Part shown: positions 1-64,000 of the stretch, piece after piece | How positions within the stretch are numbered: position 1 is the first letter of the stretch | Layout: every line of letters begins with the position of its first letter | Assembly: GCA_964428445.1 (NCBI GenBank) | Contig: CAYRYC010000001.1 | Span: 13,704-77,703 of the forward strand | Source of the DNA: an uncultured Methanosarcinales archaeon | Lineage (GTDB): Archaea > Nanobdellota > Nanobdellia > Woesearchaeales > SKGA01 | DNA length: 64,000 nt | Reading direction: 5' to 3' | Notes under the pieces: model-generated | Told to the model about the DNA's origin: nothing | Database searches by the model: none | What the model saw: only the letters and a program-made list of their open reading frames with translations | Position numbers and translations under genes: made by a program

Positions 1-146
1 CATATTTTCACATCTTTTTTGATGAACAAATAGATTTGTTTTACGGAGATGGCTCTTCGTCCCTCAGAGACATCATAAAAATCATCTTGCATAAATCAGA
101 TGATTTTTGAATTCTGCTCCAAGGTAAAATCAATCTATTTGCTTTT

Positions 147-1538
147 TCATAAAGCTAATGCTTGTTGTAATCGTAATTTAATACCAAGGTGTGTTGGATA
201 AAGATCTGCTAGAGAGATAAGTAACTTTAGAGACTTTGCTTTTTCTTTTTTCTTCATAGCCTCAAGTGCATCTACATATTTTTCCATGGAGTCACTACTC
301 ATTTCCTTGTTTTCATGTTTTTTCATAAGAACTGCAGGTTTGTCTGATACATCTATGAATTGGTCTTTGGATTTTGATGTTGAAGATATTTGTCCTTTCA
401 ATGCCAGTGAAAGAATCTTTGCTGCGTTTTGTAATTGTTCATAGATTACTTTCTTTTCATCGTCGTGTTCTTTGAGTTTAATTGCGCGTGATCGAACATC
501 TTCATAAAGTCCTTTTGCTTTGTCGTAATCTTTTTGAGATAATGATTCTTTAAGATGGTGAATTTGTTCTTCAATCAGAAGAACTTCAGGAAGCTCTTGG
601 CTTCGTGTTGAAACAATCACTTTCTCCTTTTTAAGTTCAGGAATGAGTTTTGGAATAGTTTTAGACTCTAGCTTAGGCTCCGGTTTAGGAAGCATAACGG
701 GTTTAGCAGGAATATCACTAATAATTTCTTTAGAAGTTGAAGGTTTAGGTAAAGGTTTAGGCTGAATTACTTTAGTTTCTATTGCAGGAACAAATTCTCT
801 AGGAGCAGGCATCTTGCGTTCAACAGGTTTTTCTTTAAACTTAATGAGAGAGATTATTTCTGCTTTTTTATTCTTTAAAGAAATTATTTTTTCTTGAGCA
901 AGTTTTGCTTCTCTTCTTGCAAGTTCAGCTTCTGACTCTGCTCGCTTTAATTCTCCTTTCAAGATAACATGTTCTTCCTTAGCAAAAGCTTTTTTATTTT
1001 GTAATTCTCCTACAATAGTTTTCAAATCAATTATTTCATTTTTAAGACGAAGAATATCAGCACGATTAGGAGATTCCATCACGGTTTTTTGTGTTGGCAT
1101 TGAAGCTCTTAATTCTTGCATTCTGGTTTCTAATTCTTGTTCAACAAGTAATTTAATTTGAGTTCTGTCCATCGATTGCTGTGAAGGCGCTCTAGCAGCT
1201 TGTTGCACAGGCGCAACGCTTACATTCTGTTGTTTGTGAAGTACCTGTTCTTGAACTTCTTTAGGAGCATCAATTGTAGGAGTAGTTACAGGAGAAGTTT
1301 CTTCATATGTGGAACCAGAGGATTCTGAAGGAAATAAATCTAGATCTATGGTAACATTTTCGTCTGCTGGTTGAACAATGAACTGTTCTTGAGCTTCTGG
1401 TTTAGCTTCCCCATTATTTGCTTTGGCAAGAAGAAATGCAGTTTCATCTACAGCAGCTTTACTTTTTGCTGCAGTTTGAGAATCAAAGGATTCAAGAAAA
1501 TTAAGAGCATCTTTTTTTAGAAACTCATCTAATTTCAT
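147..1538 (-). CDS. Lys/Glu-rich coiled-coil protein of unknown function; last gene of a 4-gene minus-strand surface/pilus-like operon
   Basis: 463-aa ORF from track. Long heptad-like K/E-rich stretches (ELARREAKLAQEKIISLKNKK) and Pro/Lys-rich linker. Overlaps upstream gene by 4 nt (1535-1538). No recognisable catalytic motif. Confidence 0.45.
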   Translation of the reverse strand: MKLDEFLKKDALNFLESFDSQTAAKSKAAVDETAFLLAKANNGEAKPEAQEQFIVQPADENVTIDLDLFPSESSGSTYEETSPVTTPTIDAPKEVQEQVLHKQQNVSVAPVQQAARAPSQQSMDRTQIKLLVEQELETRMQELRASMPTQKTVMESPNRADILRLKNEIIDLKTIVGELQNKKAFAKEEHVILKGELKRAESEAELARREAKLAQEKIISLKNKKAEIISLIKFKEKPVERKMPAPREFVPAIETKVIQPKPLPKPSTSKEIISDIPAKPVMLPKPEPKLESKTIPKLIPELKKEKVIVSTRSQELPEVLLIEEQIHHLKESLSQKDYDKAKGLYEDVRSRAIKLKEHDDEKKVIYEQLQNAAKILSLALKGQISSTSKSKDQFIDVSDKPAVLMKKHENKEMSSDSMEKYVDALEAMKKKEKAKSLKLLISLADLYPTHLGIKLRLQQALAL

Positions 1539-1996
1539 TGCAGACCACCTGCTTGCAATGTTTTTCTTGTATATGTATCGAAGGCTTGTTCAGGAGATTC
1601 TTTAATAGGATGTTTTTTTGCTTCTAGCAAGAAAAATTCTTTTTGTCTTTGAACTGCAGCTAAGAGGTGTTGTTTCCAGAGAACTTTAACTTGATCTTCA
1701 GAAATCTTTTTCTTTTTTGCTGCATCGAAAAATTGTTGTCTAAAAAAGTCTAAAGTAACTAAGTCTTCTTTTGATTCAGTCTTTTCTTCAGTAGCTTTAT
1801 TTAAAAAAATATAAGGCTTAGTAAATTTATATTCTAAACCAATAACTCTTTCTTCAACTAGAAAATCCACCCATAATTGAAGTGTTTGTTCAGAAACTTT
1901 AATTGCAGTAGCGACATCTTTGAGACTGAGCTTTTCCTTATCCGCTAAAAACGATATAAGATCATCTACTCCGGTTTCTACTTGTGCGTCAGTCAT
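1535..1996 (-). CDS. hypothetical protein (154 aa from internal Met MTDAQVETG)
   Basis: Track ORF runs to 2182 but its first 62 codons overlap the 3' end of the upstream gene (stop 2091). The internal ATG at 1996 gives a compact gene with a 94-nt spacer. No recognisable domain. Confidence 0.4.
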   Translation of the reverse strand: MTDAQVETGVDDLISFLADKEKLSLKDVATAIKVSEQTLQLWVDFLVEERVIGLEYKFTKPYIFLNKATEEKTESKEDLVTLDFFRQQFFDAAKKKKISEDQVKVLWKQHLLAAVQRQKEFFLLEAKKHPIKESPEQAFDTYTRKTLQAGGLQ

Positions 1997-2090
1997 AACG
2001 GAAAAATAGCAAAAAACCCTTATAAAGATTGTTAACCATTGGATAGTAGTTTTCGCATAATTATCCCTAGGGTGGGGGAAAAACAGAGAA

Positions 2091-3128
2091 TTAAGAGACT
2101 GTGTATGTCGGAGAAGGGTTCCCCATGTCAATAAGATAAATTTCTTGAAGAAGCTGATCTGAAGGAATACCAGGACCACCAATTCGTTTTATGCTTGAAG
2201 TAGCATATGGGTTTTGATTTAGAAAATCATACTCAATACTTGATGAATGGTTATCTTGATAGACAGGACGATTAAGAAAAGTTTCATTCGCCGGAAGAAT
2301 AGAAGCTATACCATAAGGACTATTTTCAGGGAAACCTGTGGAGTTCGGCAAATTACCATTAAACAAATCAATTACTGAAGGAGATCTATTGTCATTGAAA
2401 TAATAATCATTTTGTATGAAATCTCTTACAGCAGATTGATCACCATTAAATCTAGCAATCTTATAATTATGACCAATAGGATAAGGAGGATACTGTATTG
2501 TTCTATTTGCAATAATTGGATGAGCCATACCATTCATAGGAACATGTCTTTGAATTACAATAAATCTATTCCAAGAATAACCGCTTCTTTCAATATAAAC
2601 ATTCATGGACAAATCTATTGTAAGCTCGAAAGGACTTTGTTGAGAAAGTTCTGCATCTACATTATCATAAGATATAGAAACATTGAACGTTTTCGAAGCT
2701 AAGAAAAATAAATCACTAACATATTTTGAGAATGAAAAGTTATAACCTACACCAGGAAGAGTAATACTGCTATCGCAAGGAAGAGGGGTTGCATTTATAG
2801 CAGAATTATATACATAAGTTGTTCCTTCAAAACAAGATTCAAATGATTCGGTGAAATTTTCAAAATAATAAGTTGAAGATACTGAAGAAATTTCTTGCTG
2901 TAATAAAGAGAACTGAGCCAATGAACCATAGGCTGCACGATCAACCGCATTAATAACTAATCTATCAAAATCTTTTACAAAAGAATCTACACGAGAAACT
3001 TCTGCTTTGATAATAGGAACTTTACGATCTAAAGGAACATGAGTCATACTTGAAAAAATAAGAATAAACAAAATAGACATCATGATAGCAATCATCGAGA
3101 AAACTTGTGCCCGTCTACTCATTGCCAT
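2091..3128 (-). CDS. secreted pilin-like glycoprotein with class III (type IV pilin-like) signal peptide
   Basis: N-terminus MAMSRRA|QVFSMIAIMMSILFILIF: basic n-region, Ala at -1 and Gln at +1, then a ~20-aa hydrophobic stretch. This fits the PibD/FlaK cleavage motif [KR][GA]|[QLIVF]. More than 9 N-x-S/T sequons. Confidence 0.5.
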   Translation of the reverse strand: MAMSRRAQVFSMIAIMMSILFILIFSSMTHVPLDRKVPIIKAEVSRVDSFVKDFDRLVINAVDRAAYGSLAQFSLLQQEISSVSSTYYFENFTESFESCFEGTTYVYNSAINATPLPCDSSITLPGVGYNFSFSKYVSDLFFLASKTFNVSISYDNVDAELSQQSPFELTIDLSMNVYIERSGYSWNRFIVIQRHVPMNGMAHPIIANRTIQYPPYPIGHNYKIARFNGDQSAVRDFIQNDYYFNDNRSPSVIDLFNGNLPNSTGFPENSPYGIASILPANETFLNRPVYQDNHSSSIEYDFLNQNPYATSSIKRIGGPGIPSDQLLQEIYLIDMGNPSPTYTVS

Positions 3129-3613
3129 ACGACCACCTCAGAAATTACTGGCTCTAAAACAAAAGTGATATTGGGAGCAAGAGAAGTTATTTTTCTTCTT
3201 GAAAGTTTAGTAACGCTCTCATTGTAAAAACCAAGAGCTGCGTCTCTTTCATAAATAACAGTTTCATTAATAGAATATGAAATTCCAAATGTTGGCGGAA
3301 GCCAGGATGTTGCATTACCAACAAGAAGAGCAGAATGATTCAACCAAAATTCCTCTCCATCAACAAGCCCAATCCATTCTGAATGAAGAAGCCAAATATA
3401 CTCATCCAATGTGAGATAAGGATTATAAGTTACATTATTATATCGCAATAAATTTAATTCAGCATTGTTTGTCCCTATATCTTGAAGTTCAGTTGTGAAA
3501 ATATCAGAATAAACGTTATCAATTGTTTGTGTGACGCCTTCCATTGAAGGAGTGAAGGAATTAAAAGAGAAGAGCATGAGAATAGAAATTAAGAATATAA
3601 ATGATCCTATCAT
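3119..3613 (-). CDS. N-terminally anchored secreted/membrane glycoprotein (possible minor pilin)
   Basis: 164-aa ORF. N-terminal hydrophobic helix MIGSFIFLISILMLFSF with no charged n-region. At least 6 N-x-S/T sequons. First gene of the operon, overlapping the next by 10 nt. Confidence 0.4.
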   Translation of the reverse strand: MIGSFIFLISILMLFSFNSFTPSMEGVTQTIDNVYSDIFTTELQDIGTNNAELNLLRYNNVTYNPYLTLDEYIWLLHSEWIGLVDGEEFWLNHSALLVGNATSWLPPTFGISYSINETVIYERDAALGFYNESVTKLSRRKITSLAPNITFVLEPVISEVVVWQ

Positions 3614-3741
3614 AACATCTATTAGAAAAAAGTAAACTCCTTTTTTGTTCCTTAGAATAATTCACACCTCTTTACTATAATACAAATTAAATAGTTTAAA
3701 AAGCTTTGCGAATGTGTCTAAATAGCTCTACAAGCAACAAT

Positions 3742-3749
3742 TTTATAAA
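3742..3749 (+). promoter_or_regulatory. TATA box (TTTATAAA) ~26 nt upstream of polB ATG; implies leaderless mRNA
   Basis: tttataaa at 3742-3749; ATG at 3772. The same spacing recurs at many genes in the window. Confidence 0.45.
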
Positions 3750-3771
3750 CATCCTCGTTAACAGCTAATCC

Positions 3772-6204
3772 ATGAAGGAATACATAGGATTCATCGTTAA
3801 CGCCCACTACGAGATTGTAGAAGAAACTTGCAAACAAAGTGAACGCAAGGGTGAGAACGAAAGTAAACACAGTGAACAAAAAGCAATAATTCATATCTAT
3901 GGGCGATTCAAGAACGGAAAATCCTTTGAAGCAATAACTTCAACAGCAGCATATTTCTTTATCAAAAAAGAAGACGAGATGAAAGCTAAGAAAATTCTCC
4001 ATATAGAAACATCTCCAACAGAACTATGGAATCTTAAAGAGGAAGAAGTTGTAAAAGTTTCTGCAAATAGTCCTAAAGATGTTCCTAAACTAAGAAAACT
4101 TTTCGAAGATCATAATATTCCTTGTTTCGAAGCAGACATACGATTTGTTCGAAGATACTTTATTGATAAACACATTCTTTCAACAATCACAATAAAAGGA
4201 GAATCAAGTGCAGGACAATACACTGATTTGTATTTTGATCATCCAGAAATATCTCCAGGGCCAAAGGAGAATCCTGTTGAGCCAACAATGCTTTCTTTCG
4301 ATATAGAAACAGACGAAGAAGCGAGCAAATTATATTCTATTTCATTATATAGCAAAAAAATAAAAAAAGTTTTTATTGTTGAAAACGCAGCCATAAAAAA
4401 AACAAAACTGAAAGGAGCAGAAGTTTTTAAGAACGAAAAAGAGCTATTACAAAAATTCATTGAAGAAGTTAACAGAGATGACCCTGATGTATTAGTCGGA
4501 TGGCATGTAATTGATTTTGACTTAATGGTACTTGCAAAGAAAGCCAAAGAATACGACTTACCATTCAACCTAGGGAGAACAGCAAATAATTCAACACTAA
4601 GAATTAACTCCTCATTTTTCCGAGACTCAAGTGCAAACTGCGAAGGAAGAGTAGTTCTTGATGGCATTCAAGTATTAAAATCATCATTTGTAAAGCTCGA
4701 TGATTACAAGCTAAACACAGCAGCAAAACATTTCTTGAAAGATTCAAAACTCATTACAGAAAATAATCGTGGCGGAATTATAAATAAAATGTATAAAGAA
4801 AAACCGCAAAAACTTGTTGACTATAATCTAAAAGATTCAGAATTGGTTTTTAATATTTTTCACGCGTCAAAAACATTTGAACTTACAGTCCAACGATCAA
4901 TGTTAACAGGAATGCGAATGGATGAAGTCAAAGCAAGCATAGCAAGTTTTGATTCATTATTTTTACGAGCATTAAGAAAAAGAAATCATGTTGCTCCATC
5001 AACCCGATCGGTTAACGATGAAGAAGGCATAGGTGGATTTGTCATGGAATCAAAACCAGGAATTTATGATCAAGTTATTGTTTTAGATTTTAAATCTCTG
5101 TATCCTTCTCTAATGCAAACATTCAACATAGATCCGCTAGAATATGCAGGAACTGTTGATGAAGTTAAGAAAAAAGGGGAAAATCCTGCAGACACAAGCA
5201 AATATTCTATTTCACCAAATGATGCCGTTTTCAAAATAACTAAAGAAGGAATTTTGCCGCAGATGCTTACAGAATTATTAGCTGAAAGAGCAAAAGCTAA
5301 AAAACAAAAAAAAGATCTTTCTCAGTACGCAATTAAAATTTTAATGAACTCTATGTATGGAGTTTTAGCTAGTCGTAATTCTAGATTCCACATTCGAAAC
5401 ATGTCGAATTCAATAACATCATTCGCGCAGTTTTTTATTAAACTAACCGCAGAAGAACTAAAAAAGGACGGCTACGACGTCATTTACGGAGATACTGATT
5501 CTGTATTTATAGATATTAAAACTAAAGATACAAAAGAAGCTGAAAAAATAGGTCATAAAATTGAGAAAGATCTTAATGAACATTTTACAAAATTCATTAA
5601 AGAAAAATATGACCGAGAAAGTATGCTCGAATTAGAATTTGAAAAACAATTCGTAAAATTCTTCATGCCAACAGTTCGTGGTGGAGAAGGAGGAGCAAAG
5701 AAGCGTTACGCTGGACTTAAACTAAGTATAGGTGAACACGATAAGAAACCAGTTATGGACTTTACAGGTTTGGAGTTTGTTCGACGAGATTGGACGGATG
5801 TTTCAAAAGAATTCCAATTAAAATTACTTAATCTTGTATTTAGTGAAAAACCTGTTGAAGATTTCGTAAAAAAGTTTGTCGAAGATCTGAAGGCAGGAAA
5901 ATACGATGAATTGCTTGTTTATAGAAAATCTCTAAGAAAAAAAGTTGAAGAATATACAAAAACAACACCGCCACATGTAAAAGCAGCAAAGCTTCTTAAG
6001 AAAATTGAAAGTAATTTAATTGAATATGTAATTACTAAAGATGGACCTCAACCAGTACAAAACACCAAATCAGCACTTGATTATGATCATTATATTGAGA
6101 AACAAATTAAACCTATTGCAAATAGCGTTTTAGAATTGAAAGGAACTACGTTCGAAGATGCTGTGAAAGGCAGTAAACAGAAAGGTTTAGGCGGATTCTT
6201 TTAA
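3772..6204 (+). CDS. polB: family B DNA polymerase (archaeal PolB)
   Basis: 810 aa. Exo I FDIETD, motif A LDFKSLYPSLM, motif C VIYGDTDSVFI, KKRYAG (KxY) motif. No intein-sized insertion. Confidence 0.9.
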   Translation: MKEYIGFIVNAHYEIVEETCKQSERKGENESKHSEQKAIIHIYGRFKNGKSFEAITSTAAYFFIKKEDEMKAKKILHIETSPTELWNLKEEEVVKVSANSPKDVPKLRKLFEDHNIPCFEADIRFVRRYFIDKHILSTITIKGESSAGQYTDLYFDHPEISPGPKENPVEPTMLSFDIETDEEASKLYSISLYSKKIKKVFIVENAAIKKTKLKGAEVFKNEKELLQKFIEEVNRDDPDVLVGWHVIDFDLMVLAKKAKEYDLPFNLGRTANNSTLRINSSFFRDSSANCEGRVVLDGIQVLKSSFVKLDDYKLNTAAKHFLKDSKLITENNRGGIINKMYKEKPQKLVDYNLKDSELVFNIFHASKTFELTVQRSMLTGMRMDEVKASIASFDSLFLRALRKRNHVAPSTRSVNDEEGIGGFVMESKPGIYDQVIVLDFKSLYPSLMQTFNIDPLEYAGTVDEVKKKGENPADTSKYSISPNDAVFKITKEGILPQMLTELLAERAKAKKQKKDLSQYAIKILMNSMYGVLASRNSRFHIRNMSNSITSFAQFFIKLTAEELKKDGYDVIYGDTDSVFIDIKTKDTKEAEKIGHKIEKDLNEHFTKFIKEKYDRESMLELEFEKQFVKFFMPTVRGGEGGAKKRYAGLKLSIGEHDKKPVMDFTGLEFVRRDWTDVSKEFQLKLLNLVFSEKPVEDFVKKFVEDLKAGKYDELLVYRKSLRKKVEEYTKTTPPHVKAAKLLKKIESNLIEYVITKDGPQPVQNTKSALDYDHYIEKQIKPIANSVLELKGTTFEDAVKGSKQKGLGGFF

Positions 6205-7352
6205 TCTAGTATCCAAAAATAATTCATTTCAAAACCTCTTTCATTCATTCTCGATTCAAAATCTTTTTTATCTAACTCATTAACTTTAAACTGTGCCTTG
6301 ATTTGATTATTATTTTTATGCAGTTTGTATCCTCCAGGTTTTACATTTCCACAATTATATGTATAAAAATCACCACCGAGAACATTTCTCATATTTAATT
6401 CATGAGTTTCTCTTGTTTGTAACCATCGCCCTATCAATGGTTCTGCTAACTTATAAGTCATTAAAGCCAACTCATATTGCTGATTAGTAACTAAATTAAA
6501 AGAAGAATTCTTTATTCTGGGAGTGCCAAACATTCTAGGTTTAAATCCATATTCCAATTGTAAATATCTTGCTTTTGCTATTTGCATCAATACATCATAT
6601 TTGAAATCACTAAGACCAAATAGACAACCTGTTGAGACTTCTAATCCTGCCTGCATTGCTTTGTCATGTGTGTTGATTCGTTCTCGAAAATTTGATTTAT
6701 ATTTACTTCCCTGATGCAAATTATGAAATTGTTTCTCATCAAGAGTTTCATCCCATTGAACTACACCCCAAAGACCTGCACGTTTTAATTCATCATATTC
6801 TTCTTTGGAGAAATAATTTGAACAAAGTAAAACTCCAGAACCAATTTCTCCTTGTAAACTAGATTCCGCTTTGGAAATATATTCTCCTAATTTAACAGCA
6901 GAGAAATTTATATCTGAAGATAGCGTTAATTCAATCACTTTATTTCCTTGTGAAATAACTTCTTCAAGTTCTGTTTCAAATTCATCTATAGATAGGCGTG
7001 TTCTTGACAATTTAGAAGTATTTGAAAAATCACAATATTTACAAGCATCAACACAATAATTTGATAAATATATTGGTGCGATGTGATTGAGAGTTTTATT
7101 TTTTGGTTTTGAACTTATATTTTTAAATTTTTTATAAAAAAGTTCGTTTAACTGAGTGAATGTGTTATTAGTTGTAAAAAGAATTTTAGCGTATGTTTCT
7201 AAAGATGTTGATTCTGTATGTACTAAATCACATATTTCACTTGTATCAGAAGGTTCTTTTGTGTTAGAAAGGATTGTTCTCACTTTTTTATCAAGTTCGT
7301 CATATATGTCGCTAAACATTTTTCTTTCCTCTGACAGCCACCCATAATTCAC
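6201..7352 (-). CDS. radical SAM enzyme, ThiH/HydG/BioB-like family
   Basis: APIYLSNYCVDACKYCDF carries the CxxxCxxC cluster motif in the PLYLSNxCxNxCxYCxF context typical of ThiH/HydG-type enzymes. 383 aa. Confidence 0.6.
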   Translation of the reverse strand: MNYGWLSEERKMFSDIYDELDKKVRTILSNTKEPSDTSEICDLVHTESTSLETYAKILFTTNNTFTQLNELFYKKFKNISSKPKNKTLNHIAPIYLSNYCVDACKYCDFSNTSKLSRTRLSIDEFETELEEVISQGNKVIELTLSSDINFSAVKLGEYISKAESSLQGEIGSGVLLCSNYFSKEEYDELKRAGLWGVVQWDETLDEKQFHNLHQGSKYKSNFRERINTHDKAMQAGLEVSTGCLFGLSDFKYDVLMQIAKARYLQLEYGFKPRMFGTPRIKNSSFNLVTNQQYELALMTYKLAEPLIGRWLQTRETHELNMRNVLGGDFYTYNCGNVKPGGYKLHKNNNQIKAQFKVNELDKKDFESRMNERGFEMNYFWILD

Positions 7353-7968
7353 CTACAGGATCTATTGAAAGAACATTTATTCCTGCAATAGTATAATATT
7401 CAGCAATTTCTTTGCTACTTGGTCGTCTCGTGTTTTTATCAGTTACAAGTTCTGAGTCTGTCAAATGCACTATATTGATTCCTATTGAGAGATAATATTT
7501 TTTAAGAAACTCAGTTGTTGATGACTTACTATTCCAAAAAATGGAGATGATTTCTTCTTGAGTTATTCGTTTTTGTTCTTGTAGAAAAGTATTTATTGAA
7601 TCTTTTTGCATGCATCCTACAAAGTTGTATGTTGAATATGTTGTTGTAAAGAACTCATTTTCAAAAGTGGTGTTGGATGCATTTTTAACTAAAAATGAAA
7701 TATTTTGTATGTTTTGTTGCTCTTTTGCTCCTTTTATCATTCGTTTATCAAAATCAATCCCGTAGAATTGTTTATTTTCAAAAGTTCTTGCTAAATCTAG
7801 GAGGGGTCGTCCAACCCCACATCCAATATCAAGGATTCTTGATTTTGAAGAAAGTTTCTTAATTATGTTAGACAAATATGTTTTCTCGGCTTGAAACGTT
7901 CTAGCTAAATCAGGTAAAGGATGATTAATTCCTTTAAGATACGCTTCATAATAATTACAACGACTCAT
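7312..7968 (-). CDS. class I SAM-dependent methyltransferase
   Basis: Motif I ILDIGCGVGRPLLDLA. 218 aa. Its 3' end overlaps the radical SAM gene by 41 nt, so the two are likely co-transcribed. Confidence 0.6.
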   Translation of the reverse strand: MSRCNYYEAYLKGINHPLPDLARTFQAEKTYLSNIIKKLSSKSRILDIGCGVGRPLLDLARTFENKQFYGIDFDKRMIKGAKEQQNIQNISFLVKNASNTTFENEFFTTTYSTYNFVGCMQKDSINTFLQEQKRITQEEIISIFWNSKSSTTEFLKKYYLSIGINIVHLTDSELVTDKNTRRPSSKEIAEYYTIAGINVLSIDPVGELWVAVRGKKNV

Positions 7969-8037
7969 TTTATTACTTATAAGTGGTTTTCTTTATTTGA
8001 AACTTTTTATTGAAAATTTGCACAAAAAGAGAAAAAT

Positions 8038-8045
8038 TTATATAA
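8038..8045 (+). promoter_or_regulatory. TATA box ~26 nt upstream of Lrp-like gene ATG
   Basis: aaatttatataataa; ATG at 8068. Confidence 0.4.
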
Positions 8046-8067
8046 TAATGTCTTTTTGTAACATATT

Positions 8068-9042
8068 ATGATTTTAGATGTAAAAGATAAGAAATTGCTT
8101 TTTGAAATAGATTTTAATGCAAGAAGAACCTATGCAGAACTAGCTAAAGTTCTTGGAATGAGTAAAAGAGGCGTAGAATACAAACTTCAAAATCTGGAGA
8201 AAAAAAACATAATTTTAGGATATTCTCCAATAATAGATATAACAAGCTTCGGGTTTAATTATTACAGAGTGTTCATTGAGTTTCAAAACCTTACCAAAGA
8301 ATTAAAAAAAGAAATAGAAAAATATATTCGACAAGACAATAATATTGGATGGGCAATCTGGACATACGGAACATACAGCATAGGATTCACCATATGGGCA
8401 AAAACAGTAACAGAATTCAAAGAAATAATAAACAAATTCTACTTCTCGTTTGGAAAATACATCAAAGAACGAACAGAATCAATAGCAACAGAAGTACAAT
8501 TCTATAAAAACAAATTCTTACTGAGCAAAAATAGTGAAGACGTCCTTATTATTAAAGAAAAGAAAAAACAACAAAACTACGATGAATTGGATATAAAGAT
8601 ACTAAAAGAAATTATTAGAGAGCCTAGAGCTAAAATAATAACAATTTCAAGTAAACTAGGAGAACCAACAAAAAAAATAAGTTATAGATTGAAAAAATTA
8701 TATGTTAATAAAATACTTCTAGGAGTTAGACCATTACTTAATCATCAACTATTAGGAAAAACGTACTATAAACTTTTCATAAATCTAAATAATACAAATA
8801 AAGAACAAATAAAGAAACTAGAAACATATGTGGCCAATGACAAAAAAGTAATATATATAGTAAAGGCACTAGGAACTTGCGATTTTGATGTTGAATTAAT
8901 GGTCAATTCAAACGAAGAGCTATTTGAGTTCATAAACAACATACAAGAAAAATTTCCAGGAACAATAAAAGATTATAAGACAACAATACTAACTAAAACA
9001 ATAAAAGCAAAATTTTTACCAGAAAAAGTAGAATTTAAATAA
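8068..9042 (+). CDS. Lrp/AsnC-family transcriptional regulator with tandem duplicated HTH-ligand modules
   Basis: Two AsnC-type HTH segments: LDVKDKKLLFEIDFNARRTYAELAKVLGMSKRGVEYKLQNLEKKNII and LDIKILKEIIREPRAKIITISSKLGEPTKKISYRLKKL. Confidence 0.6.
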   Translation: MILDVKDKKLLFEIDFNARRTYAELAKVLGMSKRGVEYKLQNLEKKNIILGYSPIIDITSFGFNYYRVFIEFQNLTKELKKEIEKYIRQDNNIGWAIWTYGTYSIGFTIWAKTVTEFKEIINKFYFSFGKYIKERTESIATEVQFYKNKFLLSKNSEDVLIIKEKKKQQNYDELDIKILKEIIREPRAKIITISSKLGEPTKKISYRLKKLYVNKILLGVRPLLNHQLLGKTYYKLFINLNNTNKEQIKKLETYVANDKKVIYIVKALGTCDFDVELMVNSNEELFEFINNIQEKFPGTIKDYKTTILTKTIKAKFLPEKVEFK

Positions 9043-9270
9043 TCACTCAATAAATTCAAATCTCTTCATGGTTTTACCATCGCGTTCTATTGTTTCTAAG
9101 AATTCATCTTTTGGACGAGTCCACAAAGATCCTGCTTTGAAGTCGCCAAAATCATGAAGTTTCTTGTAAATAACTACATCCTTTAGAGTTTCACTGTCTT
9201 TACCTACGCCAATAACTTCAACTAGAAGATCTTTGAAATGTTTATATTTACCTAATTTAACTTCAGACAC
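9043..9270 (-). CDS. DUF1653-family small protein
   Basis: 75 aa. GKYKHFKD...VIYKKLHDFG...SLWTRPKDEF matches the DUF1653 pattern (GxYxHYKG ... WxRP). Confidence 0.5.
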   Translation of the reverse strand: MSEVKLGKYKHFKDLLVEVIGVGKDSETLKDVVIYKKLHDFGDFKAGSLWTRPKDEFLETIERDGKTMKRFEFIE

Positions 9271-9280
9271 AAAATCACCA

Positions 9281-9799
9281 CTAATGGAAGCTTTCCATGT
9301 TCAAATAAGATCTAATATGATCTTGGAATTTACTATATTGAGCCTTAGATCTTTCAATAGCTCTGTTGATATAACTCTTAAAGACAAATCTGTCAATAAC
9401 AGTTCTTAAGAAATAGAGAAATGCTTTTTGTTCGAAACTTTTATCATAATCTGTTGCTAGAAATACATCGGTACAGAATTCAATTTCTCCTTTATACATT
9501 TTAACACGTTGATTATCTCTTTCAACAACAGTTTCTTTAAGTTTAAGACAAGTAATTTTTGTTTTCCATCGAATTTGTGCAAAATCAGAGAGATCTTTTT
9601 CTCCATGAATTTCAACAATAATTTCTTTTCCTTCCTCAAAATTCTGTTCCATATGTTTTTTTTCATAGGGCTTGTAATCCTGCTCCATAAGCCAATCTGT
9701 AGCAACTCTATAAACTCCTTTCACATCTATAAGACCAGCATAAGAAAACTTTTTCTGCCAAAGGATTGTTCGTAATTCTGCCATTGTACGTTTAAACAC
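9281..9799 (-). CDS. hypothetical protein
   Basis: 172-aa ORF overlapping the upstream gene by 8 nt. No motif recognised. Weakly resembles the neighbouring 180-aa protein (possible tandem paralogues). Confidence 0.4.
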   Translation of the reverse strand: MFKRTMAELRTILWQKKFSYAGLIDVKGVYRVATDWLMEQDYKPYEKKHMEQNFEEGKEIIVEIHGEKDLSDFAQIRWKTKITCLKLKETVVERDNQRVKMYKGEIEFCTDVFLATDYDKSFEQKAFLYFLRTVIDRFVFKSYINRAIERSKAQYSKFQDHIRSYLNMESFH

Positions 9800-10334
9800 A
9801 CTCCATCTTTAAATGTTCTTTGATTAGTTTATCAAGCTCCCAAACCAAGTGACGAATAAGAAGAATGCCAGTTTGAAAGTTTTCAGAATGTTGTAATCCG
9901 CTTGCCCAGTAATCATCCAGACGAGATTTCATCCATTCAAGCAAGAATTTCTCTCCTTTCTTTTTATCCTTCGTTGCATAGGCGCCAGCATAATCAAAAG
10001 ATACTTTGCAGTTAATGCTCATTTGAATCTTGCCGTCAGTAACTACTTTCTTTTCACCATTTACATCGATTGTTCTTCTCTTAGTGTCCCAAGTATGACC
10101 GTCAATTTGAAGGTCAACTCTAACATAATGAGAAACTAAACGCCATCCCTTAATACGAAAATCTGCTTCAGCTCCACCAGGGCCAGCTTGTTTGAACTTA
10201 AATCTAGGTTCTTCTACTTTTAAATCATATTCAGCAAAATATTTTCTAATCTTTGCTAAAAGACCATCATAGTCATAAGTGCCTCTAAATCGAATAAGAA
10301 TAGGATCTCCAAAAGCAGGAACTTCATCAACCAT
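9792..10334 (-). CDS. hypothetical protein
   Basis: 180-aa ORF. Good coding character. No motif recognised. Confidence 0.4.
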   Translation of the reverse strand: MVDEVPAFGDPILIRFRGTYDYDGLLAKIRKYFAEYDLKVEEPRFKFKQAGPGGAEADFRIKGWRLVSHYVRVDLQIDGHTWDTKRRTIDVNGEKKVVTDGKIQMSINCKVSFDYAGAYATKDKKKGEKFLLEWMKSRLDDYWASGLQHSENFQTGILLIRHLVWELDKLIKEHLKMECV

Positions 10335-10488
10335 GAATCAAATTGGATAAAAGAAGTATATAAAGCTTCCTGAGAAGAATTTGTTCTTAAAAAGCCTCAA
10401 AAAGGCATAATAAGCCCTTTCTAGTGATACTACTGGACAGAAGTAACAAAACGAAACATTTATATACTAGCGAATTCCAAATATCAGT

Positions 10489-11151
10489 ATGAAACTAGAT
10501 ATTCCTCTTATTCGTCAAGCAAAAGAATCTTTTGATTGCGGTCTTGCAAGTATAGCTATGATTCTTAAGTATCATGGAATTGAAAAAGAAATTATTGATA
10601 TCAAAAAAGAACTTACAATCCATAAAGATGTAGGATCATATATATCAGAGCTAGGAACGTACTTTCTAAAACAAGGATTTGATGCAAACATAGTTACAAT
10701 GAATCCTCATTTATTCACAAAACAACTCGAAAACAATTCTCCCAATCAATTAATATCTCATCTAAAAGAAAAAAGAAAGGAAATGAAACAAGAAATATCT
10801 GTCAATTCAGTAACATATTTGATAGATTTTTTAGAGCAAGGAGGAATAATTGATGTCAAAATACCTTCAGCCGAATACATTAAAAATGAAATTTCACAAG
10901 GAAGACCATTATGTTCATGGGCAACAACTAATTTTTTAACAAACAATTCATCAAAATTTAATTATCACTTTAATGTTATCACGGGAATCGATAATAAAAA
11001 TATTTATGTTAACGACCCAAGCCAAGACGCTTATGGTGGCAAAAAGCAATACGCTATTAATGATTATTTATACGCAATACATTCAACAGCACATGTTTGC
11101 CCAGAAGCAGCATCAATATTAACAATTAAAACAAACAGAGAAAAAAAATGA
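10489..11151 (+). CDS. peptidase C39-like (papain-fold) cysteine peptidase domain protein
   Basis: N-terminal IRQAKESFDCGLASIAMILKYHG is the Q...C-G-xA-S-xAMxL signature of C39/bacteriocin-processing-like peptidases. A downstream His is present. Confidence 0.5.
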   Translation: MKLDIPLIRQAKESFDCGLASIAMILKYHGIEKEIIDIKKELTIHKDVGSYISELGTYFLKQGFDANIVTMNPHLFTKQLENNSPNQLISHLKEKRKEMKQEISVNSVTYLIDFLEQGGIIDVKIPSAEYIKNEISQGRPLCSWATTNFLTNNSSKFNYHFNVITGIDNKNIYVNDPSQDAYGGKKQYAINDYLYAIHSTAHVCPEAASILTIKTNREKK

Positions 11152-11849
11152 ACTTAAAGCATTTAGAACAAGTTTTGGAAACTCCTTATCTAGGAATCGT
11201 ATCATTCGTTAGACACGGTGATAAAACCAAAGAAGGTCAATTATCAGAAAAAGGTAAAGAACAAGCTCGAAAACTTGGTCAAAAATTTAAACAAATTCAC
11301 AAAGAAGGCAAAGTATTTTTACGATCAAGTTCAAGCGATATGGACCGAGCAAACGACACAGTAAAAGAAATATTTAGTGCTGAACCAAAATATAACAAAC
11401 CAATAAGTAAAAATATGCAAGTAGAACCATATTTTTCTAACGAAATTATGGAAAAATATGTAAAAATCATGAAAGAAGAAAGTGAAGTTGCAGGATTTGA
11501 TTGGTTTCTTAATTCTTCACATGGAAAAGACTTAGCAAAACACTTTTCATACATACTTAGTTCAGCAAGTCAAGACGCTAAAAAAATCACAAAAAAAGAT
11601 TTAAATTTCCATTATATTCACGGAACACACGAAGCACTTCCAGAAGCTTTGCTAAAAAGAGTTCTTATCATAAAAGAAGGAAAATCAGGCTTTGATAGCA
11701 TCGATGATATTGGCGGAGGTCTCAAACTTGCAGAACCTATAAATTTCATTCTAGGTATAGATAATAAATACAAAGTAGAAATGAGAAACAAAACATACAA
11801 TGTTGATATGAAAGCATTAAATGATCTAGCTTCTCAATATACAGAATAA
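11148..11849 (+). CDS. histidine phosphatase superfamily (phosphoglycerate mutase-like) protein
   Basis: GIVSFVRHGDKTKEGQLSEKGKEQA carries the RHG catalytic motif. Start overlaps the upstream stop (ATGA). Confidence 0.5.
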   Translation: MNLKHLEQVLETPYLGIVSFVRHGDKTKEGQLSEKGKEQARKLGQKFKQIHKEGKVFLRSSSSDMDRANDTVKEIFSAEPKYNKPISKNMQVEPYFSNEIMEKYVKIMKEESEVAGFDWFLNSSHGKDLAKHFSYILSSASQDAKKITKKDLNFHYIHGTHEALPEALLKRVLIIKEGKSGFDSIDDIGGGLKLAEPINFILGIDNKYKVEMRNKTYNVDMKALNDLASQYTE

Positions 11850-11863
11850 ATTTTTATTTTATT

Positions 11864-14800
11864 TTAATTTTTTTCTAAAATTCTCACAATGCCATTGTCA
11901 GCATCGACTTCAACTAAGTCTCCATCCTTAAGAACTTTTGTTGCAATCTTAGTTCCTATAATACAAGGAACGCCTAGCTCTCGAGAAACAATGGCTGCAT
12001 GACATAATAATCCGCCTTCATCAGTAATAAATGCGGCTGCACGTCGCATACCTGTAATTAATTCCGGCGTAGTCATGCTTGCAACAAGAATTTCTCCTTC
12101 TTGAAGTTCATCAGCGTCTTTTTGAGTATAAGTTTTTTTTACTCTTCCTATAACCTTACCTTTAAAGGCAATAGTCCCTTTTAGTTCATTAACATTTTCT
12201 GTAAAAGGTTCAAATTCAGTTATTCCTTCTCTTTGTATAAGTTTGTCCACTTCCTCTTTTCCAAAAACTTCTTCATATTTACCATCATCTAAAATCAATG
12301 CAAAATATTTTGCACGTTCAGTTAAATCTTCTTCAGGTAAAATCTCTGTTTCTAGCCAAGTAACAAATTCGTCTTCAAATAAATTCATAATCTTTTCTTC
12401 ATTAAAACCAAGATTTGTTAATGTTTTTCTTAAGGCCCAATTAGCACGTACTAAAGCAGATTTACTCTCATCAAACATATATGATGTTCTTCTTATAATA
12501 TCTATTAACCAATCAATATATTCATCATCATATTTTGGAACTTCATTAGTTATTGGTTTTTGTTCTTCTTTAAGTGGACGTTTAATTTCATAAATATAAT
12601 TTTCTGCTAACCATTCTTTGGCCATGTATTCTGAATGAATAAATCCAAAAGATTCAGCAAGTTTTTTTGCTTCATTTTTCATTTCTTCATCATCAATCAA
12701 TTCTTTATGATATTTTTCTTTTATCTCGTTGATAGCATGATTCTCTTTGCTAATCGTTGTTAGTTTATGAGGTATAGTAATATTTAATTTAACTTTTTCA
12801 AATTCTTTTTCACCTAAAACAAATTTTAGTTGCTCTAAAGCAATTTGAGTCAAATAATAACCAGAAAACATGAAACCAACTTCTTCCTTATACGAACCAG
12901 AAAATTTCAATAAATCATCTTTTTTAGAACTTGGAAGAAGTTCCAAATCTTTTTCAATAGTATCATCTACTTTAATTAAAATTTCATAGACATCAGAATT
13001 TTTCTTTGAAATTAATTCTTTGAAATTAGTATCAAAACAAGCTTTTGTAGATTCGAAATCAACGGAACTTTTCTCACCATAAAAAATAGCCAGATATTTA
13101 GGATAATTAAAATACAAATTGTTTATCTTCGTTCCTTCTTTCAAGATACTCATCATACTTGACCAAGTTAAAGGAGATAAATTTCTTGCTCCTAATTTCG
13201 TCCATTTGATTACAGAAGCATCATTCAATATCTTAACAATGCCATTATCAGCATCGACTTCGACCATATCGCCCGTTTTAAGAATTCTTGTAAGTCCCTT
13301 TATACCTACAATGCAAGGAATCTTTAATTCTCTTGAAGTTATAGACGCATGGCATATTGCACCACCATGTTCGGAAAGTATTGCTACAGATTTTTTCATA
13401 GCAGGGAGAAAATCAGGAGTGGTTGTTGAAGAAACAATAATTTCATCTTCTTGGAATTGTCTTACTTCATCTATATTTTCAACACAACGAACTTTACCTT
13501 TTACTTTTCCAGGATACGCTGTTTGACCTTCAAGTAAAGTTTTCCCTTCAACATTCTCTTCCTTAATTTCTATGTTGAATTTTTCTTTAACAGCTTCCAT
13601 AGAATCCTGTAATTGACCGTCAGTGTATACAAAACCTTCTAATCTTTTTCTAAGAACATCATCTGAAGGTAAAATTCCTGATTCTACTTCTTCTAAAGAA
13701 ATAACGTCAACGAATTGTTGTTTCTCAGGAAAAAGTTTTTTCAAAGTGTTTCTAATAGTTCCTGTTGTTCCTGGAGCTAGTTGTTCTGTTTGTTTTCTCA
13801 CTATAATAAGATCTTCTAAAGGTAAATTCTTTTTATCGTAATATTCAATCGCCCACCACATGCAATCCCACCAAGCCCATGCATCTCGGATGTTCTTTAT
13901 GAAATCTAAAAAATCTTCTTTGCTTAAAGCAGGTTTATTGAGAATAATATCTTCAACTTTTTTGTAATGTTTAATAGTTTCTTCTTTCATTACTTCTTTA
14001 TCGAACTTTCCTGCCTGCTCTATCTTCCAATCTATACCTTTAGGATTATAGTAATAATATAGAAGATTATTTTTTCGTTCGAAAACACAATAAGGATGAA
14101 AAGTGAATGGTTCGTTTAACCAAGGAACGTCTCGTCTTGATTCTTCCTGATTGGTTAATTCTGCAATAATTAAAGGAAAGTCATGATGCATTAGTTGAGT
14201 GTATTCTTTTTTTTTATTCTTTTTTTCAAGAATTTTTACAATTCCATTGTCAGCATCAACTTCGACGAAATCGCCATCTTTGAGAACTTTCGTTGCAATT
14301 TTAGTTCCAACAACACAAGGAATGTTGAGTTCACGAGAAACAATAGAAGCATGACAAGTTAATCCACCTTCATCTGTAACAATTGCAGATGCTTTTTTCA
14401 TTGCAGGTACAACACTTGGAGTGGTAGCTGTTGATACTAAAATATCTCCTTTATTCATTTTATGCATATCAGCAGGTTCATTTATTATTTTCACAATTCC
14501 TTTTGCAAAGCCTTTACATGCCAGAGATCCTTTGATACTGTCCACATCCTCCAGGGTTTCTTCTCTTTCAAATGTTGAAATAAAATCTTGCGCGTCTTGG
14601 CCGTGAATAACAAGAACACCACCTTCTTTTTTAGAAAGAATTACATGAAAATCATATAGACTATCCAAAAGATCGCTGTCTACAGATCCGTTTGCAAGAC
14701 CTTCTTTGAAAAGTTCAGGAGTAAGACCTCTTGCTTGATTAAAAGAAATGTTAAGACGTTTAGCAATTTCTTTAAACATCATTTGCATATGATAATAACT

Positions 14801-16717
14801 TTTACTCTGGTGATCTTTTCTTCTAGGTTTTGCCCAAACTACTTTTCCTGTTAAACGAAGAATCATCTCGTTAAACTCATCCGGCTGAAGTTTTTTTATT
14901 ATGTCCTCTCGTTTTTCACCTATTTGTTTTCTTTTTAATCTTATTTCAATTAATTCTTCTTGGGGAGTTTTATTTTTAGAAAGATTATCCTTAATAAAAT
15001 CTAAAAACTCTTTTTCAGTAAATGCAGGTCCTGCATATACATAATATATCCAAGCATATTTTTCTGTGTGTTCAGAAAGTTTTTTGAAAAAATCAAGATG
15101 AGAAGTTTTCAAAGATTCAACTGTTCCTTGCAAGATATCTTTACTCCATTGCCCAGAATAAAACTCACTCATCAATTCTAAAAGAGCTTCTTCTTGATCT
15201 TGAGCATAGGAATTATATAAAGGATAAGTACATATATCATAATACTCTTGAAATTCTTCAACAGAACTTGTTTTAGATTCTAAAAACGATTTCATATTTC
15301 CTTCAACAAAAGAAAAATCTCGGAAATCCATTATAGAAAGTATCATACCATAAGCATCCAGCATTTTCATTTTATAACGAAATTGTTCGTACAAAGAGAA
15401 TAATTCGTCGTTAGAAAAAGTTGAAAAATCTTTTGTAAAAATATTCTCTTGACTCCATATATTAAATACATCTCCCATTTTAAGAGTTTTATCAATTAAT
15501 TTTTCTACATAATATCTATCTGCTTCAATATATGTTTTTAATTTATTGTGAGCTCTAATCCAAGTATCCATATCAACACAATAATCCAATTTTCTTTTTC
15601 TACTTGCAATACCGCCCATCAATCGCGGAATATCAAACTCTTTTGCTTGTATTTCAAAAGATTCCATCCACAAATAATTTCTAAACATATGAGAGTTAAA
15701 ATCATTTGCAACACTAACTAAATTAGCGTCAGTATATACAAATCCTTTTTTCGAACTAAGCGTTGTTATAGGTCGACTTTGCACAATGTAGAATTCTCCG
15801 CCTTCCATAGCCCATTCTATATCCACAGGAAAACCATAATGTTTTTCTATCTTAACAGTAAGCTTAGATAATTCTACGATTTCATCTTTAGTAAGAGCTT
15901 GTTTAGAACCTTCTGATAAAGTCAGTTCCTTCCAAACATTACCACCACCAACATCACGAACAAGTTCTCTAGGCTGCTCATTAATTTGAACATCAGTAAA
16001 AGACCAATCTCGTTTATCAACAACATAACTATCAGGAGTTATTTGTCCAGAAACAATAGATTCGCCAAGACCGAAACCAGCCTCGATAATAATTTGATCA
16101 TAATCTTGAGTAACAGGATGAACAGAGAAAGCAATTCCAGAAACTTCGCTGGCAATCATTTTCTGAACAACAACAGCTACAGAAATTTGTTCATCATGCA
16201 ATTCTTTTTCAAAACGATAAGCAATAGCACGAGGAGTAAATAAAGAAGCCCAACAAAGTTGAACATTCTTCAGTAATGTTTCTTCAGTTGTGTTCAAGAA
16301 AGAATCCAATTGACCAGCCCAAGCTGCGTCTGCACTATCTTCAGAAGTTGCTGAAGAACGAACAGCGACAAAAGGAGCATTAAGATTTTTGAATTCAAAT
16401 AAAATTTCTTCTTTTAGATCTTCAGGAAAAGCTCTACCTTTAATCAAACCTTGAATAGCCTCGGAAGCAAAATCAACAGTATGAACTGCCTCGGTATCTA
16501 CTTTATCAAGTTCAACTTGAATCTCAACTTTAAGATTGCTTTCTTCGACAAAACGATCAAAAGCAGAAGACAAAACAACATAACCAGGAGGAACAGCAAT
16601 ACCCGCTTGAGTCATCTCTCCAAGAGAAGCTCCTTTACCTCCAGCAATATCTACATTCTTGCTGTTCAAATCAGAAAATCGTTTAATAAAAACCATAAAA
16701 GTACTATATTCACCCAA
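11864..16717 (-). CDS. giant PEP-synthase/PPDK-like protein: N-terminal PPDK_N ATP-grasp domain followed by three phosphohistidine (PEP-utilising mobile/swivel) domains
   Basis: 1617 aa. N-terminus FSDLNSKNVDIAGGKGASLGEMTQAGIAVPPGYVV...GGEFYIVQSRPIT is PPDK_N. Three swivel domains carry the catalytic His: GGLTCHASIVSRELNIPCVVG, GGAICHASITSRELKIPCIVG, GGLLCHAAIVSRELGVPCIIG. Each ends with G-D-x-V-E-V-D-A-D-N-G-I-V. No PEP-utilising TIM-barrel C-terminal domain. Confidence 0.75.
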   Translation of the reverse strand: MGEYSTFMVFIKRFSDLNSKNVDIAGGKGASLGEMTQAGIAVPPGYVVLSSAFDRFVEESNLKVEIQVELDKVDTEAVHTVDFASEAIQGLIKGRAFPEDLKEEILFEFKNLNAPFVAVRSSATSEDSADAAWAGQLDSFLNTTEETLLKNVQLCWASLFTPRAIAYRFEKELHDEQISVAVVVQKMIASEVSGIAFSVHPVTQDYDQIIIEAGFGLGESIVSGQITPDSYVVDKRDWSFTDVQINEQPRELVRDVGGGNVWKELTLSEGSKQALTKDEIVELSKLTVKIEKHYGFPVDIEWAMEGGEFYIVQSRPITTLSSKKGFVYTDANLVSVANDFNSHMFRNYLWMESFEIQAKEFDIPRLMGGIASRKRKLDYCVDMDTWIRAHNKLKTYIEADRYYVEKLIDKTLKMGDVFNIWSQENIFTKDFSTFSNDELFSLYEQFRYKMKMLDAYGMILSIMDFRDFSFVEGNMKSFLESKTSSVEEFQEYYDICTYPLYNSYAQDQEEALLELMSEFYSGQWSKDILQGTVESLKTSHLDFFKKLSEHTEKYAWIYYVYAGPAFTEKEFLDFIKDNLSKNKTPQEELIEIRLKRKQIGEKREDIIKKLQPDEFNEMILRLTGKVVWAKPRRKDHQSKSYYHMQMMFKEIAKRLNISFNQARGLTPELFKEGLANGSVDSDLLDSLYDFHVILSKKEGGVLVIHGQDAQDFISTFEREETLEDVDSIKGSLACKGFAKGIVKIINEPADMHKMNKGDILVSTATTPSVVPAMKKASAIVTDEGGLTCHASIVSRELNIPCVVGTKIATKVLKDGDFVEVDADNGIVKILEKKNKKKEYTQLMHHDFPLIIAELTNQEESRRDVPWLNEPFTFHPYCVFERKNNLLYYYYNPKGIDWKIEQAGKFDKEVMKEETIKHYKKVEDIILNKPALSKEDFLDFIKNIRDAWAWWDCMWWAIEYYDKKNLPLEDLIIVRKQTEQLAPGTTGTIRNTLKKLFPEKQQFVDVISLEEVESGILPSDDVLRKRLEGFVYTDGQLQDSMEAVKEKFNIEIKEENVEGKTLLEGQTAYPGKVKGKVRCVENIDEVRQFQEDEIIVSSTTTPDFLPAMKKSVAILSEHGGAICHASITSRELKIPCIVGIKGLTRILKTGDMVEVDADNGIVKILNDASVIKWTKLGARNLSPLTWSSMMSILKEGTKINNLYFNYPKYLAIFYGEKSSVDFESTKACFDTNFKELISKKNSDVYEILIKVDDTIEKDLELLPSSKKDDLLKFSGSYKEEVGFMFSGYYLTQIALEQLKFVLGEKEFEKVKLNITIPHKLTTISKENHAINEIKEKYHKELIDDEEMKNEAKKLAESFGFIHSEYMAKEWLAENYIYEIKRPLKEEQKPITNEVPKYDDEYIDWLIDIIRRTSYMFDESKSALVRANWALRKTLTNLGFNEEKIMNLFEDEFVTWLETEILPEEDLTERAKYFALILDDGKYEEVFGKEEVDKLIQREGITEFEPFTENVNELKGTIAFKGKVIGRVKKTYTQKDADELQEGEILVASMTTPELITGMRRAAAFITDEGGLLCHAAIVSRELGVPCIIGTKIATKVLKDGDLVEVDADNGIVRILEKN

Positions 16718-16889
16718 TATATAACGTTTACTATATTAAAGAAAAATATCCTGTCGAAGTGATAAAAATCAAAGATTTTCAGCATGCCAAAAATTATATT
16801 TTTGAGCACTATAGCTCCTCTCGACTTTTTATTTTAATCTCAGAAAATAATTATATAAAAATAAAAAGAAAAGAAAAAAAAGAACTAAT

Positions 16890-17060
16890 CTAAAGATCTT
16901 TTGCCATTACTGTCTTTCGACCGTTTGCTTCAGCTCTTTGAACAGCTTTAGCAACAATTTCTCTTGTGATTTTGTCTAGTTCTTCTGCGAAGTCACCAGC
17001 AACATTGTAGTCACCAACAACATCTTTAATTTTTGCCTTTACAACTAATAAATCTGCCAT
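16890..17060 (-). CDS. archaeal histone-fold protein (HMf-like, single fold)
   Basis: MADLLVVKAKIKDVVGDYNVAGDFAEELDKITREIVAKAVQRAEANGRKTVMAKDL; the C-terminal AxxAxxxGRKTVxxxDL is the archaeal histone signature. GAGGTG Shine-Dalgarno site 8 nt upstream of this ATG. The track ORF begins 15 nt earlier at a GTG. Confidence 0.6.
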   Translation of the reverse strand: MADLLVVKAKIKDVVGDYNVAGDFAEELDKITREIVAKAVQRAEANGRKTVMAKDL

Positions 17061-17174
17061 AATTATACACCTCACTATTTTACATAGTGTTTTTTAGGAA
17101 AAGATCTAAAGCTCCCTAATAAACCCACCTCAGGAAGCCCCCTATTTAAAGTTTTTGGTGTTCTAAGCGTTTCA

Positions 17175-17182
17175 TTTATAAA
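17175..17182 (+). promoter_or_regulatory. TATA box ~26 nt upstream of dph6 ATG
   Basis: tttataaa at 17175-17182; ATG at 17208. Confidence 0.4.
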
Positions 17183-17207
17183 GGAAGGCTTGTTTTGAGT
17201 TAACAAG

Positions 17208-17891
17208 ATGAAATATGGAATACTCCTCAGCGGAGGGAAAGACTCCGTCTACGCAGCATATTTGGCATCTAAGGACAATGAAATTAGCTGTGCGATTACA
17301 ATCAAATCTCTCAATAAAGAGAGCTATATGTTCCATACTCCTAACATAGATTTAGTCAAATATCAAACAGAATCAATGGAAATCCCATTAATAGTTGCAG
17401 AAACCCAAGGTGTTAAAGAAGAAGAACTTACAGATCTTAAAGAAGCTATTGCAGAAGCAAAAGAAAAGTATCAGCTAGACGGCATTGTTACAGGAGCTGT
17501 AGCTTCAGTCTATCAAGCTGAGAGAATACAAAAAATCTGCGATGAACTTGGTCTTAAGTGCTTTAATCCTCTCTGGCAAATTAACCAAATACAATTGTTA
17601 CAAGAATTATTAGAAAATAAATTCGAAGTTCTTATTGGAGGAGTATTCGCCTATCCTTTTGATGAAACTCTTCTAGGTAAATTCATTGATGAAGATATTA
17701 TCGCTATGCTCAAAGATATGCAGGAAAAATATAAAATCAATCCGGCAGGAGAAGGTGGTGAGATAGAAACATTCGTTACTGATTGTCCTTTGTTCAAAAA
17801 GAAAATAAAAATTCTAGAAGCGAATACTGATTTTGAAAAACACGCAGGAACATATAATATAACTAAAGTAGAACTTGTGGATAAAAATTAA
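17208..17891 (+). CDS. dph6: diphthine-ammonia ligase (Dph6; MJ0570-family PP-loop ATPase)
   Basis: PP-loop SGGKDS at residues 8-13. C-terminal EGGEIETFV matches the Dph6 EGGEYET signature. 227 aa. Confidence 0.7.
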   Translation: MKYGILLSGGKDSVYAAYLASKDNEISCAITIKSLNKESYMFHTPNIDLVKYQTESMEIPLIVAETQGVKEEELTDLKEAIAEAKEKYQLDGIVTGAVASVYQAERIQKICDELGLKCFNPLWQINQIQLLQELLENKFEVLIGGVFAYPFDETLLGKFIDEDIIAMLKDMQEKYKINPAGEGGEIETFVTDCPLFKKKIKILEANTDFEKHAGTYNITKVELVDKN

Positions 17892-19606
17892 TCATGTGTA
17901 AACCAGAACACTCGTGTTCCGTCTTCATTAATATCATCTAATCTGCAAAAAGCGAATCTTTCGAACTGAACTACATCACCAACTTTCAAATCTCTAATAT
18001 TTGGTTCGCAAATAAGTTTCTGAGTTGTAATATCAGGCATGAAAAGTTCTGCGTTCTCAAGATCATCGGTTTTAGGAACGAATTGAACAATTCCGTGCTT
18101 ATCAGAAAATGCTCGATAGTCATCATAGGCAGAACTTACAAACTCATATTCTGTTTTAGAAACTTTCTTGATGTTCATAGCATCCTTTAATCTTAGGAAA
18201 CCACCAACAGGAACTTCATCGTGATCTTTTTTCTCAATGAAATATTTTTCTGTTGCTATTAATTGTCTAGCGCCTTTATCATCTTCAGGATGATATGCCA
18301 GAGAAAATGATTTGATATCTTTAGGAATTTTAGAAACTAAAATTTCAACAGGATCTCTGATAGCATAAAGTCGCTTAGCATTTCGATCGAGGATTCCTCG
18401 ATTAACCGCTGCAAGAACAGAGAACTCTAAATTTGTTTGTGTTTTGGAAAGTCCAATTGATTGAGCAAGTTCATAGAATGCTTCTTTGACAATACCTCGT
18501 CGTCGAAGAGCTCGAATAGTAACCAGTCTTGGATCATCCCAACCTATGTAATCTCTAGTCTCAATTAAAGCTCTGATCTCTCTACCCTGGGTTGTAGCTC
18601 CAACAATATTGTAACGACCGTAATGTTTGTATGTTACTTCTGGAAATCCTAATAAGTTTGCAATATAATTTTGTAATTCAATTCTAGAATCAAACTCATT
18701 TGATCGCATAACATGAGTAACTCCACAAAGACCTTCTTCGATTGCAGTTTCAAAATCATACATTGGCCAAACTTTGTATTTGGTGCCAACTTTGTAATGG
18801 GAAGCGTAGGATAATCTATAAATAACAGGATCTCGCATGACAGCGTTCTTATGTTCCATGTCAATTTTTAATCTCAAAACAACAGATCCTTCTTTAAGAT
18901 CTCCAGATTTCATTTTGTCCCAATGTTTTTGATTCTCTTTTACTTCTTGATTTCTATGAATACAATCCTTTCCTTCTCGACGCATTAATTTAATATCTTC
19001 CTGAGGACAGGAACAAACATAGGCTTCTCCTTTCTCAATAAGTTTTTCTGCGAAGCCATAATATTTCTCCATGTTATCGCTAGCGTATTTTATTTCATCT
19101 GGTTTAATTTCCAAGAAATTAATAACGTCTTCATGAACTGCATCAACAAACTCTTGAGATGATTTCTCAGGGTTAGTATCATCGAATCTAAGGATTACTT
19201 TCCCAGCATATTTTTTAGCGTACAAATAATTAATGAGAAAACTCATAGCATGACCCATATGATTATACTTGGAAGGTTCAGGAGGAATTCTCGTTACAAC
19301 TTTACCGTGTTCTGCATTAGGTAAATCTGGGAGAGAACTTCTCTTTTCTTTTCTCTCTGCTTTTTTTTCCTTTTGTTTTTTTTCAAAATCAGGATTTATC
19401 TTTAAAAGTTCAGTCTTTTGATCTTCAAGAGAAAGAGAATTAACTTCTGCAACAATTGTAGCAATTGTTTTAGAAACATCTCCCATAAAATCCTTAGCTT
19501 CAGGATGTTCTTTGATAACAGCTCCAACTAGAGCTTTAGGATTAGCAGTTCCTTTGAACTTAATTGCGTTCTTAAGAGCTTCTCTACGAATAGTATCTTC
19601 AAACAT
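17888..19606 (-). CDS. gltX: glutamyl-tRNA synthetase (archaeal/eukaryal-type GlxRS)
   Basis: 572 aa. Class I HIGH-variant HMGH. VILRFDDTNPEK matches the GlxRS LRxEDTD signature. THVMRSNEFDSRIELQNYI block. Confidence 0.75.
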   Translation of the reverse strand: MFEDTIRREALKNAIKFKGTANPKALVGAVIKEHPEAKDFMGDVSKTIATIVAEVNSLSLEDQKTELLKINPDFEKKQKEKKAERKEKRSSLPDLPNAEHGKVVTRIPPEPSKYNHMGHAMSFLINYLYAKKYAGKVILRFDDTNPEKSSQEFVDAVHEDVINFLEIKPDEIKYASDNMEKYYGFAEKLIEKGEAYVCSCPQEDIKLMRREGKDCIHRNQEVKENQKHWDKMKSGDLKEGSVVLRLKIDMEHKNAVMRDPVIYRLSYASHYKVGTKYKVWPMYDFETAIEEGLCGVTHVMRSNEFDSRIELQNYIANLLGFPEVTYKHYGRYNIVGATTQGREIRALIETRDYIGWDDPRLVTIRALRRRGIVKEAFYELAQSIGLSKTQTNLEFSVLAAVNRGILDRNAKRLYAIRDPVEILVSKIPKDIKSFSLAYHPEDDKGARQLIATEKYFIEKKDHDEVPVGGFLRLKDAMNIKKVSKTEYEFVSSAYDDYRAFSDKHGIVQFVPKTDDLENAELFMPDITTQKLICEPNIRDLKVGDVVQFERFAFCRLDDINEDGTRVFWFTHD

Positions 19607-19640
19607 GATAGAAGAAAGGTAGAAGACTTAGTTTATAAAT

Positions 19641-20258
19641 TTAGCCAAGATGTTCCAGATAAAGATTTTTTGCATCTCCAACTTGAGATAAATAATCAGT
19701 ATGAACGGAGGGTTTATTGTATGAAACTAGACGTTCAATTAGATTATTTAAAGAAAAGTGATTCATTCTAGGGAAAAAATCTTTAGCAAGATCTACAAAA
19801 CCTATATCAAAAGGAATATCCTTATCAAAAGGAAATATTTGAATTGATTCAACTAAAGGATTAATGTTCTTATATTCTCCTTTATTAATAATAACTCTAT
19901 TTAATTCTTTGAAATCTAGAAAATACTGCTCGTCATTATGATCAAAATTAACAGCAAAATGCAAAGAATAAGAGCTATATTTATGATAATATAATTCTTC
20001 AACTAAAAGGTCAGGAGAATAACCATTATCTTTAAGAGCATGATAACCCACAAGAGAGAGATCTAAACAAGGATTAAGAAAACAAGAATCTCCATCCTCT
20101 AAAATCTTCTTCGTGCTTCTTCTAGCAAAATCATCTCGTATTTTCTCATTAGACCACTGAACTCGTTTTACAGCAGAGCCTGTCCAAGAAACCAAATCTG
20201 ATAAATTGGCATATAAATCTTTGTCGCTGTTAAATTTGAAATCTGTATTAAAAGACAT
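19641..20258 (-). CDS. hypothetical protein
   Basis: 205-aa ORF. No motif recognised. Confidence 0.4.
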   Translation of the reverse strand: MSFNTDFKFNSDKDLYANLSDLVSWTGSAVKRVQWSNEKIRDDFARRSTKKILEDGDSCFLNPCLDLSLVGYHALKDNGYSPDLLVEELYYHKYSSYSLHFAVNFDHNDEQYFLDFKELNRVIINKGEYKNINPLVESIQIFPFDKDIPFDIGFVDLAKDFFPRMNHFSLNNLIERLVSYNKPSVHTDYLSQVGDAKNLYLEHLG

Positions 20259-20325
20259 TTTTAAATCAAAATGACAAAGTATTTAAAAAAATAACGGAAA
20301 ATAAGGGTTAAAAAGGTGAAAAAAC

Positions 20326-20736
20326 GTGGAAAACTGTATATTTTGTAAAATTATCAAAGGAGAACTCCCATCGAATAAAATCTATGAAGATGACGAATTC
20401 ATAGCATTCCAATCATTAAATCAAACAGCTAAAGGGCACAGTCTCCTTGTTCCTAAAGAACATTCTACTGATTTATTAGATATGAACTCTGAATTAGGAT
20501 GCAAAATGACTGCAGTTGCTCAGAAAATTGCTAAAGCTACAATGGATGGACTAGGCGCCACAGGATTAAATATGTCATTCAATGTAAGACCTGCAGCGGG
20601 GCAAGTCATTTTCCATACTCATATGCACATCATTCCTCGATATGACAATGACGGCCTGAAAATGTGGCCTGAAGAAAATGTCAGCGAAGAAGATAGAATT
20701 CTATTTGCAAGCAAGATAATCAAACATCTTGACTAA
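20326..20736 (+). CDS. HIT-family (histidine triad) nucleotide hydrolase/transferase
   Basis: Histidine triad HTHMHIIPR. GTG start with an AAAGGTGA Shine-Dalgarno site 8 nt upstream. Confidence 0.7.
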   Translation: MENCIFCKIIKGELPSNKIYEDDEFIAFQSLNQTAKGHSLLVPKEHSTDLLDMNSELGCKMTAVAQKIAKATMDGLGATGLNMSFNVRPAAGQVIFHTHMHIIPRYDNDGLKMWPEENVSEEDRILFASKIIKHLD

Positions 20737-20771
20737 GTTTAGAATCAGTTGCGGAAAAGTTCTATTAAAAG

Positions 20772-20880
20772 TACGGGAGCTTTGACGAAGTCAAAGTTCG
20801 GAGTAATGAAACATTACGACAGAACGTCCGCGAGTGAAATTTTCTGAAAGAAAAGTGCGGGAGCGGAGATTCAACCGAGC
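20772..20880 (-). repeat. two degenerate direct copies of the 3' end of the adjacent tRNA-Met gene (tRNA-derived fragments; possible att-site relics)
   Basis: aaaagtacgggagc at ~20768 and aaaagtgcgggagcggagatt at ~20852 repeat the intact tRNA 3' end aaaagtgcgggagcggagatttgaactccgg at ~20957. Spacings are ~84 and ~105 bp. Copy 1 is interrupted by the perfect palindrome ctttgacgaagtcaaag. Confidence 0.5.
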
Positions 20881-20960
20881 AAAGCGAGCGTTGTGCCAAT
20901 AACTATGTTATCGAGCATGAACTATTCAAACGACAAAAACGTACTTTTTAGAATAAAAAG

Positions 20961-21091
20961 TGCGGGAGCGGAGATTTGAACTCCGGACTTCCACGGTGCA
21001 TCACCAATTGAATAATCATCGACAATAAATTGTCTCATCGCTCAATTGCGTTTATGAGCGTGGCGATCTAACCAGGCTGAACTACTCCCGC
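20961..21091 (-). tRNA. tRNA-Met (anticodon CAU) with ~56-nt intron adjacent to the anticodon loop
   Basis: Reverse-complement reads GCGGGAG-TA-GTTCAGCCTGGTTAGATC-G-CCACG-CTCATAA-[intron]-CGTGG-AAGTC-CGGAGTTCAAATCTCCG-CTCCCGC-A. CCA is not encoded. The exact intron junction (37/38 or 38/39) is ambiguous by eye. Confidence 0.7.
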
Positions 21092-21154
21092 GTTCAGTTC
21101 CTTGAAGAATCAGATATTATTTTATAAAAGTATTGATAATAAAGAAAAAAATAC

Positions 21155-21358
21155 TTATTCTACAGCATCAGCTGTTTCGTTAGCAAATACTTCATCTACC
21201 ACATCAGTGGAATTAGTACTATTTGGAACATTAATAGTTAGAGAAACTTTTCCTCCAGCAGGACCTCCATCACCAACAGGAACTTCCTTAATGTCTGAAC
21301 AACCCATCATTAGAGCAGCAACAAGCACAATTAACACTAAAATTATTACATATTTCAT
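21155..21358 (-). CDS. small secreted lipoprotein-like protein
   Basis: MKYVIILVLIVLVAALMMGCSD has a signal peptide with a Cys lipobox-like site; N-x-S/T sequons follow. The plus-strand ORF 21102-21440 is the low-complexity antisense of this gene. Confidence 0.45.
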   Translation of the reverse strand: MKYVIILVLIVLVAALMMGCSDIKEVPVGDGGPAGGKVSLTINVPNSTNSTDVVDEVFANETADAVE

Positions 21359-21411
21359 TATTATACCTCGCAAAGTTTATACAATTAGAGAACAAAAAGC
21401 ATTTATAAATT

Positions 21412-21951
21412 TTACAGTAAGAAACCATAAAGTTGGATAGCCACTAGTACAGTTGCTACGAATAATGGAGAAATAATGAATCTTCGAGCCAGTTTAATCA
21501 CTCTTGTCTTCTTATACATGTCTTCTTTCATAACAAAGATTTGATTACTATAATCCTCAATAATCTGTTTTTCTGAACTTGTCGTTTTTTGTATATCTTT
21601 GAAGAAATCTTTCTTTGCTTCTTCATGAAATTCTTCCAATGAAAGGGGATGAAATGTCTTTGTAAGGTGTGTAGGCCTGAAATTCTCTGCTCTAAGGAGC
21701 AATAGAACACCAACAGCATTACCAATACCAATAACACCTATGCTAATCTGAAAGAGAGGAGCTAAAGCCACAAAACTAGCGCTTAATACTTCACTAATTG
21801 AAATTGTTAAAATAAGAGCTGCTACAGCAATGAGAAAAGTTGTTTTTTGAGCTAAAATCATGTCATAGTTGATGTGTAAATGAGTTACACTATTAAGATA
21901 AGTAACTTTAGCCTGCTCAGGCACCTCTTTTTCTTTAAAATTAACAACCAT
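21412..21951 (-). CDS. membrane protein with two TM helices
   Basis: 179 aa. Hydrophobic helices LIAVAALILTISISEVLSASFVALAPLF and ISPLFVATVLVAIQLYGFLL. Confidence 0.45.
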   Translation of the reverse strand: MVVNFKEKEVPEQAKVTYLNSVTHLHINYDMILAQKTTFLIAVAALILTISISEVLSASFVALAPLFQISIGVIGIGNAVGVLLLLRAENFRPTHLTKTFHPLSLEEFHEEAKKDFFKDIQKTTSSEKQIIEDYSNQIFVMKEDMYKKTRVIKLARRFIISPLFVATVLVAIQLYGFLL

Positions 21952-22036
21952 GTATGACCATAGTTAGGAGAAAATGGTTTATAAATGTTCTTTATCCGCA
22001 AGCCTTAAAAAGTAAAAGCTATTTCAAGAACCTTCA

Positions 22037-22234
22037 ATGACTCAAAAAATAACAGTAAATCAAGATCTCTGCATTGGATGCGGAGCTTGCGCAGCAACAT
22101 GCCCAAATACATTCGAACTATCAGACTCTGGAAAAGCACAAACTATCTCAGAAGAAGGTCTTTGTTTGGATGATGAATGCAGTATTTGTATAGATGTTTG
22201 CCCTGTAGGAGCAATCAGCGAGAAAGAAAATTAA
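22037..22234 (+). CDS. 2x[4Fe-4S] ferredoxin
   Basis: 65 aa with CIGCGACAATCP and CSICIDVCPVGAI cluster motifs. Confidence 0.7.
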   Translation: MTQKITVNQDLCIGCGACAATCPNTFELSDSGKAQTISEEGLCLDDECSICIDVCPVGAISEKEN

Positions 22235-22279
22235 TTATTCTTAAACTACAAATAACAAGTAATTCTATTTTAAAATCAA

Positions 22280-23260
22280 TCAATTGATTTTAAACTGCTC
22301 AAGGAATTTTTGTAAAGATTCTTGTGAAAGTAATTCTGATTTAACAGATTCAAAAGGAAGAAGTTTATACTGTTCCTCTAATAATATATCTTTCAGTTTT
22401 TGATATTGTTGACCATAGAATAATCCTCTTTTCTCGACTAGAACGCCATAATTAGTAATCAAGAAACGAATTTGATTCAGACTTCTCTCTATTAACATAA
22501 TATACAATAATTTTGTTTGAGCAGACGCAAAACCATTTAGAACAAGATCCTTGTAAGCTTCAAGAGTCATAGAATTCTTAGAATAAATTTTTACTAAAGA
22601 TCTAAACTTAGAAGGCCAGTCAGCCAAAGTATTATCTAATCGGTCAGCTAATTTAACCATGAGAATACGTTCATTCCCCGTTTCATAAATAACATCTTTG
22701 AGTAATTGTAAATATTTCTCATAACTATCTCTTTTCAAATCAACAAGAGTTCTTTTAGGAAGATCCTTGGATGTTTCTTTAGCGACATCAGCTAAAATTT
22801 CAGATGAGGAAAGAGAATCTAAATGTTCTTGTTGTTTAGGAATTTTTTCTAATTCTTTAATCAATAAAGAATGACGATTTGTCAAAGCCAAACAATCAGA
22901 AGCAATACTATTAGGAATCTGAGAAAATTCTTTCTCTAAATCTTCAGAAGATTTTCCGAAATCCTCCAAAATGTCGTGATAGAGGGCTAAAAGCTTAGTC
23001 TCTTCATTACCACCAAGAGCAACAATCCAAATCATTGTTCGTAATGAATGAACAAAACCAGGATTTCCACAAGAACGTGTTGAATTAGAACAGAAAAATT
23101 TCTCATTCAAATGCATAATTTCCTTTGCGATTTCAGGTTTGAAAAAAGATTCTAGAAATTCAATTGAAAGATCTCCTTCGAGAAGAGAACTTACTAAAGG
23201 ATAATATTTCTCAAGTCTTGGATGAAAAATTTGGTATATGTCCATTGGAGAAATATCCAA
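22280..23260 (-). CDS. HD-domain hydrolase of the RelA/SpoT (MESH1-like (p)ppGpp hydrolase) family
   Basis: HSLRTMIWIVALGG ... LLALYHDILEDFG ... KLADRLDNTL match the H...HD...D motifs of the SpoT/RelA HD domain. 326 aa. Confidence 0.55.
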   Translation of the reverse strand: MDISPMDIYQIFHPRLEKYYPLVSSLLEGDLSIEFLESFFKPEIAKEIMHLNEKFFCSNSTRSCGNPGFVHSLRTMIWIVALGGNEETKLLALYHDILEDFGKSSEDLEKEFSQIPNSIASDCLALTNRHSLLIKELEKIPKQQEHLDSLSSSEILADVAKETSKDLPKRTLVDLKRDSYEKYLQLLKDVIYETGNERILMVKLADRLDNTLADWPSKFRSLVKIYSKNSMTLEAYKDLVLNGFASAQTKLLYIMLIERSLNQIRFLITNYGVLVEKRGLFYGQQYQKLKDILLEEQYKLLPFESVKSELLSQESLQKFLEQFKIN

Positions 23261-23282
23261 GAAGCAAGCAAGTATAAAAACA

Positions 23283-23693
23283 TTATGGTCTGCTGACTAT
23301 TTTTTCATCAATAGAACCGTCCCCACACATATCGTGAGAACTTACTTCCTTTTTCAACTCGCCTTTTCGATTATACTTGAACGTGGTTGTTCTCAAATAT
23401 ATCACATTAGAAGAAATATCGCTTGCTTCCTCTTGTTTTTCGACGAGGAGTCCTGATTTGTCATATTTAAATCTGTTCTGGAAAATAATCATGTTTGATC
23501 CTTGATAACTATCCAAATAAAAGCTTTCTCTTGCAAGATTTCCTTTTCCATCAAATATTTCTTGATGACCTTGTTTATTTTCTACATTAAAATAAATGTT
23601 TTGATCGCATGGAAATTCTCGTTCAGATTCTTGAGAAAGTGTTGAGCCTATTACTCCTAGAGTAAATAATGAATATAAAATAATTTTTTTCAT
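23283..23693 (-). CDS. secreted protein (signal peptide), unknown function
   Basis: Start taken at MKKIILYSLFTLGVIGSTLSQ (internal Met of track ORF 23283-23792). YD-repeat-like motifs (FKYDKSGLL, FKYNRKGEL). Confidence 0.4.
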   Translation of the reverse strand: MKKIILYSLFTLGVIGSTLSQESEREFPCDQNIYFNVENKQGHQEIFDGKGNLARESFYLDSYQGSNMIIFQNRFKYDKSGLLVEKQEEASDISSNVIYLRTTTFKYNRKGELKKEVSSHDMCGDGSIDEKIVSRP

Positions 23694-23743
23694 AAAATAC
23701 CTAATTTGAACTGAATTTAAAAACATTTGTATGGAAGAAAATA

Positions 23744-23771
23744 TGGCGCCAAAGCCCGGATTGTTACGAAC
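23744..23771 (-). repeat. partial direct copy of tRNA-Ser 3' end (tRNA fragment / att-like core)
   Basis: tggcgccaaagcccggatt matches 18/19 nt of the intact tRNA-Ser 3' end tggcgccaaggcccggatt, which lies 110 bp away at 23854. An inverted T-loop-like gttcaaatcc sits between them at ~23812. Confidence 0.5.
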
Positions 23772-23853
23772 ACAGTGACGTAACTCAAGCAATCTTTGAT
23801 TGCGAAGATGTTCAAATCCAATGAGAAGAATTCATATCAGTAAGAATATAAGA

Positions 23854-23939
23854 TGGCGCCAAGGCCCGGATTTGAACCGGGAATTCCATACAGAACAAGC
23901 TTTCCAGGCTTGCGCAATACCAGATTATGCGACCTTGGC
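23854..23939 (-). tRNA. tRNA-Ser (anticodon GGA), type II with long variable arm; CCA encoded
   Basis: Reverse-complement reads GCCAAGG..CAAGC-CTGGAAA-GCTTG-TTCTGTATGGAATTC-CCGGTTCAAATCCGG-GCCTTGGC-G-CCA. Confidence 0.75.
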
Positions 23940-24151
23940 AAATATAAGACCCTGTCGAAAGCTACACTTCCTCCGGACTTTTCATTCATTCGAATAAAAA
24001 GAATTAAAAAAAATAGCGCCGAAAGCCGTGACCAAAAGATAAAACTCTTAATGCACGACTAAGGCGTGTGAAAATTACTTTCTGCGATTAAATAAATAAA
24101 AAATACTACTCTAAACCATGCGCAACATAGTTACTTAGGTTTAAGTTTCAC

Positions 24152-24460
24152 TTAAACCATTTCGATTTCAATATTCAATCCTTCAGGGATTGGAACTTTC
24201 ATGATTAAACGAAGAGCTCTCTCATCAATACCAATATCGATTAGTCTTTTGTGTATTCTCATTTCGTATCGTTCCCAAGAAGCTTTACCTTCGCCATCTG
24301 GACTCTTACGAGTAGTTACTCGTAGTTTCTTAGTTGGAAGAGGAATAGGACCTTTTAGAACAACGCCAGTCTTTTCTGCAATGGACTGGATATAATCACA
24401 GGTTTGGTTAATTTTAATTATGTCTGCACTTGCTAATTTAATTCTTGCTCTATTCATTTT
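24152..24460 (-). CDS. rps10: 30S ribosomal protein S10
   Basis: MNRARIKLAS...MRIHKRLIDI, 102 aa from an internal Met. The track ORF extends 13 codons further upstream. Lies directly downstream of tuf, as in other archaea. Confidence 0.85.
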   Translation of the reverse strand, partial: KMNRARIKLASADIIKINQTCDYIQSIAEKTGVVLKGPIPLPTKKLRVTTRKSPDGEGKASWERYEMRIHKRLIDIGIDERALRLIMKVPIPEGLNIEIEMV

Positions 24461-24555
24461 TTTATACCATACCTGATTTTGTTTTACATTAACAACCATG
24501 ATGAATTATTCAATCCATCACGATCAATGAAAATAATAAAAAATTAAAAAATAAT

Positions 24556-25842
24556 CTAGGCTTTTTTGACTAGATCAATACACATACCTGCTGCAACTGT
24601 TGCTCCGGAATCTCGGATAGCGAAGTTTGCAAGCTGAGGAATGTCTGCTTTTTTCTCAATTACTAAAGGAGTTGTTGGTTTCAGCTTAACAATAGCTGCG
24701 TCACCATTTCTGATGAAGTCTGGTTTATCAACTTCTTCAGGTGAAACTTTCTTTACTAATTCAGTAAACTGACATGCCACTTGTGATGTGTGGATGTGGA
24801 AAACCGGCGTGTAACCAACTGTGATAACACTTGGATGGTTTAATACAACGATTTGACCGGTAAATTCAGTTACAACGCTTGGAGGGTTGCTGGTATGACC
24901 AATAACATCTCCTCGTGCTAAATCTTTTTTACCAAATCCTCGAACGGAAATACCAACATTGTCACCAGGTCCTGCAGTAGGTTGTTGTTCATGATGCATT
25001 TCGATGGTTTTACATTCTCCTGTAATACCAGTACCTTCTCGGCCAGGCATTGCAACGATTTTGTCACCAACTTTTAGGATTCCAGTTTCAATTCGACCTA
25101 CAGGAACTACACCAATACCGGTGATGCTGTAAACGTCTTGAACAGGCATTCTGAAAGGAAGTGTTGTTGGTTTTTCAGGAACATAAAATGTATTGATAGC
25201 TTCTAGGATTGTTAGTCCTTTGTACCATTCCATATTATTTTTTCCGTCTTGATCAGTTCTATTTACTACATTGTCTCCTTTTAGGGAAGCAATTGGAATA
25301 AATTTGATTTCATCAGCTTTGTATCCAACACTTGCAAGAAGTTTACTAACTTCATCTTTAACTGTGTTGTATCGAGCTTCTGCATAATCTTGAAGATCCA
25401 TTTTGTTAATTGCAACAATCATTTGCTGAACACCTAATGTTTTTGAAAGGAAAACGTGTTCTTTGGTTTGTGAATTAATACCGTCATTAGCTGCTACAAC
25501 TAAAACTGCTGCGTCTGCTTGAGAAGCACCAGTAATCATATTCTTAACAAAGTCTCTGTGCCCTGGAGCATCAATAATTGTAAAGTCGTATTTGTCTGTA
25601 ACAAATCTTTTGTGAGCAAGATCGATAGTTACTCCTCTTTCTTGTTCTTCTTTTAAGTTGTCCATAACGTATGCAAATTCGAATCCAGCTTTTCCTAATT
25701 GAGCCGCTTTATCTTTTAATTTTCTCATTTGCTGTTCGCTAACGTTTCCACTATCAAACATTAATCGTCCTACGGATGTAGATTTACCGTGATCAACGTG
25801 TCCGATAAATACTAAGTTAATGTGTTCTTTTTTATCTGCCAT
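24556..25842 (-). CDS. tuf: translation elongation factor 1-alpha (aEF-1alpha)
   Basis: [22 protein letters not shown]; G-domain motifs DAPGHRDF and NKMD. 428 aa from the MADKK start; the track start MIIM lies 9 nt upstream. Confidence 0.9.
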
Positions 25843-25996
25843 AATTATCATTCCTCATATTGAGTTTTTTAATCCCCTATTTGGGCATTTATCTCTCACG
25901 CAGGAACCACATTTTATTTATAAAGGTTTTGCTCTAAAAAGCGCTTGAGAAAGGCTTATAAGGGTAAAATCTAAGAAAAGTAATACAAAGTAAGAA

Positions 25997-27640
25997 CTAT
26001 TGCTTCTTATGAGATCTTACCTTATGTTGTATATATATTATTACTATGACTAATAAAGATATTAGTAAAAACATAAAAAACGAGAATGATGCAGCACTTT
26101 TAAAAGAAAGAACTTTAGTTTCTTCTTCAGCTGACTCAATATCTTGTTCTAAAAGAATATTTTCTCCATCGCTTGGAACAGATTTTAGTACAGGAATTGC
26201 TGCAGCGCCTTCAGGAATGTAAGGATCATCTGAAGTTCCTGCTTTTGAAAATCTCTCGATAATTTCAGCTATAATCTTTTCGTTATCTCCGCCATCAGTA
26301 GTATCTTCACAAGGAATAATTCTAAAAATAGCATCAACATCAATATATCCTGGTTTCTGAACATTTAAAGAATACAATTCTTTTGCAAGATTTATAGAAT
26401 ATAAACCCTCTTCATCAGTTAATCCCATATATGATTCAATTTCTGAAATTAATTTTATATTAGCATTTTTTATAGGATTCCCATTAGAACCATAAACAAT
26501 AACAGTTGTTGTTTTATACGGACATCCTGGTACTACACTTACAACAAATTCTTTATCGGAAGAAGATTCTTCTTCAACAATTACAAGAGGCTTAAAGAAA
26601 TTACAAACACAATCATCTTCCCACATCAAACAAGGATAATCGTTTGCATAATCATCAATACCCCAAACACTTTTAGAAGCAGAACAATTCATAGACCAAT
26701 CTGCATTTGCATAAATTTCGTGGAATTGCATATCAGCAGTAGATAAACCAAGTCCTTTTCCTGTATCATTTTGTCCTGAAGTTTCATTATCATAAAAAGA
26801 GGCAATTACCTTTGAAAAATTACCAATCAAACCACCAAGATAAGAAACACCAGAAACAAAACCAGTCGAATAAGAATTTCTTATAATATCGCCACCTTCA
26901 GAATAACCAACCAAACCACCAAGATAAGAAGTACCATTCACAGAACCAGTCGAATAAGAACTTCTAATAGAATTACCTGCAGAATAACCAACCAAACTAC
27001 CAAGATAAGAAGTACCAGTCACAGAAACATCCGAATAAGAAACAGAAATACTATTTGCACCACCTACAACATTACCCATCAAACCACCAACCAAACCACC
27101 AAGATAAGAAGTACCATTCACAGAACCAGAAGCAAAAGAAGAATAAAAAACAACACCAGAAGAATATCCAACTAAACCTCCAACATAATTATTTCCATCA
27201 AGAAGAAGAGAAGAAGAAGAACAATCATAAATATTACCACCTCTCATTCTACCAGTTATTGTACCAACATAATCATGACCTTTAATATTACTATAAATAA
27301 AATTAACATTTTTAATATCACTATTTTTAGCATTAGCAAATAAACCTACCCAAGATGTATTAGAACGATTAATAGTTAAATTAGTAATATTAAATCCAGC
27401 ACCATAAAAAGATCCAGAAAAAGGAGAACTAATATTACCAATAGGTTCAAAACCTGCGCCACTATTCCAATTAACAGTATCAGAACAGTCTATGTTGTTT
27501 GTAAGAATAAAATTTCCTCCTAAATCACCAGCTACAATTTTTTGCAAATCAGCGCAAGAAGATATGTCTAAAGCTCCTACTACTGATACTTGCGAGAATA
27601 ATAATATTAATCCTAAAAAAAGCAACAGCTTGTACTTCAT
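25997..27640 (-). CDS. secreted GLUG-motif repeat surface protein with C-terminal TM anchor
   Basis: Signal peptide MKYKLLLFLGLILLFSQVSVVGA. Eight or more tandem ~22-aa repeats of the type SYSTGSVNGTSYLGGLVGYS (GLUG-like). C-terminal hydrophobic helix FFMFLLISLLVIVIIY followed by a basic tail. Confidence 0.6.
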   Translation of the reverse strand: MKYKLLLFLGLILLFSQVSVVGALDISSCADLQKIVAGDLGGNFILTNNIDCSDTVNWNSGAGFEPIGNISSPFSGSFYGAGFNITNLTINRSNTSWVGLFANAKNSDIKNVNFIYSNIKGHDYVGTITGRMRGGNIYDCSSSSLLLDGNNYVGGLVGYSSGVVFYSSFASGSVNGTSYLGGLVGGLMGNVVGGANSISVSYSDVSVTGTSYLGSLVGYSAGNSIRSSYSTGSVNGTSYLGGLVGYSEGGDIIRNSYSTGFVSGVSYLGGLIGNFSKVIASFYDNETSGQNDTGKGLGLSTADMQFHEIYANADWSMNCSASKSVWGIDDYANDYPCLMWEDDCVCNFFKPLVIVEEESSSDKEFVVSVVPGCPYKTTTVIVYGSNGNPIKNANIKLISEIESYMGLTDEEGLYSINLAKELYSLNVQKPGYIDVDAIFRIIPCEDTTDGGDNEKIIAEIIERFSKAGTSDDPYIPEGAAAIPVLKSVPSDGENILLEQDIESAEEETKVLSFKSAASFSFFMFLLISLLVIVIIYIQHKVRSHKKQ

Positions 27641-27761
27641 GAAAGACACCTCAATTATCAAAATACTAATCAATGAAGTATTTAAAGGTTTTTATAGAAA
27701 GTAAGTAAACAGTCAGCACCGCATTGTAGTATTTTAAGATCTCATATGCCCATCCATACAA

Positions 27762-28262
27762 TTAATCCTTCCCTTGAAGAACTTTAATTTTATTGTAAAA
27801 AGAATACTGTAAATTATTATCACTATCAATATCATAAGATTGACGAATTTCTTCAATTAGCTCCGAAGAACAAAATCCGTCTTTTTCATAAAGCTCTGCT
27901 TGTTTAAAATTATTGCTAATCATAGCATTCCTCCATTCTGTTTGAAAACCAAGCGCATAATCAGAAGCCAAAATTACATAACCAAGATCCCTCTTTGTAG
28001 TATCAAGAGATATTTTAAATGAATCAATTCTTTCTTCATTATTTTTATTATATTGAATAAGATTAGTTATAGAATCATTAAAAATAATAGAATCTTTTTG
28101 CAGGGTTGCAATATTTTTTTCTTGAGAAACAATAGTTTTGTTCTTTGGTTGAACAAAAGAATAATAAAAAATAAGTCCTGAAATTAAAACGCCTCCTAAA
28201 GTACAAAGTACAGGTTTAGCTAAACATTTAAGGTTCATAAAAAAAGGATAATGCTCTCGCAA
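27762..28262 (-). CDS. small membrane protein, unknown function
   Basis: 166-aa ORF with an N-terminal TM helix PVLCTLGGVLISGLIFYYSF. Confidence 0.4.
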   Translation of the reverse strand: MREHYPFFMNLKCLAKPVLCTLGGVLISGLIFYYSFVQPKNKTIVSQEKNIATLQKDSIIFNDSITNLIQYNKNNEERIDSFKISLDTTKRDLGYVILASDYALGFQTEWRNAMISNNFKQAELYEKDGFCSSELIEEIRQSYDIDSDNNLQYSFYNKIKVLQGKD

Positions 28263-28317
28263 ATATAAAGCTTGAGAAAGACATTAAAAGAAAAAAGAAA
28301 AAATTAAAAAGAAAAAA

Positions 28318-30504
28318 CTAATCAGAAGAACCAATACTCAAGCCTTTTCGCTGTCGAATTTGCTTCTTAATTTTATCTTGTAGTTCTTCGGGTAATCTTT
28401 CGAAAGCCTGATCAACAACAGAAGATGATCCTCTACCACCAGTCGCACTTCGCAATTCACTTGAAAGACCAAACATTTCAGCCACAGGAAGTTTTCCTTT
28501 AACAGAAACCATAACTCCTTTCTGTTCCATATCTAGAAGTTGTCCTCTCTTATTATTAATAAGTTTAGAAATTTCTCCCATATATTCTTCAGGTGCTTCG
28601 AATAGTAATGTTTGTACTGGTTCGAAAAGGAAAGGTTTAGCTTGATTCATAGCTGATCGAATACCTTCTCTAACTGCAGGATATAACTGAGCCGGACCAC
28701 GGTGAATTGCATCTTCGTGAAGTTTTACATCATCAAGAGTTACTTTCATACCAACAACTGGTTCTCCAGCAATACCTCCTGATCGGCAAACATCTTCAAA
28801 CATGTCAAGAACCATTTCCATGATTTCTCCAATATGAACAATACCACGAGTTCCATCGATAAAAATGTTACCTTCGTAAACATCTCTAATTTTATCTGCA
28901 ACTTTTGTTTCCATTCCTGAATCAATAAAGTGTTGACGAAATTCAAGATCTTTTTTCTTAACTCTTCCTTGATGGATTAATCCTGATTTGATTTTAACTC
29001 CAATTTCTGGTTCCAAAGGTTCAACGTAGAAGTATAGTCTGTTGTGTTTGTTAGGAGATTTTCCTTCAGCAGCCACTGTGTTTTTAGAAGTTATTGTTTC
29101 TCTATATACAACAACAGGCGGACTTGTTTTTACCTGAACGTTTTTCTCTTTAACAATTCTGTTTTCAATAATTTCTAAGTGAAGCTCACCCATTCCACTC
29201 ATCAAGTGTTCTCCAGTTTCCTGGTTTAATGTAATGTGGATTGATGGATCTTCTTTTGAAACTTGAACTAAAACTTCAACAAGTTTTGGAAGATCAGATG
29301 GTTTTAATGCTTCAATAGCTTTTGTAATTACTGGATCGAAAATGTGTTGAAGATTTTCAAAAGGTTGAACGTCGTGTCCTTCTAAAGAAACTGTTTCCCC
29401 TGGGAAAGCTCCTTTCAGACCACCAACACCAATAATGTTTCCTGCTGGAACATGATCAACGATTTCTTTCTTTGCACCATTGTAAATGTAAATCTGTTGT
29501 GATCGAAGATTAACATTTGCTTTATGTAAATAAACATTAAGTCCTTTACTCATAGTACCAGAATATAATCTTCCCATACAAATTTCTCCTGCTTGAGGAT
29601 CAACGACAACTTTTGTTACAACAAACATTAGTTCTCCTTTTGGATTTGCAGTTAAAAGATCTTGACCGCACTTACTTTCTTTATCTCCATACCAGAATTT
29701 TTCAATTCTATATGCTGCTGCTTGAAGAGGAGTTGGATGATGTACAACGGAAGCACCAAGAAGTACTTCATGAAGTGGAGCAAGTTTTCCAAGTTTTTTC
29801 CAAGCATCGTCTTCGCCGCTTGTATAAGCATCGATAACTTCTTTGAAAGAAACTCCTTTTTCCTTCATATAAGGAATACTTAATGCCCAGTTGTGGAAAG
29901 CAGAACCGAAACATACGCTTCCGTCTTGAACATTAACTTGCCATTTTTCACCATAACCATCTTCTGCAATGTCCATGATTAATTTATTCACATTTGCAAT
30001 TGTTTTTGTGAATCTTTCCATCATTGCTTCAGGAGTTAATTGTAATTCTTTGATTAATCGATCAGTTTTGTTAATAAAAAGAAGAGGTTTAACTCTTTCT
30101 CTAAGTGCCTGTCTAAGAACAGTTTCTGTTTGAGGCATAATACCTTCTACTGCGCAACATACAACTACTGCACCGTCAACTGCTCGCATAGCACGAGTAA
30201 CGTCTCCACCGAAATCAACGTGTCCCGGAGTATCAATTAGATTGATTAAATATTCTTTATTACCTACTGTGTGAACCATGGAAACCGCTGCGGAGTCAAT
30301 TGTGATTCCTCGCTCTGCTTCATCATCGTGAAAGTCAAGAGCAACTGCTTTTCCTGCTAGTTCCTCTGAAAGCATACCTGCACCTGCAAGTAAATTATCA
30401 GAAAGTGTTGTTTTACCGTGATCAATGTGAGCCGCGATTGCAATGTTCCGAATAAGTTCTGGATTCTGCATCGCCGCTGTTACTCTATCTACCATTTTTG
30501 CCAT
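28318..30504 (-). CDS. fusA: translation elongation factor 2 (aEF-2)
   Basis: IRNIAIAAHIDHGKTTLSDNLLAGAGM; diphthamide-site region HEDAIHRGPAQ. 728 aa. Confidence 0.9.
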   Translation of the reverse strand: MAKMVDRVTAAMQNPELIRNIAIAAHIDHGKTTLSDNLLAGAGMLSEELAGKAVALDFHDDEAERGITIDSAAVSMVHTVGNKEYLINLIDTPGHVDFGGDVTRAMRAVDGAVVVCCAVEGIMPQTETVLRQALRERVKPLLFINKTDRLIKELQLTPEAMMERFTKTIANVNKLIMDIAEDGYGEKWQVNVQDGSVCFGSAFHNWALSIPYMKEKGVSFKEVIDAYTSGEDDAWKKLGKLAPLHEVLLGASVVHHPTPLQAAAYRIEKFWYGDKESKCGQDLLTANPKGELMFVVTKVVVDPQAGEICMGRLYSGTMSKGLNVYLHKANVNLRSQQIYIYNGAKKEIVDHVPAGNIIGVGGLKGAFPGETVSLEGHDVQPFENLQHIFDPVITKAIEALKPSDLPKLVEVLVQVSKEDPSIHITLNQETGEHLMSGMGELHLEIIENRIVKEKNVQVKTSPPVVVYRETITSKNTVAAEGKSPNKHNRLYFYVEPLEPEIGVKIKSGLIHQGRVKKKDLEFRQHFIDSGMETKVADKIRDVYEGNIFIDGTRGIVHIGEIMEMVLDMFEDVCRSGGIAGEPVVGMKVTLDDVKLHEDAIHRGPAQLYPAVREGIRSAMNQAKPFLFEPVQTLLFEAPEEYMGEISKLINNKRGQLLDMEQKGVMVSVKGKLPVAEMFGLSSELRSATGGRGSSSVVDQAFERLPEELQDKIKKQIRQRKGLSIGSSD

Positions 30505-30510
30505 TTTTTA

Positions 30511-30557
30511 ATACCTCGATTTTATGAGAGGTCCCGTAAAGCTACGCTTTAAGGACA
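30511..30557 (-). promoter_or_regulatory. conserved 5'-leader element of the EF-2 gene: 10-bp interrupted stem-loop followed by a hairpin pairing ACCUC with the GAGGU Shine-Dalgarno
   Basis: mRNA sense: UGUCCUUAAAGCGUAGCUUUACGGGACCUCUCAUAAAAUCGAGGUAUUAAAAA-AUG. A second copy with compensatory changes lies upstream of ndk. Confidence 0.5.
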
Positions 30558-30564
30558 ACCTCAA

Positions 30565-31053
30565 TTATTGTGTGTGTGCTTCATGCACGACATCGTATGA
30601 ATGTAATTCTTCTTTAGTAAACCAAAGATTTAATTCCATTTCTGCTTCTTCAGGATTAGCTGAAGAGTGAACTAAATTACCTACTGTTTTATCATTAGCA
30701 TTAGCATAAGCTTTACTAATATGACAATAGTCTCCTCTAATTGTCCCTGGTATAGCATCATTAGGATAAGTGCTACCAACTAATTTTCTAACAAGAGAAA
30801 TTGAATCAACTCCTTCTAAACAGAAAGCAATAACAGGACCAGATTTTAAATAATCCGCATTAATTCTAAACACTTTTTCACCATGTCGCTCAGCAACATC
30901 ATAATAGTGTTTTTTTGCAAGTTCCTCATTAGCCCAAACCATCTTACTAGCGACTATTTTAAGACCAACATCTTCAAATCTTTGAAGGATTTTTCCGACC
31001 AGTGCTCGTTTAACAGCATCAGGCTTCATGAATATTAATGTTCGTTGAATCAT
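30565..31053 (-). CDS. ndk: nucleoside diphosphate kinase
   Basis: MIQRTLIFMKPDAVKRALVGKILQRFE...NLVHSSANPEEAEMELNLWF is an NDK fold sequence. 162 aa. Confidence 0.85.
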   Translation of the reverse strand: MIQRTLIFMKPDAVKRALVGKILQRFEDVGLKIVASKMVWANEELAKKHYYDVAERHGEKVFRINADYLKSGPVIAFCLEGVDSISLVRKLVGSTYPNDAIPGTIRGDYCHISKAYANANDKTVGNLVHSSANPEEAEMELNLWFTKEELHSYDVVHEAHTQ

Positions 31054-31061
31054 TCTTTTTT

Positions 31062-31106
31062 AACCTCAAATTTATTCGAGGTCCGTTAAAGTTTACTTTA
31101 AGGACA
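31062..31106 (-). promoter_or_regulatory. conserved 5'-leader element of ndk (second copy of stem-loop plus SD-sequestering hairpin)
   Basis: mRNA sense: UGUCCUUAAAGUAAACUUUAACGGACCUCGAAUAAAUUUGAGGUUAAAAAAGA-AUG. Copy 1 has UAAAGC/GCUUUA where copy 2 has UAAAGU/ACUUUA, which is covariation. Confidence 0.5.
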
Positions 31107-31149
31107 GCTCAAATATAATAATAATAATAATAAATTAAAATAAAAAAAA

Positions 31150-31338
31150 TTATTTTTTGCTCTTCTTCAAACTGTTAAACAAATTAGTCCAAGGAGTAAT
31201 ACGATTTTTGTATCCTCTTTTGATCTGCATGTTTTGACATTTTGATGAACAAAAGTTAAAGACAGTACCGTCTTTTTTGACGTACATTTTTCCAGTTCCT
31301 TTTTGGATACTTTTTCCACAAAAACTACAGTCAACCAT
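31150..31338 (-). CDS. rpl24e: 50S ribosomal protein L24e
   Basis: MVDCSFCGKSIQKGTGKMYVKKDGTVFNFCSSKCQ is the L24e zinc-ribbon. Confidence 0.85.
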   Translation of the reverse strand: MVDCSFCGKSIQKGTGKMYVKKDGTVFNFCSSKCQNMQIKRGYKNRITPWTNLFNSLKKSKK

Positions 31339-31339
31339 T

Positions 31340-31612
31340 TTACATACCTCGACCAGACTTGTTTAAAGGTCTAGCTTCAATTTCAGTTTCTCGTAACATT
31401 AATGTGTCTCCAATTTGGATTGGACCTCGAACATTTCTTCGAAGAATTTTATTTTTATCTCTTCCATCTAAAACCTTGCATCGAACTTGGATAACTTCTC
31501 CTCTAGTTCCTGTCCGTCCAACAATTTCTTCAACTGTTGCAGGGATAGCTACTACGAATAAAGAAGAACTTCCAGTATCTTTGCCAGATCTTTTTGATTT
31601 TGGTTCAGCCAC
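31340..31612 (-). CDS. rps28e: 30S ribosomal protein S28e
   Basis: EVIQVRCKVLDGRDKNKILRRNVRGPIQIGDTLMLRETEIEARPL is an S28e signature. Confidence 0.85.
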   Translation of the reverse strand: MAEPKSKRSGKDTGSSSLFVVAIPATVEEIVGRTGTRGEVIQVRCKVLDGRDKNKILRRNVRGPIQIGDTLMLRETEIEARPLNKSGRGM

Positions 31613-31627
31613 TCTTGATCGCCTCTA

Positions 31628-31954
31628 TTACTCCACTTTTGGTTCTTCAGTAGAAAATGCAGCAATAAGATTTTTTGCATCTCCTGCGTCCATAACAGCA
31701 ACAGCAACAGTTGGTACACCAATACCGGCAGCAGTTCCTAGCTCTTCTCTAGATGAGACAACAGCGCATGGAATGCCTTTTTCTTTCGCTAAAAGAGGAA
31801 TGTGCATGATTATTTCTTTAGGGGAAACATCTTCTGCTACTGCAACAAATACAGCTTTGCCTCTTTCGATAGCCTTTGTAACTTCATTAGCTCCTTTTTT
31901 AAGAGCTCCAGATTTTTTTGCAATTTCGATTATTTCAAATGCTTGTTCACTCAT
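31628..31954 (-). CDS. rpl7ae: 50S ribosomal protein L7Ae (K-turn binding)
   Basis: MSEQAFEIIEIAKKSGALKKGANEVTKAIERGKAVFVAVAEDVSP. GAGGT Shine-Dalgarno site 9 nt upstream of this ATG. The track start is a TTG 9 nt further upstream. Confidence 0.85.
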   Translation of the reverse strand: MSEQAFEIIEIAKKSGALKKGANEVTKAIERGKAVFVAVAEDVSPKEIIMHIPLLAKEKGIPCAVVSSREELGTAAGIGVPTVAVAVMDAGDAKNLIAAFSTEEPKVE

Positions 31955-32184
31955 GGTGTTCAAACCTCGTTTATTTTTTTGTTTTAAGAAATGGGAATAG
32001 AACTCAGAAAAAGACCTAAAGGACTTTTACTAAATTAGTCGATGCGAACATCGATAATTATCCCACAATTCCTCAATCAGATATCTTAGATTGCTAAGAC
32101 ATCTTCATTTATCACAGGTAACTGTGTAGGCGATAGAAACAGCCAATCGTTTATAAATATATTCTTTAATAGTATACAAGAACA

Positions 32185-32194
32185 TTTATAAATA
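32185..32194 (+). promoter_or_regulatory. TATA box ~25 nt upstream of prepilin peptidase ATG
   Basis: tttataaata; ATG at 32215. Confidence 0.4.
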
Positions 32195-32214
32195 ATCCTG
32201 GCCTGGTTTGCACT

Positions 32215-33462
32215 ATGGTGAGTGTTATTCCTTTCTGGCTTATTCATACAATTGCGTTAGCAATACTTGTAACTGCAAGCGCGGTAGACTTGAGAAAGCG
32301 AGAAGTTCCTGATTTACTAAATTATTCTCTGGTTGCTATAGGAATAATTCTAGCTGTTATCAGCAGCGTTTATTCTCACAGCATTTGGCCTTTTGTTGCT
32401 AGTATTATAGGAGTAGTTCTTGGTTATTCTATAGGTGCAGTAATGTTTTACTCCGGTCAGTGGGGAGGTGGCGATGCAAAAATGCTTATGGGACTTGGAG
32501 CATTACTAGGTTTTGACATATATGCATCAATAGAAAAAGGAATAGAAACAGTTGCTAGTTCATTATTTGTAAATGTCTTTGTTGCAATTTTAATTGCAGG
32601 AGTCGTTTATGGATTAATATATTTATTATATCTTATTATCAAAAAATGGAAAACATTTCGTAAACATCTTAAAATAAAATTAAACACAAAAGAAATGATT
32701 CACAAAAGATGGACGGTGATGATTACGGTGTCAATAGGAATCATCATGTGTTTTTTAATCGCAGATCCATTCACAAAAATAATTGTTGCTTCTCTTGCAG
32801 GATTAATATTCATAGGATTCTATATGTTTACATATATTAAAGTTGTCGAACACCATTTATTGACAGGCCCTATGAAAATAGTAGAAATAACTCCAGGAGA
32901 ATGGCTTAGTAAAGATCTATTTGTAAAAGCAAAAGAACAATCACCCGTAAAAAGCATAAAACAAAATATGGCTCTATATTATGTAAAAGAAGGACCTAGA
33001 ACTGCAAAAAAGAAAACAACATTCATTAACAGAAAAACAAAAGAACTCATTAAAAAAATTGTTTTTGAAACATACGGTAAAGGAAAATTTTCTTTCTTTA
33101 GAAAAATAAAACTAAAATTAAATAAAAAAACATACGAAGAATTCCGAAAGAAAATTATTTTCGTATTACATTTAGAAACAGAAGAATCTTTTGATAATTA
33201 TGTAAATAAAAATGAACTTCAACATTTAAAAAATATTTTGAAAAAGCACCACTTAGTTTTCAAAAAAAGATTTATTAGCGGACCAAAAGATCTTGGAATT
33301 AATGAAGAACAAATTAAACTTCTAAAAAAATTAAAAACAAGAACCATACTTGTGAAAAAAGGAATTCCTTTTATTCCTGCATTTTTTCTAGCCTACGTCT
33401 TGGTACTTATACTACTTAATTACAGCACAACACCAATTCAAATAATGGCTAGTCTTGTTTAA
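32215..33462 (+). CDS. A24-family prepilin/preflagellin peptidase (PibD/FlaK-like) with long C-terminal extension
   Basis: First catalytic Asp in SAVDLRKREVPDLL (DxxxxxxPD). Second in GGGDAKMLMGLGALLG (GxGDxK). Multiple TM helices. The ~200-aa Lys-rich C-terminal extension is unusual for this family. Confidence 0.65.
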   Translation: MVSVIPFWLIHTIALAILVTASAVDLRKREVPDLLNYSLVAIGIILAVISSVYSHSIWPFVASIIGVVLGYSIGAVMFYSGQWGGGDAKMLMGLGALLGFDIYASIEKGIETVASSLFVNVFVAILIAGVVYGLIYLLYLIIKKWKTFRKHLKIKLNTKEMIHKRWTVMITVSIGIIMCFLIADPFTKIIVASLAGLIFIGFYMFTYIKVVEHHLLTGPMKIVEITPGEWLSKDLFVKAKEQSPVKSIKQNMALYYVKEGPRTAKKKTTFINRKTKELIKKIVFETYGKGKFSFFRKIKLKLNKKTYEEFRKKIIFVLHLETEESFDNYVNKNELQHLKNILKKHHLVFKKRFISGPKDLGINEEQIKLLKKLKTRTILVKKGIPFIPAFFLAYVLVLILLNYSTTPIQIMASLV

Positions 33463-34399
33463 TTTTTTTTATTCTTTCATTTATAGCACGAAGTATTAAT
33501 TCTTTTTTAGTCACATATCTTTTTTTTGGTTCTTTCTTAATATTAGCATCATTTCTATGTATTGCGTCTAAATTTAAAACAACCTTTTTAGGGTCATTAA
33601 CAACTAAACTGTCAATTGAATTTTTTTGTTCAATTACAGAAGTATTTTGTTTTTTTTCTTTTGCATTAGGAAGATAAATAATTTGCTTTTCTACAATCGT
33701 TTCAGGAGTAGATGCAACATAAACTGTGTCTGGCGTTGATGAAATATAAACAGTATCTTTTTCTGAAATAGCATTTGTATTTTGAATAAGATCATTATTA
33801 TAATTACCAAAGTAGTATGCAGAACCTGCAGCACAAGCAGCACCAAACGCCAATACTAAAAAATAATTTCTTATTTTTTTACCAAAGCTTTTTTCTTTTT
33901 TCAAAGGAAAATCAAATACTAAATTCCCATTGTGCTCATACACTGAAGCAGTTTTTATCTTATTTTGTTTAGAAACTTTACTTTTTAAATTTTCAAAAAG
34001 TCGATCTACAGCCCTTTCTCTAAGTTCATACATTCCTACATCAGAAGCCAATGTCATCATTTGTTTTGTTTTATACAATAATTGATCAGGGTTTTCTTGA
34101 TTACTTTCTGAAACAATCCAATTATATAATTTTTCAAAAGTTTTGTTTAAATTTTGGTCTCCTTTTTTCAAAGACATTTGTAATTCATAAAAATTCGATT
34201 TTAAATTTTTATTAGATTCTGAAAAACTAACATTATCAGCAAACCGTCTAATTTTTTCGTACTCAATATATTTTAATCTTCGTTCTGAAAACGAAAGGTC
34301 TTCTACTTCTCGGGAACTTATTGAATTTACTAAAGAAATATCTTTTTCTAAACCATTATTTACATATCTTTCTAACGATGATTGATCCATAATAAACAC
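33449..34399 (-). CDS. single-pass membrane protein, unknown function
   Basis: 316 aa. TM helix NYFLVLAFGAACAAGSAYYFG. C-terminal ectodomain with STPDTVYVASTPETIV repeats. Confidence 0.4.
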   Translation of the reverse strand: MFIMDQSSLERYVNNGLEKDISLVNSISSREVEDLSFSERRLKYIEYEKIRRFADNVSFSESNKNLKSNFYELQMSLKKGDQNLNKTFEKLYNWIVSESNQENPDQLLYKTKQMMTLASDVGMYELRERAVDRLFENLKSKVSKQNKIKTASVYEHNGNLVFDFPLKKEKSFGKKIRNYFLVLAFGAACAAGSAYYFGNYNNDLIQNTNAISEKDTVYISSTPDTVYVASTPETIVEKQIIYLPNAKEKKQNTSVIEQKNSIDSLVVNDPKKVVLNLDAIHRNDANIKKEPKKRYVTKKELILRAINERIKKIKQD

Positions 34400-34457
34400 C
34401 TTAGAATAATATAAGTAATGCTATGCTTTATAGTCTGTGTAAAGAAATACGAAAAAT

Positions 34458-35018
34458 TTACGGAACTCTTCTTAATGATTTAATCATATAATTTTCATCA
34501 TCAGGAACATCGGTTTTTTTAGAACTAGGTGCTTCAGGAATTTTGGAAGGATCTGTTTTTTCAACTTTATCAGGATTTTGTTTTGCCCAAATTTCATAAT
34601 CAATTTTATCTTTGATAGATTTTGCAGCATCTTTAAGATCTTCAGGAGATGCAGGTTTTGGCTCCCATAAAAAATTTAATCCATCATCTTGATACCTAGC
34701 AATAACATGAACAACAAGTTGTTCATCTGATTCATTTAAAATAATATTTGTTCCGTGTGCACCAAGGAATTCGAAAAGTGCAGTCGCAGCATAGGATGCT
34801 CCAAAGAAAAGATGCTCTGTTTCTTCATCGGAAAGATCACTCATGTTTTTTACCTGCTTTATTGGAAGAACTTCTATATGACCTTTAGACATCGGCTTTT
34901 CGCTAAGTCTAATTTGAATAAGAGCGTCTTCAAAGAGTATCCATTTACTCATTTTTAGCCTCCTCTTGTTCTTTTTTGTATTTTTCTGATTCAACAAGTT
35001 TTTCAGAAAGTTTGTCAA
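34458..35018 (-). CDS. HIT-like fold protein (degenerate histidine triad)
   Basis: MSKWILFEDALIQIRLSEKPMSKGHIEVLPIKQV resembles the N-terminal region of HIT proteins. The probable start is the internal Met at 34952. The track ORF overlaps the upstream gene by 74 nt. Confidence 0.35.
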   Translation of the reverse strand: MTNFLKNLLNQKNTKKNKRRLKMSKWILFEDALIQIRLSEKPMSKGHIEVLPIKQVKNMSDLSDEETEHLFFGASYAATALFEFLGAHGTNIILNESDEQLVVHVIARYQDDGLNFLWEPKPASPEDLKDAAKSIKDKIDYEIWAKQNPDKVEKTDPSKIPEAPSSKKTDVPDDENYMIKSLRRVP

Positions 35019-36042
35019 GATTTACATCTTTGAAAAGTTCTTGAATATCAGATCTACCTGCAAGAAGTTCTTTGAATTTTGCAAGATCATGTGTTAACAA
35101 TTCTTTTGCTTTAGGTTTTTCTCCAAAGTAAGCAAAGACTTTTTCTTTTTGAGCATAAGGATCAGAGCCTAAAAAGACTTCAGGTTTTTTATCGGTTTGC
35201 GGAGGAGGAATAGGTGAGCTTACTTGTTCTGATGCAGGTTTTGGAGAAGTTTCTGGAGTTTTCTCTTTTTCTTGTTCAGCCATCACTTTCATTCCCTGTG
35301 AAAGAGAATCAAGATCTACACCTTCAAAAATAGACTTAAGTTGCTCATTAAGAGCGACTTGTTTTTTGAACTCTTCTGGATTGTTAATAAGAAGCTCTTT
35401 AAGTTGAGGATTAGATTCAATTATTTGAGCAATTTGTTCTTTTCTTTGTTCGATTACCTTTTCTGGATTAATTGCAGGAGCCGCTTGTAACGGAGAACTT
35501 GGAAGAGGGACTTTTTGTTTTGCATAGGATTTTCCTTCTCGTTGCGCATGTTTCTGCATCATAAGAGTCATGTTGTTTTTCAGTGAAGCAAACATTGTTT
35601 CTTGATCTGGAAGAAATGCTTCATTAGGAATTACTGAGAAATTATTAAGGCCATCGCCTTCCTCACGTGGAATTACATGAAATAAGAAATGTGCTGCTTG
35701 TTGACCTGCAACCGCGCCATTTGCAATGAATAATGTTGTTTTTGGAACAAGAACTCCTTTCTTTTGACCTATGGAAACCAAACGTGCCGTATGAAATAAT
35801 TTCTTAAATACATTTGGAGGACACACAGGCATAATAGGAACGTGCTCTTTTGGCATAAGTAGAACGTGACCTTTCTTTGCAGGATTAATGTCCAGAATGC
35901 CCATAACATCGTCATCACTAAAAACATTACTTGAAGGAATTTCGCCTTTTACAATCTTACAAAAAGGACAGTTTTGTTTCTGTAATTCTGCAATCTCCTC
36001 AGGAGACATTTTTTCAAGCTCTTCTTGTGTAACCATAGACAA
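34945..36042 (-). CDS. HIT-like domain protein with long Lys/Glu/Pro-rich C-terminal extension
   Basis: CPFCKIVKGEIPSSNVFSDDDVMGILDINPAKKGHVLLMPKEHV...AHFLFHVIPRE is HIT/GalT-like. The last 190 aa are low-complexity. Confidence 0.5.
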   Translation of the reverse strand: MSMVTQEELEKMSPEEIAELQKQNCPFCKIVKGEIPSSNVFSDDDVMGILDINPAKKGHVLLMPKEHVPIMPVCPPNVFKKLFHTARLVSIGQKKGVLVPKTTLFIANGAVAGQQAAHFLFHVIPREEGDGLNNFSVIPNEAFLPDQETMFASLKNNMTLMMQKHAQREGKSYAKQKVPLPSSPLQAAPAINPEKVIEQRKEQIAQIIESNPQLKELLINNPEEFKKQVALNEQLKSIFEGVDLDSLSQGMKVMAEQEKEKTPETSPKPASEQVSSPIPPPQTDKKPEVFLGSDPYAQKEKVFAYFGEKPKAKELLTHDLAKFKELLAGRSDIQELFKDVNLDKLSEKLVESEKYKKEQEEAKNE

Positions 36043-36080
36043 TTTTTTGAGGTTTAATGAGTATATAAAATTTTGTGTAA

Positions 36081-38582
<2,502 letters not shown>

Positions 38583-38588
38583 TTAAAA

Positions 38589-39671
38589 TCACCTTATTAA
38601 TTTGACTATTCCTTTATTTGCATCAACTTCTACAAGATCACCATCTTTTAATAGAGTGGTAGCATTACCAGTTCCGACAATGCAAGGTATTCCTAACTCT
38701 CTGGAAACAATTGCGGCATGGGAAAGTAAACCTCCTTGATTAGTAATAATAGCAGCGGCTTTTTTACAAGCAACGAATAGTTCTGGAGAAGTTGTTTCTG
38801 CTACCAATATTTCTCCTTCTTTCATTTTATTAATCAATTCTTTAACAACATCAAAATTGTTGTAGCCATAAACAAAAAGATTTACATTTCCTCTAACAAG
38901 TCCTTTGTTAGCAGGAGTTCCTTTTACAACAAAAATTTCTTTTACAAGAGGACATTCTTGCCCTTTGAATGAGGCAATTTGTTTTTTTGCATCCACACCT
39001 ATAAGGACTGTTTTATTTTTTTCAAAAGATGTAAAGTATGCTTGTTTTCTTCTAAACAGAATAGATTCTTTTACTTCTTTATCATTAAACAGAGCAAGTA
39101 ATTCTTCGTGAGTATATTGTTGTAATAAATCAAAATTTATCTCGAACTTTTCACTTAGTTGATTTAGACATCTGTTAATATAACTTTGATTTCCAAAAAA
39201 GACTTTATTCAGATCTTCTCTCCGAGCGTTCTTCATATTTGCTAAACTGGACAAGTTTGTTTTTGTTATTTCGCAATCTTTTTTGAAGGCTCGATCTACA
39301 TAAAAAAATTCTGTCTTAATATAGTAGGTATGAAATAAAACAATATAATTGAGAAATTTTTCTAGATTAGCTTTAGAAATATCCTTGGAAAAAAACGATT
39401 CAATAAATTCATTAAACTCAGTTACATAATTATCAAACTCATTCACATAGTTCGAAAATAATCTAGGAGACGATAATAACCTTACACCATAATCTAATGT
39501 CTTATCAACAACAGAGCGAGGTAAATAGCCAATCCAATCTGTCCCATCAAAAAGAAAAACAGCATTAAGATTGGAATAATTTTTCACTAAAGTATCATTA
39601 ACAAAAAAAGGCATTCCTCCTACTTCAAACAAACGTTGATAGTCAAGAATAGTTTTTTTCTTAAACAACAT
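38589..39671 (-). CDS. stand-alone PEP-utilising (phosphohistidine swivel) domain protein with N-terminal substrate-binding-like region; no ATP-grasp domain
   Basis: C-terminus EILVAETTSPELFVACKKAAAIITNQGGLLSHAAIVSRELGIPCIVGTGNATTLLKDGDLVEVDANKGIVKLIR is nearly identical in pattern to the three swivel domains of the 1617-aa protein. Confidence 0.65.
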   Translation of the reverse strand: MLFKKKTILDYQRLFEVGGMPFFVNDTLVKNYSNLNAVFLFDGTDWIGYLPRSVVDKTLDYGVRLLSSPRLFSNYVNEFDNYVTEFNEFIESFFSKDISKANLEKFLNYIVLFHTYYIKTEFFYVDRAFKKDCEITKTNLSSLANMKNARREDLNKVFFGNQSYINRCLNQLSEKFEINFDLLQQYTHEELLALFNDKEVKESILFRRKQAYFTSFEKNKTVLIGVDAKKQIASFKGQECPLVKEIFVVKGTPANKGLVRGNVNLFVYGYNNFDVVKELINKMKEGEILVAETTSPELFVACKKAAAIITNQGGLLSHAAIVSRELGIPCIVGTGNATTLLKDGDLVEVDANKGIVKLIR

Positions 39672-39672
39672 T

Positions 39673-40299
39673 TTATTTCACCAATTTATCTAACGCCTTA
39701 GGAACAAAGTAACAAATTTGTTCTACTGCTTTTTCATATTCTTTCAAACCTAAACCATATGCATTGGGGATCGTGTCGTCCGGATTACCGGTAACAAATG
39801 AAGCTAAAGATGAAATTAAAGGTTTTTCTGATATATTATCATATATAGAAATTACTTGTTTGTTGTTAGATTCAGCCATAGAAAAAACTGCTAAAGCATC
39901 TGCATGTACAATAGTTTGATCTTGTTTAGATTTCACTTGCCCTTTAATATTAAATTTTTTTAGAACTTGTTCTCTATGGTGGAGCTCTTCATTAGCAAAA
40001 TATGAAACGGCTTCATTAAATAAACTTGTAACAAAAGCAAGATTTTCCTGATTTAAGGCGATTTTATAATCACTACACTTTGAAGGAGAATATATCTTTC
40101 TCTCTATTCCTAAATCAACAATAGAACTTTGTACACTTAAAGGAATAGCTCCTGTTTTAGATAAAGCTACTAAAGTTCCACTTGAGCGAGTTCCATAATC
40201 TAGTTTTTGTTTAAGTAAATAATTTTGTCCTACAAGCTCGGCCACAGGAGATCTTCCTTGATTTCCTGTACAAACGAATTCTATCATATTTTTAATCAT
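39673..40299 (-). CDS. low-molecular-weight protein-tyrosine phosphatase / ArsC-like (CX5R) protein
   Basis: MIEFVCTGNQGRSPVAE carries the V-C-x5-R P-loop. Its stop lies 2 nt from the start of the swivel gene. AGAGGT Shine-Dalgarno site 8 nt upstream. Confidence 0.65.
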   Translation of the reverse strand: MIKNMIEFVCTGNQGRSPVAELVGQNYLLKQKLDYGTRSSGTLVALSKTGAIPLSVQSSIVDLGIERKIYSPSKCSDYKIALNQENLAFVTSLFNEAVSYFANEELHHREQVLKKFNIKGQVKSKQDQTIVHADALAVFSMAESNNKQVISIYDNISEKPLISSLASFVTGNPDDTIPNAYGLGLKEYEKAVEQICYFVPKALDKLVK

Positions 40300-40370
40300 A
40301 ATAATTACCTCTTGTTACTACTGAGCGATGACTCGTATATAAATCTATGTGGGAGTTCACCACCCACAAC

Positions 40371-40380
40371 ATTTATATTC
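40371..40380 (+). promoter_or_regulatory. TATA box ~26 nt upstream of GTG start of TrmB-like regulator
   Basis: atttatattc; GTG at 40401. Confidence 0.35.
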
Positions 40381-40400
40381 TCTGAAGAAATACAATCACA

Positions 40401-41117
40401 GTGAAAGAACAATTACTTGCAATAGACTTTGACGATAAGGAAGCAGACATATACACAGCTCTTCTTAAGTTAGATAATGCTAGTGTAAGTGAACTTCTCA
40501 AAAATACATCAATTGAACGAAGAACGATTTACGATGTTTTAGAACGACTCATACAAAAAGGAAGAGCAAGTTATTTCGAAGAAAATAATACACGAAAGTA
40601 TAAAGCCATTTCTCCTGAAATTATTCTTGAAGAACTGAAACACAAACAAAAAGAATTCGAAGCAATAATTCCCAAACTTCAAAGTTTACAAGAAACACCT
40701 AGTGGTGCTAAAGTTGAAATACTCAAAGGATTAAAAGGATTAAAAGCAATATTTCTTGAAGCAATACAGGCAGAACAGACGCACTATTCTTTTGGAGACC
40801 TAAGCCCACTCATGTATGAAGAAAAATATGCAAAAGAAGTAGCAAAATTTCTCAAAGAAATTGAAAAAAAAGGAATGAAGGAAAAAATACTTTATGGAAA
40901 AGGAGATCCTATTAAAAAAATCAAAGGAGGAGAATATAGAACAGTCAACAAAGAAGATATAGCTCCTTCACCAACACTTATTTGTGGAGATGTTGTTACG
41001 CAATATATTTATACTGATCCAATAACCATAATAAAAATAACAAGTAAAGAAGTTTCAGAAACATACAAACAATATTTCAATCATTTCTGGAAACTTGCTA
41101 AAAGAGATAAAAAATGA
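40401..41117 (+). CDS. TrmB-family HTH transcriptional regulator
   Basis: LLAIDFDDKEADIYTALLKLDNASVSELLKNTSIERRTIYDVLERLIQKGRASY is a TrmB-type winged HTH. GTG start. Confidence 0.6.
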   Translation: MKEQLLAIDFDDKEADIYTALLKLDNASVSELLKNTSIERRTIYDVLERLIQKGRASYFEENNTRKYKAISPEIILEELKHKQKEFEAIIPKLQSLQETPSGAKVEILKGLKGLKAIFLEAIQAEQTHYSFGDLSPLMYEEKYAKEVAKFLKEIEKKGMKEKILYGKGDPIKKIKGGEYRTVNKEDIAPSPTLICGDVVTQYIYTDPITIIKITSKEVSETYKQYFNHFWKLAKRDKK

Positions 41118-42166
41118 AACGTAAGAACTCACTAATTACTCCAATAATATTCGCAGCACCATTAGCATATGTAGGATTCGATAGACTAATTGGAGGAATA
41201 ACATCTAATATTCCTCTCCTGCCTCTTATTTCAATAGCTCTAGGAAGTTTTGTTATAACATATTTATTACAACATATACAAAAAAAATATAATAATCCTA
41301 AAACATTCATAGCTTATCATATTTTCTTAACAACAATTTTGTCTTTAGCATTTCTTGCATTAGGAGAAATTATAGCTAAAATAATAAATTTTTTAGGATA
41401 TGCAAAAGAATATTTCTTAGAAATAAGTCTTATTGTAGGTATATGTATCTATGGGTGGGCTCTTTTCGCAGGAAATACAATTATTAACAAAAAGAAAAAA
41501 ATCTATTCTTCAAAGATAAAAAAAGCTTTAAGAATTATTCAAATAAGCGATACTCATCTTCACGGACCATATGTTAGTAAGAGAGTCGATAAAATAATGA
41601 GAAAGTCCATGAAGGAAAATCCTGATTTGATGGTTATAACAGGAGATTTCATTGACAAACCAGGCTTACCTAATGAAACTATGTTTGATGCTATGAAAAA
41701 AGCAAAAATCCCCATATACTATGTTTCAGGAAATCACGAAATAGATTATATTGGTAAAGAAAGAACTAAGAAACTTATTAACAAAATAGGATTAAAATAT
41801 TTATCTAATGAAAGCATTCTTTCTAATGGAATTATGATTACAGGGATAGAAGATGACGCTAGCAATAAACAAATCAAAGATCTTGTGAAGAAGAAAACAA
41901 ACAAATTTCATCTTTATCTAATACATAAACCTCTACGCTTAGATTTAGTAAAAAATAAAGTCGATATGACTCTTTCAGGACATGTACATGCAGGACAAAT
42001 ATTTCCTGGTAAACAAATAGCTAGAGGCTTCTTTAAGTTTGTTTATGGATGGTATAATTATGGAAATACAAAAGTCTATGTTTCTCCAGGAACCCGATCA
42101 GGAGAAATGTATATTAGATTAGGAAGTAGAAACGAAATCACAGTAATTGATTTATTACCTAAATAA
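41114..42166 (+). CDS. membrane-anchored calcineurin-like metallophosphoesterase
   Basis: N-terminal TM helices, then IIQISDTHLHGP, ITGDFID, GNHE and GHVHAGQ metallophosphatase motifs. Start overlaps the upstream stop (ATGA). Confidence 0.65.
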   Translation: MKRKNSLITPIIFAAPLAYVGFDRLIGGITSNIPLLPLISIALGSFVITYLLQHIQKKYNNPKTFIAYHIFLTTILSLAFLALGEIIAKIINFLGYAKEYFLEISLIVGICIYGWALFAGNTIINKKKKIYSSKIKKALRIIQISDTHLHGPYVSKRVDKIMRKSMKENPDLMVITGDFIDKPGLPNETMFDAMKKAKIPIYYVSGNHEIDYIGKERTKKLINKIGLKYLSNESILSNGIMITGIEDDASNKQIKDLVKKKTNKFHLYLIHKPLRLDLVKNKVDMTLSGHVHAGQIFPGKQIARGFFKFVYGWYNYGNTKVYVSPGTRSGEMYIRLGSRNEITVIDLLPK

Positions 42167-42563
42167 GATCTTCTAAAGGAAGTTCAAGTGTTCTTGCGGC
42201 ATTAACAATATCTTTTTTCTCAGAACCAATAACAGTAATAAGAGTTCTAGGTCGGGTTGGAGCAGAGTCTACAAATTCTTTTTTCATTTCATTATATACA
42301 ATAAGAGTTTGATCCAAGAAATACATTTCTGTTTTGTAAGGACCGAGTACAGGAGTATATTTCACATCAGAATTTTCAATATCAGAAATTAAAGCGCCCG
42401 TAAGTTGTCCCAGATTCTTAGCAAAGAAAATCTTTTCATTAGGAACTATGGATGAGCCGATGGGTCCTTGATCAGCACACCAGGTATGAGAATAGGCTTT
42501 GATGGTTTTTTCAGAACCCACATAATTTTTAGAAAATAATTCTTCCATGAAAGAGCAAAACAA
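42159..42563 (-). CDS. hypothetical protein
   Basis: 134-aa ORF, convergent with the metallophosphoesterase gene. Confidence 0.35.
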   Translation of the reverse strand: MFCSFMEELFSKNYVGSEKTIKAYSHTWCADQGPIGSSIVPNEKIFFAKNLGQLTGALISDIENSDVKYTPVLGPYKTEMYFLDQTLIVYNEMKKEFVDSAPTRPRTLITVIGSEKKDIVNAARTLELPLEDLI

Positions 42564-42610
42564 GTCTTAGAATATAAACTTTAAGATTGTATTATAAATG
42601 ATTTGAAAGC

Positions 42611-42618
42611 TTTATAAA
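42611..42618 (+). promoter_or_regulatory. TATA box ~27 nt upstream of srp54 ATG
   Basis: tttataaa at 42611-42618; ATG at 42642. Confidence 0.4.
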
Positions 42619-42641
42619 GACATTCCTGTTCTATCATTCTC

Positions 42642-44003
42642 ATGGTCCTTGATAAATTAGGAGAATCTTTACGAAATAGCCTCAAAAAAATCGGCAATAA
42701 ATCATATGTCGATGAAAAGAGCGTTAATGAACTCGTTAAAGAAATTCAAAGAGCACTTTTACAGGCAGATGTAAACGTCAAGTTAGTCTTCGCTATAGGT
42801 AAAAAGATCAAAGAAAGAGCTCTTAATGAAAAAGTTCCAGTAAAACTATCCACAAAAGACTTCTTAGTTAACATTGTCTACGAAGAACTAGTTGACTTAG
42901 TTGGAAAAGGATCCTCAAAAATTGATGTCGACTCAAAAAAACCATTTACAATCATGATGGTTGGTCTTTTCGGTAACGGTAAAACCACGACAAGTGGAAA
43001 ACTTGCTAATTATTACAAAAAGCGCGGAAAAAAAATGGCTCTTATATCATTGGATACATGGAGACCTGCAGCTTTTGATCAACTTAAACAACTTGGAAAA
43101 CAAATTAATGTTCCTGTATTCGGAGAACCAGAAATTGGTGATCCTGTTAAAATTTATAACAAATTCAAAGATGAACTTTCTAAATTCGATGTGGTTATTG
43201 TTGACACTGCTGGTCGAGATGCTCTTAATGAAGAATTAATTACAGAAATTAAAAAAATAAATTTGGCAGTCAATGCAGACGAAACAATTCTAACAATCAA
43301 TGCAGACATTGGACAATCCGCAGAGAAACAAGCAAAAGCATTCCATGATAACACAAATATAACAGGAGTTATCATGACAAAACTCGATGGAACAGCTCGA
43401 GGAGGAGGCGCACTTGTTGCTTGTACAATCACAGGAACTCCAATCAAATTTATAGGTGTCGGTGAAAAAATCGATGCTCTCGAAGAATTCAAATCTGAAG
43501 GATTCATTGGTCGTTTACTTGGAATGGGAGACTTGGAAAGTTTACTAGATCGAGCAAAAGAAGCAATGACCGAAGAAGACGCTCAAGACATGGGCAGAAA
43601 ATTCCTGAAAGGAGATTTCAATCTTATCGATCTTTACAATCAAATGAAATCCATGAAAAAAATGGGTTCCATGTCCAAAATTGTTGGCATGATTCCAGGG
43701 TTTAGTAATATGAATATTCCTAAAGATATGCTTGAAGGACAGGAAGAAAAAGTTGGAAAATGGAAATACCTTATGGATTCCATGACAAAAAAAGAACTTG
43801 AAGAACCTGATTGCATCAGAGGAAATAGAATTGATCGAATCTCTCAAGGTAGTGGTCAAGAAGTAAGTGAAGTTCGACATCTTCTCAAACAGTATAAACA
43901 ATCTAAGAAAATGATGAAGATGATGAAAGGCATGGACGGCTCTGAAAAAGACATGGGCAAGATGATGCAAAAAATGCAAGGAAAAAAGATGAAGTTTAAA
44001 TAG
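42642..44003 (+). CDS. srp54: signal recognition particle protein SRP54
   Basis: NG domain GLFGNGKTTTSGKLANYY, DTAGR, TKLDGTARGG. Met-rich M-domain (KKMMKMMKGM). Confidence 0.9.
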   Translation: MVLDKLGESLRNSLKKIGNKSYVDEKSVNELVKEIQRALLQADVNVKLVFAIGKKIKERALNEKVPVKLSTKDFLVNIVYEELVDLVGKGSSKIDVDSKKPFTIMMVGLFGNGKTTTSGKLANYYKKRGKKMALISLDTWRPAAFDQLKQLGKQINVPVFGEPEIGDPVKIYNKFKDELSKFDVVIVDTAGRDALNEELITEIKKINLAVNADETILTINADIGQSAEKQAKAFHDNTNITGVIMTKLDGTARGGGALVACTITGTPIKFIGVGEKIDALEEFKSEGFIGRLLGMGDLESLLDRAKEAMTEEDAQDMGRKFLKGDFNLIDLYNQMKSMKKMGSMSKIVGMIPGFSNMNIPKDMLEGQEEKVGKWKYLMDSMTKKELEEPDCIRGNRIDRISQGSGQEVSEVRHLLKQYKQSKKMMKMMKGMDGSEKDMGKMMQKMQGKKMKFK

Positions 44004-44048
44004 TAAAGATTTCTCCTCAACAAACCTTATAGTAACAGAGATGAAAAC

Positions 44049-44252
44049 ATGAACGCAACAGAAGCACAAAGAAGTATTCGCAATGGATTGAATTCTGAAA
44101 AGATCCCTTTTACCTTAGAAGAAAATAAATTTATTGTCGATAACAAATATTATGATAGCGTTAAAGCGCTATTTATGTTCTTTATTGAGAAAGAAGGTGA
44201 AGACCTGCAACTTAAAGTTGATAATGAAATTGTTTCTATTGTTTTTTCTTAA
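44049..44252 (+). CDS. small hypothetical protein (67 aa)
   Basis: Short ORF directly after srp54. Reasonable codon usage but no motif. Confidence 0.25.
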   Translation: MNATEAQRSIRNGLNSEKIPFTLEENKFIVDNKYYDSVKALFMFFIEKEGEDLQLKVDNEIVSIVFS

Positions 44253-44676
44253 AATATTATATTCAAATTATAATTGAGAAAAATTTATTCTAGATTTGAG
44301 TTTAAAAAAAAGGGTTCGCGAATCCGAGGTTTGCTGTTGTGAAAAGGGTGTGTGAGGTGTGTTTTGGAAGCAGAAATACTCCCCGGCCGCTCGCCCAAAA
44401 TAGATATAAATCTAAGATTCATATCTATATGATAGTATGAAGGCTTCACTATATAAACATTTCGATTTTATATCTACTCGCGAGTAGTAAGTCAATCCGA
44501 GCTTAATTTAAACGTTTTTTGTGTGAAAGAAGAGCTAAATGAGTTTGAAAGAGAAAAATACGAGCAAAAATAAGGATTAAAACACCGAAATAACAATATT
44601 TAACTAATTATGCTGGTTTTAAACCCATTTAGCCATTAAAAAACTATTTAAATAAATACTCATTTTTAATCATATA

Positions 44677-45222
44677 ATGAAACAAAAAACACGAATTGGA
44701 AGATATCTAAATGGTGATCGAGAATATCTTTTTCCTCACGAAGTAGATGAATTTAATAGACTTCATGTTTTAAGACACATACAAACAAATAACGCGTTAC
44801 TCAAAAATTTAGATCCAAAATTAGAACAAATATTTTCTATTTATGCATATTCTGAATCAAATAGAAATGTTTTAAATTTGGGAAAATTAAAAAAAAGATA
44901 TAAACTTTCAGAAGAGGGAATCAAATACCTATCTGACAAAAAAAACATAGTTAACATAATTCTTGCAAATGTAAACAAACCATTAGAAAAAGGAAGCGAG
45001 TTAAAACAACACATAGAAAACAGCGGTTACATTCACAGTATATACTCTTTCATGGTTAACAAAGCAATCCTTGTAGATCATACTTTCGACACTCTGCCAT
45101 TAGGCATATTTACAAGAAAAGAAGTTTTTATGCCTCAAGAGTTCATAGACTATGCAGAGCCTATTTTTGAAAAATCTCTTAGTTATAAACCTCAAGATCG
45201 CGAGTTTTCTAATATATATTAA
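44677..45222 (+). CDS. hypothetical protein
   Basis: 181-aa ORF. No motif recognised. Confidence 0.4.
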   Translation: MKQKTRIGRYLNGDREYLFPHEVDEFNRLHVLRHIQTNNALLKNLDPKLEQIFSIYAYSESNRNVLNLGKLKKRYKLSEEGIKYLSDKKNIVNIILANVNKPLEKGSELKQHIENSGYIHSIYSFMVNKAILVDHTFDTLPLGIFTRKEVFMPQEFIDYAEPIFEKSLSYKPQDREFSNIY

Positions 45223-45342
45223 CTAATATTTTAACTGTGCTGAAAAATAAATTTAATGTAATTCTTTTTCAATTATTAGAAATAAAATGGAGCCAATGAA
45301 AAACCCTGAGTTTTTCAGGACATTTAAAATCTGTGATTTGAA

Positions 45343-45415
45343 AGCCTCGGGCGAGATTTGAACTCGCGACCTGTCGCTTACTAAGCGACCGCTATAGCCA
45401 CTAAGCCACCGAGGC
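45343..45415 (-). tRNA. tRNA with anticodon loop UUAGUAA (apparent anticodon AGU, Thr-like body)
   Basis: Reverse-complement reads GCCTCGG-TG-GCTTAGTGGCTATAGC-G-GTCGC-TTAGTAA-GCGAC-AGGTC-GCGAGTTCAAATCTCGC-CCGAGGC-T. The D-arm is identical to the two tRNA-Thr genes nearby. Confidence 0.65.
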
Positions 45416-45471
45416 AAGGCTAATACGGAAAATAAAGACTTTTTTAAATATATTTATTTAGAATAAGAAAA

Positions 45472-45583
45472 AGCCTCCGCCGAGAGTTGAACTCGGGACC
45501 TCTGCATCTTTGAAATTCGATGAATTACAAATCATTCGTACGAATATACCAATGCAACGCTATAGCCACTAAGCCACGGAGGC
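45472..45583 (-). tRNA. tRNA-Thr (anticodon GGU) with ~39-nt intron at canonical 37/38 position
   Basis: Reverse-complement reads GCCTCCG-TG-GCTTAGTGGCTATAGC-G-TTGCA-TTGGTA[intron]A-TGCAG-AGGTC-CCGAGTTCAACTCTCGG-CGGAGGC-T. Confidence 0.75.
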
Positions 45584-45628
45584 AATTATATGGGTTCGGA
45601 GCTGGTTTTCATTTAAAAATATGACGTT

Positions 45629-46117
45629 TTAAGGCAAGTTGTTCAAAACACGAACGCCAACATTTTCAAAATAATTACTCAAATCAGAAGTAAACAAATG
45701 ATGCTTATCACGGGTTAAAATATCTCCTTTTAATGTCACAGCGGCAGCTGCTAGGACTGCATCGGAAGGATCTGCAATGTGCTTAAGCAATTCTCCATCA
45801 ATAGAAGAAACAAATTCTTTCTCATTATAAGAAGAACCCGGAGAAACAGGAACTTCGTAAAAAAACAATCTAAGGCCTCGTTTAATTGCGCTTCGAAATC
45901 TAACTCTAATATTTTCATTAACATCATGAGAATGATAAAGAAATTCTTCTGCGGTAAAACTTGTTATAACAACAGTATTTTCATCACAGAACTTAGCGAA
46001 TTCTTTGGAGTGTCCTTTCTCATATAAAAAATAAAGAAAACAAGTATCGACAAGATAATTAACCTTTTGATTGGTAAGACGATCAAACTTGTCAAATAAC
46101 TCTTTCATAAAAAACAC
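45629..46117 (-). CDS. PIN-domain (VapC-like) nuclease
   Basis: First Asp in VNYLVDTCFL and a late Asp/Ala-rich block ADPSDAVLAAAAVTLKGDILTRD, both typical of PIN domains. Confidence 0.55.
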   Translation of the reverse strand: MFFMKELFDKFDRLTNQKVNYLVDTCFLYFLYEKGHSKEFAKFCDENTVVITSFTAEEFLYHSHDVNENIRVRFRSAIKRGLRLFFYEVPVSPGSSYNEKEFVSSIDGELLKHIADPSDAVLAAAAVTLKGDILTRDKHHLFTSDLSNYFENVGVRVLNNLP

Positions 46118-46546
46118 CTAAACTAAAAATAACAAATATGTTGCAAATGCTACAACAAGACCAATTGCTGCACCAACTAAAACGTGTTCAATAGTATGGC
46201 CATGTTCAATCATAACTTTCTTTTGCAATTTTTTGTTTTTTGTAAGTGATTCTTTTAGAACCATGCCATTTATTCCAACTGCTAATCTTACACCAATTGA
46301 GTCTCTAATAACAATTGCTGCAAATAAAATTGCTAGTGCTACTGTTGATGTAAATCCTTCATAGAAGAATAATAATACAACAAGAGAAATTACGGTTGCA
46401 GTATGTGCGCTCGGCATTCCACCGCTAGTTCCTAAAGCCTTACCAACGGATGGCTTTGATAACCAGAGCATTTTAAACAGTTGTGCGATAAACCAAGAAG
46501 CTAACGCAGCTAAAACAATGATTATTAATTCAATGGGAACATTCAT
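46118..46546 (-). CDS. DUF212/PAP2-related membrane protein (acid phosphatase / vanadium haloperoxidase-related family)
   Basis: GGMPSAHTATVISL matches the GMPSSHSA signature. Three or four TM helices. Confidence 0.55.
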   Translation of the reverse strand: MNVPIELIIIVLAALASWFIAQLFKMLWLSKPSVGKALGTSGGMPSAHTATVISLVVLLFFYEGFTSTVALAILFAAIVIRDSIGVRLAVGINGMVLKESLTKNKKLQKKVMIEHGHTIEHVLVGAAIGLVVAFATYLLFLV

Positions 46547-46821
46547 AATATATACACCTCAATAATACTGTTTTCAAGACTAGGTGTTTTATAAATATTA
46601 GCATTATCATAAAAATTCATTAAATAGAAATTAACCCTTTAAAACAAGAAATTTATTAAAATATATAGCTTAAAAATGAATTTTTAGGATGCTGAAAATA
46701 GAAAAACGCGTTTCACAAAACAAAATAGATAATTTTCTATTTTCAAGCATAAATAATTCACAAACAATTTATATATTGAAAGATAAACCCGTGTTTTCGG
46801 CAAAAAATAGGTAACAACGCA

Positions 46822-47526
46822 ATGGATTCAAAAAACTTAGAATTATGTAAAAACATAGGAAAAGAAGGCGTTGAAACACTAAAAACGAAGACTGTGAGCA
46901 TTATAGGTCTCGGCGGTGTAGGAACAACTGCTTCTCAAATTCTAGCTAGAAATGGCGTAAAGTTACGTGTTGTTGATAAAAATCGAGTTCTTAAAGAAGA
47001 AATGCCTAGAATGACACTATACCAAGTAGAAGATATTGGAAAATTCAAAGCAAAACAAATCAAAAAACGTCTAGAAGAAATAAATTCAAACGTACAAGTA
47101 AAAGTATTTCATGAAGATCTCAGAGAAGAAAACGCATTCCTATTGGATGCGGATCTTATTATAGATGTTAGTAACAATTTTAAAACATCATTATTTGTTA
47201 ATGAATACGCACAAAAAAATAATATACCTTTAGTCTTCTGTAATTATTCAGGATATGAAGGTAATGTTATCACAATTGATAAAAAACAACACAAAGGACC
47301 ATGCATCGCATGTCTTGAAAAAAAACTTAAACTTCCGCCTCATACTAAAGAAGGAGTATTTAGTCCTCTTTCAACACTTTTTGCAGGAATAGTTGCAAGT
47401 GTTGCTTTCAAAAATTTATTAGGAATAGAAAATCTTCATTGCGTCCTTCATGTGGATGTTCTTGAAGCTGAAATTAAACATGTAGAAGTTACAAATAATA
47501 AAGATTGTAAATTTTGTATAAAATGA
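46822..47526 (+). CDS. ThiF/MoeB/TcdA-family E1-like protein with C-terminal CxxC...CxxC
   Basis: Nucleotide-binding loop KTVSIIGLGGVGTTASQILARNGVKLRVVDKN. C-terminal Cys pairs CIACLEKK and CKFCIK. Confidence 0.55.
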   Translation: MDSKNLELCKNIGKEGVETLKTKTVSIIGLGGVGTTASQILARNGVKLRVVDKNRVLKEEMPRMTLYQVEDIGKFKAKQIKKRLEEINSNVQVKVFHEDLREENAFLLDADLIIDVSNNFKTSLFVNEYAQKNNIPLVFCNYSGYEGNVITIDKKQHKGPCIACLEKKLKLPPHTKEGVFSPLSTLFAGIVASVAFKNLLGIENLHCVLHVDVLEAEIKHVEVTNNKDCKFCIK

Positions 47527-48560
47527 AATCACTAAAAGAACAATTAGGTAAAGCAAAAGATTTGTTGCTAAGTAGTGCTCGGCCTTTTTTCTTATTCGAT
47601 GATGATCCAGATGGACTCGCATCATTCCTATTATTATACAAAATGGTTCATGCTGGAAAAGGCATGGCTCTCAAAGGAGCAGTCGTAGATGAACGAATGG
47701 CGGAAAAAGTCAATGCCTATCAACCAGACCTGGTTGTTTTTCTTGATAAAGCAGAAGTTGCTCAAGAATTCTTCGATGAAGTAAAAACTCCTTGTATTTG
47801 GATAGATCATCACGAACCTAAAAAAAGAAATGGAAACATAACATATGTTAATCCTAGATCTTTCAATGCGCAAGATAATCAACCAACAAGTTTACTCTGT
47901 TACCAAATCACAGAAGAAGACGCTTGGATTGCAGCAGTAGGAATTGTTGCAGATTGGCAAATGCCTCCAAAAAACATTCTTGATATTTGTGAAAAAGAAT
48001 ATCCTGGATTCATAGACACAACAATAACTAATCCTCCGGAAGCATTATTTACAAATCCTGTTGGCGAACTAGCTAGAATGTTTTCATTTAATCTAAAAGG
48101 AAGAATGAGCGAAGTCTTAGCATCTATGAAAATTCTTACACGAATTAAAAATCCTAATGAATTACTAAAAAAAGAACACTCTCAAGCTAAATTTGTAATG
48201 AAAAAATACGAACAAAGATTATCAGAATATGTTGAGTTAAGATCCAAGGTTGAAATTGATGAAAGCAGTCCTCTCATAGTATTCGTCTATGACGAAGCAA
48301 AGAATTCCTACACTACAGATTTATCAAACGAATTACTGTTTAAATTTCCTGACAAAATGATTATCATCGCAAGAAAAAGCGGAGAAAGTTACAAATGCTC
48401 CCTACGAAGCAGCACAATGCGAGTAGATATGTTCCTTAAACAAGTCCTTGAACTGGTTGGTGGAAGCGGTGGCGGACACGAACATGCATGCGGAGCAGTC
48501 ATTCCAGAAGACAGTTGGGAAGAATTCTTAAAAGCGCTTAGAAAAGAAGTCAAAGGATAA
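47514..48560 (+). CDS. DHH-DHHA1 phosphoesterase (NrnA/RecJ-like)
   Basis: Motifs DDDPDG and IWIDHHEP (DHH); DHHA1 motif GGSGGGHEHACG. Overlaps the E1-like gene by 13 nt. Confidence 0.7.
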   Translation: MYKMKSLKEQLGKAKDLLLSSARPFFLFDDDPDGLASFLLLYKMVHAGKGMALKGAVVDERMAEKVNAYQPDLVVFLDKAEVAQEFFDEVKTPCIWIDHHEPKKRNGNITYVNPRSFNAQDNQPTSLLCYQITEEDAWIAAVGIVADWQMPPKNILDICEKEYPGFIDTTITNPPEALFTNPVGELARMFSFNLKGRMSEVLASMKILTRIKNPNELLKKEHSQAKFVMKKYEQRLSEYVELRSKVEIDESSPLIVFVYDEAKNSYTTDLSNELLFKFPDKMIIIARKSGESYKCSLRSSTMRVDMFLKQVLELVGGSGGGHEHACGAVIPEDSWEEFLKALRKEVKG

Positions 48561-48699
48561 TTTTTCTAATAATAGTGTCTCCTTGCAGCGTTATTGAATA
48601 AAACAACTAATGAGCAAAAGCGAATTAGAGGATTGTTTTATGATTAAAATTTCGCAGCGAAGCTCGAACAATAAACATACTGCGCGACACGAAAAAAAA

Positions 48700-49137
48700 T
48701 CAAATAATCTTTCTTGTTTCTTTTTCTACAAATAATCTAAGTGATTTCATTTGGGTAATAAGTTCTTTTCCTCGATCTAAAGAAACATGCTTACCATAAT
48801 AATTAACACTATTTCTAGCGAAACGAGAACCATTAAACAAAGTTAAATCAAAATTAGGAAGAAGAAGATTTGTTAATTCCCCCAAACACACATGATTGAG
48901 AACTACAAATCCTTTGAGTAAACAAAAAGAGTCAAGAGTCATACGTAGAGCATCATATTGCAAAGTAAAAATAGTGGAAACAGATTCATTTGTTATTTCT
49001 AACTGAGAAAGTAAATGTTCTTTTTCAAAAGCCATATCTAAAAGAGAAATAGATTTTTCTTCATCAGGGGAACTTTCTTTCACAAATCGTCTACGTTTAC
49101 ATTCATTCAAATCCACGGATAACACCTTGTAAAACAA
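48700..49137 (-). CDS. hypothetical protein, possible HEPN-like partner of adjacent nucleotidyltransferase
   Basis: 145-aa ORF directly downstream of, and overlapping, the MNT gene. A weak R-x(n)-H candidate (RFARNSVNYYGKH). Assignment is by genomic context only. Confidence 0.3.
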   Translation of the reverse strand: MFYKVLSVDLNECKRRRFVKESSPDEEKSISLLDMAFEKEHLLSQLEITNESVSTIFTLQYDALRMTLDSFCLLKGFVVLNHVCLGELTNLLLPNFDLTLFNGSRFARNSVNYYGKHVSLDRGKELITQMKSLRLFVEKETRKII

Positions 49138-49627
49138 TACCTGAAATAATATTGTTCATAAGGTGTTTATTACCTACTTCCTTAATAGAGCTGTGGACAA
49201 AAATCTGCAATTCTTTCGAAAAAAGTTTTTCAAAACGTTTTTGTTGAGGAAATTCATTATTTCCTTCACATTGAATGAATAAATCAATATCACTATCTTC
49301 TCTGTCATAGCCATTACTCATCGAACCGAATAAAACAATGGTTGGTTTGAGATAAAAGTCATTGAGTTCTTCAATTAAACCACTTTCTCGAATTAAACGA
49401 ATGTTGTAAAATATTTTTATATCTCTGTATTCTCGACTAGAAATATGCGCGCTGTATAAATCAAGAATGCGCTCTTTACGATATTGTAAAATATTTTGTT
49501 TGTGAAAATCTTTCAAATATTTACTTGCAGTCGCAGGACTGATTTTTAGGATTCTAGAGATATCTCTAACTGTGAACTCCTTAGAAGGAGAATCGAAGAA
49601 TGGTTTGAGATAGATTAATTCTTTCAT
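49103..49627 (-). CDS. HTH-fused minimal nucleotidyltransferase (MNT-type)
   Basis: N-terminal wHTH (FTVRDISRILKISPATASKYLKDF) plus GS-x9-DxD nucleotidyltransferase motif LFGSMSNGYDREDSDIDLFI. Confidence 0.6.
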   Translation of the reverse strand: MKELIYLKPFFDSPSKEFTVRDISRILKISPATASKYLKDFHKQNILQYRKERILDLYSAHISSREYRDIKIFYNIRLIRESGLIEELNDFYLKPTIVLFGSMSNGYDREDSDIDLFIQCEGNNEFPQQKRFEKLFSKELQIFVHSSIKEVGNKHLMNNIISGIVLQGVIRGFE

Positions 49628-49746
49628 CTGTTCAGAAAAATGAACAGTTGTTTAAAAAACTATGTGTTTACAAACGATAACGTTTTTAAATGAAACTCTG
49701 CTCCACACCCGATAGAAAGGCATTCAGAGTTCTGTTTGCCCTTTTT

Positions 49747-49819
49747 GCCTCCGTGGCTTAGTGGCTATAGTACCTGACTTGTAATCAGGAGGTCGCGAGT
49801 TCAACTCTCGCCGGAGGCT
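49747..49819 (+). tRNA. tRNA-Thr (anticodon UGU)
   Basis: GCCTCCG-TG-GCTTAGTGGCTATAGT-A-CCTGA-CTTGTAA-TCAGG-AGGTC-GCGAGTTCAACTCTCGC-CGGAGGC-T. Confidence 0.8.
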
Positions 49820-49833
49820 CCATATTCTTTAAA

Positions 49834-50394
49834 ATGAACATAACAATAATAGGACCTCGATCCGCAGGGAAAACGACAGTTTCAAGAATTCTAGCTAAGA
49901 AGATCAAGTTTACACATATTAACTATGATGATCTTATGAACAAATCGTTAAAAGAATTTGGTGGTTTAGGTAAAATCATCAGAGACAGAAACATGGAAGT
50001 TCTTAATGTTCATGCTCTTAAAGGCGTAAGAGAAACCATGGAAAAAGATGGAGTTCTTTTTGATATTGGTGGAGGCTATCTCCGAGCAGAAGATAAACAA
50101 TTCAAAGAAGATGTTAACAAAGCAATTCTTTCGAAATCAATTCTTATTGGATTGCTTCCTTTCGAAGATGAAGAAGAAAGCATGAAACTCCTATCAGCGC
50201 GAGAAAAAGCACGTCCGCAATACAAAGATAAAGCTCCAGAAGAAATTGATAAAAGATCAAGAGAACATTATCCTGATGTTGCTAAGGGAATGAAAGAAAT
50301 AACAAAACACCTCTTCTATGTTGGAGATAAAACTCCAGAAGAAATAAGTGAATTATTATATAATTATATTAATAAACATATATTGGCAGAATAA
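49834..50394 (+). CDS. P-loop NTPase, small-molecule/nucleotide kinase-like (AAA_33 / shikimate kinase-like fold)
   Basis: MNITIIGPRSAGKTTVSRILAKK carries the Walker A at the N-terminus. 186 aa. Confidence 0.5.
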   Translation: MNITIIGPRSAGKTTVSRILAKKIKFTHINYDDLMNKSLKEFGGLGKIIRDRNMEVLNVHALKGVRETMEKDGVLFDIGGGYLRAEDKQFKEDVNKAILSKSILIGLLPFEDEEESMKLLSAREKARPQYKDKAPEEIDKRSREHYPDVAKGMKEITKHLFYVGDKTPEEISELLYNYINKHILAE

Positions 50395-50412
50395 AAAAAA
50401 TACTTCATAAAA

Positions 50413-51540
50413 TCAACCAAGGTTGATTTCATACCATCCTTTTTCTCTAGCTTGCTTGTTAAAATAACGGTCGTGAGAAACAACCCATAATTGACTTTTT
50501 TTAGATTGGTCAAAAATCTTACTAGAATAGACGTCTTGAGAATTTTCATCTAAATTTGCCATAGGCTCATCTAGAAGAATAACATTATTTTCTCCTTTAA
50601 ATAATTCATCCATATAATGTTTATCTTGCTGACCGCTACTTCCTGTAATCGCTTTGAGAGTTTCTTCTTTACCTTTTAAAGTCAATATACTTGTTCTTTT
50701 GGTTTTTTGTCCAGGAATATTATATCGTGCAAATATATGGTTTTTTTCCCCTTCATTTTTCATGAATAACCATTCAGAGAAAGTAGTATCGAAAGCACCC
50801 AAGATATTATGATCTAATAATGCACAAACCGAGTAGAGTTTATTTGGTGAGACTTTGTATTCTTTAGCTAATAAGTTTATAACATCAGGATATTCTTCAG
50901 CTACTTGAAGAAACGGTAAATCATTTTGATTCATGTTTGGATTAAGTGTTTCCACATACTGAGTAATTTGATAAACAAAAGTTGCAAAAGCCATTTCAGG
51001 AATTTCTATATGTTTTGAGTATTTTAGTGCTAATGAACTAATATATTGCTCATCTAGTGGTTTTTCTGGATCAAATGTGTTTGTAAATTTTTTAACATTC
51101 AAATGTTCAAGAAAACCTTTCACATTTTTTTTAATAATTTTTTTTGCTTCTTTTTGTACTCTGGCATTAATTTCCTCTTCACTAGCAGACTCTCCTAATT
51201 CCTCAGTTATTGATTCATGATGTCCTTCACTTACAGAATTATCATATTTAGCTCCTATGTATTCATTAAAATCTTGATCATCTGTCAATTCTTCCATTTT
51301 TAATAACGGAGAATAACATTGTATGAAATTTGGTAGTTGAGTATTTAGTTGATCAGTACGTTTATAACCTCGTTGTCGATTAATACGTTCACTCTCAAAC
51401 AACATATGTAAAAGAGAAGATTTTCCAGAACCAGAATTTCCTGTGATAAGAACAGATTCGTTTTCAGGAGCATATATGGTTCCTGGTTTAATAATTACTT
51501 GAGGTGCGTAAGGTATAAGTATTTCAGTTTTTGTTATCAT
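50413..51540 (-). CDS. stand-alone ABC-type ATPase with ~250-aa acidic insertion between Walker A and signature/Walker B
   Basis: Walker A GNSGSGKSS; signature-like TGSSGQQ; Walker B VILLDEPMANLD; H-loop VVSHD. No TM domain and no adjacent permease. Confidence 0.55.
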   Translation of the reverse strand: MITKTEILIPYAPQVIIKPGTIYAPENESVLITGNSGSGKSSLLHMLFESERINRQRGYKRTDQLNTQLPNFIQCYSPLLKMEELTDDQDFNEYIGAKYDNSVSEGHHESITEELGESASEEEINARVQKEAKKIIKKNVKGFLEHLNVKKFTNTFDPEKPLDEQYISSLALKYSKHIEIPEMAFATFVYQITQYVETLNPNMNQNDLPFLQVAEEYPDVINLLAKEYKVSPNKLYSVCALLDHNILGAFDTTFSEWLFMKNEGEKNHIFARYNIPGQKTKRTSILTLKGKEETLKAITGSSGQQDKHYMDELFKGENNVILLDEPMANLDENSQDVYSSKIFDQSKKSQLWVVSHDRYFNKQAREKGWYEINLG

Positions 51541-51705
51541 GATTATATCCTCTTAAAATATAATCTCACCATCTGAAACAACTCAAACAAAGTATTTAAA
51601 CATTACGCCAGGCACAAATACATAACATTTATAAATCAAATCACACATCTTTTAATAAACATTAAAACTTATAAAACTTAAATTACATAAAAAAGGATAA
51701 ACAAA

Positions 51706-52200
51706 GTGATGAAAACAGATTATTTCAAATTGCAAGAGCAAATGTCTCGACGTTTCGGAGCGAAGCCTACGGAAGCTACAATAATTGCAGTTATCAAAAC
51801 ATCTACCGAACCGATTTCCCTGGACGAAATAGCTGAACAAACAAAATATTCACTAGCAACGGTTAGTAATGCTATTCGAAAATTCGAAATGCATGGAATT
51901 CTTTTCAGAAGTAAAAAACCAGGATCTAAAAAAGTATATGTTGAAGCAAAAAAAGATTTTATCAAATCAATGAAAGAAAATTTGAAAATGGTAACTTCAA
52001 ACATACAGCTACTTGTCGAAGCACTTCCGCTAATCATAGAAAAAACAAAACTTCGAATACAAAGTAAAGAAGGCTTAGGAAATCAAAATGATTTACAAAG
52101 AGACAAGAAAGATCTGGAAATGCAAAAAGACGAACTTCGTCAAGCAAAGATAACAAGCAAAATAATGGCTGAAACATTAAAAAAATTGGAAGAACACTAA
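51706..52200 (+). CDS. winged-helix transcriptional regulator with C-terminal coiled coil
   Basis: ISLDEIAEQTKYSLATVSNAIRKFEMHGIL HTH segment. Its stop abuts the ABC ATPase start (52200/52202). Confidence 0.4.
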   Translation: MMKTDYFKLQEQMSRRFGAKPTEATIIAVIKTSTEPISLDEIAEQTKYSLATVSNAIRKFEMHGILFRSKKPGSKKVYVEAKKDFIKSMKENLKMVTSNIQLLVEALPLIIEKTKLRIQSKEGLGNQNDLQRDKKDLEMQKDELRQAKITSKIMAETLKKLEEH

Positions 52201-52201
52201 A

Positions 52202-52942
52202 ATGGCTGAGAAAAAAATTACGAAAAAAACAACCCATAGCAAAACTGGCAAAAGTAAGAAAGATATAGTTCTTTCATTAAGAAATGTCTGGCGAACCTAT
52301 ACTATGGGGGATAATAAGATTCACGCTCTTAAAGGATTAAACCTAGATGTAAAGAAAGGAGAATTCTTAGCAATACAAGGACCTTCAGGATCAGGTAAAT
52401 CTACTGCTCTAAACATGATAGGGGTTTTAGATCTACCATCACAGGGAGATATATTTCTAGATGGACATAATATTAACAAATTTACAGAATCACAACTCGC
52501 ACAATTAAGAGGACAAAAAATAGGATTCATTTTTCAAAAATTCAATCTCATAAATACATTAACAGCAAAAGAAAACATTACATTACCATTAATTTTCCAA
52601 GGAAAAACTGAAGCAGAACGAGAGAAAAAAGCACAAGAGCTTCTTGACCTCGTTGAAATTGCTGATCGAGCAAATCACAAACCAGGAGAACTTTCAGGAG
52701 GACAGCAACAACGAGTAGCAATTGCTAGAGCACTTGCAGTTGATCCAGAAATTATTCTGGCAGACGAACCAACAGGAAACCTTGACAGTAAAAGTGGAGG
52801 AACAGTAATGGACTTCCTAAAAAAACTACACAAAGAACAAGGTAAAACAATCATCATGGTAACCCATGATTCAAATCTTACAAAATACGCCGATCGTATT
52901 GAAACACTCAAAGACGGCGAAATCCAAAAAAATCGAAAATAA
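52202..52942 (+). CDS. ABC transporter ATP-binding protein (MacB/LolD/FtsE-like)
   Basis: Walker A GPSGSGKST, signature LSGGQQQRVAIARAL, Walker B ILADEPTGNLD, H-loop VTHD. Confidence 0.85.
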   Translation: MAEKKITKKTTHSKTGKSKKDIVLSLRNVWRTYTMGDNKIHALKGLNLDVKKGEFLAIQGPSGSGKSTALNMIGVLDLPSQGDIFLDGHNINKFTESQLAQLRGQKIGFIFQKFNLINTLTAKENITLPLIFQGKTEAEREKKAQELLDLVEIADRANHKPGELSGGQQQRVAIARALAVDPEIILADEPTGNLDSKSGGTVMDFLKKLHKEQGKTIIMVTHDSNLTKYADRIETLKDGEIQKNRK

Positions 52943-52961
52943 AATTTAGATTTTTAGGGAT

Positions 52962-53015
52962 GCAAAGAAAACTAAAGTTTTCTTGCACAAAAAACAATTA
53001 TTGTTTTTTAGTGCT
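52962..53015 (+). terminator. two adjacent hairpins followed by T-tracts after ABC ATPase gene
   Basis: gcaaagaaaactaaagttttcttgc is an 11-bp inverted repeat. aaaaaacaattattgtttttt is a 10-bp inverted repeat ending in T6. AGGTGA Shine-Dalgarno site for the next gene follows. Confidence 0.4.
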
Positions 53016-53074
53016 GAAAAATATTAAAAATATTTTTCAAGCATTGTGACTAAACATCGAAAGGTGAGCAAAAA

Positions 53075-54298
53075 ATGAACAAAAAAATAATTTTAGGAAT
53101 TATGCTGCTTATTGTTATGCTAGTAGGCACAACATTAGTAAGCGCAGCAGTAGACACAGCTAACCTCGAAGCGTCACTTGTACGTTACGAGCCACTTCCT
53201 GCACAACCAGGACAATACCTTACAGTATATGTAAAAGTGGAAAATGATTATGCATATCCTGCAGAAGATGCAGCTATCAGAATCAAAGAAGAATTTCCTT
53301 TCAGTGTTGTAAACATAGATGATTTAGAACAAGACTTAGGAATCATCGAAGGACGAGATAGCCAAGTTGCGGAATTTAGACTTAAAGTTGATAGTCAAGC
53401 TGCAGTTGGAACAAATTATCTAACAGTAGAATATACTCAAGATAAATTCAAAGGGGTATGGAAAGAAGCAGAACTTAGTATTTCAATAAGACCGAACGAT
53501 GCATCTCTTTCAATTTCAAATGTGAAAACAAGTCCTGAAGAAATTACTCCAGGAAGTGAAGGAGTTCTTGAAATAACAATTAAAAACACCGCAGAAATTA
53601 CTCTAAGAGATATTGGGCTTCAAATCGGACTCGTCAGCATTGACGGAACGGATCTTCCATTCATCCCAACATCAGTTACTGAAAAAAGAGTTGGAAAAAT
53701 TAATCCTGCTGAAATTATAACATTAAGTTTTCCTCTGAAAGCATATCCAAGTGCAAGCCCTGGTTATTACAAATTACCAATGCGAACAACATTCTACGAT
53801 GAAGAAGGAACAATGACCACACAGGACGATTTTGTTGGAATTATTGTAAAAGCAGAACCCGAACTAAAGGTATATGTTGAAGACGTAGAAGCTACAAAAG
53901 GCGGAACTGGAAAAATTACTTTCAAATTTGTTAACAAAGGAATTAGTGATCTTAAATTCTTAGACATAGTAGTTCAAGAAGGAGAAGGATACAAAGTTCA
54001 CGATTCAACAGATAGATACATCGGAGATTTAGATTCTGATGATTATCGTAGCGAATATTTTAACATCGAACTACTTGATGAAGAAACTGAAGTAAATATT
54101 CTAGTTAGCTACAAAGATGAAAATAATAATATTTACGAAACAACAGAAATAGTTATGGTAAATGCTTCAAGCGGAAACGGACAAAAATCAGGACCTTCAT
54201 GGTTTACAATTTTACTTGTAATTGTTTTAGCAATTATTGGAATTAGATATTTCATAAAAAAAAGAAAAGCAAGTAAGGCTAAAAAAAATAAAAAATAA
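53075..54298 (+). CDS. exported protein with C-terminal TM anchor (extracytoplasmic component of the ABC system)
   Basis: Signal/anchor MNKKIILGIMLLIVMLVGTTLVSA. C-terminal helix WFTILLVIVLAIIGIRYF followed by KKRKASKAKKNKK. Confidence 0.5.
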   Translation: MNKKIILGIMLLIVMLVGTTLVSAAVDTANLEASLVRYEPLPAQPGQYLTVYVKVENDYAYPAEDAAIRIKEEFPFSVVNIDDLEQDLGIIEGRDSQVAEFRLKVDSQAAVGTNYLTVEYTQDKFKGVWKEAELSISIRPNDASLSISNVKTSPEEITPGSEGVLEITIKNTAEITLRDIGLQIGLVSIDGTDLPFIPTSVTEKRVGKINPAEIITLSFPLKAYPSASPGYYKLPMRTTFYDEEGTMTTQDDFVGIIVKAEPELKVYVEDVEATKGGTGKITFKFVNKGISDLKFLDIVVQEGEGYKVHDSTDRYIGDLDSDDYRSEYFNIELLDEETEVNILVSYKDENNNIYETTEIVMVNASSGNGQKSGPSWFTILLVIVLAIIGIRYFIKKRKASKAKKNKK

Positions 54299-54310
54299 GG
54301 ATATAGCCTC

Positions 54311-55519
54311 ATGAACCTTAAAGAAGCACTACGTATTGCACTTATCAACATTACTCACCGAAGAGTCCGGAGTTTGCTCACTCTCATAGGAATCTTCGCA
54401 GGTATTGCTGCAGTAGTAGCTCTCGTTAGTCTCGGACAAGGTTTACAAGGCGCTATCAATGATCAATTCTCAGACATCGGTGCGGATGTCTTTACAGTCA
54501 GCGGAGCAGGAAGTGCATTTGGACCTCCTGGAACAAATGCTGTTGGATCCATAGGTGATCATGACATAACAGTTATAGAACGCGTCAATGATGTCGACTT
54601 TGCCTTTGGTCGTTATATCAGACCATTTCAAATGGAATTTAATGGAAAAGAATCTGGAGGCTATGTTGCATCCTTGCCTGAAGGAGCATCCTTCGAACTC
54701 ATGCTTCAAGCACTCAATGTTGAAGTTGTAGAGGGACGAATGATTACTCCAGATGATAAACGGAACATAGTTGTTGGTGGTTCCGTAGACGTTGATAATG
54801 ACAAATTAGAAGTTGGACAAAAAGTTACAATAAAAGATGAAGTGTTTAGAATTGTTGGCGTGTTGAAAAAAACAGGAAATCCAATGGTTGATGCGGCGAC
54901 ACTCATGACAAAAGACAGCACCGAAGAACTCTTTGAAGTGGAAGATGATTATAGTATAATTGTTGTCGCGGTTGATGAAGGAGCGGATCTTTTAGAAGTA
55001 AAAGATGCTGTTGAACGACAAATGCGACGAGATCGAGATGTAAAAGAAGGCGAAGAAGATTTTCAAATATCAACACCTCAAGAAACATTAGAATCACTTA
55101 ACTCAATTCTTACAACGGTTCAAGTATTGATTGTAGGAATAGCTGCAATCAGTTTATTAGTTGGAGCAATAGGAATTGCAAACACAATGTATACTGCAGT
55201 ATTAGAACGACGGCGAGAAATTGGAATTATGAAATCCGTCGGAGCGAAAAACAGCGATGTACTAACAATATTCCTTATCGAATCAGGAATGCTCGGTCTT
55301 GTAGGTGGAATCATAGGACTTATTGTAGGAGTTCTTATCAGTAAAGGAATAGAAGCAGGAGCATATTATTATTTTGGCGAAAGCCTCATCAAAGCAACAA
55401 TACCATTTTGGTTAATTGCAGGATCACTTGCATTCGCATTCATTTTAGGAACTGTGTCAGGAACACTACCTGCAAAACAAGCATCACAGCTTAAACCTGT
55501 GGACGCATTGCGCAAATAG
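54311..55519 (+). CDS. FtsX/MacB-type ABC transporter permease
   Basis: N-terminal TM helix, large extracytoplasmic domain, three C-terminal TM helices. Conserved motif NTMYTAVLERRREIGIMKSVGA. Confidence 0.75.
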   Translation: MNLKEALRIALINITHRRVRSLLTLIGIFAGIAAVVALVSLGQGLQGAINDQFSDIGADVFTVSGAGSAFGPPGTNAVGSIGDHDITVIERVNDVDFAFGRYIRPFQMEFNGKESGGYVASLPEGASFELMLQALNVEVVEGRMITPDDKRNIVVGGSVDVDNDKLEVGQKVTIKDEVFRIVGVLKKTGNPMVDAATLMTKDSTEELFEVEDDYSIIVVAVDEGADLLEVKDAVERQMRRDRDVKEGEEDFQISTPQETLESLNSILTTVQVLIVGIAAISLLVGAIGIANTMYTAVLERRREIGIMKSVGAKNSDVLTIFLIESGMLGLVGGIIGLIVGVLISKGIEAGAYYYFGESLIKATIPFWLIAGSLAFAFILGTVSGTLPAKQASQLKPVDALRK

Positions 55520-55525
55520 CGCAAT

Positions 55526-55614
55526 GTTCGATGCGTAAGTATCGTAACTTTGAGAAAATGAATAATACAATTATTCATTTTAGAAAAGTTCGACGCACAA
55601 GTGTCGTAACTTTG
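55526..55614 (+). repeat. two copies of ~27-nt motif GTTCGAYGCRYAAGTRTCGTAACTTTG flanking a 17-nt palindrome
   Basis: R1 at 55526-55552, R2 at 55588-55614; palindrome gaataatacaattattc at 55560-55576. Related copies follow the second permease gene. Confidence 0.55.
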
Positions 55615-55674
55615 CGTAAATAACGCAATATTGAGAATGACAATAAACAAAACTTTGAAAAAATAAAAAGAAAA

Positions 55675-56898
55675 ATGATACTAGAATATTTCAAAATAGC
55701 ATTGCGGTCACTTACGCGACGAAAAACACGTAGTTGGTTAACTATGATTGGAATATTCATAGGTATTGCAGCGGTTGTTTCTCTTATTAGTCTTGGTCAA
55801 GGAATGCAAGATTCCATCCAAGAATCTTTTGAAAGTATTGGAACTGATAAATTATTCATCAGTCCCGGAAGTTCTCTTTTCTCCATAGGAGAAAACATAG
55901 GAACGGAACCCATAACAGAGGATGATGTTCGTTTCTTAATAGGGCAGGGCGGTGTGAAATATGTTACCTATTACGCCATGACCAGCGCAAAAGTAGAATA
56001 TCAAGATGTAGTCAGGTATTATCTAATTGCAGGAATTCCTACAAACAACAAAGACATAGAACTTATGGAAGCACTTTTGGGTGTTGGAATGGCTAAAGGA
56101 AGAATGCTTTCTGCAGGAGATAGAACTGCAACAGCTATTGCATTCTACCATAATGAAAGAGGTTTATATGATGGGGAAAATATGAATGTAAATAGTAAAT
56201 TTCTCATTAATGATCAAAAATTCTATGTTGCAGGAGTATTCGAACCAATAGGAAGTTCTCAGGATGATAAAATGATTTATCTCCCAATAGATTCATTCAG
56301 AGATGTTACAGGAATAGAAGAACGAGTAGATTATGTTATCGTTCAGGTTGCAGAAGGAAAAGATCCAGCAATTATTGGTGATGAATTGAAACGATCCCTG
56401 GCTCGATTCCGAGGAGTTAAAGAAGGAGATGAAGATTTCACCATACAAACACCTGAAGAATTACTAGCATCATTCCAAACAATCCTAGACATCGTCAAAG
56501 CAGTGTTAATTGGTATTGCATTAATTAGTTTATTTGTTGGAAGTGTTGGAATCATGAACACAATGTATACTTCCGTTCTTGAAAGAAATAAAGAAATTGG
56601 AATTATGAAAGCAATTGGTGCAAGAAATAAAGATATCTTCTGGCTATTTTTTATTGAATCAGGAATCCTAGGACTTGTTGGAGGTGCCATAGGAATTATT
56701 ATAGGAACAGGATTGGCAAGCGCGGTAGAATTAGTTAGCACACAAGCACTCGGTAAATCATTCCTACAAGCAAATTATTCTTGGGAACTATTTGTAGGAG
56801 CATTAGTATTCTCATTCATTGTCGGAGCTTTAGCAGGAACACTACCTGCAATCCAAGCAAGTAAAGAAAAACCCGCAGATACTTTACGCGATGAATAA
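55675..56898 (+). CDS. FtsX/MacB-type ABC transporter permease (second paralogue)
   Basis: Same architecture as the first permease; motif NTMYTSVLERNKEIGIMKAIGA. Protein identity to the first copy is roughly 35-40%. Confidence 0.75.
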   Translation: MILEYFKIALRSLTRRKTRSWLTMIGIFIGIAAVVSLISLGQGMQDSIQESFESIGTDKLFISPGSSLFSIGENIGTEPITEDDVRFLIGQGGVKYVTYYAMTSAKVEYQDVVRYYLIAGIPTNNKDIELMEALLGVGMAKGRMLSAGDRTATAIAFYHNERGLYDGENMNVNSKFLINDQKFYVAGVFEPIGSSQDDKMIYLPIDSFRDVTGIEERVDYVIVQVAEGKDPAIIGDELKRSLARFRGVKEGDEDFTIQTPEELLASFQTILDIVKAVLIGIALISLFVGSVGIMNTMYTSVLERNKEIGIMKAIGARNKDIFWLFFIESGILGLVGGAIGIIIGTGLASAVELVSTQALGKSFLQANYSWELFVGALVFSFIVGALAGTLPAIQASKEKPADTLRDE

Positions 56899-56913
56899 AA
56901 CGAATAGTGTAAA

Positions 56914-56990
56914 GTTCGACATGTAAGTGTCATAACTCTGTGTAATGAATAGGAACACAGAGTTCAACGCGTAAGTGTTGTAATACTAAG
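56914..56990 (+). repeat. two further copies of the ~27-nt GTTCRAC..TAAGTGT..TAA motif flanking a palindrome
   Basis: R3 at 56914-56940 (gttcgacatgtaagtgtcataactctg), R4 at 56963-56990 (gttcaacgcgtaagtgttgtaatactaag). Palindrome ctctgtg-N13-cacagag at 56937-56963. Confidence 0.5.
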
Positions 56991-57005
56991 AGATGAGTAA
57001 CAAAT

Positions 57006-60000
57006 CTATTTCTCTTTAGTAAATGTAGAACTATAATCTAATTCAGCAAATGCTGCTTGAAGGAAAGGATGTAGTTTTTCTTTCTCTTCTTCAGATAAAG
57101 TTTCATATATTTTAACAGCTTCTGAATATTTCTTTTTAGAAATAAGTAACTCGTCAAATTCTAAAGCAAGTGTTGCATTGTAAAGAAGTTCTTGAACTCT
57201 CTTGAAAGGCTCTTCAGATAAAGACATCTCGTTAATTGATCGAGCAACATCTTCAGTTTCAGTTTTAGAAATACTTAATACTTGTTCTCTAAATAATTCT
57301 AGGCTAAGAAGTAATTCTTCTCTAGATAATAATTCTTCTTTACTTAGTAATTTATGTATTTCTTCTTGATCCTTAAGAGATTTTTTTACTTTATTAGTGG
57401 TGGAAAGTTTTTCAATGGATCGATTATTTTCTTTCATACGACTATTTGTAAAAATGAATCCAAAGAAATTAGTAAATAATAAACTTAATTTATGTTGAGG
57501 AACATCTACCGATTTTGTTGAAACAGATTCTTTTTCCAGACCAGATAAATTTCTTAATAATTGTTTTTTCTGTGCTGCGGTTAATAATACTTGTTTAGCC
57601 TTATGACCTAAAGCAATAATTCCATATTTACTTGCTATTTTTATAGCTCCTAATAATATTAATGCCAATAGACCAAATCCTATTATACGAGCTGTTTTGT
57701 TATCAAATAATTCTCCTGCTTTACATGCTTCGCAAGAACCGCCACAATCAACACCTTTTTCATTTTGATTTTTTATACCATCAAAACAAGTTCCGCAGGG
57801 TTCACAAGGACCGCCACAATCAACACCTAATTCTCCGTAATTTTGAATACCATCAAAACAATTTTTACAAGGAACACAGAAAGGACCGCCACAATCAATT
57901 TCTTCTTCGAAATTATTAAAGATTCCATCAAAACAAGTTTTACACACATCACAGAAAAGTCCGCCACAATCAATATCTTCTTCTCCTTGATTTTTTATAC
58001 CATCATTACAACTAGCACAAGGTTTACATTCTCCACCACAATCAACGCCTTCTTCGAATTCATCCTGTATACCATTTTCACAGAAAATTAATTGTTCACA
58101 GCTTTCTTCAAAATATAATTCATTATTAGTGTAACAACTATTGTTATCAACGCAGGTTCTATTTTTTGTTCCATTCTCATTGCAAGGAGACCAGTCAGGG
58201 CAGAACCAATTAGGAGTACAAAATCCTCCGCCTCCACCGCCTCCACCAGGAGGAGTTGTAGTTGTTCCAATTTTCAAAGTATTGTTTGTTGTAGCCCAAG
58301 AGGATGCAAAATAAACATCATAGGCAAGACAGTTCCATTCATATGTCGCCAAAGGTAAACCTGAAACAATCCAAGAATTACTATCTGAATTTCCGGAAGA
58401 TGAAATAGAATTTTCATAAAAAATTACTCCGGTATTAGCATTCCAAACGCTTAAACTAAAATTGTATAAGTCTGTATTTGAAGTAACATTACATGTAAAT
58501 GTCTGTGTTGTGGAAGTTGATTGTGTATTATCAGTAGGAGCAACAAGAGTTACTAAAGGAGCATCTACAAAATCACAGGCTTCATTAAGATTAGCAGGAG
58601 CATATGTACAATTCCATAGTTCTCCATTAGTTCCAACTCCTGAACTAGAATAATTATTACAAATAAAGAACGATTCTTTTGTTGAATTAGCAGGATCTAA
58701 ATCTAAATCATATATTCCAGTCCATAAACCATAAAGATTATCATCCGATGGAGTTGTTATGGATCCTGAACAGGTCACAAGATCTCCTGAATAGCTTGCA
58801 GGAATTGTTCCTGCATTAACAACGGATCCATTTGTTGCTTGATAATATACATTGCATTTTGAGATGCTTTCTGAATCGTCACTGTAGAACTGCGAACTCA
58901 CACTTATTGTTATTAATGAACTATTATAGAAATTATTTGTTAATAAAAATGATCCTGATTTATACGCAGGAATTATATTAATTGTTTTTGATTCGGAAAC
59001 GGCTGTTGCATAATTACCCGTATCATCCCGTGCCCAGAATGAAAAATTATATGTTCCGCTTTCAACCATATTTCCTATTGTGAATTTACAATCGGAAGCA
59101 TCATCTCCTGAAACAAGATAGGAGTTCGGACCTGAAGCATTGTAGAAACAACGATCAATGGTTCCATCTTGATAATCTCCATTCTCAGTATCATTTGCAG
59201 AAACCCCAAACCACACACCAGAACCATAGCTAATATTTACTGAGCTAGCAGAAGGTTCGCTAATTGCTAAATTAACCGTTGGAGAAATATTATCAAGTAT
59301 TCTAAAATCAATGCTATGTCCTGTTGAAGGAACAGCAATGGTAAAATATAATTCAAAAGCATCATTAAAAATAGTGTCGTTGGTAGGAATGTTTACTGTC
59401 ATAGATATTGAACTAGCACCGGAACCGTTTACTGCATCCTGAAGAACTATTTGTCCTTTTGTATTAGAACCATCTTCAGAATATGATTGAGTTTCAAAAT
59501 TAGCCTGTGTTGATCCTGTTGTAATAAAATTTTCTCCTTGTAAACCAAGATGAACGGGAAGAGCAACACCTAAAAGATTACCAAGCCATAAATAAGCAGT
59601 AGAAGAATAGGAACCATATGTAAATTGTATTGTGAAATTATTTCCTAATCTTACTCTATTATCCCATAGAGCATAAAGTCCGTCAAATGTTTGCGAACTT
59701 GTTGAAGGAGGAACATATGTTCCAGTCATAAGAGTATTGACAATACAATATGCTTGAGCCGCGCAATCGCTATCAACGCAATCAATGGAACCATCGCCAT
59801 CATTATCAATGTCATCATTACAAACTTCTGCACTGCAAGAAGCAAATCCTAAACAATCACTATCCTGGCAATCAACTTGACCATCGCCATCATTATCATA
59901 GTTATCAGAACAAAGATAAGCATTATTTTCTATAGCAAGATAAAACTGATGATCATATGATGAAAGTTGATATAAACAATCAGCATCGTTCTCATCGATT

Positions 60001-63000
60001 TGAGAATCATAATCATTATCAGAACCATCTGCACATGCATCCCATTCGGTTAATTCTATATTAGGACAAGCATAACAAATACCATTTGAAAAAAGACCGA
60101 ATGAACCAAACGCTTGATAACAATCAGGATCAAAACAATCTTTAGGCCCATCCAAATCATCATCTATATTGTTATCGCAATAGAAATCAATTCTTGGAAG
60201 AAAAAAGAAAAATGCATCTGAAGCATTAAACTCGTAGTCTAAACAAACATCATACACATTTTCAGGATTAGCTACACCAATACAATTAGGATCGGAACAA
60301 TCTATTCCTCCACTTGCATTTGCACTATATCCTGCACCATTCCAATAGTATGCATCCATATCATTATCTATATTATCAAAACACCAGGACGCGTTAAGTG
60401 CTTCTGATGAAGGAACTTCAGCTTTATCCGCACAATCATAGTCATCGAAATCAGCATCATTGCTGAAAGTTTGATTGAATAATAATGCATATAGAGTTTG
60501 ATTATTTGTCCAACCAGGATTCGGCATTGAACCTGCTTCAGAATCATAATCATTATCAAACTCATCATAGCAATTTAGTTCTCTTTCTAATTCGCAAACT
60601 TTTCCATTGCTTAATGTTTCGTTACCACAATCTTCATCGGGATGATTATCAGAACCATAGGAAAAATATCCTCCCCAATGACAATCCATTCCAGCTCCAC
60701 TTGTTAGGTTGAAAGAATAACCGTTTGCTCCACCAGTGGTTGTATACCAAAGGTCCCAATCGTTATCAACACCATCATTACATTCAGAACCGAGTTCATT
60801 ATCATCTAATGTTGCTCGACAATGGGAAGAACAATCATATTCGGCATCATTATAGGAACCCGTTAGACTTCCTTCACAATCTAGTTCTTGCCAATAGTCA
60901 TTATCAAAACCATCGGTACAATTTAATTCAATTTTATATTGACATACTTGTGTTGCATTACTTGGATTAATAATTACATCACAATCTTTATCTCTACAAT
61001 CAATATCAGTTAATCCTGTATTAGCATGACCCCACATATCATCTTCTAGAGCCCAATCATTATTGTATTGATCGAAACATGCAGCCGCATCAATATACTC
61101 TCCACCATAACCACAACGACCTGTTGTGTCACCGTTCGTATAATAATCGTCGTGGGCAGGAGGACCTGGTTTAGTATTACAATCAATATCATAACAATCA
61201 TAGGATTGAAAATCAAAACAATATTGTTCGTTTCCACTACAATCTAAATAATCAAAGTCTCCGTTCTTTGTATCATTACAAGAATCCCAAGTCATACTTG
61301 GATCGTTTAGGCGAATTTCCCATTCGTTATTGTTATCGCTGCTCCATCGTGGACGACTATCACCAATCGGGATATATGTTAGATCGTCGAAATAAATTGT
61401 TATGTTAACAGTATCTTCGTAAGCAACTAAACCTTCTAAATAATTTAATGTAAGTTCAATAATATATCCTTCATCCATGCTTACGTTTGATTCATTGAAA
61501 TAAATAAGTAAAGTTGTATCTATGTTTGCAATCTCCGTTCCACCTGCTTGATATGATCGAAGAATAACTTGGTTCGTATGCGTTTCTGATTCGTTGAGAG
61601 TATCCTGATCTACAGGAATATTATTTTTATCTAAGAAATAAACAAATTCACCGTTGCTTGATCCAGTACCTGGGAAAATTTTTGTAACATTTTCTATTTG
61701 AGGAAAACCTCTAACAAAAATAGTTGCTGTTTTAGAAACAGACCAATGAGATAATCTCATTTTGAATGTACCATTAGGCATTGTGTGTTGCGTGTATTCA
61801 ATACTTGTTTCTCCAAAACTAGAACTGAACGATGTTGTGTTTATTTCCATGTCTCCTATAGGAATATCATTTGCCAATGTTCCGTGAGAACCGGAAGGAG
61901 AATAGTATAAACTAGTGTTGGCAAAAGATTGTTTTGGTTTATTACTATATGTAACTCCCCAACATTCAGGATCTGCAGTATCAATTAATGAATCTGGTTC
62001 TGTTGGATTATCAATTTCATCATGACAAAATAATTCTACATTTGTTCCGCCGTATTTTGAAACTGCGAACGCAACGTCTCCGTCTTGATCTGCTTTTATG
62101 GTGTTTTGTGCAAACATGTCTTCTGCGGATTTTGCATTTACTGAATTTGCAATATCACCAAGTGTCCATGTTATTGGACGTACATGGATATTCCAATTTA
62201 CAGAATCATTAACAACAATTGGTGAAAGCGAAGCATTGTAATGACCACACTCAAGAACTCTCCAAGGAATCCAGTTATCGGAAGTTCCATTTCCCGTTGA
62301 ATTTATGCTGTCAGAAGAAACTAGTACATAGGTGACACTGACGTTTCCATCTGTTATGTTAGACGTTAAGGTAGTGTTAGCAAAGATTTGGCGACAGCCA
62401 GCTAAACCGTCATCGTAACAATTGGACTGGTTAATATAACAACCCACAATGTCACCCAATGTACCAGTAATATGATCGAAAGGTATTGTAAAATTATAGA
62501 GATAGTTTCCTGCCGCAGGAAGCGGACTTGGTTCAAGATAATAGAATCCTTCAGGATATGTTGGATAAATGATATTATTTGCTTGAACTGTAAAACTTAC
62601 ATTGACTTCGTCAACGCTGTTAGAACAATTTCGTTCATCGATTACTGTAAAAGTTAGATTACTTATTCCGACGGTGGAAGAATTAGGAGTAACAGTTATT
62701 GTTCCGTTAGAATATAGATTGAATGTTAAATTTCCGCTTGTTGTATTTTGATAATAATATAATATGTCATCATTAAAATCAGTGGCGTCAAGTTGACAGG
62801 AATAATATGCTCCTTCGAAAAGATCAGTAGAACAATTAAATAAGATTTCAGGCGGATTATTAATGCAGGTTTGAACAGAACCATCAATGGCATCGCCAGT
62901 TACCCAGCTCGACATATCCATATCATGGAAGGCAAGATATGTTGGAACAAACAATGTTAACACTAGAGCTATAAATAGCACTACGCCTAACACCCTTTGC

Positions 63001-63065
63001 GTGACCACCTTGTCACAATAGCAGATTCTGGCCTTTAAAAGTGTTTCTTTATAAAGGAAATGCAT
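57006..63065 (-). CDS. giant (2019 aa) Cys/Asp-rich cell-surface protein with N-terminal signal/anchor, C-terminal TM helix and cytoplasmic tail
   Basis: N-terminus VVLFIALVLTLFVPTYLA. At least 10 TSP3-like repeats (CSDNYDNDGDGQVDCQDSDC, CNDDIDNDGDGSIDCVDSDC, CTDGFDNDYWQELDC, and others). Gly8 linker. Five tandem ~24-aa Cys repeats of the form C-x-[DN]-G-I-x-N-x-x-E-x-x-[IV]-D-C-G-G-x-C-x-x-C. TM helix IIGFGLLALILLGAIKIA, then a ~280-aa coiled-coil tail. Confidence 0.7.
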   Translation of the reverse strand: MHFLYKETLLKARICYCDKVVTQRVLGVVLFIALVLTLFVPTYLAFHDMDMSSWVTGDAIDGSVQTCINNPPEILFNCSTDLFEGAYYSCQLDATDFNDDILYYYQNTTSGNLTFNLYSNGTITVTPNSSTVGISNLTFTVIDERNCSNSVDEVNVSFTVQANNIIYPTYPEGFYYLEPSPLPAAGNYLYNFTIPFDHITGTLGDIVGCYINQSNCYDDGLAGCRQIFANTTLTSNITDGNVSVTYVLVSSDSINSTGNGTSDNWIPWRVLECGHYNASLSPIVVNDSVNWNIHVRPITWTLGDIANSVNAKSAEDMFAQNTIKADQDGDVAFAVSKYGGTNVELFCHDEIDNPTEPDSLIDTADPECWGVTYSNKPKQSFANTSLYYSPSGSHGTLANDIPIGDMEINTTSFSSSFGETSIEYTQHTMPNGTFKMRLSHWSVSKTATIFVRGFPQIENVTKIFPGTGSSNGEFVYFLDKNNIPVDQDTLNESETHTNQVILRSYQAGGTEIANIDTTLLIYFNESNVSMDEGYIIELTLNYLEGLVAYEDTVNITIYFDDLTYIPIGDSRPRWSSDNNNEWEIRLNDPSMTWDSCNDTKNGDFDYLDCSGNEQYCFDFQSYDCYDIDCNTKPGPPAHDDYYTNGDTTGRCGYGGEYIDAAACFDQYNNDWALEDDMWGHANTGLTDIDCRDKDCDVIINPSNATQVCQYKIELNCTDGFDNDYWQELDCEGSLTGSYNDAEYDCSSHCRATLDDNELGSECNDGVDNDWDLWYTTTGGANGYSFNLTSGAGMDCHWGGYFSYGSDNHPDEDCGNETLSNGKVCELERELNCYDEFDNDYDSEAGSMPNPGWTNNQTLYALLFNQTFSNDADFDDYDCADKAEVPSSEALNASWCFDNIDNDMDAYYWNGAGYSANASGGIDCSDPNCIGVANPENVYDVCLDYEFNASDAFFFFLPRIDFYCDNNIDDDLDGPKDCFDPDCYQAFGSFGLFSNGICYACPNIELTEWDACADGSDNDYDSQIDENDADCLYQLSSYDHQFYLAIENNAYLCSDNYDNDGDGQVDCQDSDCLGFASCSAEVCNDDIDNDGDGSIDCVDSDCAAQAYCIVNTLMTGTYVPPSTSSQTFDGLYALWDNRVRLGNNFTIQFTYGSYSSTAYLWLGNLLGVALPVHLGLQGENFITTGSTQANFETQSYSEDGSNTKGQIVLQDAVNGSGASSISMTVNIPTNDTIFNDAFELYFTIAVPSTGHSIDFRILDNISPTVNLAISEPSASSVNISYGSGVWFGVSANDTENGDYQDGTIDRCFYNASGPNSYLVSGDDASDCKFTIGNMVESGTYNFSFWARDDTGNYATAVSESKTINIIPAYKSGSFLLTNNFYNSSLITISVSSQFYSDDSESISKCNVYYQATNGSVVNAGTIPASYSGDLVTCSGSITTPSDDNLYGLWTGIYDLDLDPANSTKESFFICNNYSSSGVGTNGELWNCTYAPANLNEACDFVDAPLVTLVAPTDNTQSTSTTQTFTCNVTSNTDLYNFSLSVWNANTGVIFYENSISSSGNSDSNSWIVSGLPLATYEWNCLAYDVYFASSWATTNNTLKIGTTTTPPGGGGGGGGFCTPNWFCPDWSPCNENGTKNRTCVDNNSCYTNNELYFEESCEQLIFCENGIQDEFEEGVDCGGECKPCASCNDGIKNQGEEDIDCGGLFCDVCKTCFDGIFNNFEEEIDCGGPFCVPCKNCFDGIQNYGELGVDCGGPCEPCGTCFDGIKNQNEKGVDCGGSCEACKAGELFDNKTARIIGFGLLALILLGAIKIASKYGIIALGHKAKQVLLTAAQKKQLLRNLSGLEKESVSTKSVDVPQHKLSLLFTNFFGFIFTNSRMKENNRSIEKLSTTNKVKKSLKDQEEIHKLLSKEELLSREELLLSLELFREQVLSISKTETEDVARSINEMSLSEEPFKRVQELLYNATLALEFDELLISKKKYSEAVKIYETLSEEEKEKLHPFLQAAFAELDYSSTFTKEK
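57700..58110 (-). repeat. in-frame tandem nucleotide repeats (~72-75 bp period, 5 copies) encoding the C-terminal Cys-rich modules of the giant protein
   Basis: Recurring ccgccacaatcaa[c/t] segments at ~57770, 57880, 57960 and 58030 on the plus strand. Confidence 0.5.
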
Positions 63066-63128
63066 TTGTTGTCACTTTTTAGGAATAACAATAGAAATAT
63101 TTATAAAGAGTGAATTGTGACAAATAAT

Positions 63129-64000
63129 ATGAAACTTCCAAAAGTATCTTCACTTCTCAAAATACTAGGCCTTTTTGGAGCAGGATTGCTATTAAGTGCA
63201 AACAGCACAGCACAATCCACAACAATCCTTCACGGGACCGTAAAATTAGCCTATGATAGCACCACGGTCGTTGAAGACGCTGAAATAAACATTTGGAAAG
63301 CAGGAAATCCTACAGACACATTACACTTTAATTCTGACAATCTGGGAGAATACATTACATATGAATTTAATATTAATGAAGACACAATAGTAAACATAGA
63401 CGATTACTCAGCACCTAAATTAGAAGATATTCTTATCACAAACAATCCTGGACAAGGACATCACTTTATTGTTCCAAGCGATGAAAAACCAAAAGATCTA
63501 GCTAAGATCTATAACGTACAAGGAAAAGAAGTCGCAAGCATCGAAGCTCTTATGAAAAACGGAAATATTGTAAGTTCATGGGATGGAAAAACTGCTGATG
63601 GAATAGCAAAAAACGGACTCTACATATATTCATTAGAATTAGAAAATGGAGAACGAGTTTCAGAAAAATTTATACAAACTACAAACGGAAGTCAAAGCGC
63701 ATATCTTTCTAAATCAATCGAGCCTAAAAACGAACTAAACACTAAAGCTCTTAAAGATATTATGATCGATGGAACATACGTCTTTGAAGTAAAATCAAAC
63801 TCAGGAATAACAAGCCATGATTTCCCAACACAACTAGACACATTCTTAATTTCAGGAAGTTTAGGAACAAATTTTGTAGAACACTATGTACAATCAGTTC
63901 CACAACACAAAACATTCAATTTTATAGTTCGAGAACCATACTATTCAGATGGTGTAGAAAATGTTAAAGTTCTAGCTACAGATTCCTTAACAGGAACAGT
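63129..64000 (+). CDS. secreted protein (3'-truncated by window end) with CarboxypepD_reg-like and FlgD-Ig/T9SS-CTD-like beta-sandwich modules
   Basis: Not in the ORF track, so translated by hand: MKLPKVSSLLKILGLFGAGLLLSANSTAQS (signal peptide). Then TILHGTVKLAYDSTTVVEDAEINIWKAG, and IYNVQGKEVASIE...GLYIYSLELENGERVSEKFI. No stop before position 64000. Divergent from the giant gene, sharing a 63-bp promoter region. Confidence 0.5.
   Translation, partial: MKLPKVSSLLKILGLFGAGLLLSANSTAQSTTILHGTVKLAYDSTTVVEDAEINIWKAGNPTDTLHFNSDNLGEYITYEFNINEDTIVNIDDYSAPKLEDILITNNPGQGHHFIVPSDEKPKDLAKIYNVQGKEVASIEALMKNGNIVSSWDGKTADGIAKNGLYIYSLELENGERVSEKFIQTTNGSQSAYLSKSIEPKNELNTKALKDIMIDGTYVFEVKSNSGITSHDFPTQLDTFLISGSLGTNFVEHYVQSVPQHKTFNFIVREPYYSDGVENVKVLATDSLTGT

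What the first reader, a model, noticed from the sequence alone, without database searches (positions are those of the whole stretch)
11864..16717. 1617-aa PEP-synthase-like protein with one ATP-grasp (PPDK_N) domain and three tandem phosphohistidine swivel domains, lacking the PEP/pyruvate TIM-barrel
- PEP synthase, PPDK and rifampin-phosphotransferase-like enzymes carry a single His swivel domain that shuttles phosphate.
- Here three near-identical swivel domains follow one ATP-grasp domain, each with the GG-x-x-CHA-x-I-x-SREL-x-IPC core and the GD-x-VEVDADNGIV tail.
- The swivel domains are separated by ~300-aa regions that share internal motifs (EKEFLDFIKDN versus KEDFLDFIKNI), which suggests whole-unit triplication.
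- The DNA copies are also recognisably similar (11880, 13230, 14230).

I do not recognise this as a described enzyme; it could be a processive or multi-substrate phosphotransferase.
Basis: partly seen in the sequence, partly recalled or inferred. Interest (0 to 1): 0.6.

Follow-up and report, generated by a model that had tools for sequence, protein, structure and literature searches.

The report
Three-module RPH-like dikinase fusion
This archaeal gene fuses one ATP-binding "charger" domain to three different substrate-binding-plus-phosphate-carrier modules, and it belongs to a large, apparently undescribed family of such multi-module kinases (2-8 modules per protein, or up to 12 module genes in a row) in the tiny-genome DPANN archaea and CPR bacteria.

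Summary
The architecture is real. An intact ORF (11864-16696, minus strand, 1610 aa from the ATG) encodes one PPDK_N ATP-grasp domain and three PEP-utilizers swivel domains. All three keep the catalytic His, and there is no PEP/pyruvate TIM barrel. The identical protein occurs on 10 contigs from independent assemblies, so it is not a mis-assembly.

It did not arise by triplication in place. Each linker+swivel module has closer relatives in other proteins than among its siblings. Relatives carry 2-8 shuffled modules, or tandem arrays of up to 12 stand-alone module genes, and no sampled locus has more than one ATP-grasp.

Most likely mechanism (inferred): the ATP-grasp phosphorylates each swivel His, and each swivel passes the phosphate to a different acceptor bound by its own linker domain. 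The substrates are unknown.

I found no description of this architecture in the literature. I rate it a new variant of a known kind.

The parts
11864..16696 (-). Whole gene: 1610-aa three-module dikinase (ATG start at 16696, TAA stop at 11864-11866). The mechanical ORF extends to a TTG at 16717. Residue numbers in this report use the 1617-aa numbering; subtract 7 for numbering from the ATG.
   Evidence: ORF list; upstream sequence; the exact 1610-aa product is called on 10 contigs; coordinates checked.
15740..16693 (-). ATP-grasp nucleotide-binding domain (PPDK_N), residues 9-326. It is the only one in the protein.
   Evidence: Pfam PF01326, E 3.8e-93. Aligns with archaeal PEP synthase 8a8e and with RPH 5hv1/5fbs over residues 7-324.
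14531..15739 (-). Acceptor domain L1 (long form, family F1), residues 327-729. It has the fold of the RPH rifampin-binding domain. Conserved residues are W556, G563, P564, K630, R633, K634, E650 and R654.
14228..14530 (-). Swivel domain S1, residues 730-830. Catalytic His789 is encoded at 14351-14353.
   Evidence: Pfam PF00391; own HMM; motif GGLTCHA.
13529..14227 (-). Acceptor domain L2 (short form, family F0), residues 831-1063. It is a reduced version of the RPH-type domain.
13226..13528 (-). Swivel domain S2, residues 1064-1164. Catalytic His1123 is encoded at 13349-13351.
   Evidence: motif GGAICHA.
12179..13225 (-). Acceptor domain L3 (long form, family F7), residues 1165-1513. Homologous to L1.
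   Evidence: hhalign F7-F1 99.0-99.7% probability over 344 columns. Not modelled here.
11876..12178 (-). Swivel domain S3, residues 1514-1614. Catalytic His1573 is encoded at 11999-12001.
   Evidence: motif GGLLCHA.
11148..11849 (+). Convergent neighbour, 233 aa, histidine-phosphatase superfamily (RHG motif). A possible functional partner; the association is suggestive only.
   Evidence: Pfam His_Phos_1 23.5 bits against a cut-off of 21.7. The only NCBIfam hit is SixA, E 7e-4 and far below its cut-off. His_Phos_1 matches 9/149 proximal vs 2/150 distal neighbours of family genes, Fisher p = 0.03.
38589..39671 (-). Fourth module of the same family in this genome, as a stand-alone protein of 360 aa (F2-type short linker plus swivel, GGLLSHA). 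It has no ATP-grasp domain of its own.
   Evidence: Swivel HMM E 1e-35; F2 linker HMM E 8.4e-65; Pfam PF00391.
39673..40299 (-). Low-molecular-weight phosphatase (LMWPc) gene, 1 nt upstream of the stand-alone module on the same strand. A possible partner.
   Evidence: Pfam PF01451, E 2.7e-8. A protein with a C-x5-R-S motif also abuts the relative P0008.

Best explanation
The gene encodes a fused, three-module member of the RPH/HpeHI class of small-molecule dikinases.

Shown:
- There is one N-terminal ATP-grasp domain.
- The module, linker plus swivel, is the unit of inheritance.

Inferred from the RPH and HpeHI mechanism:
- The ATP-grasp domain binds ATP, and a swivel His attacks the beta-phosphate.
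- The gamma-phosphate is released as Pi and AMP leaves, which produces His~P.
- The swivel then swings back onto its own acceptor domain and phosphorylates the small molecule bound there.
- The reaction is ATP + X + H2O -> AMP + Pi + X-P.
- The single ATP-grasp domain does this in turn for His789, His1123 and His1573. It probably also serves, in trans, the stand-alone module encoded at 38589-39671.
- The three acceptor domains share under 20% identity, so the enzyme should phosphorylate three different acceptors.

The acceptors themselves are unknown. Candidates are xenobiotics or antibiotics (as for RPH) or scavenged metabolites (as for HpeHI).
For: - Domain map: one PPDK_N and three PEP-utilizers, no TIM barrel.
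- All three swivels keep GG-x-x-C-H-A.
- The A2 profile aligns with RPH 611-866 at E about 1e-29. It places the family's conserved K-x-x-R-K motif on the RPH R666/E667/K670 helix, which is the experimentally defined phosphotransfer site (PMC4844700).
- L3 is homologous to L1 at 99.7%.
- One ATP-grasp can serve many modules. In 28 loci with three or more swivels, none has more than one ATP-grasp gene or domain. Some have one separate ATP-grasp gene of 282-344 aa beside 3-10 stand-alone module genes: L023, L028, L031, L040.
- Separate ATP-grasp and substrate+swivel proteins are proven to work together in HpeHI, CreHI and PpsAB (PMC12167813).
- Modules are shuffled between proteins, and each swivel travels with its linker, as expected for autonomous functional units.
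Against: - There is no biochemical evidence for any member, and no substrate is known.
- S1 and S2 are internal and tethered at both ends by connectors of about 10-12 residues. How they reach the ATP-grasp site (about 49 A of travel in RPH) has not been modelled. The full protein exceeds the size limit for prediction.
- The basic motif that maps to the RPH catalytic helix is clear only in L1-type linkers. Its equivalent in L2 and L3 is not resolved, so not all modules are shown to be competent.
- In the RPH alignment the charged residues are offset by one position (K630 aligns with E667, A629 with R666), so the chemistry of the site may differ.
Confidence: 0.6

Rival explanations
1. PigC/HapC-like ligase modules. 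Each module uses His~P to activate a bound substrate (for example an aldehyde or carboxylate) as a transient phospho-intermediate, which is then condensed with a second substrate. The products would be ligation products, not phosphate esters.
For: PigC and RedH share the same ATP-grasp / central domain / swivel layout. NCBIfam PigC and RedH models score 429-440 bits on the query. A stand-alone relative aligns with PigC from the linker into the swivel: P0130 residues 244-507 against PigC 618-881.
Against: All scores are far below the PigC and RedH cut-offs of 1300-1350. No pigment or secondary-metabolite genes lie nearby. CPR and DPANN organisms have little biosynthetic capacity (general knowledge).
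Confidence: 0.12
2. Only one module is catalytic. The other swivels and linkers would be regulatory, a phosphate buffer, or an intramolecular phosphorelay (ATP-grasp to S1 to S2 to S3), which is the 'processive' idea.
For: The basic motif that maps to the RPH catalytic helix is clear only in L1. Internal swivels are tethered at both ends.
Against: - All three swivels keep the catalytic motif.
- L2-type and L3-type modules occur directly after the ATP-grasp domain in other proteins, and as stand-alone proteins. They therefore function without an L1 module.
- Module order is shuffled freely, which does not fit a fixed relay.
Confidence: 0.12
3. The acceptors are macromolecules (proteins, or glycans as for glucan-water dikinase), or the system is a phospho-signalling device. 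The adjacent histidine-phosphatase, LMW-phosphatase and HAD genes would act as the opposing erasers, possibly on the swivel His~P itself.
For: Phosphatase-fold genes recur next to family genes. His_Phos_1 matches 9/149 proximal vs 2/150 distal neighbours, p = 0.03. LMWPc genes abut two family genes, and HAD genes two. The window's neighbour has SixA, a phosphohistidine phosphatase, as its only NCBIfam hit.
Against: The enrichment is modest, and the phosphatases show no detectable similarity to each other. The SixA hit is far below its cut-off (19.4 vs 74.5 bits). The acceptor domain fold matches a small-molecule-binding domain. Every characterised relative acts on small molecules (PMC12167813, PMC4844700).
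Confidence: 0.12
4. Assembly or annotation artefact: tandem paralogous genes fused in frame by mis-assembly, or a real PEP synthase as automatic pipelines would name it.
For: The NCBIfam PEP-synthase equivalog NF005057 scores 655.9 against a cut-off of 598. Split versions of the system exist elsewhere.
Against: - The identical 1610-aa product, with identical neighbours, is found on 10 contigs from at least three samples and assemblers.
- Of the 120 closest relatives, 119 carry 2-5 swivels in a single ORF.
- The NF005057 score is only the sum of the ATP-grasp and three swivel stretches. Model positions beyond about 460 (the TIM barrel) are unmatched, TIGR01418 is below its cut-off, and Pfam finds no PEP-utilizers_C.
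Confidence: 0.02

Closest known systems
Rifampin phosphotransferase RPH (Listeria monocytogenes; PDB 5FBS/5FBT/5FBU, 5HV1)
   Same: - The order ATP-grasp, then helical substrate-binding domain, then C-terminal swivel His domain is that of the query's first 830 residues.
- The profile alignment covers RPH 611-866, including the R666/E667/K670 helix.
- The dikinase mechanism, with a swivel shuttling between two sites, is established for it (PMC4844700).
   Different: - RPH has one module and the query has three.
- Structural identity is 17%, and the RIF_Ptrans_rph model scores 420.6 against a cut-off of 999.
- Rifampin-binding residues are not expected to be conserved.
- L2 is a shortened version of the domain, at 233 aa against about 430 in RPH.
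Two-component small-molecule dikinases HpeHI, CreHI and phenylphosphate synthase PpsAB
   Same: HpeH, CreH and PpsA are a substrate-binding domain plus a swivel. HpeI and PpsB are a separate ATP-grasp protein. That shows an ATP-grasp can charge a swivel on another polypeptide (PMC12167813). The stand-alone modules of this family, including the 360-aa one at 38589-39671 and the tandem arrays, have the same layout.
   Different: Those systems pair one ATP-grasp with one module and act on phenolics in free-living bacteria. Here one ATP-grasp goes with 3 fused modules, and with 2-12 in relatives. HpeH is about 640 aa, whereas these modules are 330-520 aa. I made no direct sequence comparison with HpeH, CreH or PpsA.
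PEP synthase / pyruvate phosphate dikinase
   Same: These are the best sequence matches for the ATP-grasp and swivel domains (8a8e E 1e-92; NF005057). They use the same phospho-His swivel chemistry.
   Different: The query lacks the C-terminal PEP/pyruvate TIM barrel. The swivel follows, rather than precedes, the second substrate domain. There are three swivels.
Prodigiosin/tambjamine ligases PigC, RedH, HapC
   Same: They have the same three-domain layout as RPH, with partial model matches.
   Different: They are single-module condensing enzymes in pigment gene clusters. Scores are far below their cut-offs.

Membership tests
PEP synthase (pyruvate, water dikinase) | N-terminal ATP-grasp (PPDK_N) domain | tested here: met
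   PF01326, E 3.8e-93, residues 23-324.
PEP synthase (pyruvate, water dikinase) | C-terminal PEP/pyruvate-binding TIM barrel (PEP-utilizers_C) | tested here: not met
   No Pfam hit at E <= 0.1. The NF005057 and TIGR01418 stretches cover only the ATP-grasp and swivel parts of the models. The spacers have the RPH-type fold instead.
PEP synthase (pyruvate, water dikinase) | Curated whole-protein score cut-off | tested here: inconclusive
   NF005057 scores 655.9, above its cut-off of 598, but only by adding three swivels. TIGR01418 scores 622.7, below its cut-off of 739.75.
RPH-type small-molecule dikinase (RPH / PigC / HpeHI class) | ATP-grasp domain plus swivel domain with catalytic His in a T/S-x-x-G-G-x-x-x-H context | tested here: met
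   TDEGGLTCH, SEHGGAICH and TDEGGLLCH, with His789, His1123 and His1573. Motif definition from PMC12167813.
RPH-type small-molecule dikinase (RPH / PigC / HpeHI class) | Second substrate domain with the RPH rifampin-binding-domain fold, placed immediately N-terminal to the swivel | tested here: met
   [not shown]
RPH-type small-molecule dikinase (RPH / PigC / HpeHI class) | Phosphotransfer residues on the apex helix (RPH Arg666, Glu667, Lys670) | tested here: inconclusive
   The conserved K630/R633/K634 of L1 align on that helix, but offset by one position (K630 with E667, R633 with K670). The equivalents in L2 and L3 are unresolved.
RPH-type small-molecule dikinase (RPH / PigC / HpeHI class) | One acceptor module per ATP-grasp domain | tested here: not met
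   There are three modules in this protein, 2-5 in the 120 closest relatives, and 8 in L033.
RPH-type small-molecule dikinase (RPH / PigC / HpeHI class) | Dikinase chemistry (ATP -> AMP + Pi, beta-phosphate transferred) | not testable with these tools
   Needs an enzyme assay.
Rifamycin-inactivating phosphotransferase proper | Equivalog-level similarity and rifampin-binding site | tested here: not met
   NF041857 scores 420.6 against a cut-off of 999, and NF000283 scores 290.8 against 1700. [quoted passage not shown]
Two-component dikinase (HpeHI/CreHI/PpsAB) | ATP-grasp and substrate+swivel parts on separate polypeptides | tested here: not met
   They are fused in the 1610-aa protein. However, the window's 360-aa module (38589-39671) and many relatives are in the split form.

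The most novel reading that the evidence does not exclude
DPANN archaea and CPR bacteria carry a previously unrecognised, combinatorial 'phosphorylation battery'. One ATP-grasp charger serves a fast-diversifying set of 2-12 acceptor modules, fused or arrayed. In this reading, the organism uses the set to phosphorylate a broad and changeable range of foreign small molecules, such as host or competitor antibiotics, toxins or scavenged metabolites. The neighbouring histidine-phosphatase, LMW-phosphatase and HAD genes would reset the phospho-His carriers or recycle the products. That would make the system a major and so far unnoticed part of the chemistry of episymbiosis.
Probability: 0.3. Interest if true: 0.85.

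Novelty: new variant of a known kind. Interest (0 to 1): 0.66.

Why it matters
- **A new arrangement of a known enzyme class.** All characterised RPH-class dikinases pair one ATP-grasp with one acceptor domain. Here one ATP-grasp is wired to three acceptor domains, and to as many as eight in a single 3761-aa relative. That raises a concrete structural question: how do internal, doubly tethered swivel domains reach a single nucleotide site?
- **A large commitment by small genomes.** The family is big: 5203 cluster representatives for the L1-type linker alone. In the sampled loci it is found mainly in DPANN and CPR organisms. Some of these devote up to about 20 kb, 12 genes in a row, to it, a large share if their genomes are near 1 Mb. 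That implies an important function that is so far unstudied.
- **Current annotation is misleading.** Source annotations name relatives 'phosphoenolpyruvate synthase/pyruvate phosphate dikinase', 'rifampicin phosphotransferase' or 'PEP-utilizing enzyme'. The PEP-synthase equivalog model even passes its cut-off on this protein. This can inflate predictions of gluconeogenesis or of rifampin resistance in these lineages.
- **A natural modular toolkit.** If the modules prove to have distinct substrates, the family would be a ready-made set of parts for ATP-driven phosphorylation of diverse small molecules.

Tried and rejected
- **BLASTP of the protein against itself** gave only the identity hit, so I split it into units.
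- **Sequence searches of the linkers against solved structures** found nothing when the swivel was left out (A1). Only the module profile A2 reached RPH.
- **The search for related loci with A1** failed because it had no conserved stretch. With A2 the pattern lay in the swivel, so about a third of the 79 loci were ordinary PEP synthases and had to be filtered out.
- **The 2019-aa ORF at 57006-63065** looked like a paralogue because it has the same length as P0008. It is unrelated.
- **The adjacent phosphatase-like proteins from six loci** show no pairwise BLAST similarity, so they are not one orthologous partner gene.
- **Mapping the L1 basic motif onto L2** with alternative hhalign alignments was not significant.
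I therefore could not measure distances between the catalytic His and the conserved linker residues.
- **PADLOC** gave no hit to known defence systems.
- **Gene conversion between S1 and S3** was considered as the cause of the 80% DNA identity and set aside. That stretch is the family-wide consensus (IPCVVGTKIATKVLKDGD-VEVDA--GIV), and many foreign swivels are closer than the siblings.
Full report
**1. What is in the sequence**

The window has one uninterrupted ORF at 11864..16717 on the minus strand, 1617 aa from a TTG. The seventh codon downstream is an ATG at 16696 and gives MVFIKRFSDL.... Homologues start their ATP-grasp domain at residues 2-5. Gene callers on every contig that carries the gene report a 1610-aa product from that ATG. 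I therefore take 11864-16696 as the gene. Residue numbers below use the 1617-aa numbering; subtract 7 for numbering from the ATG.

Pfam finds one PPDK_N domain (residues 23-324, E 3.8e-93) and three PEP-utilizers swivel domains. It finds no PEP-utilizers_C TIM barrel. My own HMMs put the swivels at 730-830, 1064-1164 and 1514-1614. All three keep the catalytic context GG-x-x-C-H-A, with His789, His1123 and His1573, and the tail GD-x-VEVDADNGIV.

Window 11868-12040 vs 14220-14392 is 79.8% identical over 173 nt, and 13230-13444 vs 14232-14446 is 68.8% over 218 nt.

**2. Corrections to the observation**

- The swivels are 50-59% identical pairwise, not near-identical.
- The spacers are 403 aa (L1), 233 aa (L2) and 349 aa (L3), and show no BLAST similarity to each other.
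In the profile alignment, KEDFLDFIKNI of L2 (residue 933) pairs with SNDELFSLYEQF of L1 (about residue 433), not with EKEFLDFIKDN (residue 568).
- The spacers are nevertheless homologous at depth. hhalign gives 99.0-99.7% probability for L3 vs L1 over 344 columns, and 85-95% for L2 vs L1.

**3. Not an artefact**

The exact 1610-aa protein is encoded on 10 contigs. These include JGI 3300022890 (369 kb), JGI 3300005915 and ENA ERZ27315536, all with the same neighbours. The longest contig on record is 784 kb. Among the 120 best database relatives (983-2707 aa), 119 have two to five swivels behind an ATP-grasp in one ORF: 58 have three, 23 four, 21 two and 11 five.

**4. What the spacers are**

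Sequence searches with the spacers alone find no solved structure. I built a 98-sequence alignment of L1+S1 with colinear stand-alone relatives (A2) and a 41-sequence alignment of L2+S2 (A3).

- **Sequence-level link to RPH.** The A2 profile aligns with RPH residues 611-866 at E about 1e-29. In that alignment the family's most conserved linker motif, K-x-x-R-K-D (query K630, R633, K634), lies on RPH's Y-R666-E667-Y-P-K670 helix. That helix is the experimentally defined phosphotransfer site (PMC4844700). The charges are offset by one position, so the site may not be identical.

The same relationship, with RPH as the only structural match over substrate domain plus swivel, was reported for HpeH of the two-component kinase HpeHI (PMC12167813). 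L2 is a shortened form of the domain. Whether it keeps the basic motif is unresolved.

**5. The family around it**

I clustered the 392 inter-domain spacers of the 121 proteins. They fall into at least 76 BLAST families (41 of them singletons), and profile comparison joins the 16 largest into one superfamily with a long form (about 340-430 aa) and a short form (about 230-270 aa). The query is F1-F0-F7.

- **Modules are shuffled.** The same families occur in other orders and positions in other proteins. For example, F0 or F7 follows the ATP-grasp directly in several of them.
- **The module is the unit of inheritance.** For each swivel of the query, 55-125 swivels in other proteins are closer than its siblings. 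The closest ones are the swivels that follow the closest relatives of its own linker. So the gene was assembled from pre-existing modules rather than triplicated in place.
- **The family is large.** An exhaustive profile search with the L1-type linker finds 5203 cluster representatives (925 at E <= 1e-30). Of the best 152, 116 are stand-alone linker+swivel proteins of about 500 aa with no ATP-grasp. Stand-alone L2-type modules of 314-382 aa also exist.
- **Arrays and giant fusions exist.**
  - A scan of species-representative genomes, annotated with my own HMMs, shows tandem arrays of stand-alone module genes. There are 12 in 21 kb in a Nealsonbacteria MAG (L012), 10 plus one 313-aa ATP-grasp gene (L023), and 8 in a Woesearchaeota MAG (L027).
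  - One 3761-aa Woesearchaeota ORF carries one ATP-grasp and eight swivels (L033).
  - L004 shows the split and fused forms side by side: a 1036-aa ATP-grasp+2-swivel gene followed by four module genes.
- **Never more than one ATP-grasp.** In 28 loci with three or more swivels, none has more than one ATP-grasp gene or domain.
- **Taxonomy.** The organisms named are overwhelmingly CPR bacteria and DPANN archaea.
- **The window itself.** It is archaeal by several signs:
  - two Rfam tRNA hits of 112 and 131 nt that cover the whole 71-position model, which I read as intron-containing tRNAs;
  - a diphthamide synthase gene;
  - a Nanoarchaeota protein, P0008, as the closest named relative of the ATP-grasp domain.
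- **A fourth module.** The window also encodes a stand-alone 360-aa module at 38589-39671 (F2 linker E 8e-65).

**6. How it most likely works**

The following are shown:
- one ATP-grasp domain;
- three intact catalytic swivels;
- three RPH-type acceptor domains (L3 by homology only);
- modular inheritance;
- a ratio of one ATP-grasp to many modules across the family.

The three acceptor domains are very different from one another, so three different acceptors are expected. The stand-alone module in the same genome would have to be charged in trans, as in HpeHI.

Open points are the substrates, the way internal swivels reach the ATP-grasp (their connectors are about 10-12 residues), and the competence of the short L2 domain. 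I put 0.6 on this explanation. The rivals are PigC-like ligase modules, a single active module with regulatory or relay partners, and macromolecular or signalling acceptors with adjacent phosphatases as erasers. They share most of the remaining probability. The artefact or true-PEP-synthase reading is essentially excluded.

**7. Context genes**

The gene stands alone. It is convergent with a 233-aa histidine-phosphatase-superfamily gene whose end lies 14 nt from its stop codon (11148-11849). That gene scores 23.5 bits on His_Phos_1 against a cut-off of 21.7. Its only NCBIfam hit is the phosphohistidine phosphatase SixA, far below cut-off.

Similar small RHG-motif genes sit beside relatives in L004, L006 and L008. 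In a grouped Pfam scan of ORFs within 1.5 kb of family genes, His_Phos_1 is the most frequent family, at 9 of 149. It matches 2 of 150 ORFs lying 4 kb or more away (Fisher p = 0.03).

LMW-phosphatase genes abut the window's stand-alone module and the relative P0008. HAD genes follow two relatives.

This is suggestive only. The phosphatases are not orthologous to each other, and the control region is not a true genome background. There is no PADLOC hit.

**8. Comparison with what is known, and novelty**

It works like RPH/HpeHI and passes the fold and motif tests for that class. It fails the 'one module per ATP-grasp' feature, and it fails the equivalog tests for RPH, PigC and RedH. It is not a PEP synthase because it has no TIM barrel. 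Even so, the NF005057 equivalog passes its cut-off by adding up three swivels, so pipelines are likely to misname it.

Literature searches found only the single-module and two-component enzymes, plus a survey noting 'rph-like' resistance hits in CPR genomes (PMC8651080). I found no description of multi-swivel fusions or module arrays. The library lacks most subscription journals, so a prior description cannot be excluded.

I rate it a new variant of a known kind, with interest 0.66. The components are familiar. The one-to-many wiring, the combinatorial module shuffling and the scale of the expansion in minimal-genome symbionts are not.

Noticed in passing
window 38589-41117: A fourth dikinase module is encoded as a stand-alone 360-aa protein (38589-39671, minus strand; F2-type short linker plus swivel, no ATP-grasp). 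It lies 1 nt downstream of a low-molecular-weight phosphatase gene (39673-40299, minus strand) and is divergent from a TrmB-family regulator (40401-41117, plus strand).
   Followed up: partly
window 11148-11849 (+): A 233-aa histidine-phosphatase-superfamily protein (RHG motif) is convergent with the dikinase gene. Its only NCBIfam hit is SixA, a phosphohistidine phosphatase, and that hit is very weak. His_Phos_1 genes are about 4.5-fold enriched next to family genes in other genomes (9/149 vs 2/150, p = 0.03).
   Followed up: partly
L033:473-11758; L012:480-21358; L023:51-15502: Extreme relatives. One is a 3761-aa Woesearchaeota ORF with one ATP-grasp and eight swivels. Another is a Nealsonbacteria locus with 12 stand-alone module genes in 21 kb. 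A third locus has 10 modules plus one separate 313-aa ATP-grasp gene.
   Followed up: partly
window 11864-16696 (annotation issue): The NCBIfam PEP-synthase equivalog NF005057 scores 655.9 against a cut-off of 598 on this protein, only because one ATP-grasp and three swivel stretches add up. Automatic pipelines are therefore likely to name it phosphoenolpyruvate synthase although it has no PEP/pyruvate domain.
   Followed up: yes
window 20961-21091 (-) and 45472-45583 (-): Rfam tRNA hits of 131 and 112 nt cover the whole 71-position model. I read these as intron-containing archaeal tRNAs; ARAGORN did not report them. ARAGORN also calls a tRNA-Thr with anticodon AGT at 45343-45415, which would be unusual for an archaeon.
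   Followed up: no
window 57006-63065 (-): A second giant ORF of 2019 aa has only a weak bacterial-Ig (Big_9) hit. It is unrelated to the dikinase, although it has the same length as relative P0008. It is probably a surface protein.
   Followed up: partly
window 16890-17060 (-): A 56-aa ORF (MADLLVVKAKIKD...) lies upstream of the dikinase gene on the same strand. It is called as a gene on all three contigs examined and has no Pfam match.
   Followed up: no
[not shown]
   Followed up: no

What the first reader, a model, noticed from the sequence alone, without database searches (positions are those of the whole stretch)
38589..40299. Operon of an LMW protein-tyrosine phosphatase (CX5R) and a stand-alone phosphohistidine swivel-domain protein
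The 360-aa protein has the substrate-binding-like region plus a swivel His domain of RPH/PEP-synthase type, but no ATP-grasp. It is translationally coupled to a CX5R low-molecular-weight phosphatase, with the phosphatase stop 2 nt from the swivel gene start.

A phosphocarrier His domain paired with a Cys phosphatase reads like a two-part phospho-transfer/reset switch. The swivel domain might be charged in trans by the ATP-grasp of the 1617-aa protein, which sits 22 kb away and has near-identical swivel sequences.
Basis: inference. Interest (0 to 1): 0.5.

Follow-up and report, generated by a model that had tools for sequence, protein, structure and literature searches.

The report
Cysteine phosphatase partnered with phosphohistidine-carrier kinase genes
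In a tiny DPANN archaeon, an unusual YwlE-like cysteine phosphatase is translationally coupled to a stand-alone phosphohistidine-carrier protein; the phosphatase sat beside such a carrier gene in all 20 related loci that could be judged, so the two belong to one phosphate-handling system whose chemistry is still untested.

Summary
Window 39673-40299(-) encodes a 208-aa LMW-PTP-fold protein with P-loop VC10TGNQGR16S. One nucleotide downstream, 38589-39671(-) encodes a 360-aa protein with an RPH-like substrate-binding domain, a His318 swivel domain and no ATP-grasp.

The pairing is not chance. Of 22 distinct phosphatase loci, all named ones from Woesearchaeota/Nanoarchaeota, 20 could be judged. 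All 20 have a swivel-domain gene immediately adjacent: stand-alone ~360-aa or ~455-509-aa proteins, or ATP-grasp-fused enzymes with one to five swivel modules. A divergent TrmB-like regulator recurs.

Arsenate reductase is excluded: only one Cys is conserved and there is no ars context.

The phosphatase is atypical. It carries a ~55-aa helical insertion, a polar residue at P-loop position 5, and Asn in place of the general-acid Asp (Asn 57%, Asp 21% across 156 family members).

Trans-charging by a separate ATP-grasp is supported by relatives, which have one ATP-grasp per one to about ten swivel modules. However, the swivel sequences are 45-56% identical to those of the 1617-aa protein, not "near-identical".

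The best reading is an accessory phosphatase of a split RPH-type dikinase that probably discharges the phospho-His carrier. Product dephosphorylation and a His-to-Cys relay remain open. This is a new variant of known kinds and a good experimental lead.

The parts
39673..40299 (-). 208-aa LMW-PTP-fold (YwlE-like) cysteine phosphatase-like protein. Features: P-loop VC10TGNQGR16S, Asn179 at the general-acid position, and a ~55-aa helical insertion at residues ~54-115.
38589..39671 (-). 360-aa stand-alone phosphocarrier protein. N-terminal ~245-aa RPH-like (RIF-binding-like) domain plus C-terminal phosphohistidine swivel domain with catalytic His318. No ATP-grasp.
38109..38582 (-). 157-aa orphan ORF, 6 nt downstream of the swivel gene, with its own AGGTGA ribosome-binding-like motif. 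Possibly a third operon member. Its 3' end overlaps the gyrB 3' end by 12 nt.
   Evidence: ORF and sequence. No Pfam, NCBIfam or PADLOC hit. Its only match among 5.8 billion proteins is itself. Absent from all related loci.
40401..41117 (+). TrmB-family winged-helix regulator, transcribed divergently from the phosphatase. Likely regulator of the operon.
   Evidence: Pfam TrmB E 5.7e-15. Homologous divergent TrmB-like genes lie next to the phosphatase in L006, L008, L012, L014/L034, L021 and L024.
40300..40400 (.). 101-nt divergent promoter region with two outward-facing archaeal TATA-like boxes. ATTTATAT at 40344-40337 (minus strand) lies ~36 nt before the phosphatase ATG. ATTTATAT at 40371-40378 (plus strand) lies 22 nt before the TrmB GTG.
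   Evidence: Sequence. Inverted repeat ATATAAAT/ATTTATAT. Promoter function is inferred from the archaeal TATA consensus.
11864..16717 (-). 1617-aa dikinase: PPDK_N ATP-grasp (residues 23-324) followed by three [helical domain + His swivel] modules. It holds the only ATP-grasp in the window and is the candidate in-trans charger of the 360-aa protein.
   Evidence: Translation. Pfam PPDK_N E 3.8e-93 plus 3 PEP-utilizers domains. tblastn finds no other ATP-grasp or swivel in the window. Its ATP-grasp is 63-67% identical to that of dikinases adjacent to the phosphatase in L010, L019, L026 and L032.
11148..11849 (+). 233-aa histidine-phosphatase-superfamily (RHG-motif) protein, convergent with the 1617-aa dikinase gene and 14 nt from its 3' end. 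A second, unrelated phosphatase fold placed beside a dikinase.
   Evidence: Pfam His_Phos_1 23.5 bits, above the 21.7 cut-off. Motifs VRHGDK, GKEQARKLG and HGTHE. No PDB sequence hit.

Best explanation
The two genes encode parts of a split, RPH-type phosphohistidine dikinase system typical of DPANN archaea and CPR bacteria.

The 360-aa protein is the 'H' component. It has a small RPH-like acceptor-binding domain and a swivel domain whose His318 carries the phosphoryl group. It has no ATP site, so an ATP-grasp (PPDK_N) must charge it in trans. The only ATP-grasp in the window is the N-terminus of the 1617-aa protein, which already serves three such modules in cis.

The 208-aa protein is a dedicated accessory phosphatase of this system. 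Proposed mechanism: Cys10, in a YwlE-like P-loop, attacks a P-N phosphoramidate, most likely phospho-His318 on the swivel loop. This forms a Cys~P intermediate that is then hydrolysed, which discharges (resets or throttles) the carrier. The divergent TrmB-like regulator probably controls the operon.

Shown here:
- the folds and motifs of both proteins;
- the absence of an ATP-grasp in the 360-aa protein;
- strict synteny of the phosphatase with swivel genes;
- the one-grasp-to-many-swivel organisation in relatives.

Inferred, not shown:
- the identity of the ATP-grasp donor;
- that the phosphatase substrate is the phospho-His rather than the kinase's product;
- the physiological acceptor.
For: Functional linkage:
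- There are 22 non-redundant (<95% identity) phosphatase loci. All 20 that can be judged have a swivel-domain gene immediately adjacent, with gaps from a 13-nt overlap to ~220 nt (11 co-directional, 8 convergent, 1 divergent).
- Stop/start overlap or a 1-nt gap occurs in the window, L009, L021 and L022. This suggests stoichiometric co-expression.
- The partners are heterogeneous: ~360-aa proteins, ~455-509-aa proteins, and PPDK_N-fused proteins of 834, 1167, 1172 and >2612 aa. The constant element is the swivel/dikinase machinery.
- A neighbour-joining tree of the phosphatases groups them by partner type.

P-N rather than pTyr chemistry:
- The best sequence and Foldseek matches are YwlE-type arginine phosphatases.
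- P-loop position 5 is polar (Q here; H/Q/S/N/R in the most frequent family residues). It is Ile in most pTyr LMW-PTPs and Thr in pArg phosphatases (PMC7772506).
- The D-loop reads N-A-Y/F-G, similar to YwlE's DPFG, rather than DPYY.
- The general-acid Asp is dispensable in the family: Asn 57%, Asp 21%. This fits a leaving group that needs no protonation.

Charging in trans:
- No locus has more than one ATP-grasp, yet loci hold up to five swivel modules. CPR operons have PPDK_N followed by three or five swivel proteins.
- Split dikinases HpeHI, CreHI and PpsAB are experimentally established (PMC12167813).
- In L024 the gene order is TrmB / phosphatase / swivel / PPDK_N.

A phosphatase seems generally required beside these enzymes:
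- Histidine-phosphatase-superfamily genes occupy equivalent positions at w11148-11849 and in L005, L013, L030 and L039.

A regulatory role for PPDK-derived autophosphorylating His kinases has precedent in VadK (PMC13400623).
Against: - No biochemical test and no complex prediction was possible, so neither the substrate of the phosphatase nor the acceptor of the kinase is known.
- A dedicated phospho-His phosphatase on a metabolic dikinase would burn ATP futilely unless it is regulated.
- YwlE, the closest P-N phosphatase, keeps its Asp. Asn is therefore not diagnostic of P-N chemistry and could mean low or no hydrolytic activity.
- The 360-aa family is abundant in CPR bacteria that have no such phosphatase. 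The phosphatase is thus not intrinsic to the carrier's function.
- In the window, the presumed ATP-grasp donor is 22 kb away and the rest of the genome was not examined for other PPDK_N genes.
- Known split-dikinase pathways (Cre, Hpe) include a phosphohydrolase step acting on the small-molecule product, which is a rival role (PMC12167813).
Confidence: 0.42

Rival explanations
1. Product phosphatase. The dikinase module phosphorylates a hydroxyl group on a small molecule. The LMW-PTP-like enzyme later removes that phosphate, which would serve as a transient handle or protecting group, or as part of a regulated cycle, as in the Cre and Hpe aromatic pathways.
For: - The Hpe pathway described with HpeHI includes a later dephosphorylation step on the small molecule (PMC12167813).
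- LMW-PTPs classically hydrolyse aryl phosphates (own knowledge).
- The RPH-like N-domain implies a small-molecule acceptor.
- The phosphatase phylogeny tracks the type of substrate-binding domain of its partner, as expected if specificity is for the product.
- A TrmB-type ligand-responsive regulator is conserved next door.
Against: - No conserved intervening enzyme (oxidase, carboxylase or transferase) accompanies the pair, so a kinase plus product phosphatase would be a bare futile cycle.
- The general-acid Asp, which is needed to expel poor O-leaving groups, is replaced by Asn, Ser or Gly in most of the family.
- The aromatic D-loop pair of pTyr/aryl-phosphate enzymes is missing.
- The partners have very different substrate domains.
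Confidence: 0.27
2. Phosphocarrier relay. The LMW-PTP-like protein is not primarily a hydrolase. It accepts the phosphoryl group from the swivel phospho-His on Cys10, as PTS EIIB accepts it from EIIA, and passes it to a further acceptor. The pathway would be ATP -> His -> Cys -> X.
For: - The nucleophile Cys10, Arg16 and Ser17 are each retained in at least 97% of the family, while the Asp that serves as acid/base for leaving-group protonation and Cys~P hydrolysis is mostly lost.
- Tight translational coupling is typical of interacting proteins.
Against: - No candidate downstream acceptor is conserved in the neighbourhoods.
- 21% of family members keep the Asp.
- No precedent exists for an LMW-PTP-family member acting as a carrier.
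Confidence: 0.1
3. Regulatory dephosphorylation at another site. The phosphatase removes an inhibitory O-phosphate (for example on the Ser preceding the catalytic His) from the swivel protein or the ATP-grasp, analogous to PSRP/PDRP control of PEP synthase and PPDK.
For: - Swivel domains adjacent to the phosphatase carry [L/C/M]-S-H, and 15 of 16 lack the Thr at -2. Non-adjacent paralogues in the same loci mostly have T-[C/S]-H. Fisher p = 2.7e-4.
- PEPS and PPDK are known to be regulated by phosphorylation next to the His (own knowledge).
Against: - No cognate regulatory kinase is evident.
- LMW-PTP enzymes are not known to act on pSer (own knowledge).
- The LSH motif is also the consensus of CPR homologues that have no phosphatase, so it may only reflect family history.
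Confidence: 0.08
4. Unrelated neighbour. The 208-aa protein is a housekeeping pTyr phosphatase or an arsenate reductase, and its position next to the swivel gene is incidental.
For: - Pfam calls it LMWPc.
- There is a weak NCBIfam hit to arsenate reductase, E 0.004 and far below the cut-off.
Against: - Adjacency holds in 20 of 20 informative loci, across three gene orientations and in proteins only 33-50% identical to the window protein.
- Only one Cys is conserved, so the Cys10/82/89 relay of Trx-coupled ArsC is absent.
- No ars, ACR3 or ArsR genes occur in any neighbourhood.
Confidence: 0.03

Closest known systems
YwlE / PtpB / DARP protein arginine phosphatases (LMW-PTP family)
   Same: - The CxGNxxRS P-loop with Cys, Asn, Arg and Ser is present.
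- The S-S/A-G, Q-T and xMxxxN motifs are present.
- The D-loop ends in F/Y-G, as in YwlE's DPFG.
- P-loop position 5 is polar rather than Ile.
- YwlE hydrolyses a P-N bond.
   Different: - 208 aa versus ~150 aa, with a ~55-aa helical insertion replacing the W-loop region.
- The second P-loop Cys, the redox partner in YwlE, is Gly.
- Position 5 is Q/H/N/S/R, not Thr.
- The general-acid Asp is Asn.
- The organism is archaeal (DPANN), no McsB context is evident, and the protein is strictly syntenic with phospho-His swivel genes.
Two-component RPH-like dikinases HpeHI, CreHI and PpsAB (phenylphosphate synthase), and single-chain rifampin phosphotransferase RPH
   Same: - Relatives encode the ATP-grasp as a separate ~300-320-aa protein, like HpeI.
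   Different: - At 360 aa it is much smaller than the 71-kDa HpeH.
- One ATP-grasp serves many (3 to about 10) different swivel modules, either split or fused in giants.
- In the window the ATP-grasp is not adjacent.
- The hosts are ultra-small CPR/DPANN organisms rather than aromatic degraders.
- The acceptor is unknown.
- An LMW-PTP-like phosphatase is a fixed neighbour.
SixA acting on NPr~P (PTS-Ntr) and ArcB HPt: a dedicated protein phospho-His phosphatase
   Same: The concept is the same: a small dedicated phosphatase resets a phospho-His carrier protein. Histidine-phosphatase-superfamily genes, SixA's superfamily, also sit beside these dikinases (w11148-11849, L005, L013, L030, L039).
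   Different: The 208-aa protein has a different fold and a different nucleophile (Cys versus His). No PTS or two-component context is present. The comparison rests on own knowledge of SixA and was not tested here.
PTS EIIA(His~P) to EIIB(Cys) phosphotransfer
   Different: The structural similarity is far weaker than to true phosphatases. No transporter or HPr is present. The energy source would be ATP through an ATP-grasp, not PEP.
PSRP/PDRP (DUF299) regulation of PEP synthase and PPDK; VadK (Rv1127c)
   Same: In both cases an accessory protein, or autophosphorylation, controls a swivel-His enzyme. VadK shows that a PPDK-derived enzyme can act as a regulatory His kinase.
   Different: The fold and chemistry are different. 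The regulatory Thr at -2 is absent from the 360-aa protein (L-S-H). No DUF299 gene was seen.

Membership tests
LMW-PTP superfamily (Pfam PF01451 LMWPc) | Rossmann-like four-stranded alpha/beta fold with a P-loop at the N-terminus of helix 1 | tested here: met
   [not shown]
LMW-PTP superfamily (Pfam PF01451 LMWPc) | C-X5-R-(S/T) signature with nucleophilic Cys, P-loop Asn, Arg and Ser | tested here: met
   The window protein has VC10TGN13QGR16S17. In the family of 156 sequences: C 152, N 155, R 153, S 155.
LMW-PTP superfamily (Pfam PF01451 LMWPc) | D-loop general acid/base Asp (DPYY or DPYG) | tested here: not met
   Asn179 aligns with the Asp of YwlE and 4egs. Family composition: Asn 89, Asp 33, Ser 10, Gly 10 of 156.
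LMW-PTP superfamily (Pfam PF01451 LMWPc) | Full-length match to the family profile above the curated cut-off | tested here: inconclusive
   The score of 34.6 bits exceeds the 23.2 cut-off, but the matched stretch is only residues 6-42. The precomputed Pfam hit is marked 'faint' or 'weak' in most homologues.
Protein arginine phosphatase (YwlE type) | Thr at P-loop position 5, critical for pArg activity (PMC7772506) | tested here: not met
   Gln14 in the window protein. The five commonest family residues there are H/Q/S/N/R, and Thr is not among them.
Protein arginine phosphatase (YwlE type) | Cognate McsB-type arginine kinase in the genome | not tested
   Only a 64-kb window was available. No McsB-like gene was noticed among the ORFs that were annotated.
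Arsenate reductase, thioredoxin-coupled LMW-PTP type (pI258 ArsC) | Three-cysteine relay (Cys10, Cys82, Cys89) | tested here: not met
   Only one alignment column has Cys in more than 20% of 156 sequences, and that is C10. C10 is also the only invariant Cys among the 12 closest homologues.
Arsenate reductase, thioredoxin-coupled LMW-PTP type (pI258 ArsC) | ars operon context (ArsR, ArsB/ACR3) | tested here: not met
   No such Pfam families occur in the annotated neighbourhoods. The neighbours are swivel, PPDK_N and TrmB genes.
Split RPH-type dikinase, swivel/substrate ('H') component (HpeH, CreH, PpsA) | PEP-utilizers swivel domain with the catalytic His in a GGxxxHAAI motif | tested here: met
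   PF00391 E 1.8e-27. GGLLSH318AAIVSRE aligns to the PEP synthase catalytic loop. H318 is invariant in 72 homologues.
Split RPH-type dikinase, swivel/substrate ('H') component (HpeH, CreH, PpsA) | RIF-binding-like acceptor domain N-terminal to the swivel | tested here: met
   [not shown]
Split RPH-type dikinase, swivel/substrate ('H') component (HpeH, CreH, PpsA) | Separate ATP-grasp ('I') partner that charges it | tested here: inconclusive
   No stand-alone PPDK_N is in the window; the only ATP-grasp is fused in the 1617-aa protein 21.9 kb away. Relatives do have adjacent stand-alone PPDK_N genes (L005, L013, L014, L018, L024, L038). Phosphotransfer itself cannot be tested with these tools.
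PEP synthase / PPDK | C-terminal PEP/pyruvate-binding TIM-barrel domain (PEP-utilizers_C) and an N-terminal ATP-grasp in one chain | tested here: not met
   Only the swivel domain matches. NCBIfam PEP synthase models score 101-106 bits against cut-offs of 598-740. Neither PPDK_N nor PEP-utilizers_C is found.
PTS EIIB-type cysteine phosphocarrier | LMW-PTP-like topology with a P-loop Cys that accepts phosphate from a phospho-His protein | tested here: inconclusive
   [not shown]

The most novel reading that the evidence does not exclude
The 208-aa protein is the founding member of a DPANN-specific branch of the LMW-PTP fold that works directly on the phospho-His loop of swivel domains. It would be either the first Cys-based dedicated protein phospho-His phosphatase, or a Cys phosphocarrier. 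In the more radical second version it completes an ATP -> His(swivel) -> Cys relay, a PTS-like phosphorelay powered by an ATP-grasp. This would operate within the 'one ATP-grasp, many swivel modules' arrays of ultra-small archaea and bacteria, whose purpose is currently unknown.
Probability: 0.12. Interest if true: 0.85.

Novelty: new variant of a known kind. Interest (0 to 1): 0.58.

Why it matters
Dedicated protein phospho-His phosphatases are few; from own knowledge they are SixA, PHPT1, LHPP and PGAM5. None of them uses the LMW-PTP fold.

DPANN archaea and CPR bacteria devote large stretches of their tiny genomes to arrays of RPH-like swivel modules. These range up to ten genes, or single proteins of 1,600 to more than 2,600 aa. 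They are served by a single ATP-grasp, and no function is known for them.

A phosphatase family that is an obligate neighbour of these genes gives a concrete experimental handle:
- It identifies which swivel subclass is special.
- It suggests that the system is a regulated phospho-switch or relay rather than a simple antibiotic kinase, which is how such genes are currently annotated in resistome surveys (PMC8651080).
- It offers natural Asp-to-Asn variants for studying phosphoramidate chemistry in Cys phosphatases.

Tried and rejected
- **Arsenate reductase.** Rejected: only one Cys is conserved and there is no ars context.
- **Anti-phage defence system.** No PADLOC hit for the phosphatase, the swivel protein, the 157-aa ORF, the 233-aa protein or the 1617-aa protein. 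TrmB gave only weak HTH-type hits.
- **True PEP synthase or PPDK.** Rejected: no PEP-utilizers_C and no PPDK_N, and scores are far below the NCBIfam cut-offs.
- **The 157-aa downstream ORF as a conserved system component.** No homologue anywhere except itself, and none in related loci. It is lineage-specific or possibly not a real gene.
- **Homology between the window's 233-aa His_Phos_1-like protein and the 266-aa RHG-motif family of L005, L013 and L030.** Not detectable by BLASTP or phmmer. They share only the superfamily motif.
- **BLAST similarity between the 360-aa N-domain and the linker domains of the 1617-aa protein.** None by tblastn. Profile comparison extends weakly into the helical region. 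One compare call failed on a frame error.
- **Literature linking an LMW-PTP-like phosphatase to swivel proteins, or describing multi-swivel arrays in DPANN/CPR.** Nothing found. One search was malformed.
Full report
**What is in the sequence**

The interval 38589-40299 holds two minus-strand ORFs. The upstream one (39673-40299, 208 aa) begins MIKNMIEFVC10TGNQGR16SPVAE, a CX5R(S) P-loop. Its TAA stop (39675-39673) is followed by a single A and then the ATG (39671) of a 360-aa ORF (38589-39671). A GGTGA Shine-Dalgarno-like motif lies 6 nt upstream of that ATG.

Two things were missed. A third co-directional ORF (157 aa, 38109-38582) starts 6 nt after the 360-aa stop and has its own AGGTGA motif. 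A TrmB-family regulator (40401-41117, +) is transcribed divergently. The 101-nt spacer carries two outward-facing ATTTATAT boxes, 36 nt before the phosphatase ATG and 22 nt before the TrmB GTG. The window has about 32% G+C. It also encodes diphthamide synthase and a TrmB regulator. Together with relatives named Woesearchaeota/Nanoarchaeota, this points to a DPANN archaeon.

**The 360-aa protein**

- Pfam finds only the PEP-utilizers swivel domain (residues 284-354, E 1.8e-27).
- The motif GGLLSH318AAIVSRELGIPC aligns residue-for-residue with the catalytic loop of PEP synthases. H318, R324 and E325 are invariant in 72 homologues.
- There is no PPDK_N and no PEP-utilizers_C domain. NCBIfam PEP synthase models score about 100 bits against cut-offs of 598-740.
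- The AF2 model is very confident (pLDDT 95).

The family is huge, with more than 5,900 hits, most of them ~360 aa and many from Patescibacteria.

**The 208-aa protein**

Pfam LMWPc matches only the P-loop region (residues 6-42, 34.6 bits). The AF2 model (pLDDT 92) is nevertheless a complete LMW-PTP fold:
- Foldseek best hit is B. subtilis YwlE 4etn.
- Sequence searches against the PDB also place it nearest the YwlE-type enzymes.

An exhaustive profile search finds 151 cluster representatives at E <= 1e-30, nearly all 200-240 aa. Across 156 members, the conserved residues are C10, N13, G15, R16, S17, S39-S40-G41, Q128-T129, Y153, P160, G182 and Y188, plus E105 and R109 on a long inserted helix.

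The family departs from canon in four ways:
- A ~55-residue helical insertion replaces the W-loop region.
- The second P-loop Cys is Gly.
- P-loop position 5 is polar (Q here; H/Q/S/N/R among the commonest family residues), not Ile as in pTyr enzymes and not Thr as in pArg enzymes (PMC7772506).
- The general acid/base Asp of the D-loop is Asn179 here (aligned). In the family it is Asn in 57%, Asp in only 21%, and otherwise mostly Ser, Gly or Glu.

Only one Cys is conserved, which excludes the Cys10/82/89 relay of thioredoxin-coupled ArsC.

**Is the pairing real?**

I collected phosphatase homologues by word-indexed search, genome scan and metagenome scan. I then called ORFs and searched them with phmmer for swivel, ATP-grasp, TrmB and N-domain queries. 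After collapsing sequences more than 95% identical, 22 loci remain.

Two loci are uninformative. L031 is cut inside the gene. L023 has only 85 nt upstream and no swivel gene downstream.

In all 20 others a swivel-domain gene is the immediate neighbour, with gaps from a 13-nt overlap to ~220 nt:
- Co-directional: window, L005, L006, L008, L009, L011, L012, L021, L022, L024, L030.
- Convergent: L013, L014, L019, L020, L025, L026, L032, L033.
- Divergent: L010.

The partners differ in architecture:
- ~360-aa proteins like the window's (L012, L020, L021, L022, L025).
- ~455-509-aa proteins with a different, related N-domain (L005, L006, L008, L009, L011, L013, L024, L030).
- PPDK_N-fused enzymes of 834 aa (L032), 1167 and 1172 aa (L019, L026) and more than 2612 aa with five swivels (L010).

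L010 is next to the phosphatase most similar to the window's (50% identity). A divergent TrmB-like gene recurs in the window, L006, L008, L012, L014, L021 and L024. Given perhaps 5-10 swivel genes per ~1,000-gene genome (my estimate), chance adjacency would be about 1-2% per locus, so 20 of 20 is decisive.

**Is the carrier charged in trans?**

The window contains exactly one ATP-grasp, at residues 23-324 of the 1617-aa protein at 11864-16717, and four swivel domains: three in that protein plus the 360-aa protein.

Related loci never show more than one ATP-grasp but hold up to five swivel domains.
- In Woesearchaeota L005, a 314-aa stand-alone PPDK_N sits among five stand-alone swivel proteins.
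- L024 reads TrmB / phosphatase / swivel / PPDK_N.
- In CPR bacteria, homologues of the 360-aa protein lie in operons of PPDK_N followed by three (L018) or five (L038) swivel proteins, or in arrays of about ten (L039).

Split RPH-like dikinases in which a separate ATP-grasp protein charges a swivel/substrate protein are experimentally established: HpeHI, CreHI and PpsAB (PMC12167813). The ATP-grasp of the 1617-aa protein is 63-67% identical to those of the fused dikinases that sit beside the phosphatase in L010, L019, L026 and L032. This ties the two window loci together by association. Trans-charging is thus well supported as a principle. The identity of the donor is inferred. The swivels are 45-56% identical, not 'near-identical'.

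**What does the phosphatase do?**

Shown: it is a system-specific partner of swivel proteins.

Inferred: its substrate. I favour the phospho-His of the swivel loop, for four reasons.
1. The constant feature across heterogeneous partners is the swivel domain.
2. Stop/start coupling suggests stoichiometric, interacting proteins.
3. The nearest characterised relatives hydrolyse a phosphoramidate (YwlE). The active site lacks both the hydrophobic position-5 residue and the aromatic D-loop pair of pTyr enzymes.
4. The family tolerates loss of the general acid. That is hard to reconcile with O-phosphate esters bearing poor leaving groups, but acceptable for an N-protonatable imidazole leaving group (mechanistic inference from LMW-PTP enzymology, own knowledge).

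A related observation is that histidine-phosphatase-superfamily genes, the superfamily of the phospho-His phosphatase SixA, occupy equivalent positions:
- a 233-aa RHG-motif protein (11148-11849) convergent with, and 14 nt from, the 1617-aa gene in this very window;
- a 265-269-aa RHG family in L005, L013 and L030;
- one inside the CPR array L039.

Two unrelated phosphatase folds beside the same kinase machinery argue that phosphate removal is an integral part of the system.

The main rival is dephosphorylation of the small-molecule product, as in the Hpe and Cre pathways. The correlation between phosphatase clades and partner N-domain type fits this reading. It is weakened by the absence of any conserved intervening enzyme and by the missing general acid.

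A more radical reading is that, with Cys, Arg and Ser retained but the acid/base lost, the protein holds Cys~P and relays it, as PTS EIIB does. EIIB domains are recovered as remote structural relatives, including one from a IIA-IIB complex.

One more observation bears on this. Swivel domains adjacent to the phosphatase carry [L/C/M]-S-H, whereas non-adjacent paralogues in the same loci mostly carry T-[C/S]-H (Fisher p = 2.7e-4). CPR homologues without any phosphatase share the LSH motif, so this may be family history rather than recognition.

**Comparison with the known, and novelty**

The components belong to known superfamilies: LMW-PTP, and the RPH-type split dikinase 'H' component. However, the phosphatase fails a defining catalytic feature (the Asp) and the YwlE specificity determinant (Thr). 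The 360-aa protein is a minimal version of the H component.

I found no paper linking an LMW-PTP-like protein to swivel domains or describing these multi-swivel arrays. CPR versions are currently counted as rifampin-resistance genes (PMC8651080). A PPDK-derived regulatory His kinase, VadK, was described recently (PMC13400623).

I rate this a new variant of known kinds. It rests on solid comparative-genomic linkage and an untested but readily testable mechanism.

**Verdict**

- Observation: confirmed.
- Interpretation: partly supported. Linkage is confirmed, trans-charging is plausible, and reset of the phospho-His is the leading but unproven mechanism.
- Interest: 0.58.

Noticed in passing
window 11148-11849 (+): A 233-aa histidine-phosphatase-superfamily protein (His_Phos_1 23.5 bits, above the cut-off; motifs VRHGDK, GKEQARKLG, HGTHE). 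It is convergent with the 1617-aa PPDK_N + 3-swivel gene and 14 nt from its 3' end. The LMW-PTP-like gene occupies this same position beside fused dikinases in L019, L026 and L032.
   Followed up: partly
L005:7190-7990; L013:3843-4640; L030:1635-2444: A 265-269-aa family with an N-terminal 'SRHGKKF' motif and a weak His_Phos_1 hit (E 8e-4, below the cut-off). It lies inside swivel/PPDK_N clusters next to or near the LMW-PTP-like gene. It has no detectable similarity to the window's 233-aa RHG protein.
   Followed up: partly
window 11864-16717 (-); L010:1-7839 (-): Giant dikinases built of one ATP-grasp followed by three (1617 aa) or five (>2612 aa, truncated by the locus end) repeats of [helical domain + His swivel]. 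They are the fused counterparts of the split arrays in L005, L018, L038 and L039. Their function is unknown.
   Followed up: partly
L039:1-15080; L038:435-8083; L018:3606-8179: CPR (Patescibacteria) loci with 3 to about 10 consecutive stand-alone swivel proteins and a single PPDK_N. L039 also contains a Fic-domain gene and a His_Phos_1-like gene (FLIRHAEQ motif) inside the array. No LMW-PTP-like homologue is present in these bacterial loci.
   Followed up: partly
L005:1-13525: The Woesearchaeota B3_Woes cluster combines five swivel proteins, PPDK_N and both phosphatase types with a stand-alone PTA_PTB phosphotransacetylase-like gene, a malic enzyme and an AMP-binding acyl-CoA-synthetase-like gene. 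This hints at a link to pyruvate, acetyl-phosphate or acyl metabolism.
   Followed up: no
window 38109-38582 (-): A 157-aa ORF that is tightly spaced after the swivel gene and overlaps the gyrB 3' end by 12 nt. It has no homologue other than itself among 5.8 billion proteins and no family hit. It is an orphan gene or a spurious ORF.
   Followed up: yes
window 57006-63065 (-): A 2019-aa ORF with no Pfam family at E <= 0.001.
   Followed up: no
window 41114-42166 (+): A 350-aa protein with a hydrophobic N-terminal half and a calcineurin-like metallophosphoesterase domain. Its start overlaps the TrmB gene stop by 4 nt. It is another phosphoesterase in the same divergent unit. It was not conserved next to TrmB in the other loci examined.
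   Followed up: no
window 38589-39671 (-), residues 117-159 and 208: The RPH-like N-domain of the 360-aa family has invariant K147 and R208, and near-invariant T120-E-F-F-Y124, D126, R151 and N155. These are shared between CPR bacteria and DPANN archaea at ~40% overall identity. This suggests one common, possibly anionic, ligand rather than diverse xenobiotics.
   Followed up: no
swivel His loops in the window and L005-L034: Swivel domains encoded next to the phosphatase have [L/C/M]-S-H before the catalytic His; 15 of 16 lack Thr at -2. Non-adjacent paralogues in the same loci mostly have T-[C/S]-H, as in PEP synthase and PPDK (9 of 12). Fisher p = 2.7e-4.
   Followed up: partly

Follow-up and report, generated by a model that had tools for sequence, protein, structure and literature searches.

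The window, by which we mean the whole 64-kb stretch of DNA analysed, belongs to a DPANN archaeon with a Woesearchaeota-type genome. It contains a plus-strand operon headed by a gene for a MarR-type regulator, followed by a gene for an ABC ATPase and, further downstream, by genes for two permeases, FtsX1 and FtsX2. The permease genes had been described as duplicates; they are paralogues, and with 40% protein identity the duplication is old rather than recent. A structured array of short repeats lies behind each of them. The convergent gene that closes the region encodes a 2019-aa protein and is context, outside the element described here; its length differs between assemblies by gene calling, the DNA being identical. 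The coordinates of all features are given in Table 1.

Table 1 Operon genes, spacers and repeat features, numbered from the first nucleotide of the window
Feature	Coordinates	Strand	Description
MarR-type regulator gene	51706-52200	+	Pfam MarR 4e-08; operon head
ABC ATPase gene	52202-52942	+	Pfam ABC_tran 1e-35
IG0, spacer between ATPase and next gene	52925-53040	+	Stop stem and three tandem hairpins
FtsX1 gene	54311-55519	+	MacB_PCD and FtsX domains (Pfam), 402 aa; ends GCA TTG CGC AAA TAG
IG1, FtsX1/FtsX2 spacer	55520-55674		
Stop-codon hairpin S1	55505-55527	+	GCATTGCGC-AAATA-GCGCAATGT; 9 bp; TAG in and next to loop
Core W1	55526-55548	+	GTTCGATGCGTAAGTATCGTAAC; 9 bp, bulged U, GUAA loop; -7.8 kcal/mol
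IG1 central hairpin	55546-55590	+	Palindrome with 12-bp arms and outer 6-bp helix
Tail 1	55547-55561	+	ACTTTGAGAAAATGA (Thr-Leu-Arg-Lys-stop); copy of ancestral FtsX1 end
Core W2	55588-55610	+	GTTCGACGCACAAGTGTCGTAAC; predicted hairpin, -8.5 kcal/mol
Tail 2	55609-55629	+	ACTTTGCGTAAATAA + CGCAAT; repeats real gene end and linker TTGCGCAAATAGCGCAAT
Decayed third unit of IG1	about 55624-55666	+	Core remnant ATTGAGAATGACAATAAACAAAAC and tail 3 ACTTTGAAAAAATAA
FtsX2 gene	55675-56898	+	MacB_PCD and FtsX domains (Pfam), 407 aa; ends ACT TTA CGC GAT GAA TAA
Stop-codon hairpin S2	56881-56915	+	ACTTTACGC : GTGTAAAGT; 9 bp; TAA in 17-nt loop
IG2, spacer behind FtsX2	56899-57005		
Core W3	56914-56936	+	GTTCGACATGTAAGTGTCATAAC; predicted hairpin, -4.9 kcal/mol
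IG2 central hairpin	56934-56964	+	AACTCTGTGT...ACACAGAGTT; perfect 10-bp stem, 11-nt loop
Core W4	56962-56984	+	GTTCAACGCGTAAGTGTTGTAAT; predicted hairpin, -6.5 kcal/mol
Tail 4	56986-57000	+	CTAAGAGATGAGTAA (Leu-Arg-Asp-Glu-stop); ancestral FtsX2 end, 14/15 against L013 gene end
2019-aa gene, convergent	57006-63065	-	Weak Big_9 match; outside the element

Both arrays are built on a 23-nt core, GTTCGACGCGTAAGTGTCGTAAC, present in four plus-strand copies with 2 to 3 mismatches and with a dyad symmetry resembling GTTCGAC-N8/9-GTCGAAC. The preliminary description, which had reported four repeats behind the two FtsX genes, placed the starts at 55526, 55588 and 56914 correctly and the fourth at 56963 instead of 56962. 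The repeats are real and hold their significance against shuffled sequence, the number of core matches expected from dinucleotide shuffles being 0.00. The locus sequence is identical across at least 10 independent metagenome assemblies, which excludes an assembly artefact. Between the arrays the cores are 65-81% identical to the reference copy, and within them the interval from one core to the next is 39 nt in IG1 and 25 nt in IG2. Position weight matrix and covariance-model scans found no further copy in the 64-kb window, and in 82,919 nt (about 83 kb) of the source genome the core is confined to the ends of the two FtsX genes. A degenerate 26-nt core pattern gave 2 single chance matches in a metagenome contig collection and 1 chance match (Acinetobacter) in a genome contig collection, from both of which the source genome is evidently absent, and 0 matches were obtained in a viral contig collection for the window-type and L011-type core. 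The possibility that the motif occurs at dozens of sites genome-wide thus found no support in 83 kb of source genome and three public collections.

The two arrays share one layout, in which a stop-codon hairpin is followed by a core, a central palindrome and a second core. The hairpin scan gave S1 as a perfect 8-bp stem, whose 5' arm consists of the codons Ala-Leu-Arg with the rare Arg codon CGC, and the stem of S2 likewise includes CGC. Accounting for 3% of Arg codons, CGC encodes the terminal Arg of both FtsX genes, within the stop-hairpin stem; at this position array-less relatives mostly have AGA, some have CGA and some have no Arg. Stems of at least 7 bp surround the stop codon in three of four operon genes, as against 4 of 50 other genes. 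The perfect inverted repeats reported between each pair of cores are both present, one at 55555-55581 with 12-bp arms enclosing GAATAAT-ACA-ATTATTC, the other at 56934-56964 (AACTCTGTG...CACAGAGTT). The IG1 central hairpin is extended by its outer helix beyond a GAG/AGA internal loop, and the 5' arm of the IG2 central hairpin is the start of a further tail, tail 3' (ACTCTGTGTAATGAATAG, 56935-56952). Tail 2 forms a small hairpin (TTGCG/CGCAA). The core remnant of the third IG1 unit has lost its fold, and tail 3 lies 8 nt upstream of the FtsX2 start codon. The second array, said to lie about 15 bp from the end of the 2019-aa gene, is indeed close to it, with its last core 21 nt and its last tail 5 nt from the stop codon.

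The tails are copies of the last 12-15 nt of the local gene (Leu-Arg-Lys-stop or Leu-Arg-Asp-Glu-stop) in an ancestral codon form. The FtsX2 end of an orthologue, CTAAGAGATGAATAA, has its sole match with at most 1 mismatch in 64 kb at 56986-57000 (0.02 expected), ACTTTGAGAAAATAA matches at 55547 and 55652 only (0.12 expected), and the gene end of L019, GTTGAGAAAATAA, can be compared with tail 1. An 18-mer Hamming comparison with the window's present gene ends remained at background level, with 6 mismatches, the same as for 10 other genes, and the tail assignment is therefore based on the ancestral gene ends of relatives. Accordingly, the reported resemblance of the motif tails to the permease gene ends is borne out against the ancestral ends in relatives and fails in the crude comparison with present ends. 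Micro-duplication of gene termini accounts for the tails and is not shown for the 23-nt core, which has no alignment with coding sequence upstream of the tail. Because the cores are much more alike between arrays than the 40%-identical genes, the core spread only after the genes had duplicated and was not passed on with them.

Each of the four cores is predicted to fold into the same hairpin, and RNAalifold recovered it independently from six cores with 3 compensated pairs. Pairing holds in 35 of the 36 cells of the core alignment, where 2 changes affect both sides and 3 are one-sided G-U changes; core G-U pairs are kept in three of the four copies, and the G-U pairs and the GUAA loop are found on the plus strand only. 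The plus strand also folds better than the minus strand in the two array spacers (-47.3 against -42.6 kcal/mol and -34.1 against -27.7 kcal/mol), with z values of -6.3 for IG1 and -3.7 for IG2. The three operon spacers are among the most structured intergenic regions of the window (z -4.3 to -6.4), where only one tRNA-bearing region and the spacer at 32001-32214 are comparable; the latter is unrelated to the arrays. IG0 has a 7-bp stem around the ATPase stop codon and three perfect tandem hairpins (52965-52984, 52989-53009 and 53015-53039), which are A/U-rich and unrelated in sequence to the core (fold -34.7 kcal/mol, z -5.7). It occurs in the window's lineage only, and the two genes that flank it overlap in relatives L011 and L012.

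The arrays are young and local, and come and go between relatives. The comparison of orthologous regions proposed in the preliminary description located an array at the FtsX1 end of L011 (75-77% identity) and none in closer and more distant relatives. The L011 array is colinear with that of IG1, including the third unit, which is decayed in both genomes, as is unit La in L011. The IG2 array is absent from L011, where a 290-nt A/C-rich low-complexity spacer is found. The closest relative, L020/L021 (81%), and L022 (76%) are without IG1 motifs, L020 having a 66-nt A/C-rich low-complexity spacer there, and in array-less relatives, both closer and more distant, genes abut or overlap. No core copy was found at the relatives' loci outside the FtsX1 end. 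Between the window and L011, linkers and tails are identical at 43 of 51 positions (about 84%), the cores at about 52% and four-fold degenerate sites at 47-62%. Both genomes retain 100% pairing in the stop hairpin and the central hairpin: the differences in the arms of the IG1 central hairpin, six in number, all fall into three compensated pairs, and one both-sides change in S1 brings the total to four, a covariation from two genomes only that shuffles reach in 33 of 500 trials.

The earlier suggestion of a shared cis element thus stands in the form of a conserved sense-strand RNA hairpin, and neither as a terminator nor as an operator. In archaea, termination is signalled by at least 5 T on the sense strand just behind the gene. 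No such oligo-T signal is present; the longest T-run of IG1 is T4, inside a stem, and IG2 has none before the convergent gene. The scan for bacterial-type intrinsic terminators was blank at every core and central hairpin, whose stems are followed by UUUG or ACU, and with no U-run behind the stems a terminator of known type is rejected. A bacterial promoter scan found nothing at the motifs. Rfam 15 returned only tRNAs in the window at gathering score and only chance-level matches at E up to 10 in 52900-57050, and no C/D-box or K-turn features were seen by eye. Pairing of W1 and W4 with FtsX2 codons 8-16 was the best of the window at -23 kcal/mol, background reaching -20.5 kcal/mol, and was absent for W2, W3 and the L011 cores. 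Two coding possibilities were also rejected. Stop-codon read-through or recoding was considered, since unit A is in frame behind the TAG in both genomes, but the hypothetical extension differs by radical changes, and all three stop codons are in use (TAA/TAG/TGA 29/14/11). A small open reading frame from an ATG in tail 1 (21 aa) is absent in L011.

The interpretation we favour, though with rather less than even confidence, is that the arrays may have arisen by serial gene-end micro-duplications or template switches and may now be kept as stem-loops of the operon mRNA, the likeliest role being 3'-end protection or uncoupling. Comparison with relatives suggests a tightly packed ancestral operon of MarR regulator, ABC ATPase, COG1361-like protein, FtsX1 and FtsX2, in which neighbouring genes overlapped or were separated by a few bases. 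Short insertions just upstream of the last codons, at FtsX1 first and at FtsX2 later, would have come from repeated local duplication or from template switching mediated by microhomology; every round would have added one 23-nt hairpin and a fresh 12-15 nt copy of the gene end, so that the frame would always be closed by a proper Leu-Arg-...-stop. The FtsX2 end would have received its hairpin core from the FtsX1 end, the tails remaining local. Transcribed with the operon, the arrays would act as sense-strand RNA, presenting a row of stop-enclosing stem, GNRA-capped core, long central hairpin and second core. By analogy with intercistronic stem-loops of bacterial transporter operons, the likeliest effect would be to block 3'-to-5' exonucleolytic decay and so give the upstream cistron stable 3' ends; the arrays may also break the translational coupling of the relatives' overlapping genes, leading to different amounts of FtsX1 and FtsX2. 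The repeats, fold, covariation, tail homology and patchy distribution are observed; the duplication mechanism and any effect on mRNA are inferred. Counting against this interpretation, the arrays are dispensable, archaeal decay and termination differ from the bacterial precedent cases, and runs of at least 5 U are absent behind the stems. In its favour as precedents, protective intercistronic hairpins are known in bacterial transporter operons such as malE-malF (PMC5927463), and palindromes at most 15 nt from a stop codon affect translation (PMC12306157). It also counts against retention for a function that a single template-switch event can yield perfect stems and multi-site 'compensation' without selection (PMC8794818).

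Nearly as likely as such retention is a neutral by-product, in which slippage and template switching at gene ends of an AT-rich, fast-evolving genome leave material without a role that decays to A/C-rich spacer; template switching, which both forms and repairs perfect palindromes, would be the sole reason why the hairpins look conserved. The documented ability of template switching to create and maintain hairpins, apparent compensatory changes included (PMC8794818), agrees with this, as do the patchy distribution with two losses inferred, the lost fold of decayed units, the A/C-rich spacers at the same junctions in relatives and the restriction of the covariation to two genomes. However, template switching does not yield the core G-U pairs or the GNRA loop, both of which fit a single strand, linkers and tails are better conserved than four-fold sites between the same genomes, the rare CGC codon occurs in both stop-hairpin stems, and the four-part layout was built twice with different central sequences. 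It is very unlikely that the motifs are DNA-level protein-binding sites, whether palindromic operators bound by the MarR-type regulator of the operon or sites of recombinase or origin type. The dyad symmetry of the core and the MarR-family gene at the operon head would suit them, but the motifs are located behind genes with no copy in the promoter spacer (51541-51705), and no GC-skew turn or Orc1/Cdc6 gene is nearby. The half-sites, moreover, change compensatingly and via G-U pairs, the L011 cores keep their pairing despite the low sequence conservation, and the loop is of GNRA type, all of which points to RNA pairing rather than a fixed recognition sequence; an operator is rejected on these grounds.

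It is unlikely that the core is a mobile mini-hairpin, REP/MITE-like or related to bulge-helix-bulge (BHB) tRNA introns, that depends for its movement on an enzyme encoded elsewhere and acting in trans, and that inserts at ...ACT-YTN-MGN... FtsX ends with duplication of 12-18 nt of target. The core has moved between the ends of 40%-identical paralogues, each copy being flanked by a local gene-end copy in the pattern of a target-site duplication, but only two insertion sites exist in 83 kb, no relative has a copy outside the FtsX1 end, and the contig collections gave nothing beyond chance. A domain scan of 53 window proteins found no transposase, integrase, RAYT or cas gene in 64 kb, and no transposase is known to make duplications so long for a 23-nt cargo. 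Like BHB introns, the arrays are hairpin-forming inserts of similar size, and the source genome has three intron-bearing tRNAs. The L011 cores resemble the antisense of the source genome's tRNA-Asn anticodon and intron start (17/19, or ungapped 18/23), but the match is marginal (reached in 2 of 150 simulated genomes, p about 0.01-0.03), antisense, and not shared by the window's own cores. The cores have one bulged U instead of a pair of 3-nt bulges with 4 bp between them. A strict BHB can be drawn for the central hairpin of IG1, and its core nucleotides are conserved better than any other part of the spacer; it takes one register (GAGA/UUUU centre, bulges AAA and AGA) that A/U runs make arbitrary, the minimum-free-energy fold preferring a 3x3 loop; the same scan found no fit in IG2 and missed the true tRNA motifs of the genome. 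A specific form of mobility, in which the 23-nt hairpin is a DPANN mini mobile element from or related to the tRNA-Asn anticodon/intron junction, invading mRNA 3' ends and sparing the host gene by duplicating its last codons, is distinctly improbable; the tRNA splicing endonuclease of these organisms, which has broad specificity, might cut or splice it. Barely credible is a degenerate mini-CRISPR or CreA-like unit of two hairpin repeats around one spacer. Direct 23-nt hairpin repeats with a GTT start and an AAC end are present, but the intervening 'spacers' are palindromic, contain gene-end copies, are homologous in L011 and differ in length, the units are tied to gene ends, and neither a cas gene nor an array with this repeat occurs in 64 kb. 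Integron attC sites do not fit either, the TAAC-to-GTTC span being 54 nt (IG1) or 40 nt (IG2) against 57-141 nt and the consensus R''(RYYYAAC)...R'(GTTRRRY) being matched at AAC/GTT only; the window has no integrase, and the genes form a conserved operon, not cassettes.

Rickettsia palindromic elements and other small palindromic insertions occur, like the arrays, in or at genes without destroying the protein. The Rickettsia elements are 100-150 nt long, dispersed and translated within the protein, whereas the arrays lie behind a functional stop codon, and duplication of the gene end preserves the frame. REP/BIME elements are, like the 23-nt core with its 9-bp stem, extragenic imperfect palindromes (20-40 nt) that form RNA stem-loops and cluster behind genes or between cistrons of transporter operons, and they are reported to stabilise upstream mRNA and, near the stop codon, to affect translation (PMC5927463, PMC12306157). 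REPs are linked to a RAYT transposase and occur as tens to hundreds of scattered copies, whereas the arrays comprise four copies at two paralogous ends in 83 kb, with no RAYT in 64 kb. All four copies point the same way instead of alternating, every one brings along the final codons of its gene in duplicate, which REPs do not, and they reside in a DPANN archaeon. Stem-loops of the malE-malF type are likewise stable, conserved hairpins of the sense strand that separate the cistrons of an ABC-transporter operon; one operon has several in a row, and part of their structure comes from codons of the neighbouring gene, with synonymous sites constrained (PMC5927463). The arrays differ in that the enzymes blocked would be archaeal RNases in place of PNPase or RNase II, and in forming a repeated sequence family made by local duplication; L011 is the sole relative with an array. 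Template-switch hairpins share perfect stems, multi-site 'compensatory' differences in close relatives and inverted adjacent copies, and offer a route to the hairpin-plus-local-tail pattern; that work concerns changes in existing RNA genes (PMC8794818), whereas the arrays also need serial direct gene-end duplications and copying between genes 1.4 kb apart.

Comparable arrays in DPANN archaea were not documented in the literature searched or in Rfam. The arrays probably shape the operon mRNA rather than form a new kind of system, and unless the tRNA-intron lead is true they are a local curiosity. The locus offers a single-locus view of a packed, overlapping archaeal operon gaining structured spacers without damage to its proteins, since each insertion brings its own last codons and stop. 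Should the hairpins act at the mRNA level, they would be the archaeal equivalent of bacterial REP-type or protective stem-loops that set the ratios of transporter subunits, and the arrays provide a clean test, set up by nature, of whether 'compensatory' hairpin evolution stems from selection or from template switching.

All core motifs, which are copies of a 23-nt hairpin repeat (GTTCGACGCGTAAGTGTCGTAAC), lie within one operon of an archaeal genome with a G+C content of about 33 %, which carries intron-bearing tRNAs and whose permease homologues are labelled Woesearchaeota, Nanoarchaeota or Nanobdellota. The operon extends from a MarR-type regulator gene to FtsX2, the second of two neighbouring permease genes. 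FtsX1 and FtsX2 are 40 % identical and the pair is kept in every relative examined, so the duplication is old. No transposase, integrase or cas domains were found among the 53 window proteins scanned. The 375-aa protein gene divergent from the operon adjoins it in other assemblies of the same genome too, and the orthologous positions of the 2019-aa gene in relatives hold far shorter proteins, of about 650-670 aa, in which its faint domain match recurs.

Coordinates of features in the window and, in the last three lines, of spacers in loci from relatives
Feature	Position	Strand	Remarks
1617-aa protein	11864-16717	minus	unusually long; PPDK_N domain and three PEP-utilizers mobile domains
tRNA gene	20961-21091	minus	long intron; ~58 nt inserted in anticodon loop
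360-aa protein	38589-39671		one PEP-utilizers domain, separate from the 1617-aa protein
tRNA gene	45472-45583	minus	long intron; ~41 nt inserted in anticodon loop
375-aa protein gene	50413-51540	minus	only Walker-A end and distal end of an ABC/SMC-type ATPase
MarR-type regulator gene	51706-52200	+	operon member
ABC ATPase gene	52202-52942	+	operon member
Membrane-anchored protein gene	53075-54298	+	operon member; no Pfam match
FtsX1	54311-55519	+	operon member; MacB_PCD and FtsX permease
FtsX1 stop-codon stem	55505-55527	+	Leu-Arg codons and sequence just downstream
IG1, spacer FtsX1 to FtsX2	55520-55674		fold -47.3 (+ strand), -42.6 (- strand) kcal/mol
FtsX2	55675-56898	+	operon member; MacB_PCD and FtsX permease
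FtsX2 stop-codon stem	56881-56915	+	Leu-Arg codons and sequence just downstream
IG2, spacer after FtsX2	56899-57005		fold -34.1 (+ strand), -27.7 (- strand) kcal/mol
2019-aa gene	57006-63065	minus	convergent on operon; sole domain match weak Big_9 (Ig-like)
L011 spacer	4122-4412		low-complexity, AAACAAAACAAA type
L020 spacer	1236-1301		low-complexity, AAACAAAACAAA type
L023 spacer	1777-2041		low-complexity, AAACAAAACAAA type

The core occurs four times in the window, on the + strand with 2-3 mismatches each, at 55526 (W1) and 55588 (W2) in IG1 and at 56914 (W3) and 56962 (W4) in IG2, with 0.00 matches expected by chance from shuffles. The PWM scores of the four cores are 32-36 versus 12.6 for the next-best window site. 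The preliminary description of four motif copies behind the two FtsX genes, with a palindrome inside each pair, was thus borne out, both palindromes being confirmed, and the arrays are more structured than it described. With filters off, a covariance model detected no fifth copy in the window and, in about 19 kb of flanking sequence from other assemblies, nothing but one marginal tRNA-Asn match, the sequence searched totalling 82,919 nt. The window DNA at the arrays is identical across at least 10 independent assemblies, and the arrays are therefore not an artefact. A widespread distribution of the core was not supported in public viral, metagenome and genome collections, the latter two of which do not contain this genome.

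The predicted fold of each core is a 9-bp stem that has a single bulged U (-4.9 to -8.5 kcal/mol), and three of the four carry a GUAA (GNRA) tetraloop. Of the 36 pair cells in the four copies, 35 hold standard pairs and one is broken, and the pair changes comprise two that are both-sided and three that are one-sided via G-U. The same hairpin was predicted independently by RNAalifold from the four window cores and two cores of L011, a locus from a relative. The core G-U pairs and GNRA loop are present solely on the permease-sense strand, and the sense strand of both spacers folds better than its complement. IG1 and IG2 have a common order of stop-codon stem, core hairpin, long central hairpin and second core hairpin, the sequences of the central hairpins being unrelated, and IG1 has in addition a decayed third unit (55624-55666) and a small hairpin formed within its tail 2. 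The terminal Arg codon of both permease genes is CGC (19 of the window's 635 Arg codons) and in each gene lies inside the stop-hairpin stem. FtsX2 codons 8-16 (…TTGCGGTCACTTACGCGACGAAA…, 55691-55730) are complementary to W1 and W4 (-23 kcal/mol); this duplex is the best non-self one in the window, yet lies about 3 kcal/mol past background and was not seen in L011.

Each core passes directly into a tail of 12-15 nt, which reads Leu-Arg-Lys-stop in the FtsX1 array and, in the FtsX2 array, Leu-(Arg/Cys)-(Asp/Asn)-Glu-stop. A resemblance of the tails to the permease gene ends had been proposed; in a crude test against the window's own present ends it did not exceed background, and it held against the ancestral ends that array-less relatives retain, such as the FtsX1 end of L019 (...TTGAGAAAATAA, with the next start codon immediately after) and the FtsX2 end of L013 (...CTAAGAGATGAATAA). 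At up to one mismatch, a probe of the ancestral FtsX2 end matched the window solely at the tail 56986-57000 (expected 0.02), and a probe of the ancestral FtsX1 end solely at the tails at 55547 and 55652 (expected 0.12), so the tails are copies of ancestral gene ends. Gene ends of the relatives are of the tail type (AGAAAATAA). The outermost tail is the best-preserved gene-end copy, and the present CGC-bearing gene end is a more recent one, by which the frame is closed ahead of the insert.

The IG1 array of L011 (FtsX1 75 % identical to that of the window) is colinear, with the same order of stop hairpin, CGCAAA linker, core, tail, central palindrome, core, tail, linker, decayed core and tail. 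No motif is present in L020/L021 (81 %; 66-nt A/C-rich spacer), in L022 (76 %; 20-nt spacer) or in L012, L013, L017, L018, L019 and L023 (57-65 %, measured for four), in which the genes overlap or lie at most 9 nt apart. The stop and central hairpins of IG1 are 100 % paired in the window and in L011; the central hairpins differ at six arm positions, all compensated and forming three pairs, the stop hairpin adds one compensated pair to make four, and the two L011 cores differ mutually by two compensated outer-stem pairs. Identity between the window and L011 is 47-62 % at four-fold sites of the flanking genes, about 52 % in the cores and 43/51 (about 84 %) in linkers and tails. Behind FtsX2, L011 has no motif and 290 nt of A/C-rich low-complexity sequence.

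The neighbour-joining tree of FtsX1, a single protein and without support values, was ((L022,(L020,W)),L011), where W is the window, and the IG1 array would therefore be either ancestral to a small clade with two losses or exchanged between lineages. Loss is easy, since recombination between the direct tails would excise the array cleanly. The IG2 array was found in W only and its cores are nearer to the IG1 cores of W than to those of L011, which indicates that it is later than IG1 and that, in the W lineage, the core was copied from gene end to gene end but the tails were not. Long A/C-rich (T/G-rich on the other strand) low-complexity spacers occupy the same operon junctions in relatives, and may be the decayed end-state of arrays.

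Structure extends to IG0 (52943-53074), a spacer that separates the ABC ATPase gene from that of the membrane-anchored protein and exists in the W lineage only, the two flanking genes overlapping in L011 and L012. With its stem (52925-53074) it comprises an ATPase stop-codon stem and three perfect tandem A/U-rich hairpins of differing sequence (z -5.7), and a 54-nt direct repeat lies inside it (52936-52966 / 52990-53020). In degree of structure the three spacers of the operon rank among the top intergenic regions of the window, equalled only by a tRNA-bearing region and 32001-32214, and a stem of at least 7 bp surrounds the stop codon in 3 of 4 operon genes versus 4 of 50 others. No spacer separates the convergent genes 8068-9042 (+) and 9043-9270 (-), which abut and share one palindrome (GAATTTAAATAATCACTCAATAAATTC) that encloses both stop codons.

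Elsewhere in the searched genome the core model has one near-match only. It is antisense to a tRNA-Asn(GUU) gene with a 46-nt intron at 37/38, located about 5 kb past the window's right end (4007-4124, minus, in L025), and spans the anticodon and the first 20 nt of that intron. Core b of L011 agrees with this antisense sequence at 17/19 positions, or 18/23 ungapped, a level that 2 of 150 simulated sequences of 83 kb attained (p about 0.01-0.03), and the cores of W itself have no match to it. The extended central hairpin of IG1 can be drawn as a strict bulge-helix-bulge, and no part of the spacer is better conserved than the core nucleotides of that motif, but the register is arbitrary within A/U runs, the minimum-energy fold is different, IG2 has no such motif and the scan missed the true tRNA motifs of the genome. 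A link of the core to tRNA introns is thus a marginal lead of low probability. The two long-intron tRNA genes within the window are missed by ARAGORN in bacterial mode, and their bulge-helix-bulge motifs, drawn by hand, hold one extra nucleotide.

The unit of hairpin and local gene-end copy recurs two or three times with the reading frame closed every time, and each core is flanked by AAAG and ACTYTG microhomologies. A hairpin and a fresh local gene-end copy in each round would be the product of serial slippage or of template switching mediated by microhomology; template switching is documented as a maker and repairer of hairpins (PMC8794818). The sense-strand G-U pairs, the GNRA loops, CGC in both stop-hairpin stems, conservation above that of four-fold sites and the rebuilt four-part layout point to constraint on the arrays at the RNA level, and to this extent the earlier suggestion of a shared cis element stands. 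Its terminator and operator forms do not, since neither bacterial-type nor oligo-T terminators, nor operator or origin sites, were supported at the arrays; the same applies to a CRISPR-like unit, an integron attC site, stop-codon read-through or recoding, and any Rfam family. A neutral origin without function is almost as likely as a functional one because of the patchy distribution of the arrays and their decaying units.

The arrays are a lineage-specific RNA hairpin family with gene-end duplications, and are classed as a variant of the known extragenic palindromic or protective stem-loop elements, the nearest precedents being bacterial intercistronic protective stem-loops and REPs close to stop codons (PMC5927463, PMC12306157). 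Translation of FtsX1 and FtsX2 is coupled via gene overlap in relatives. By analogy with these precedents, we infer that the function of the arrays would be to define stable 3' ends for the upstream cistrons and to uncouple FtsX1 translation from that of FtsX2.
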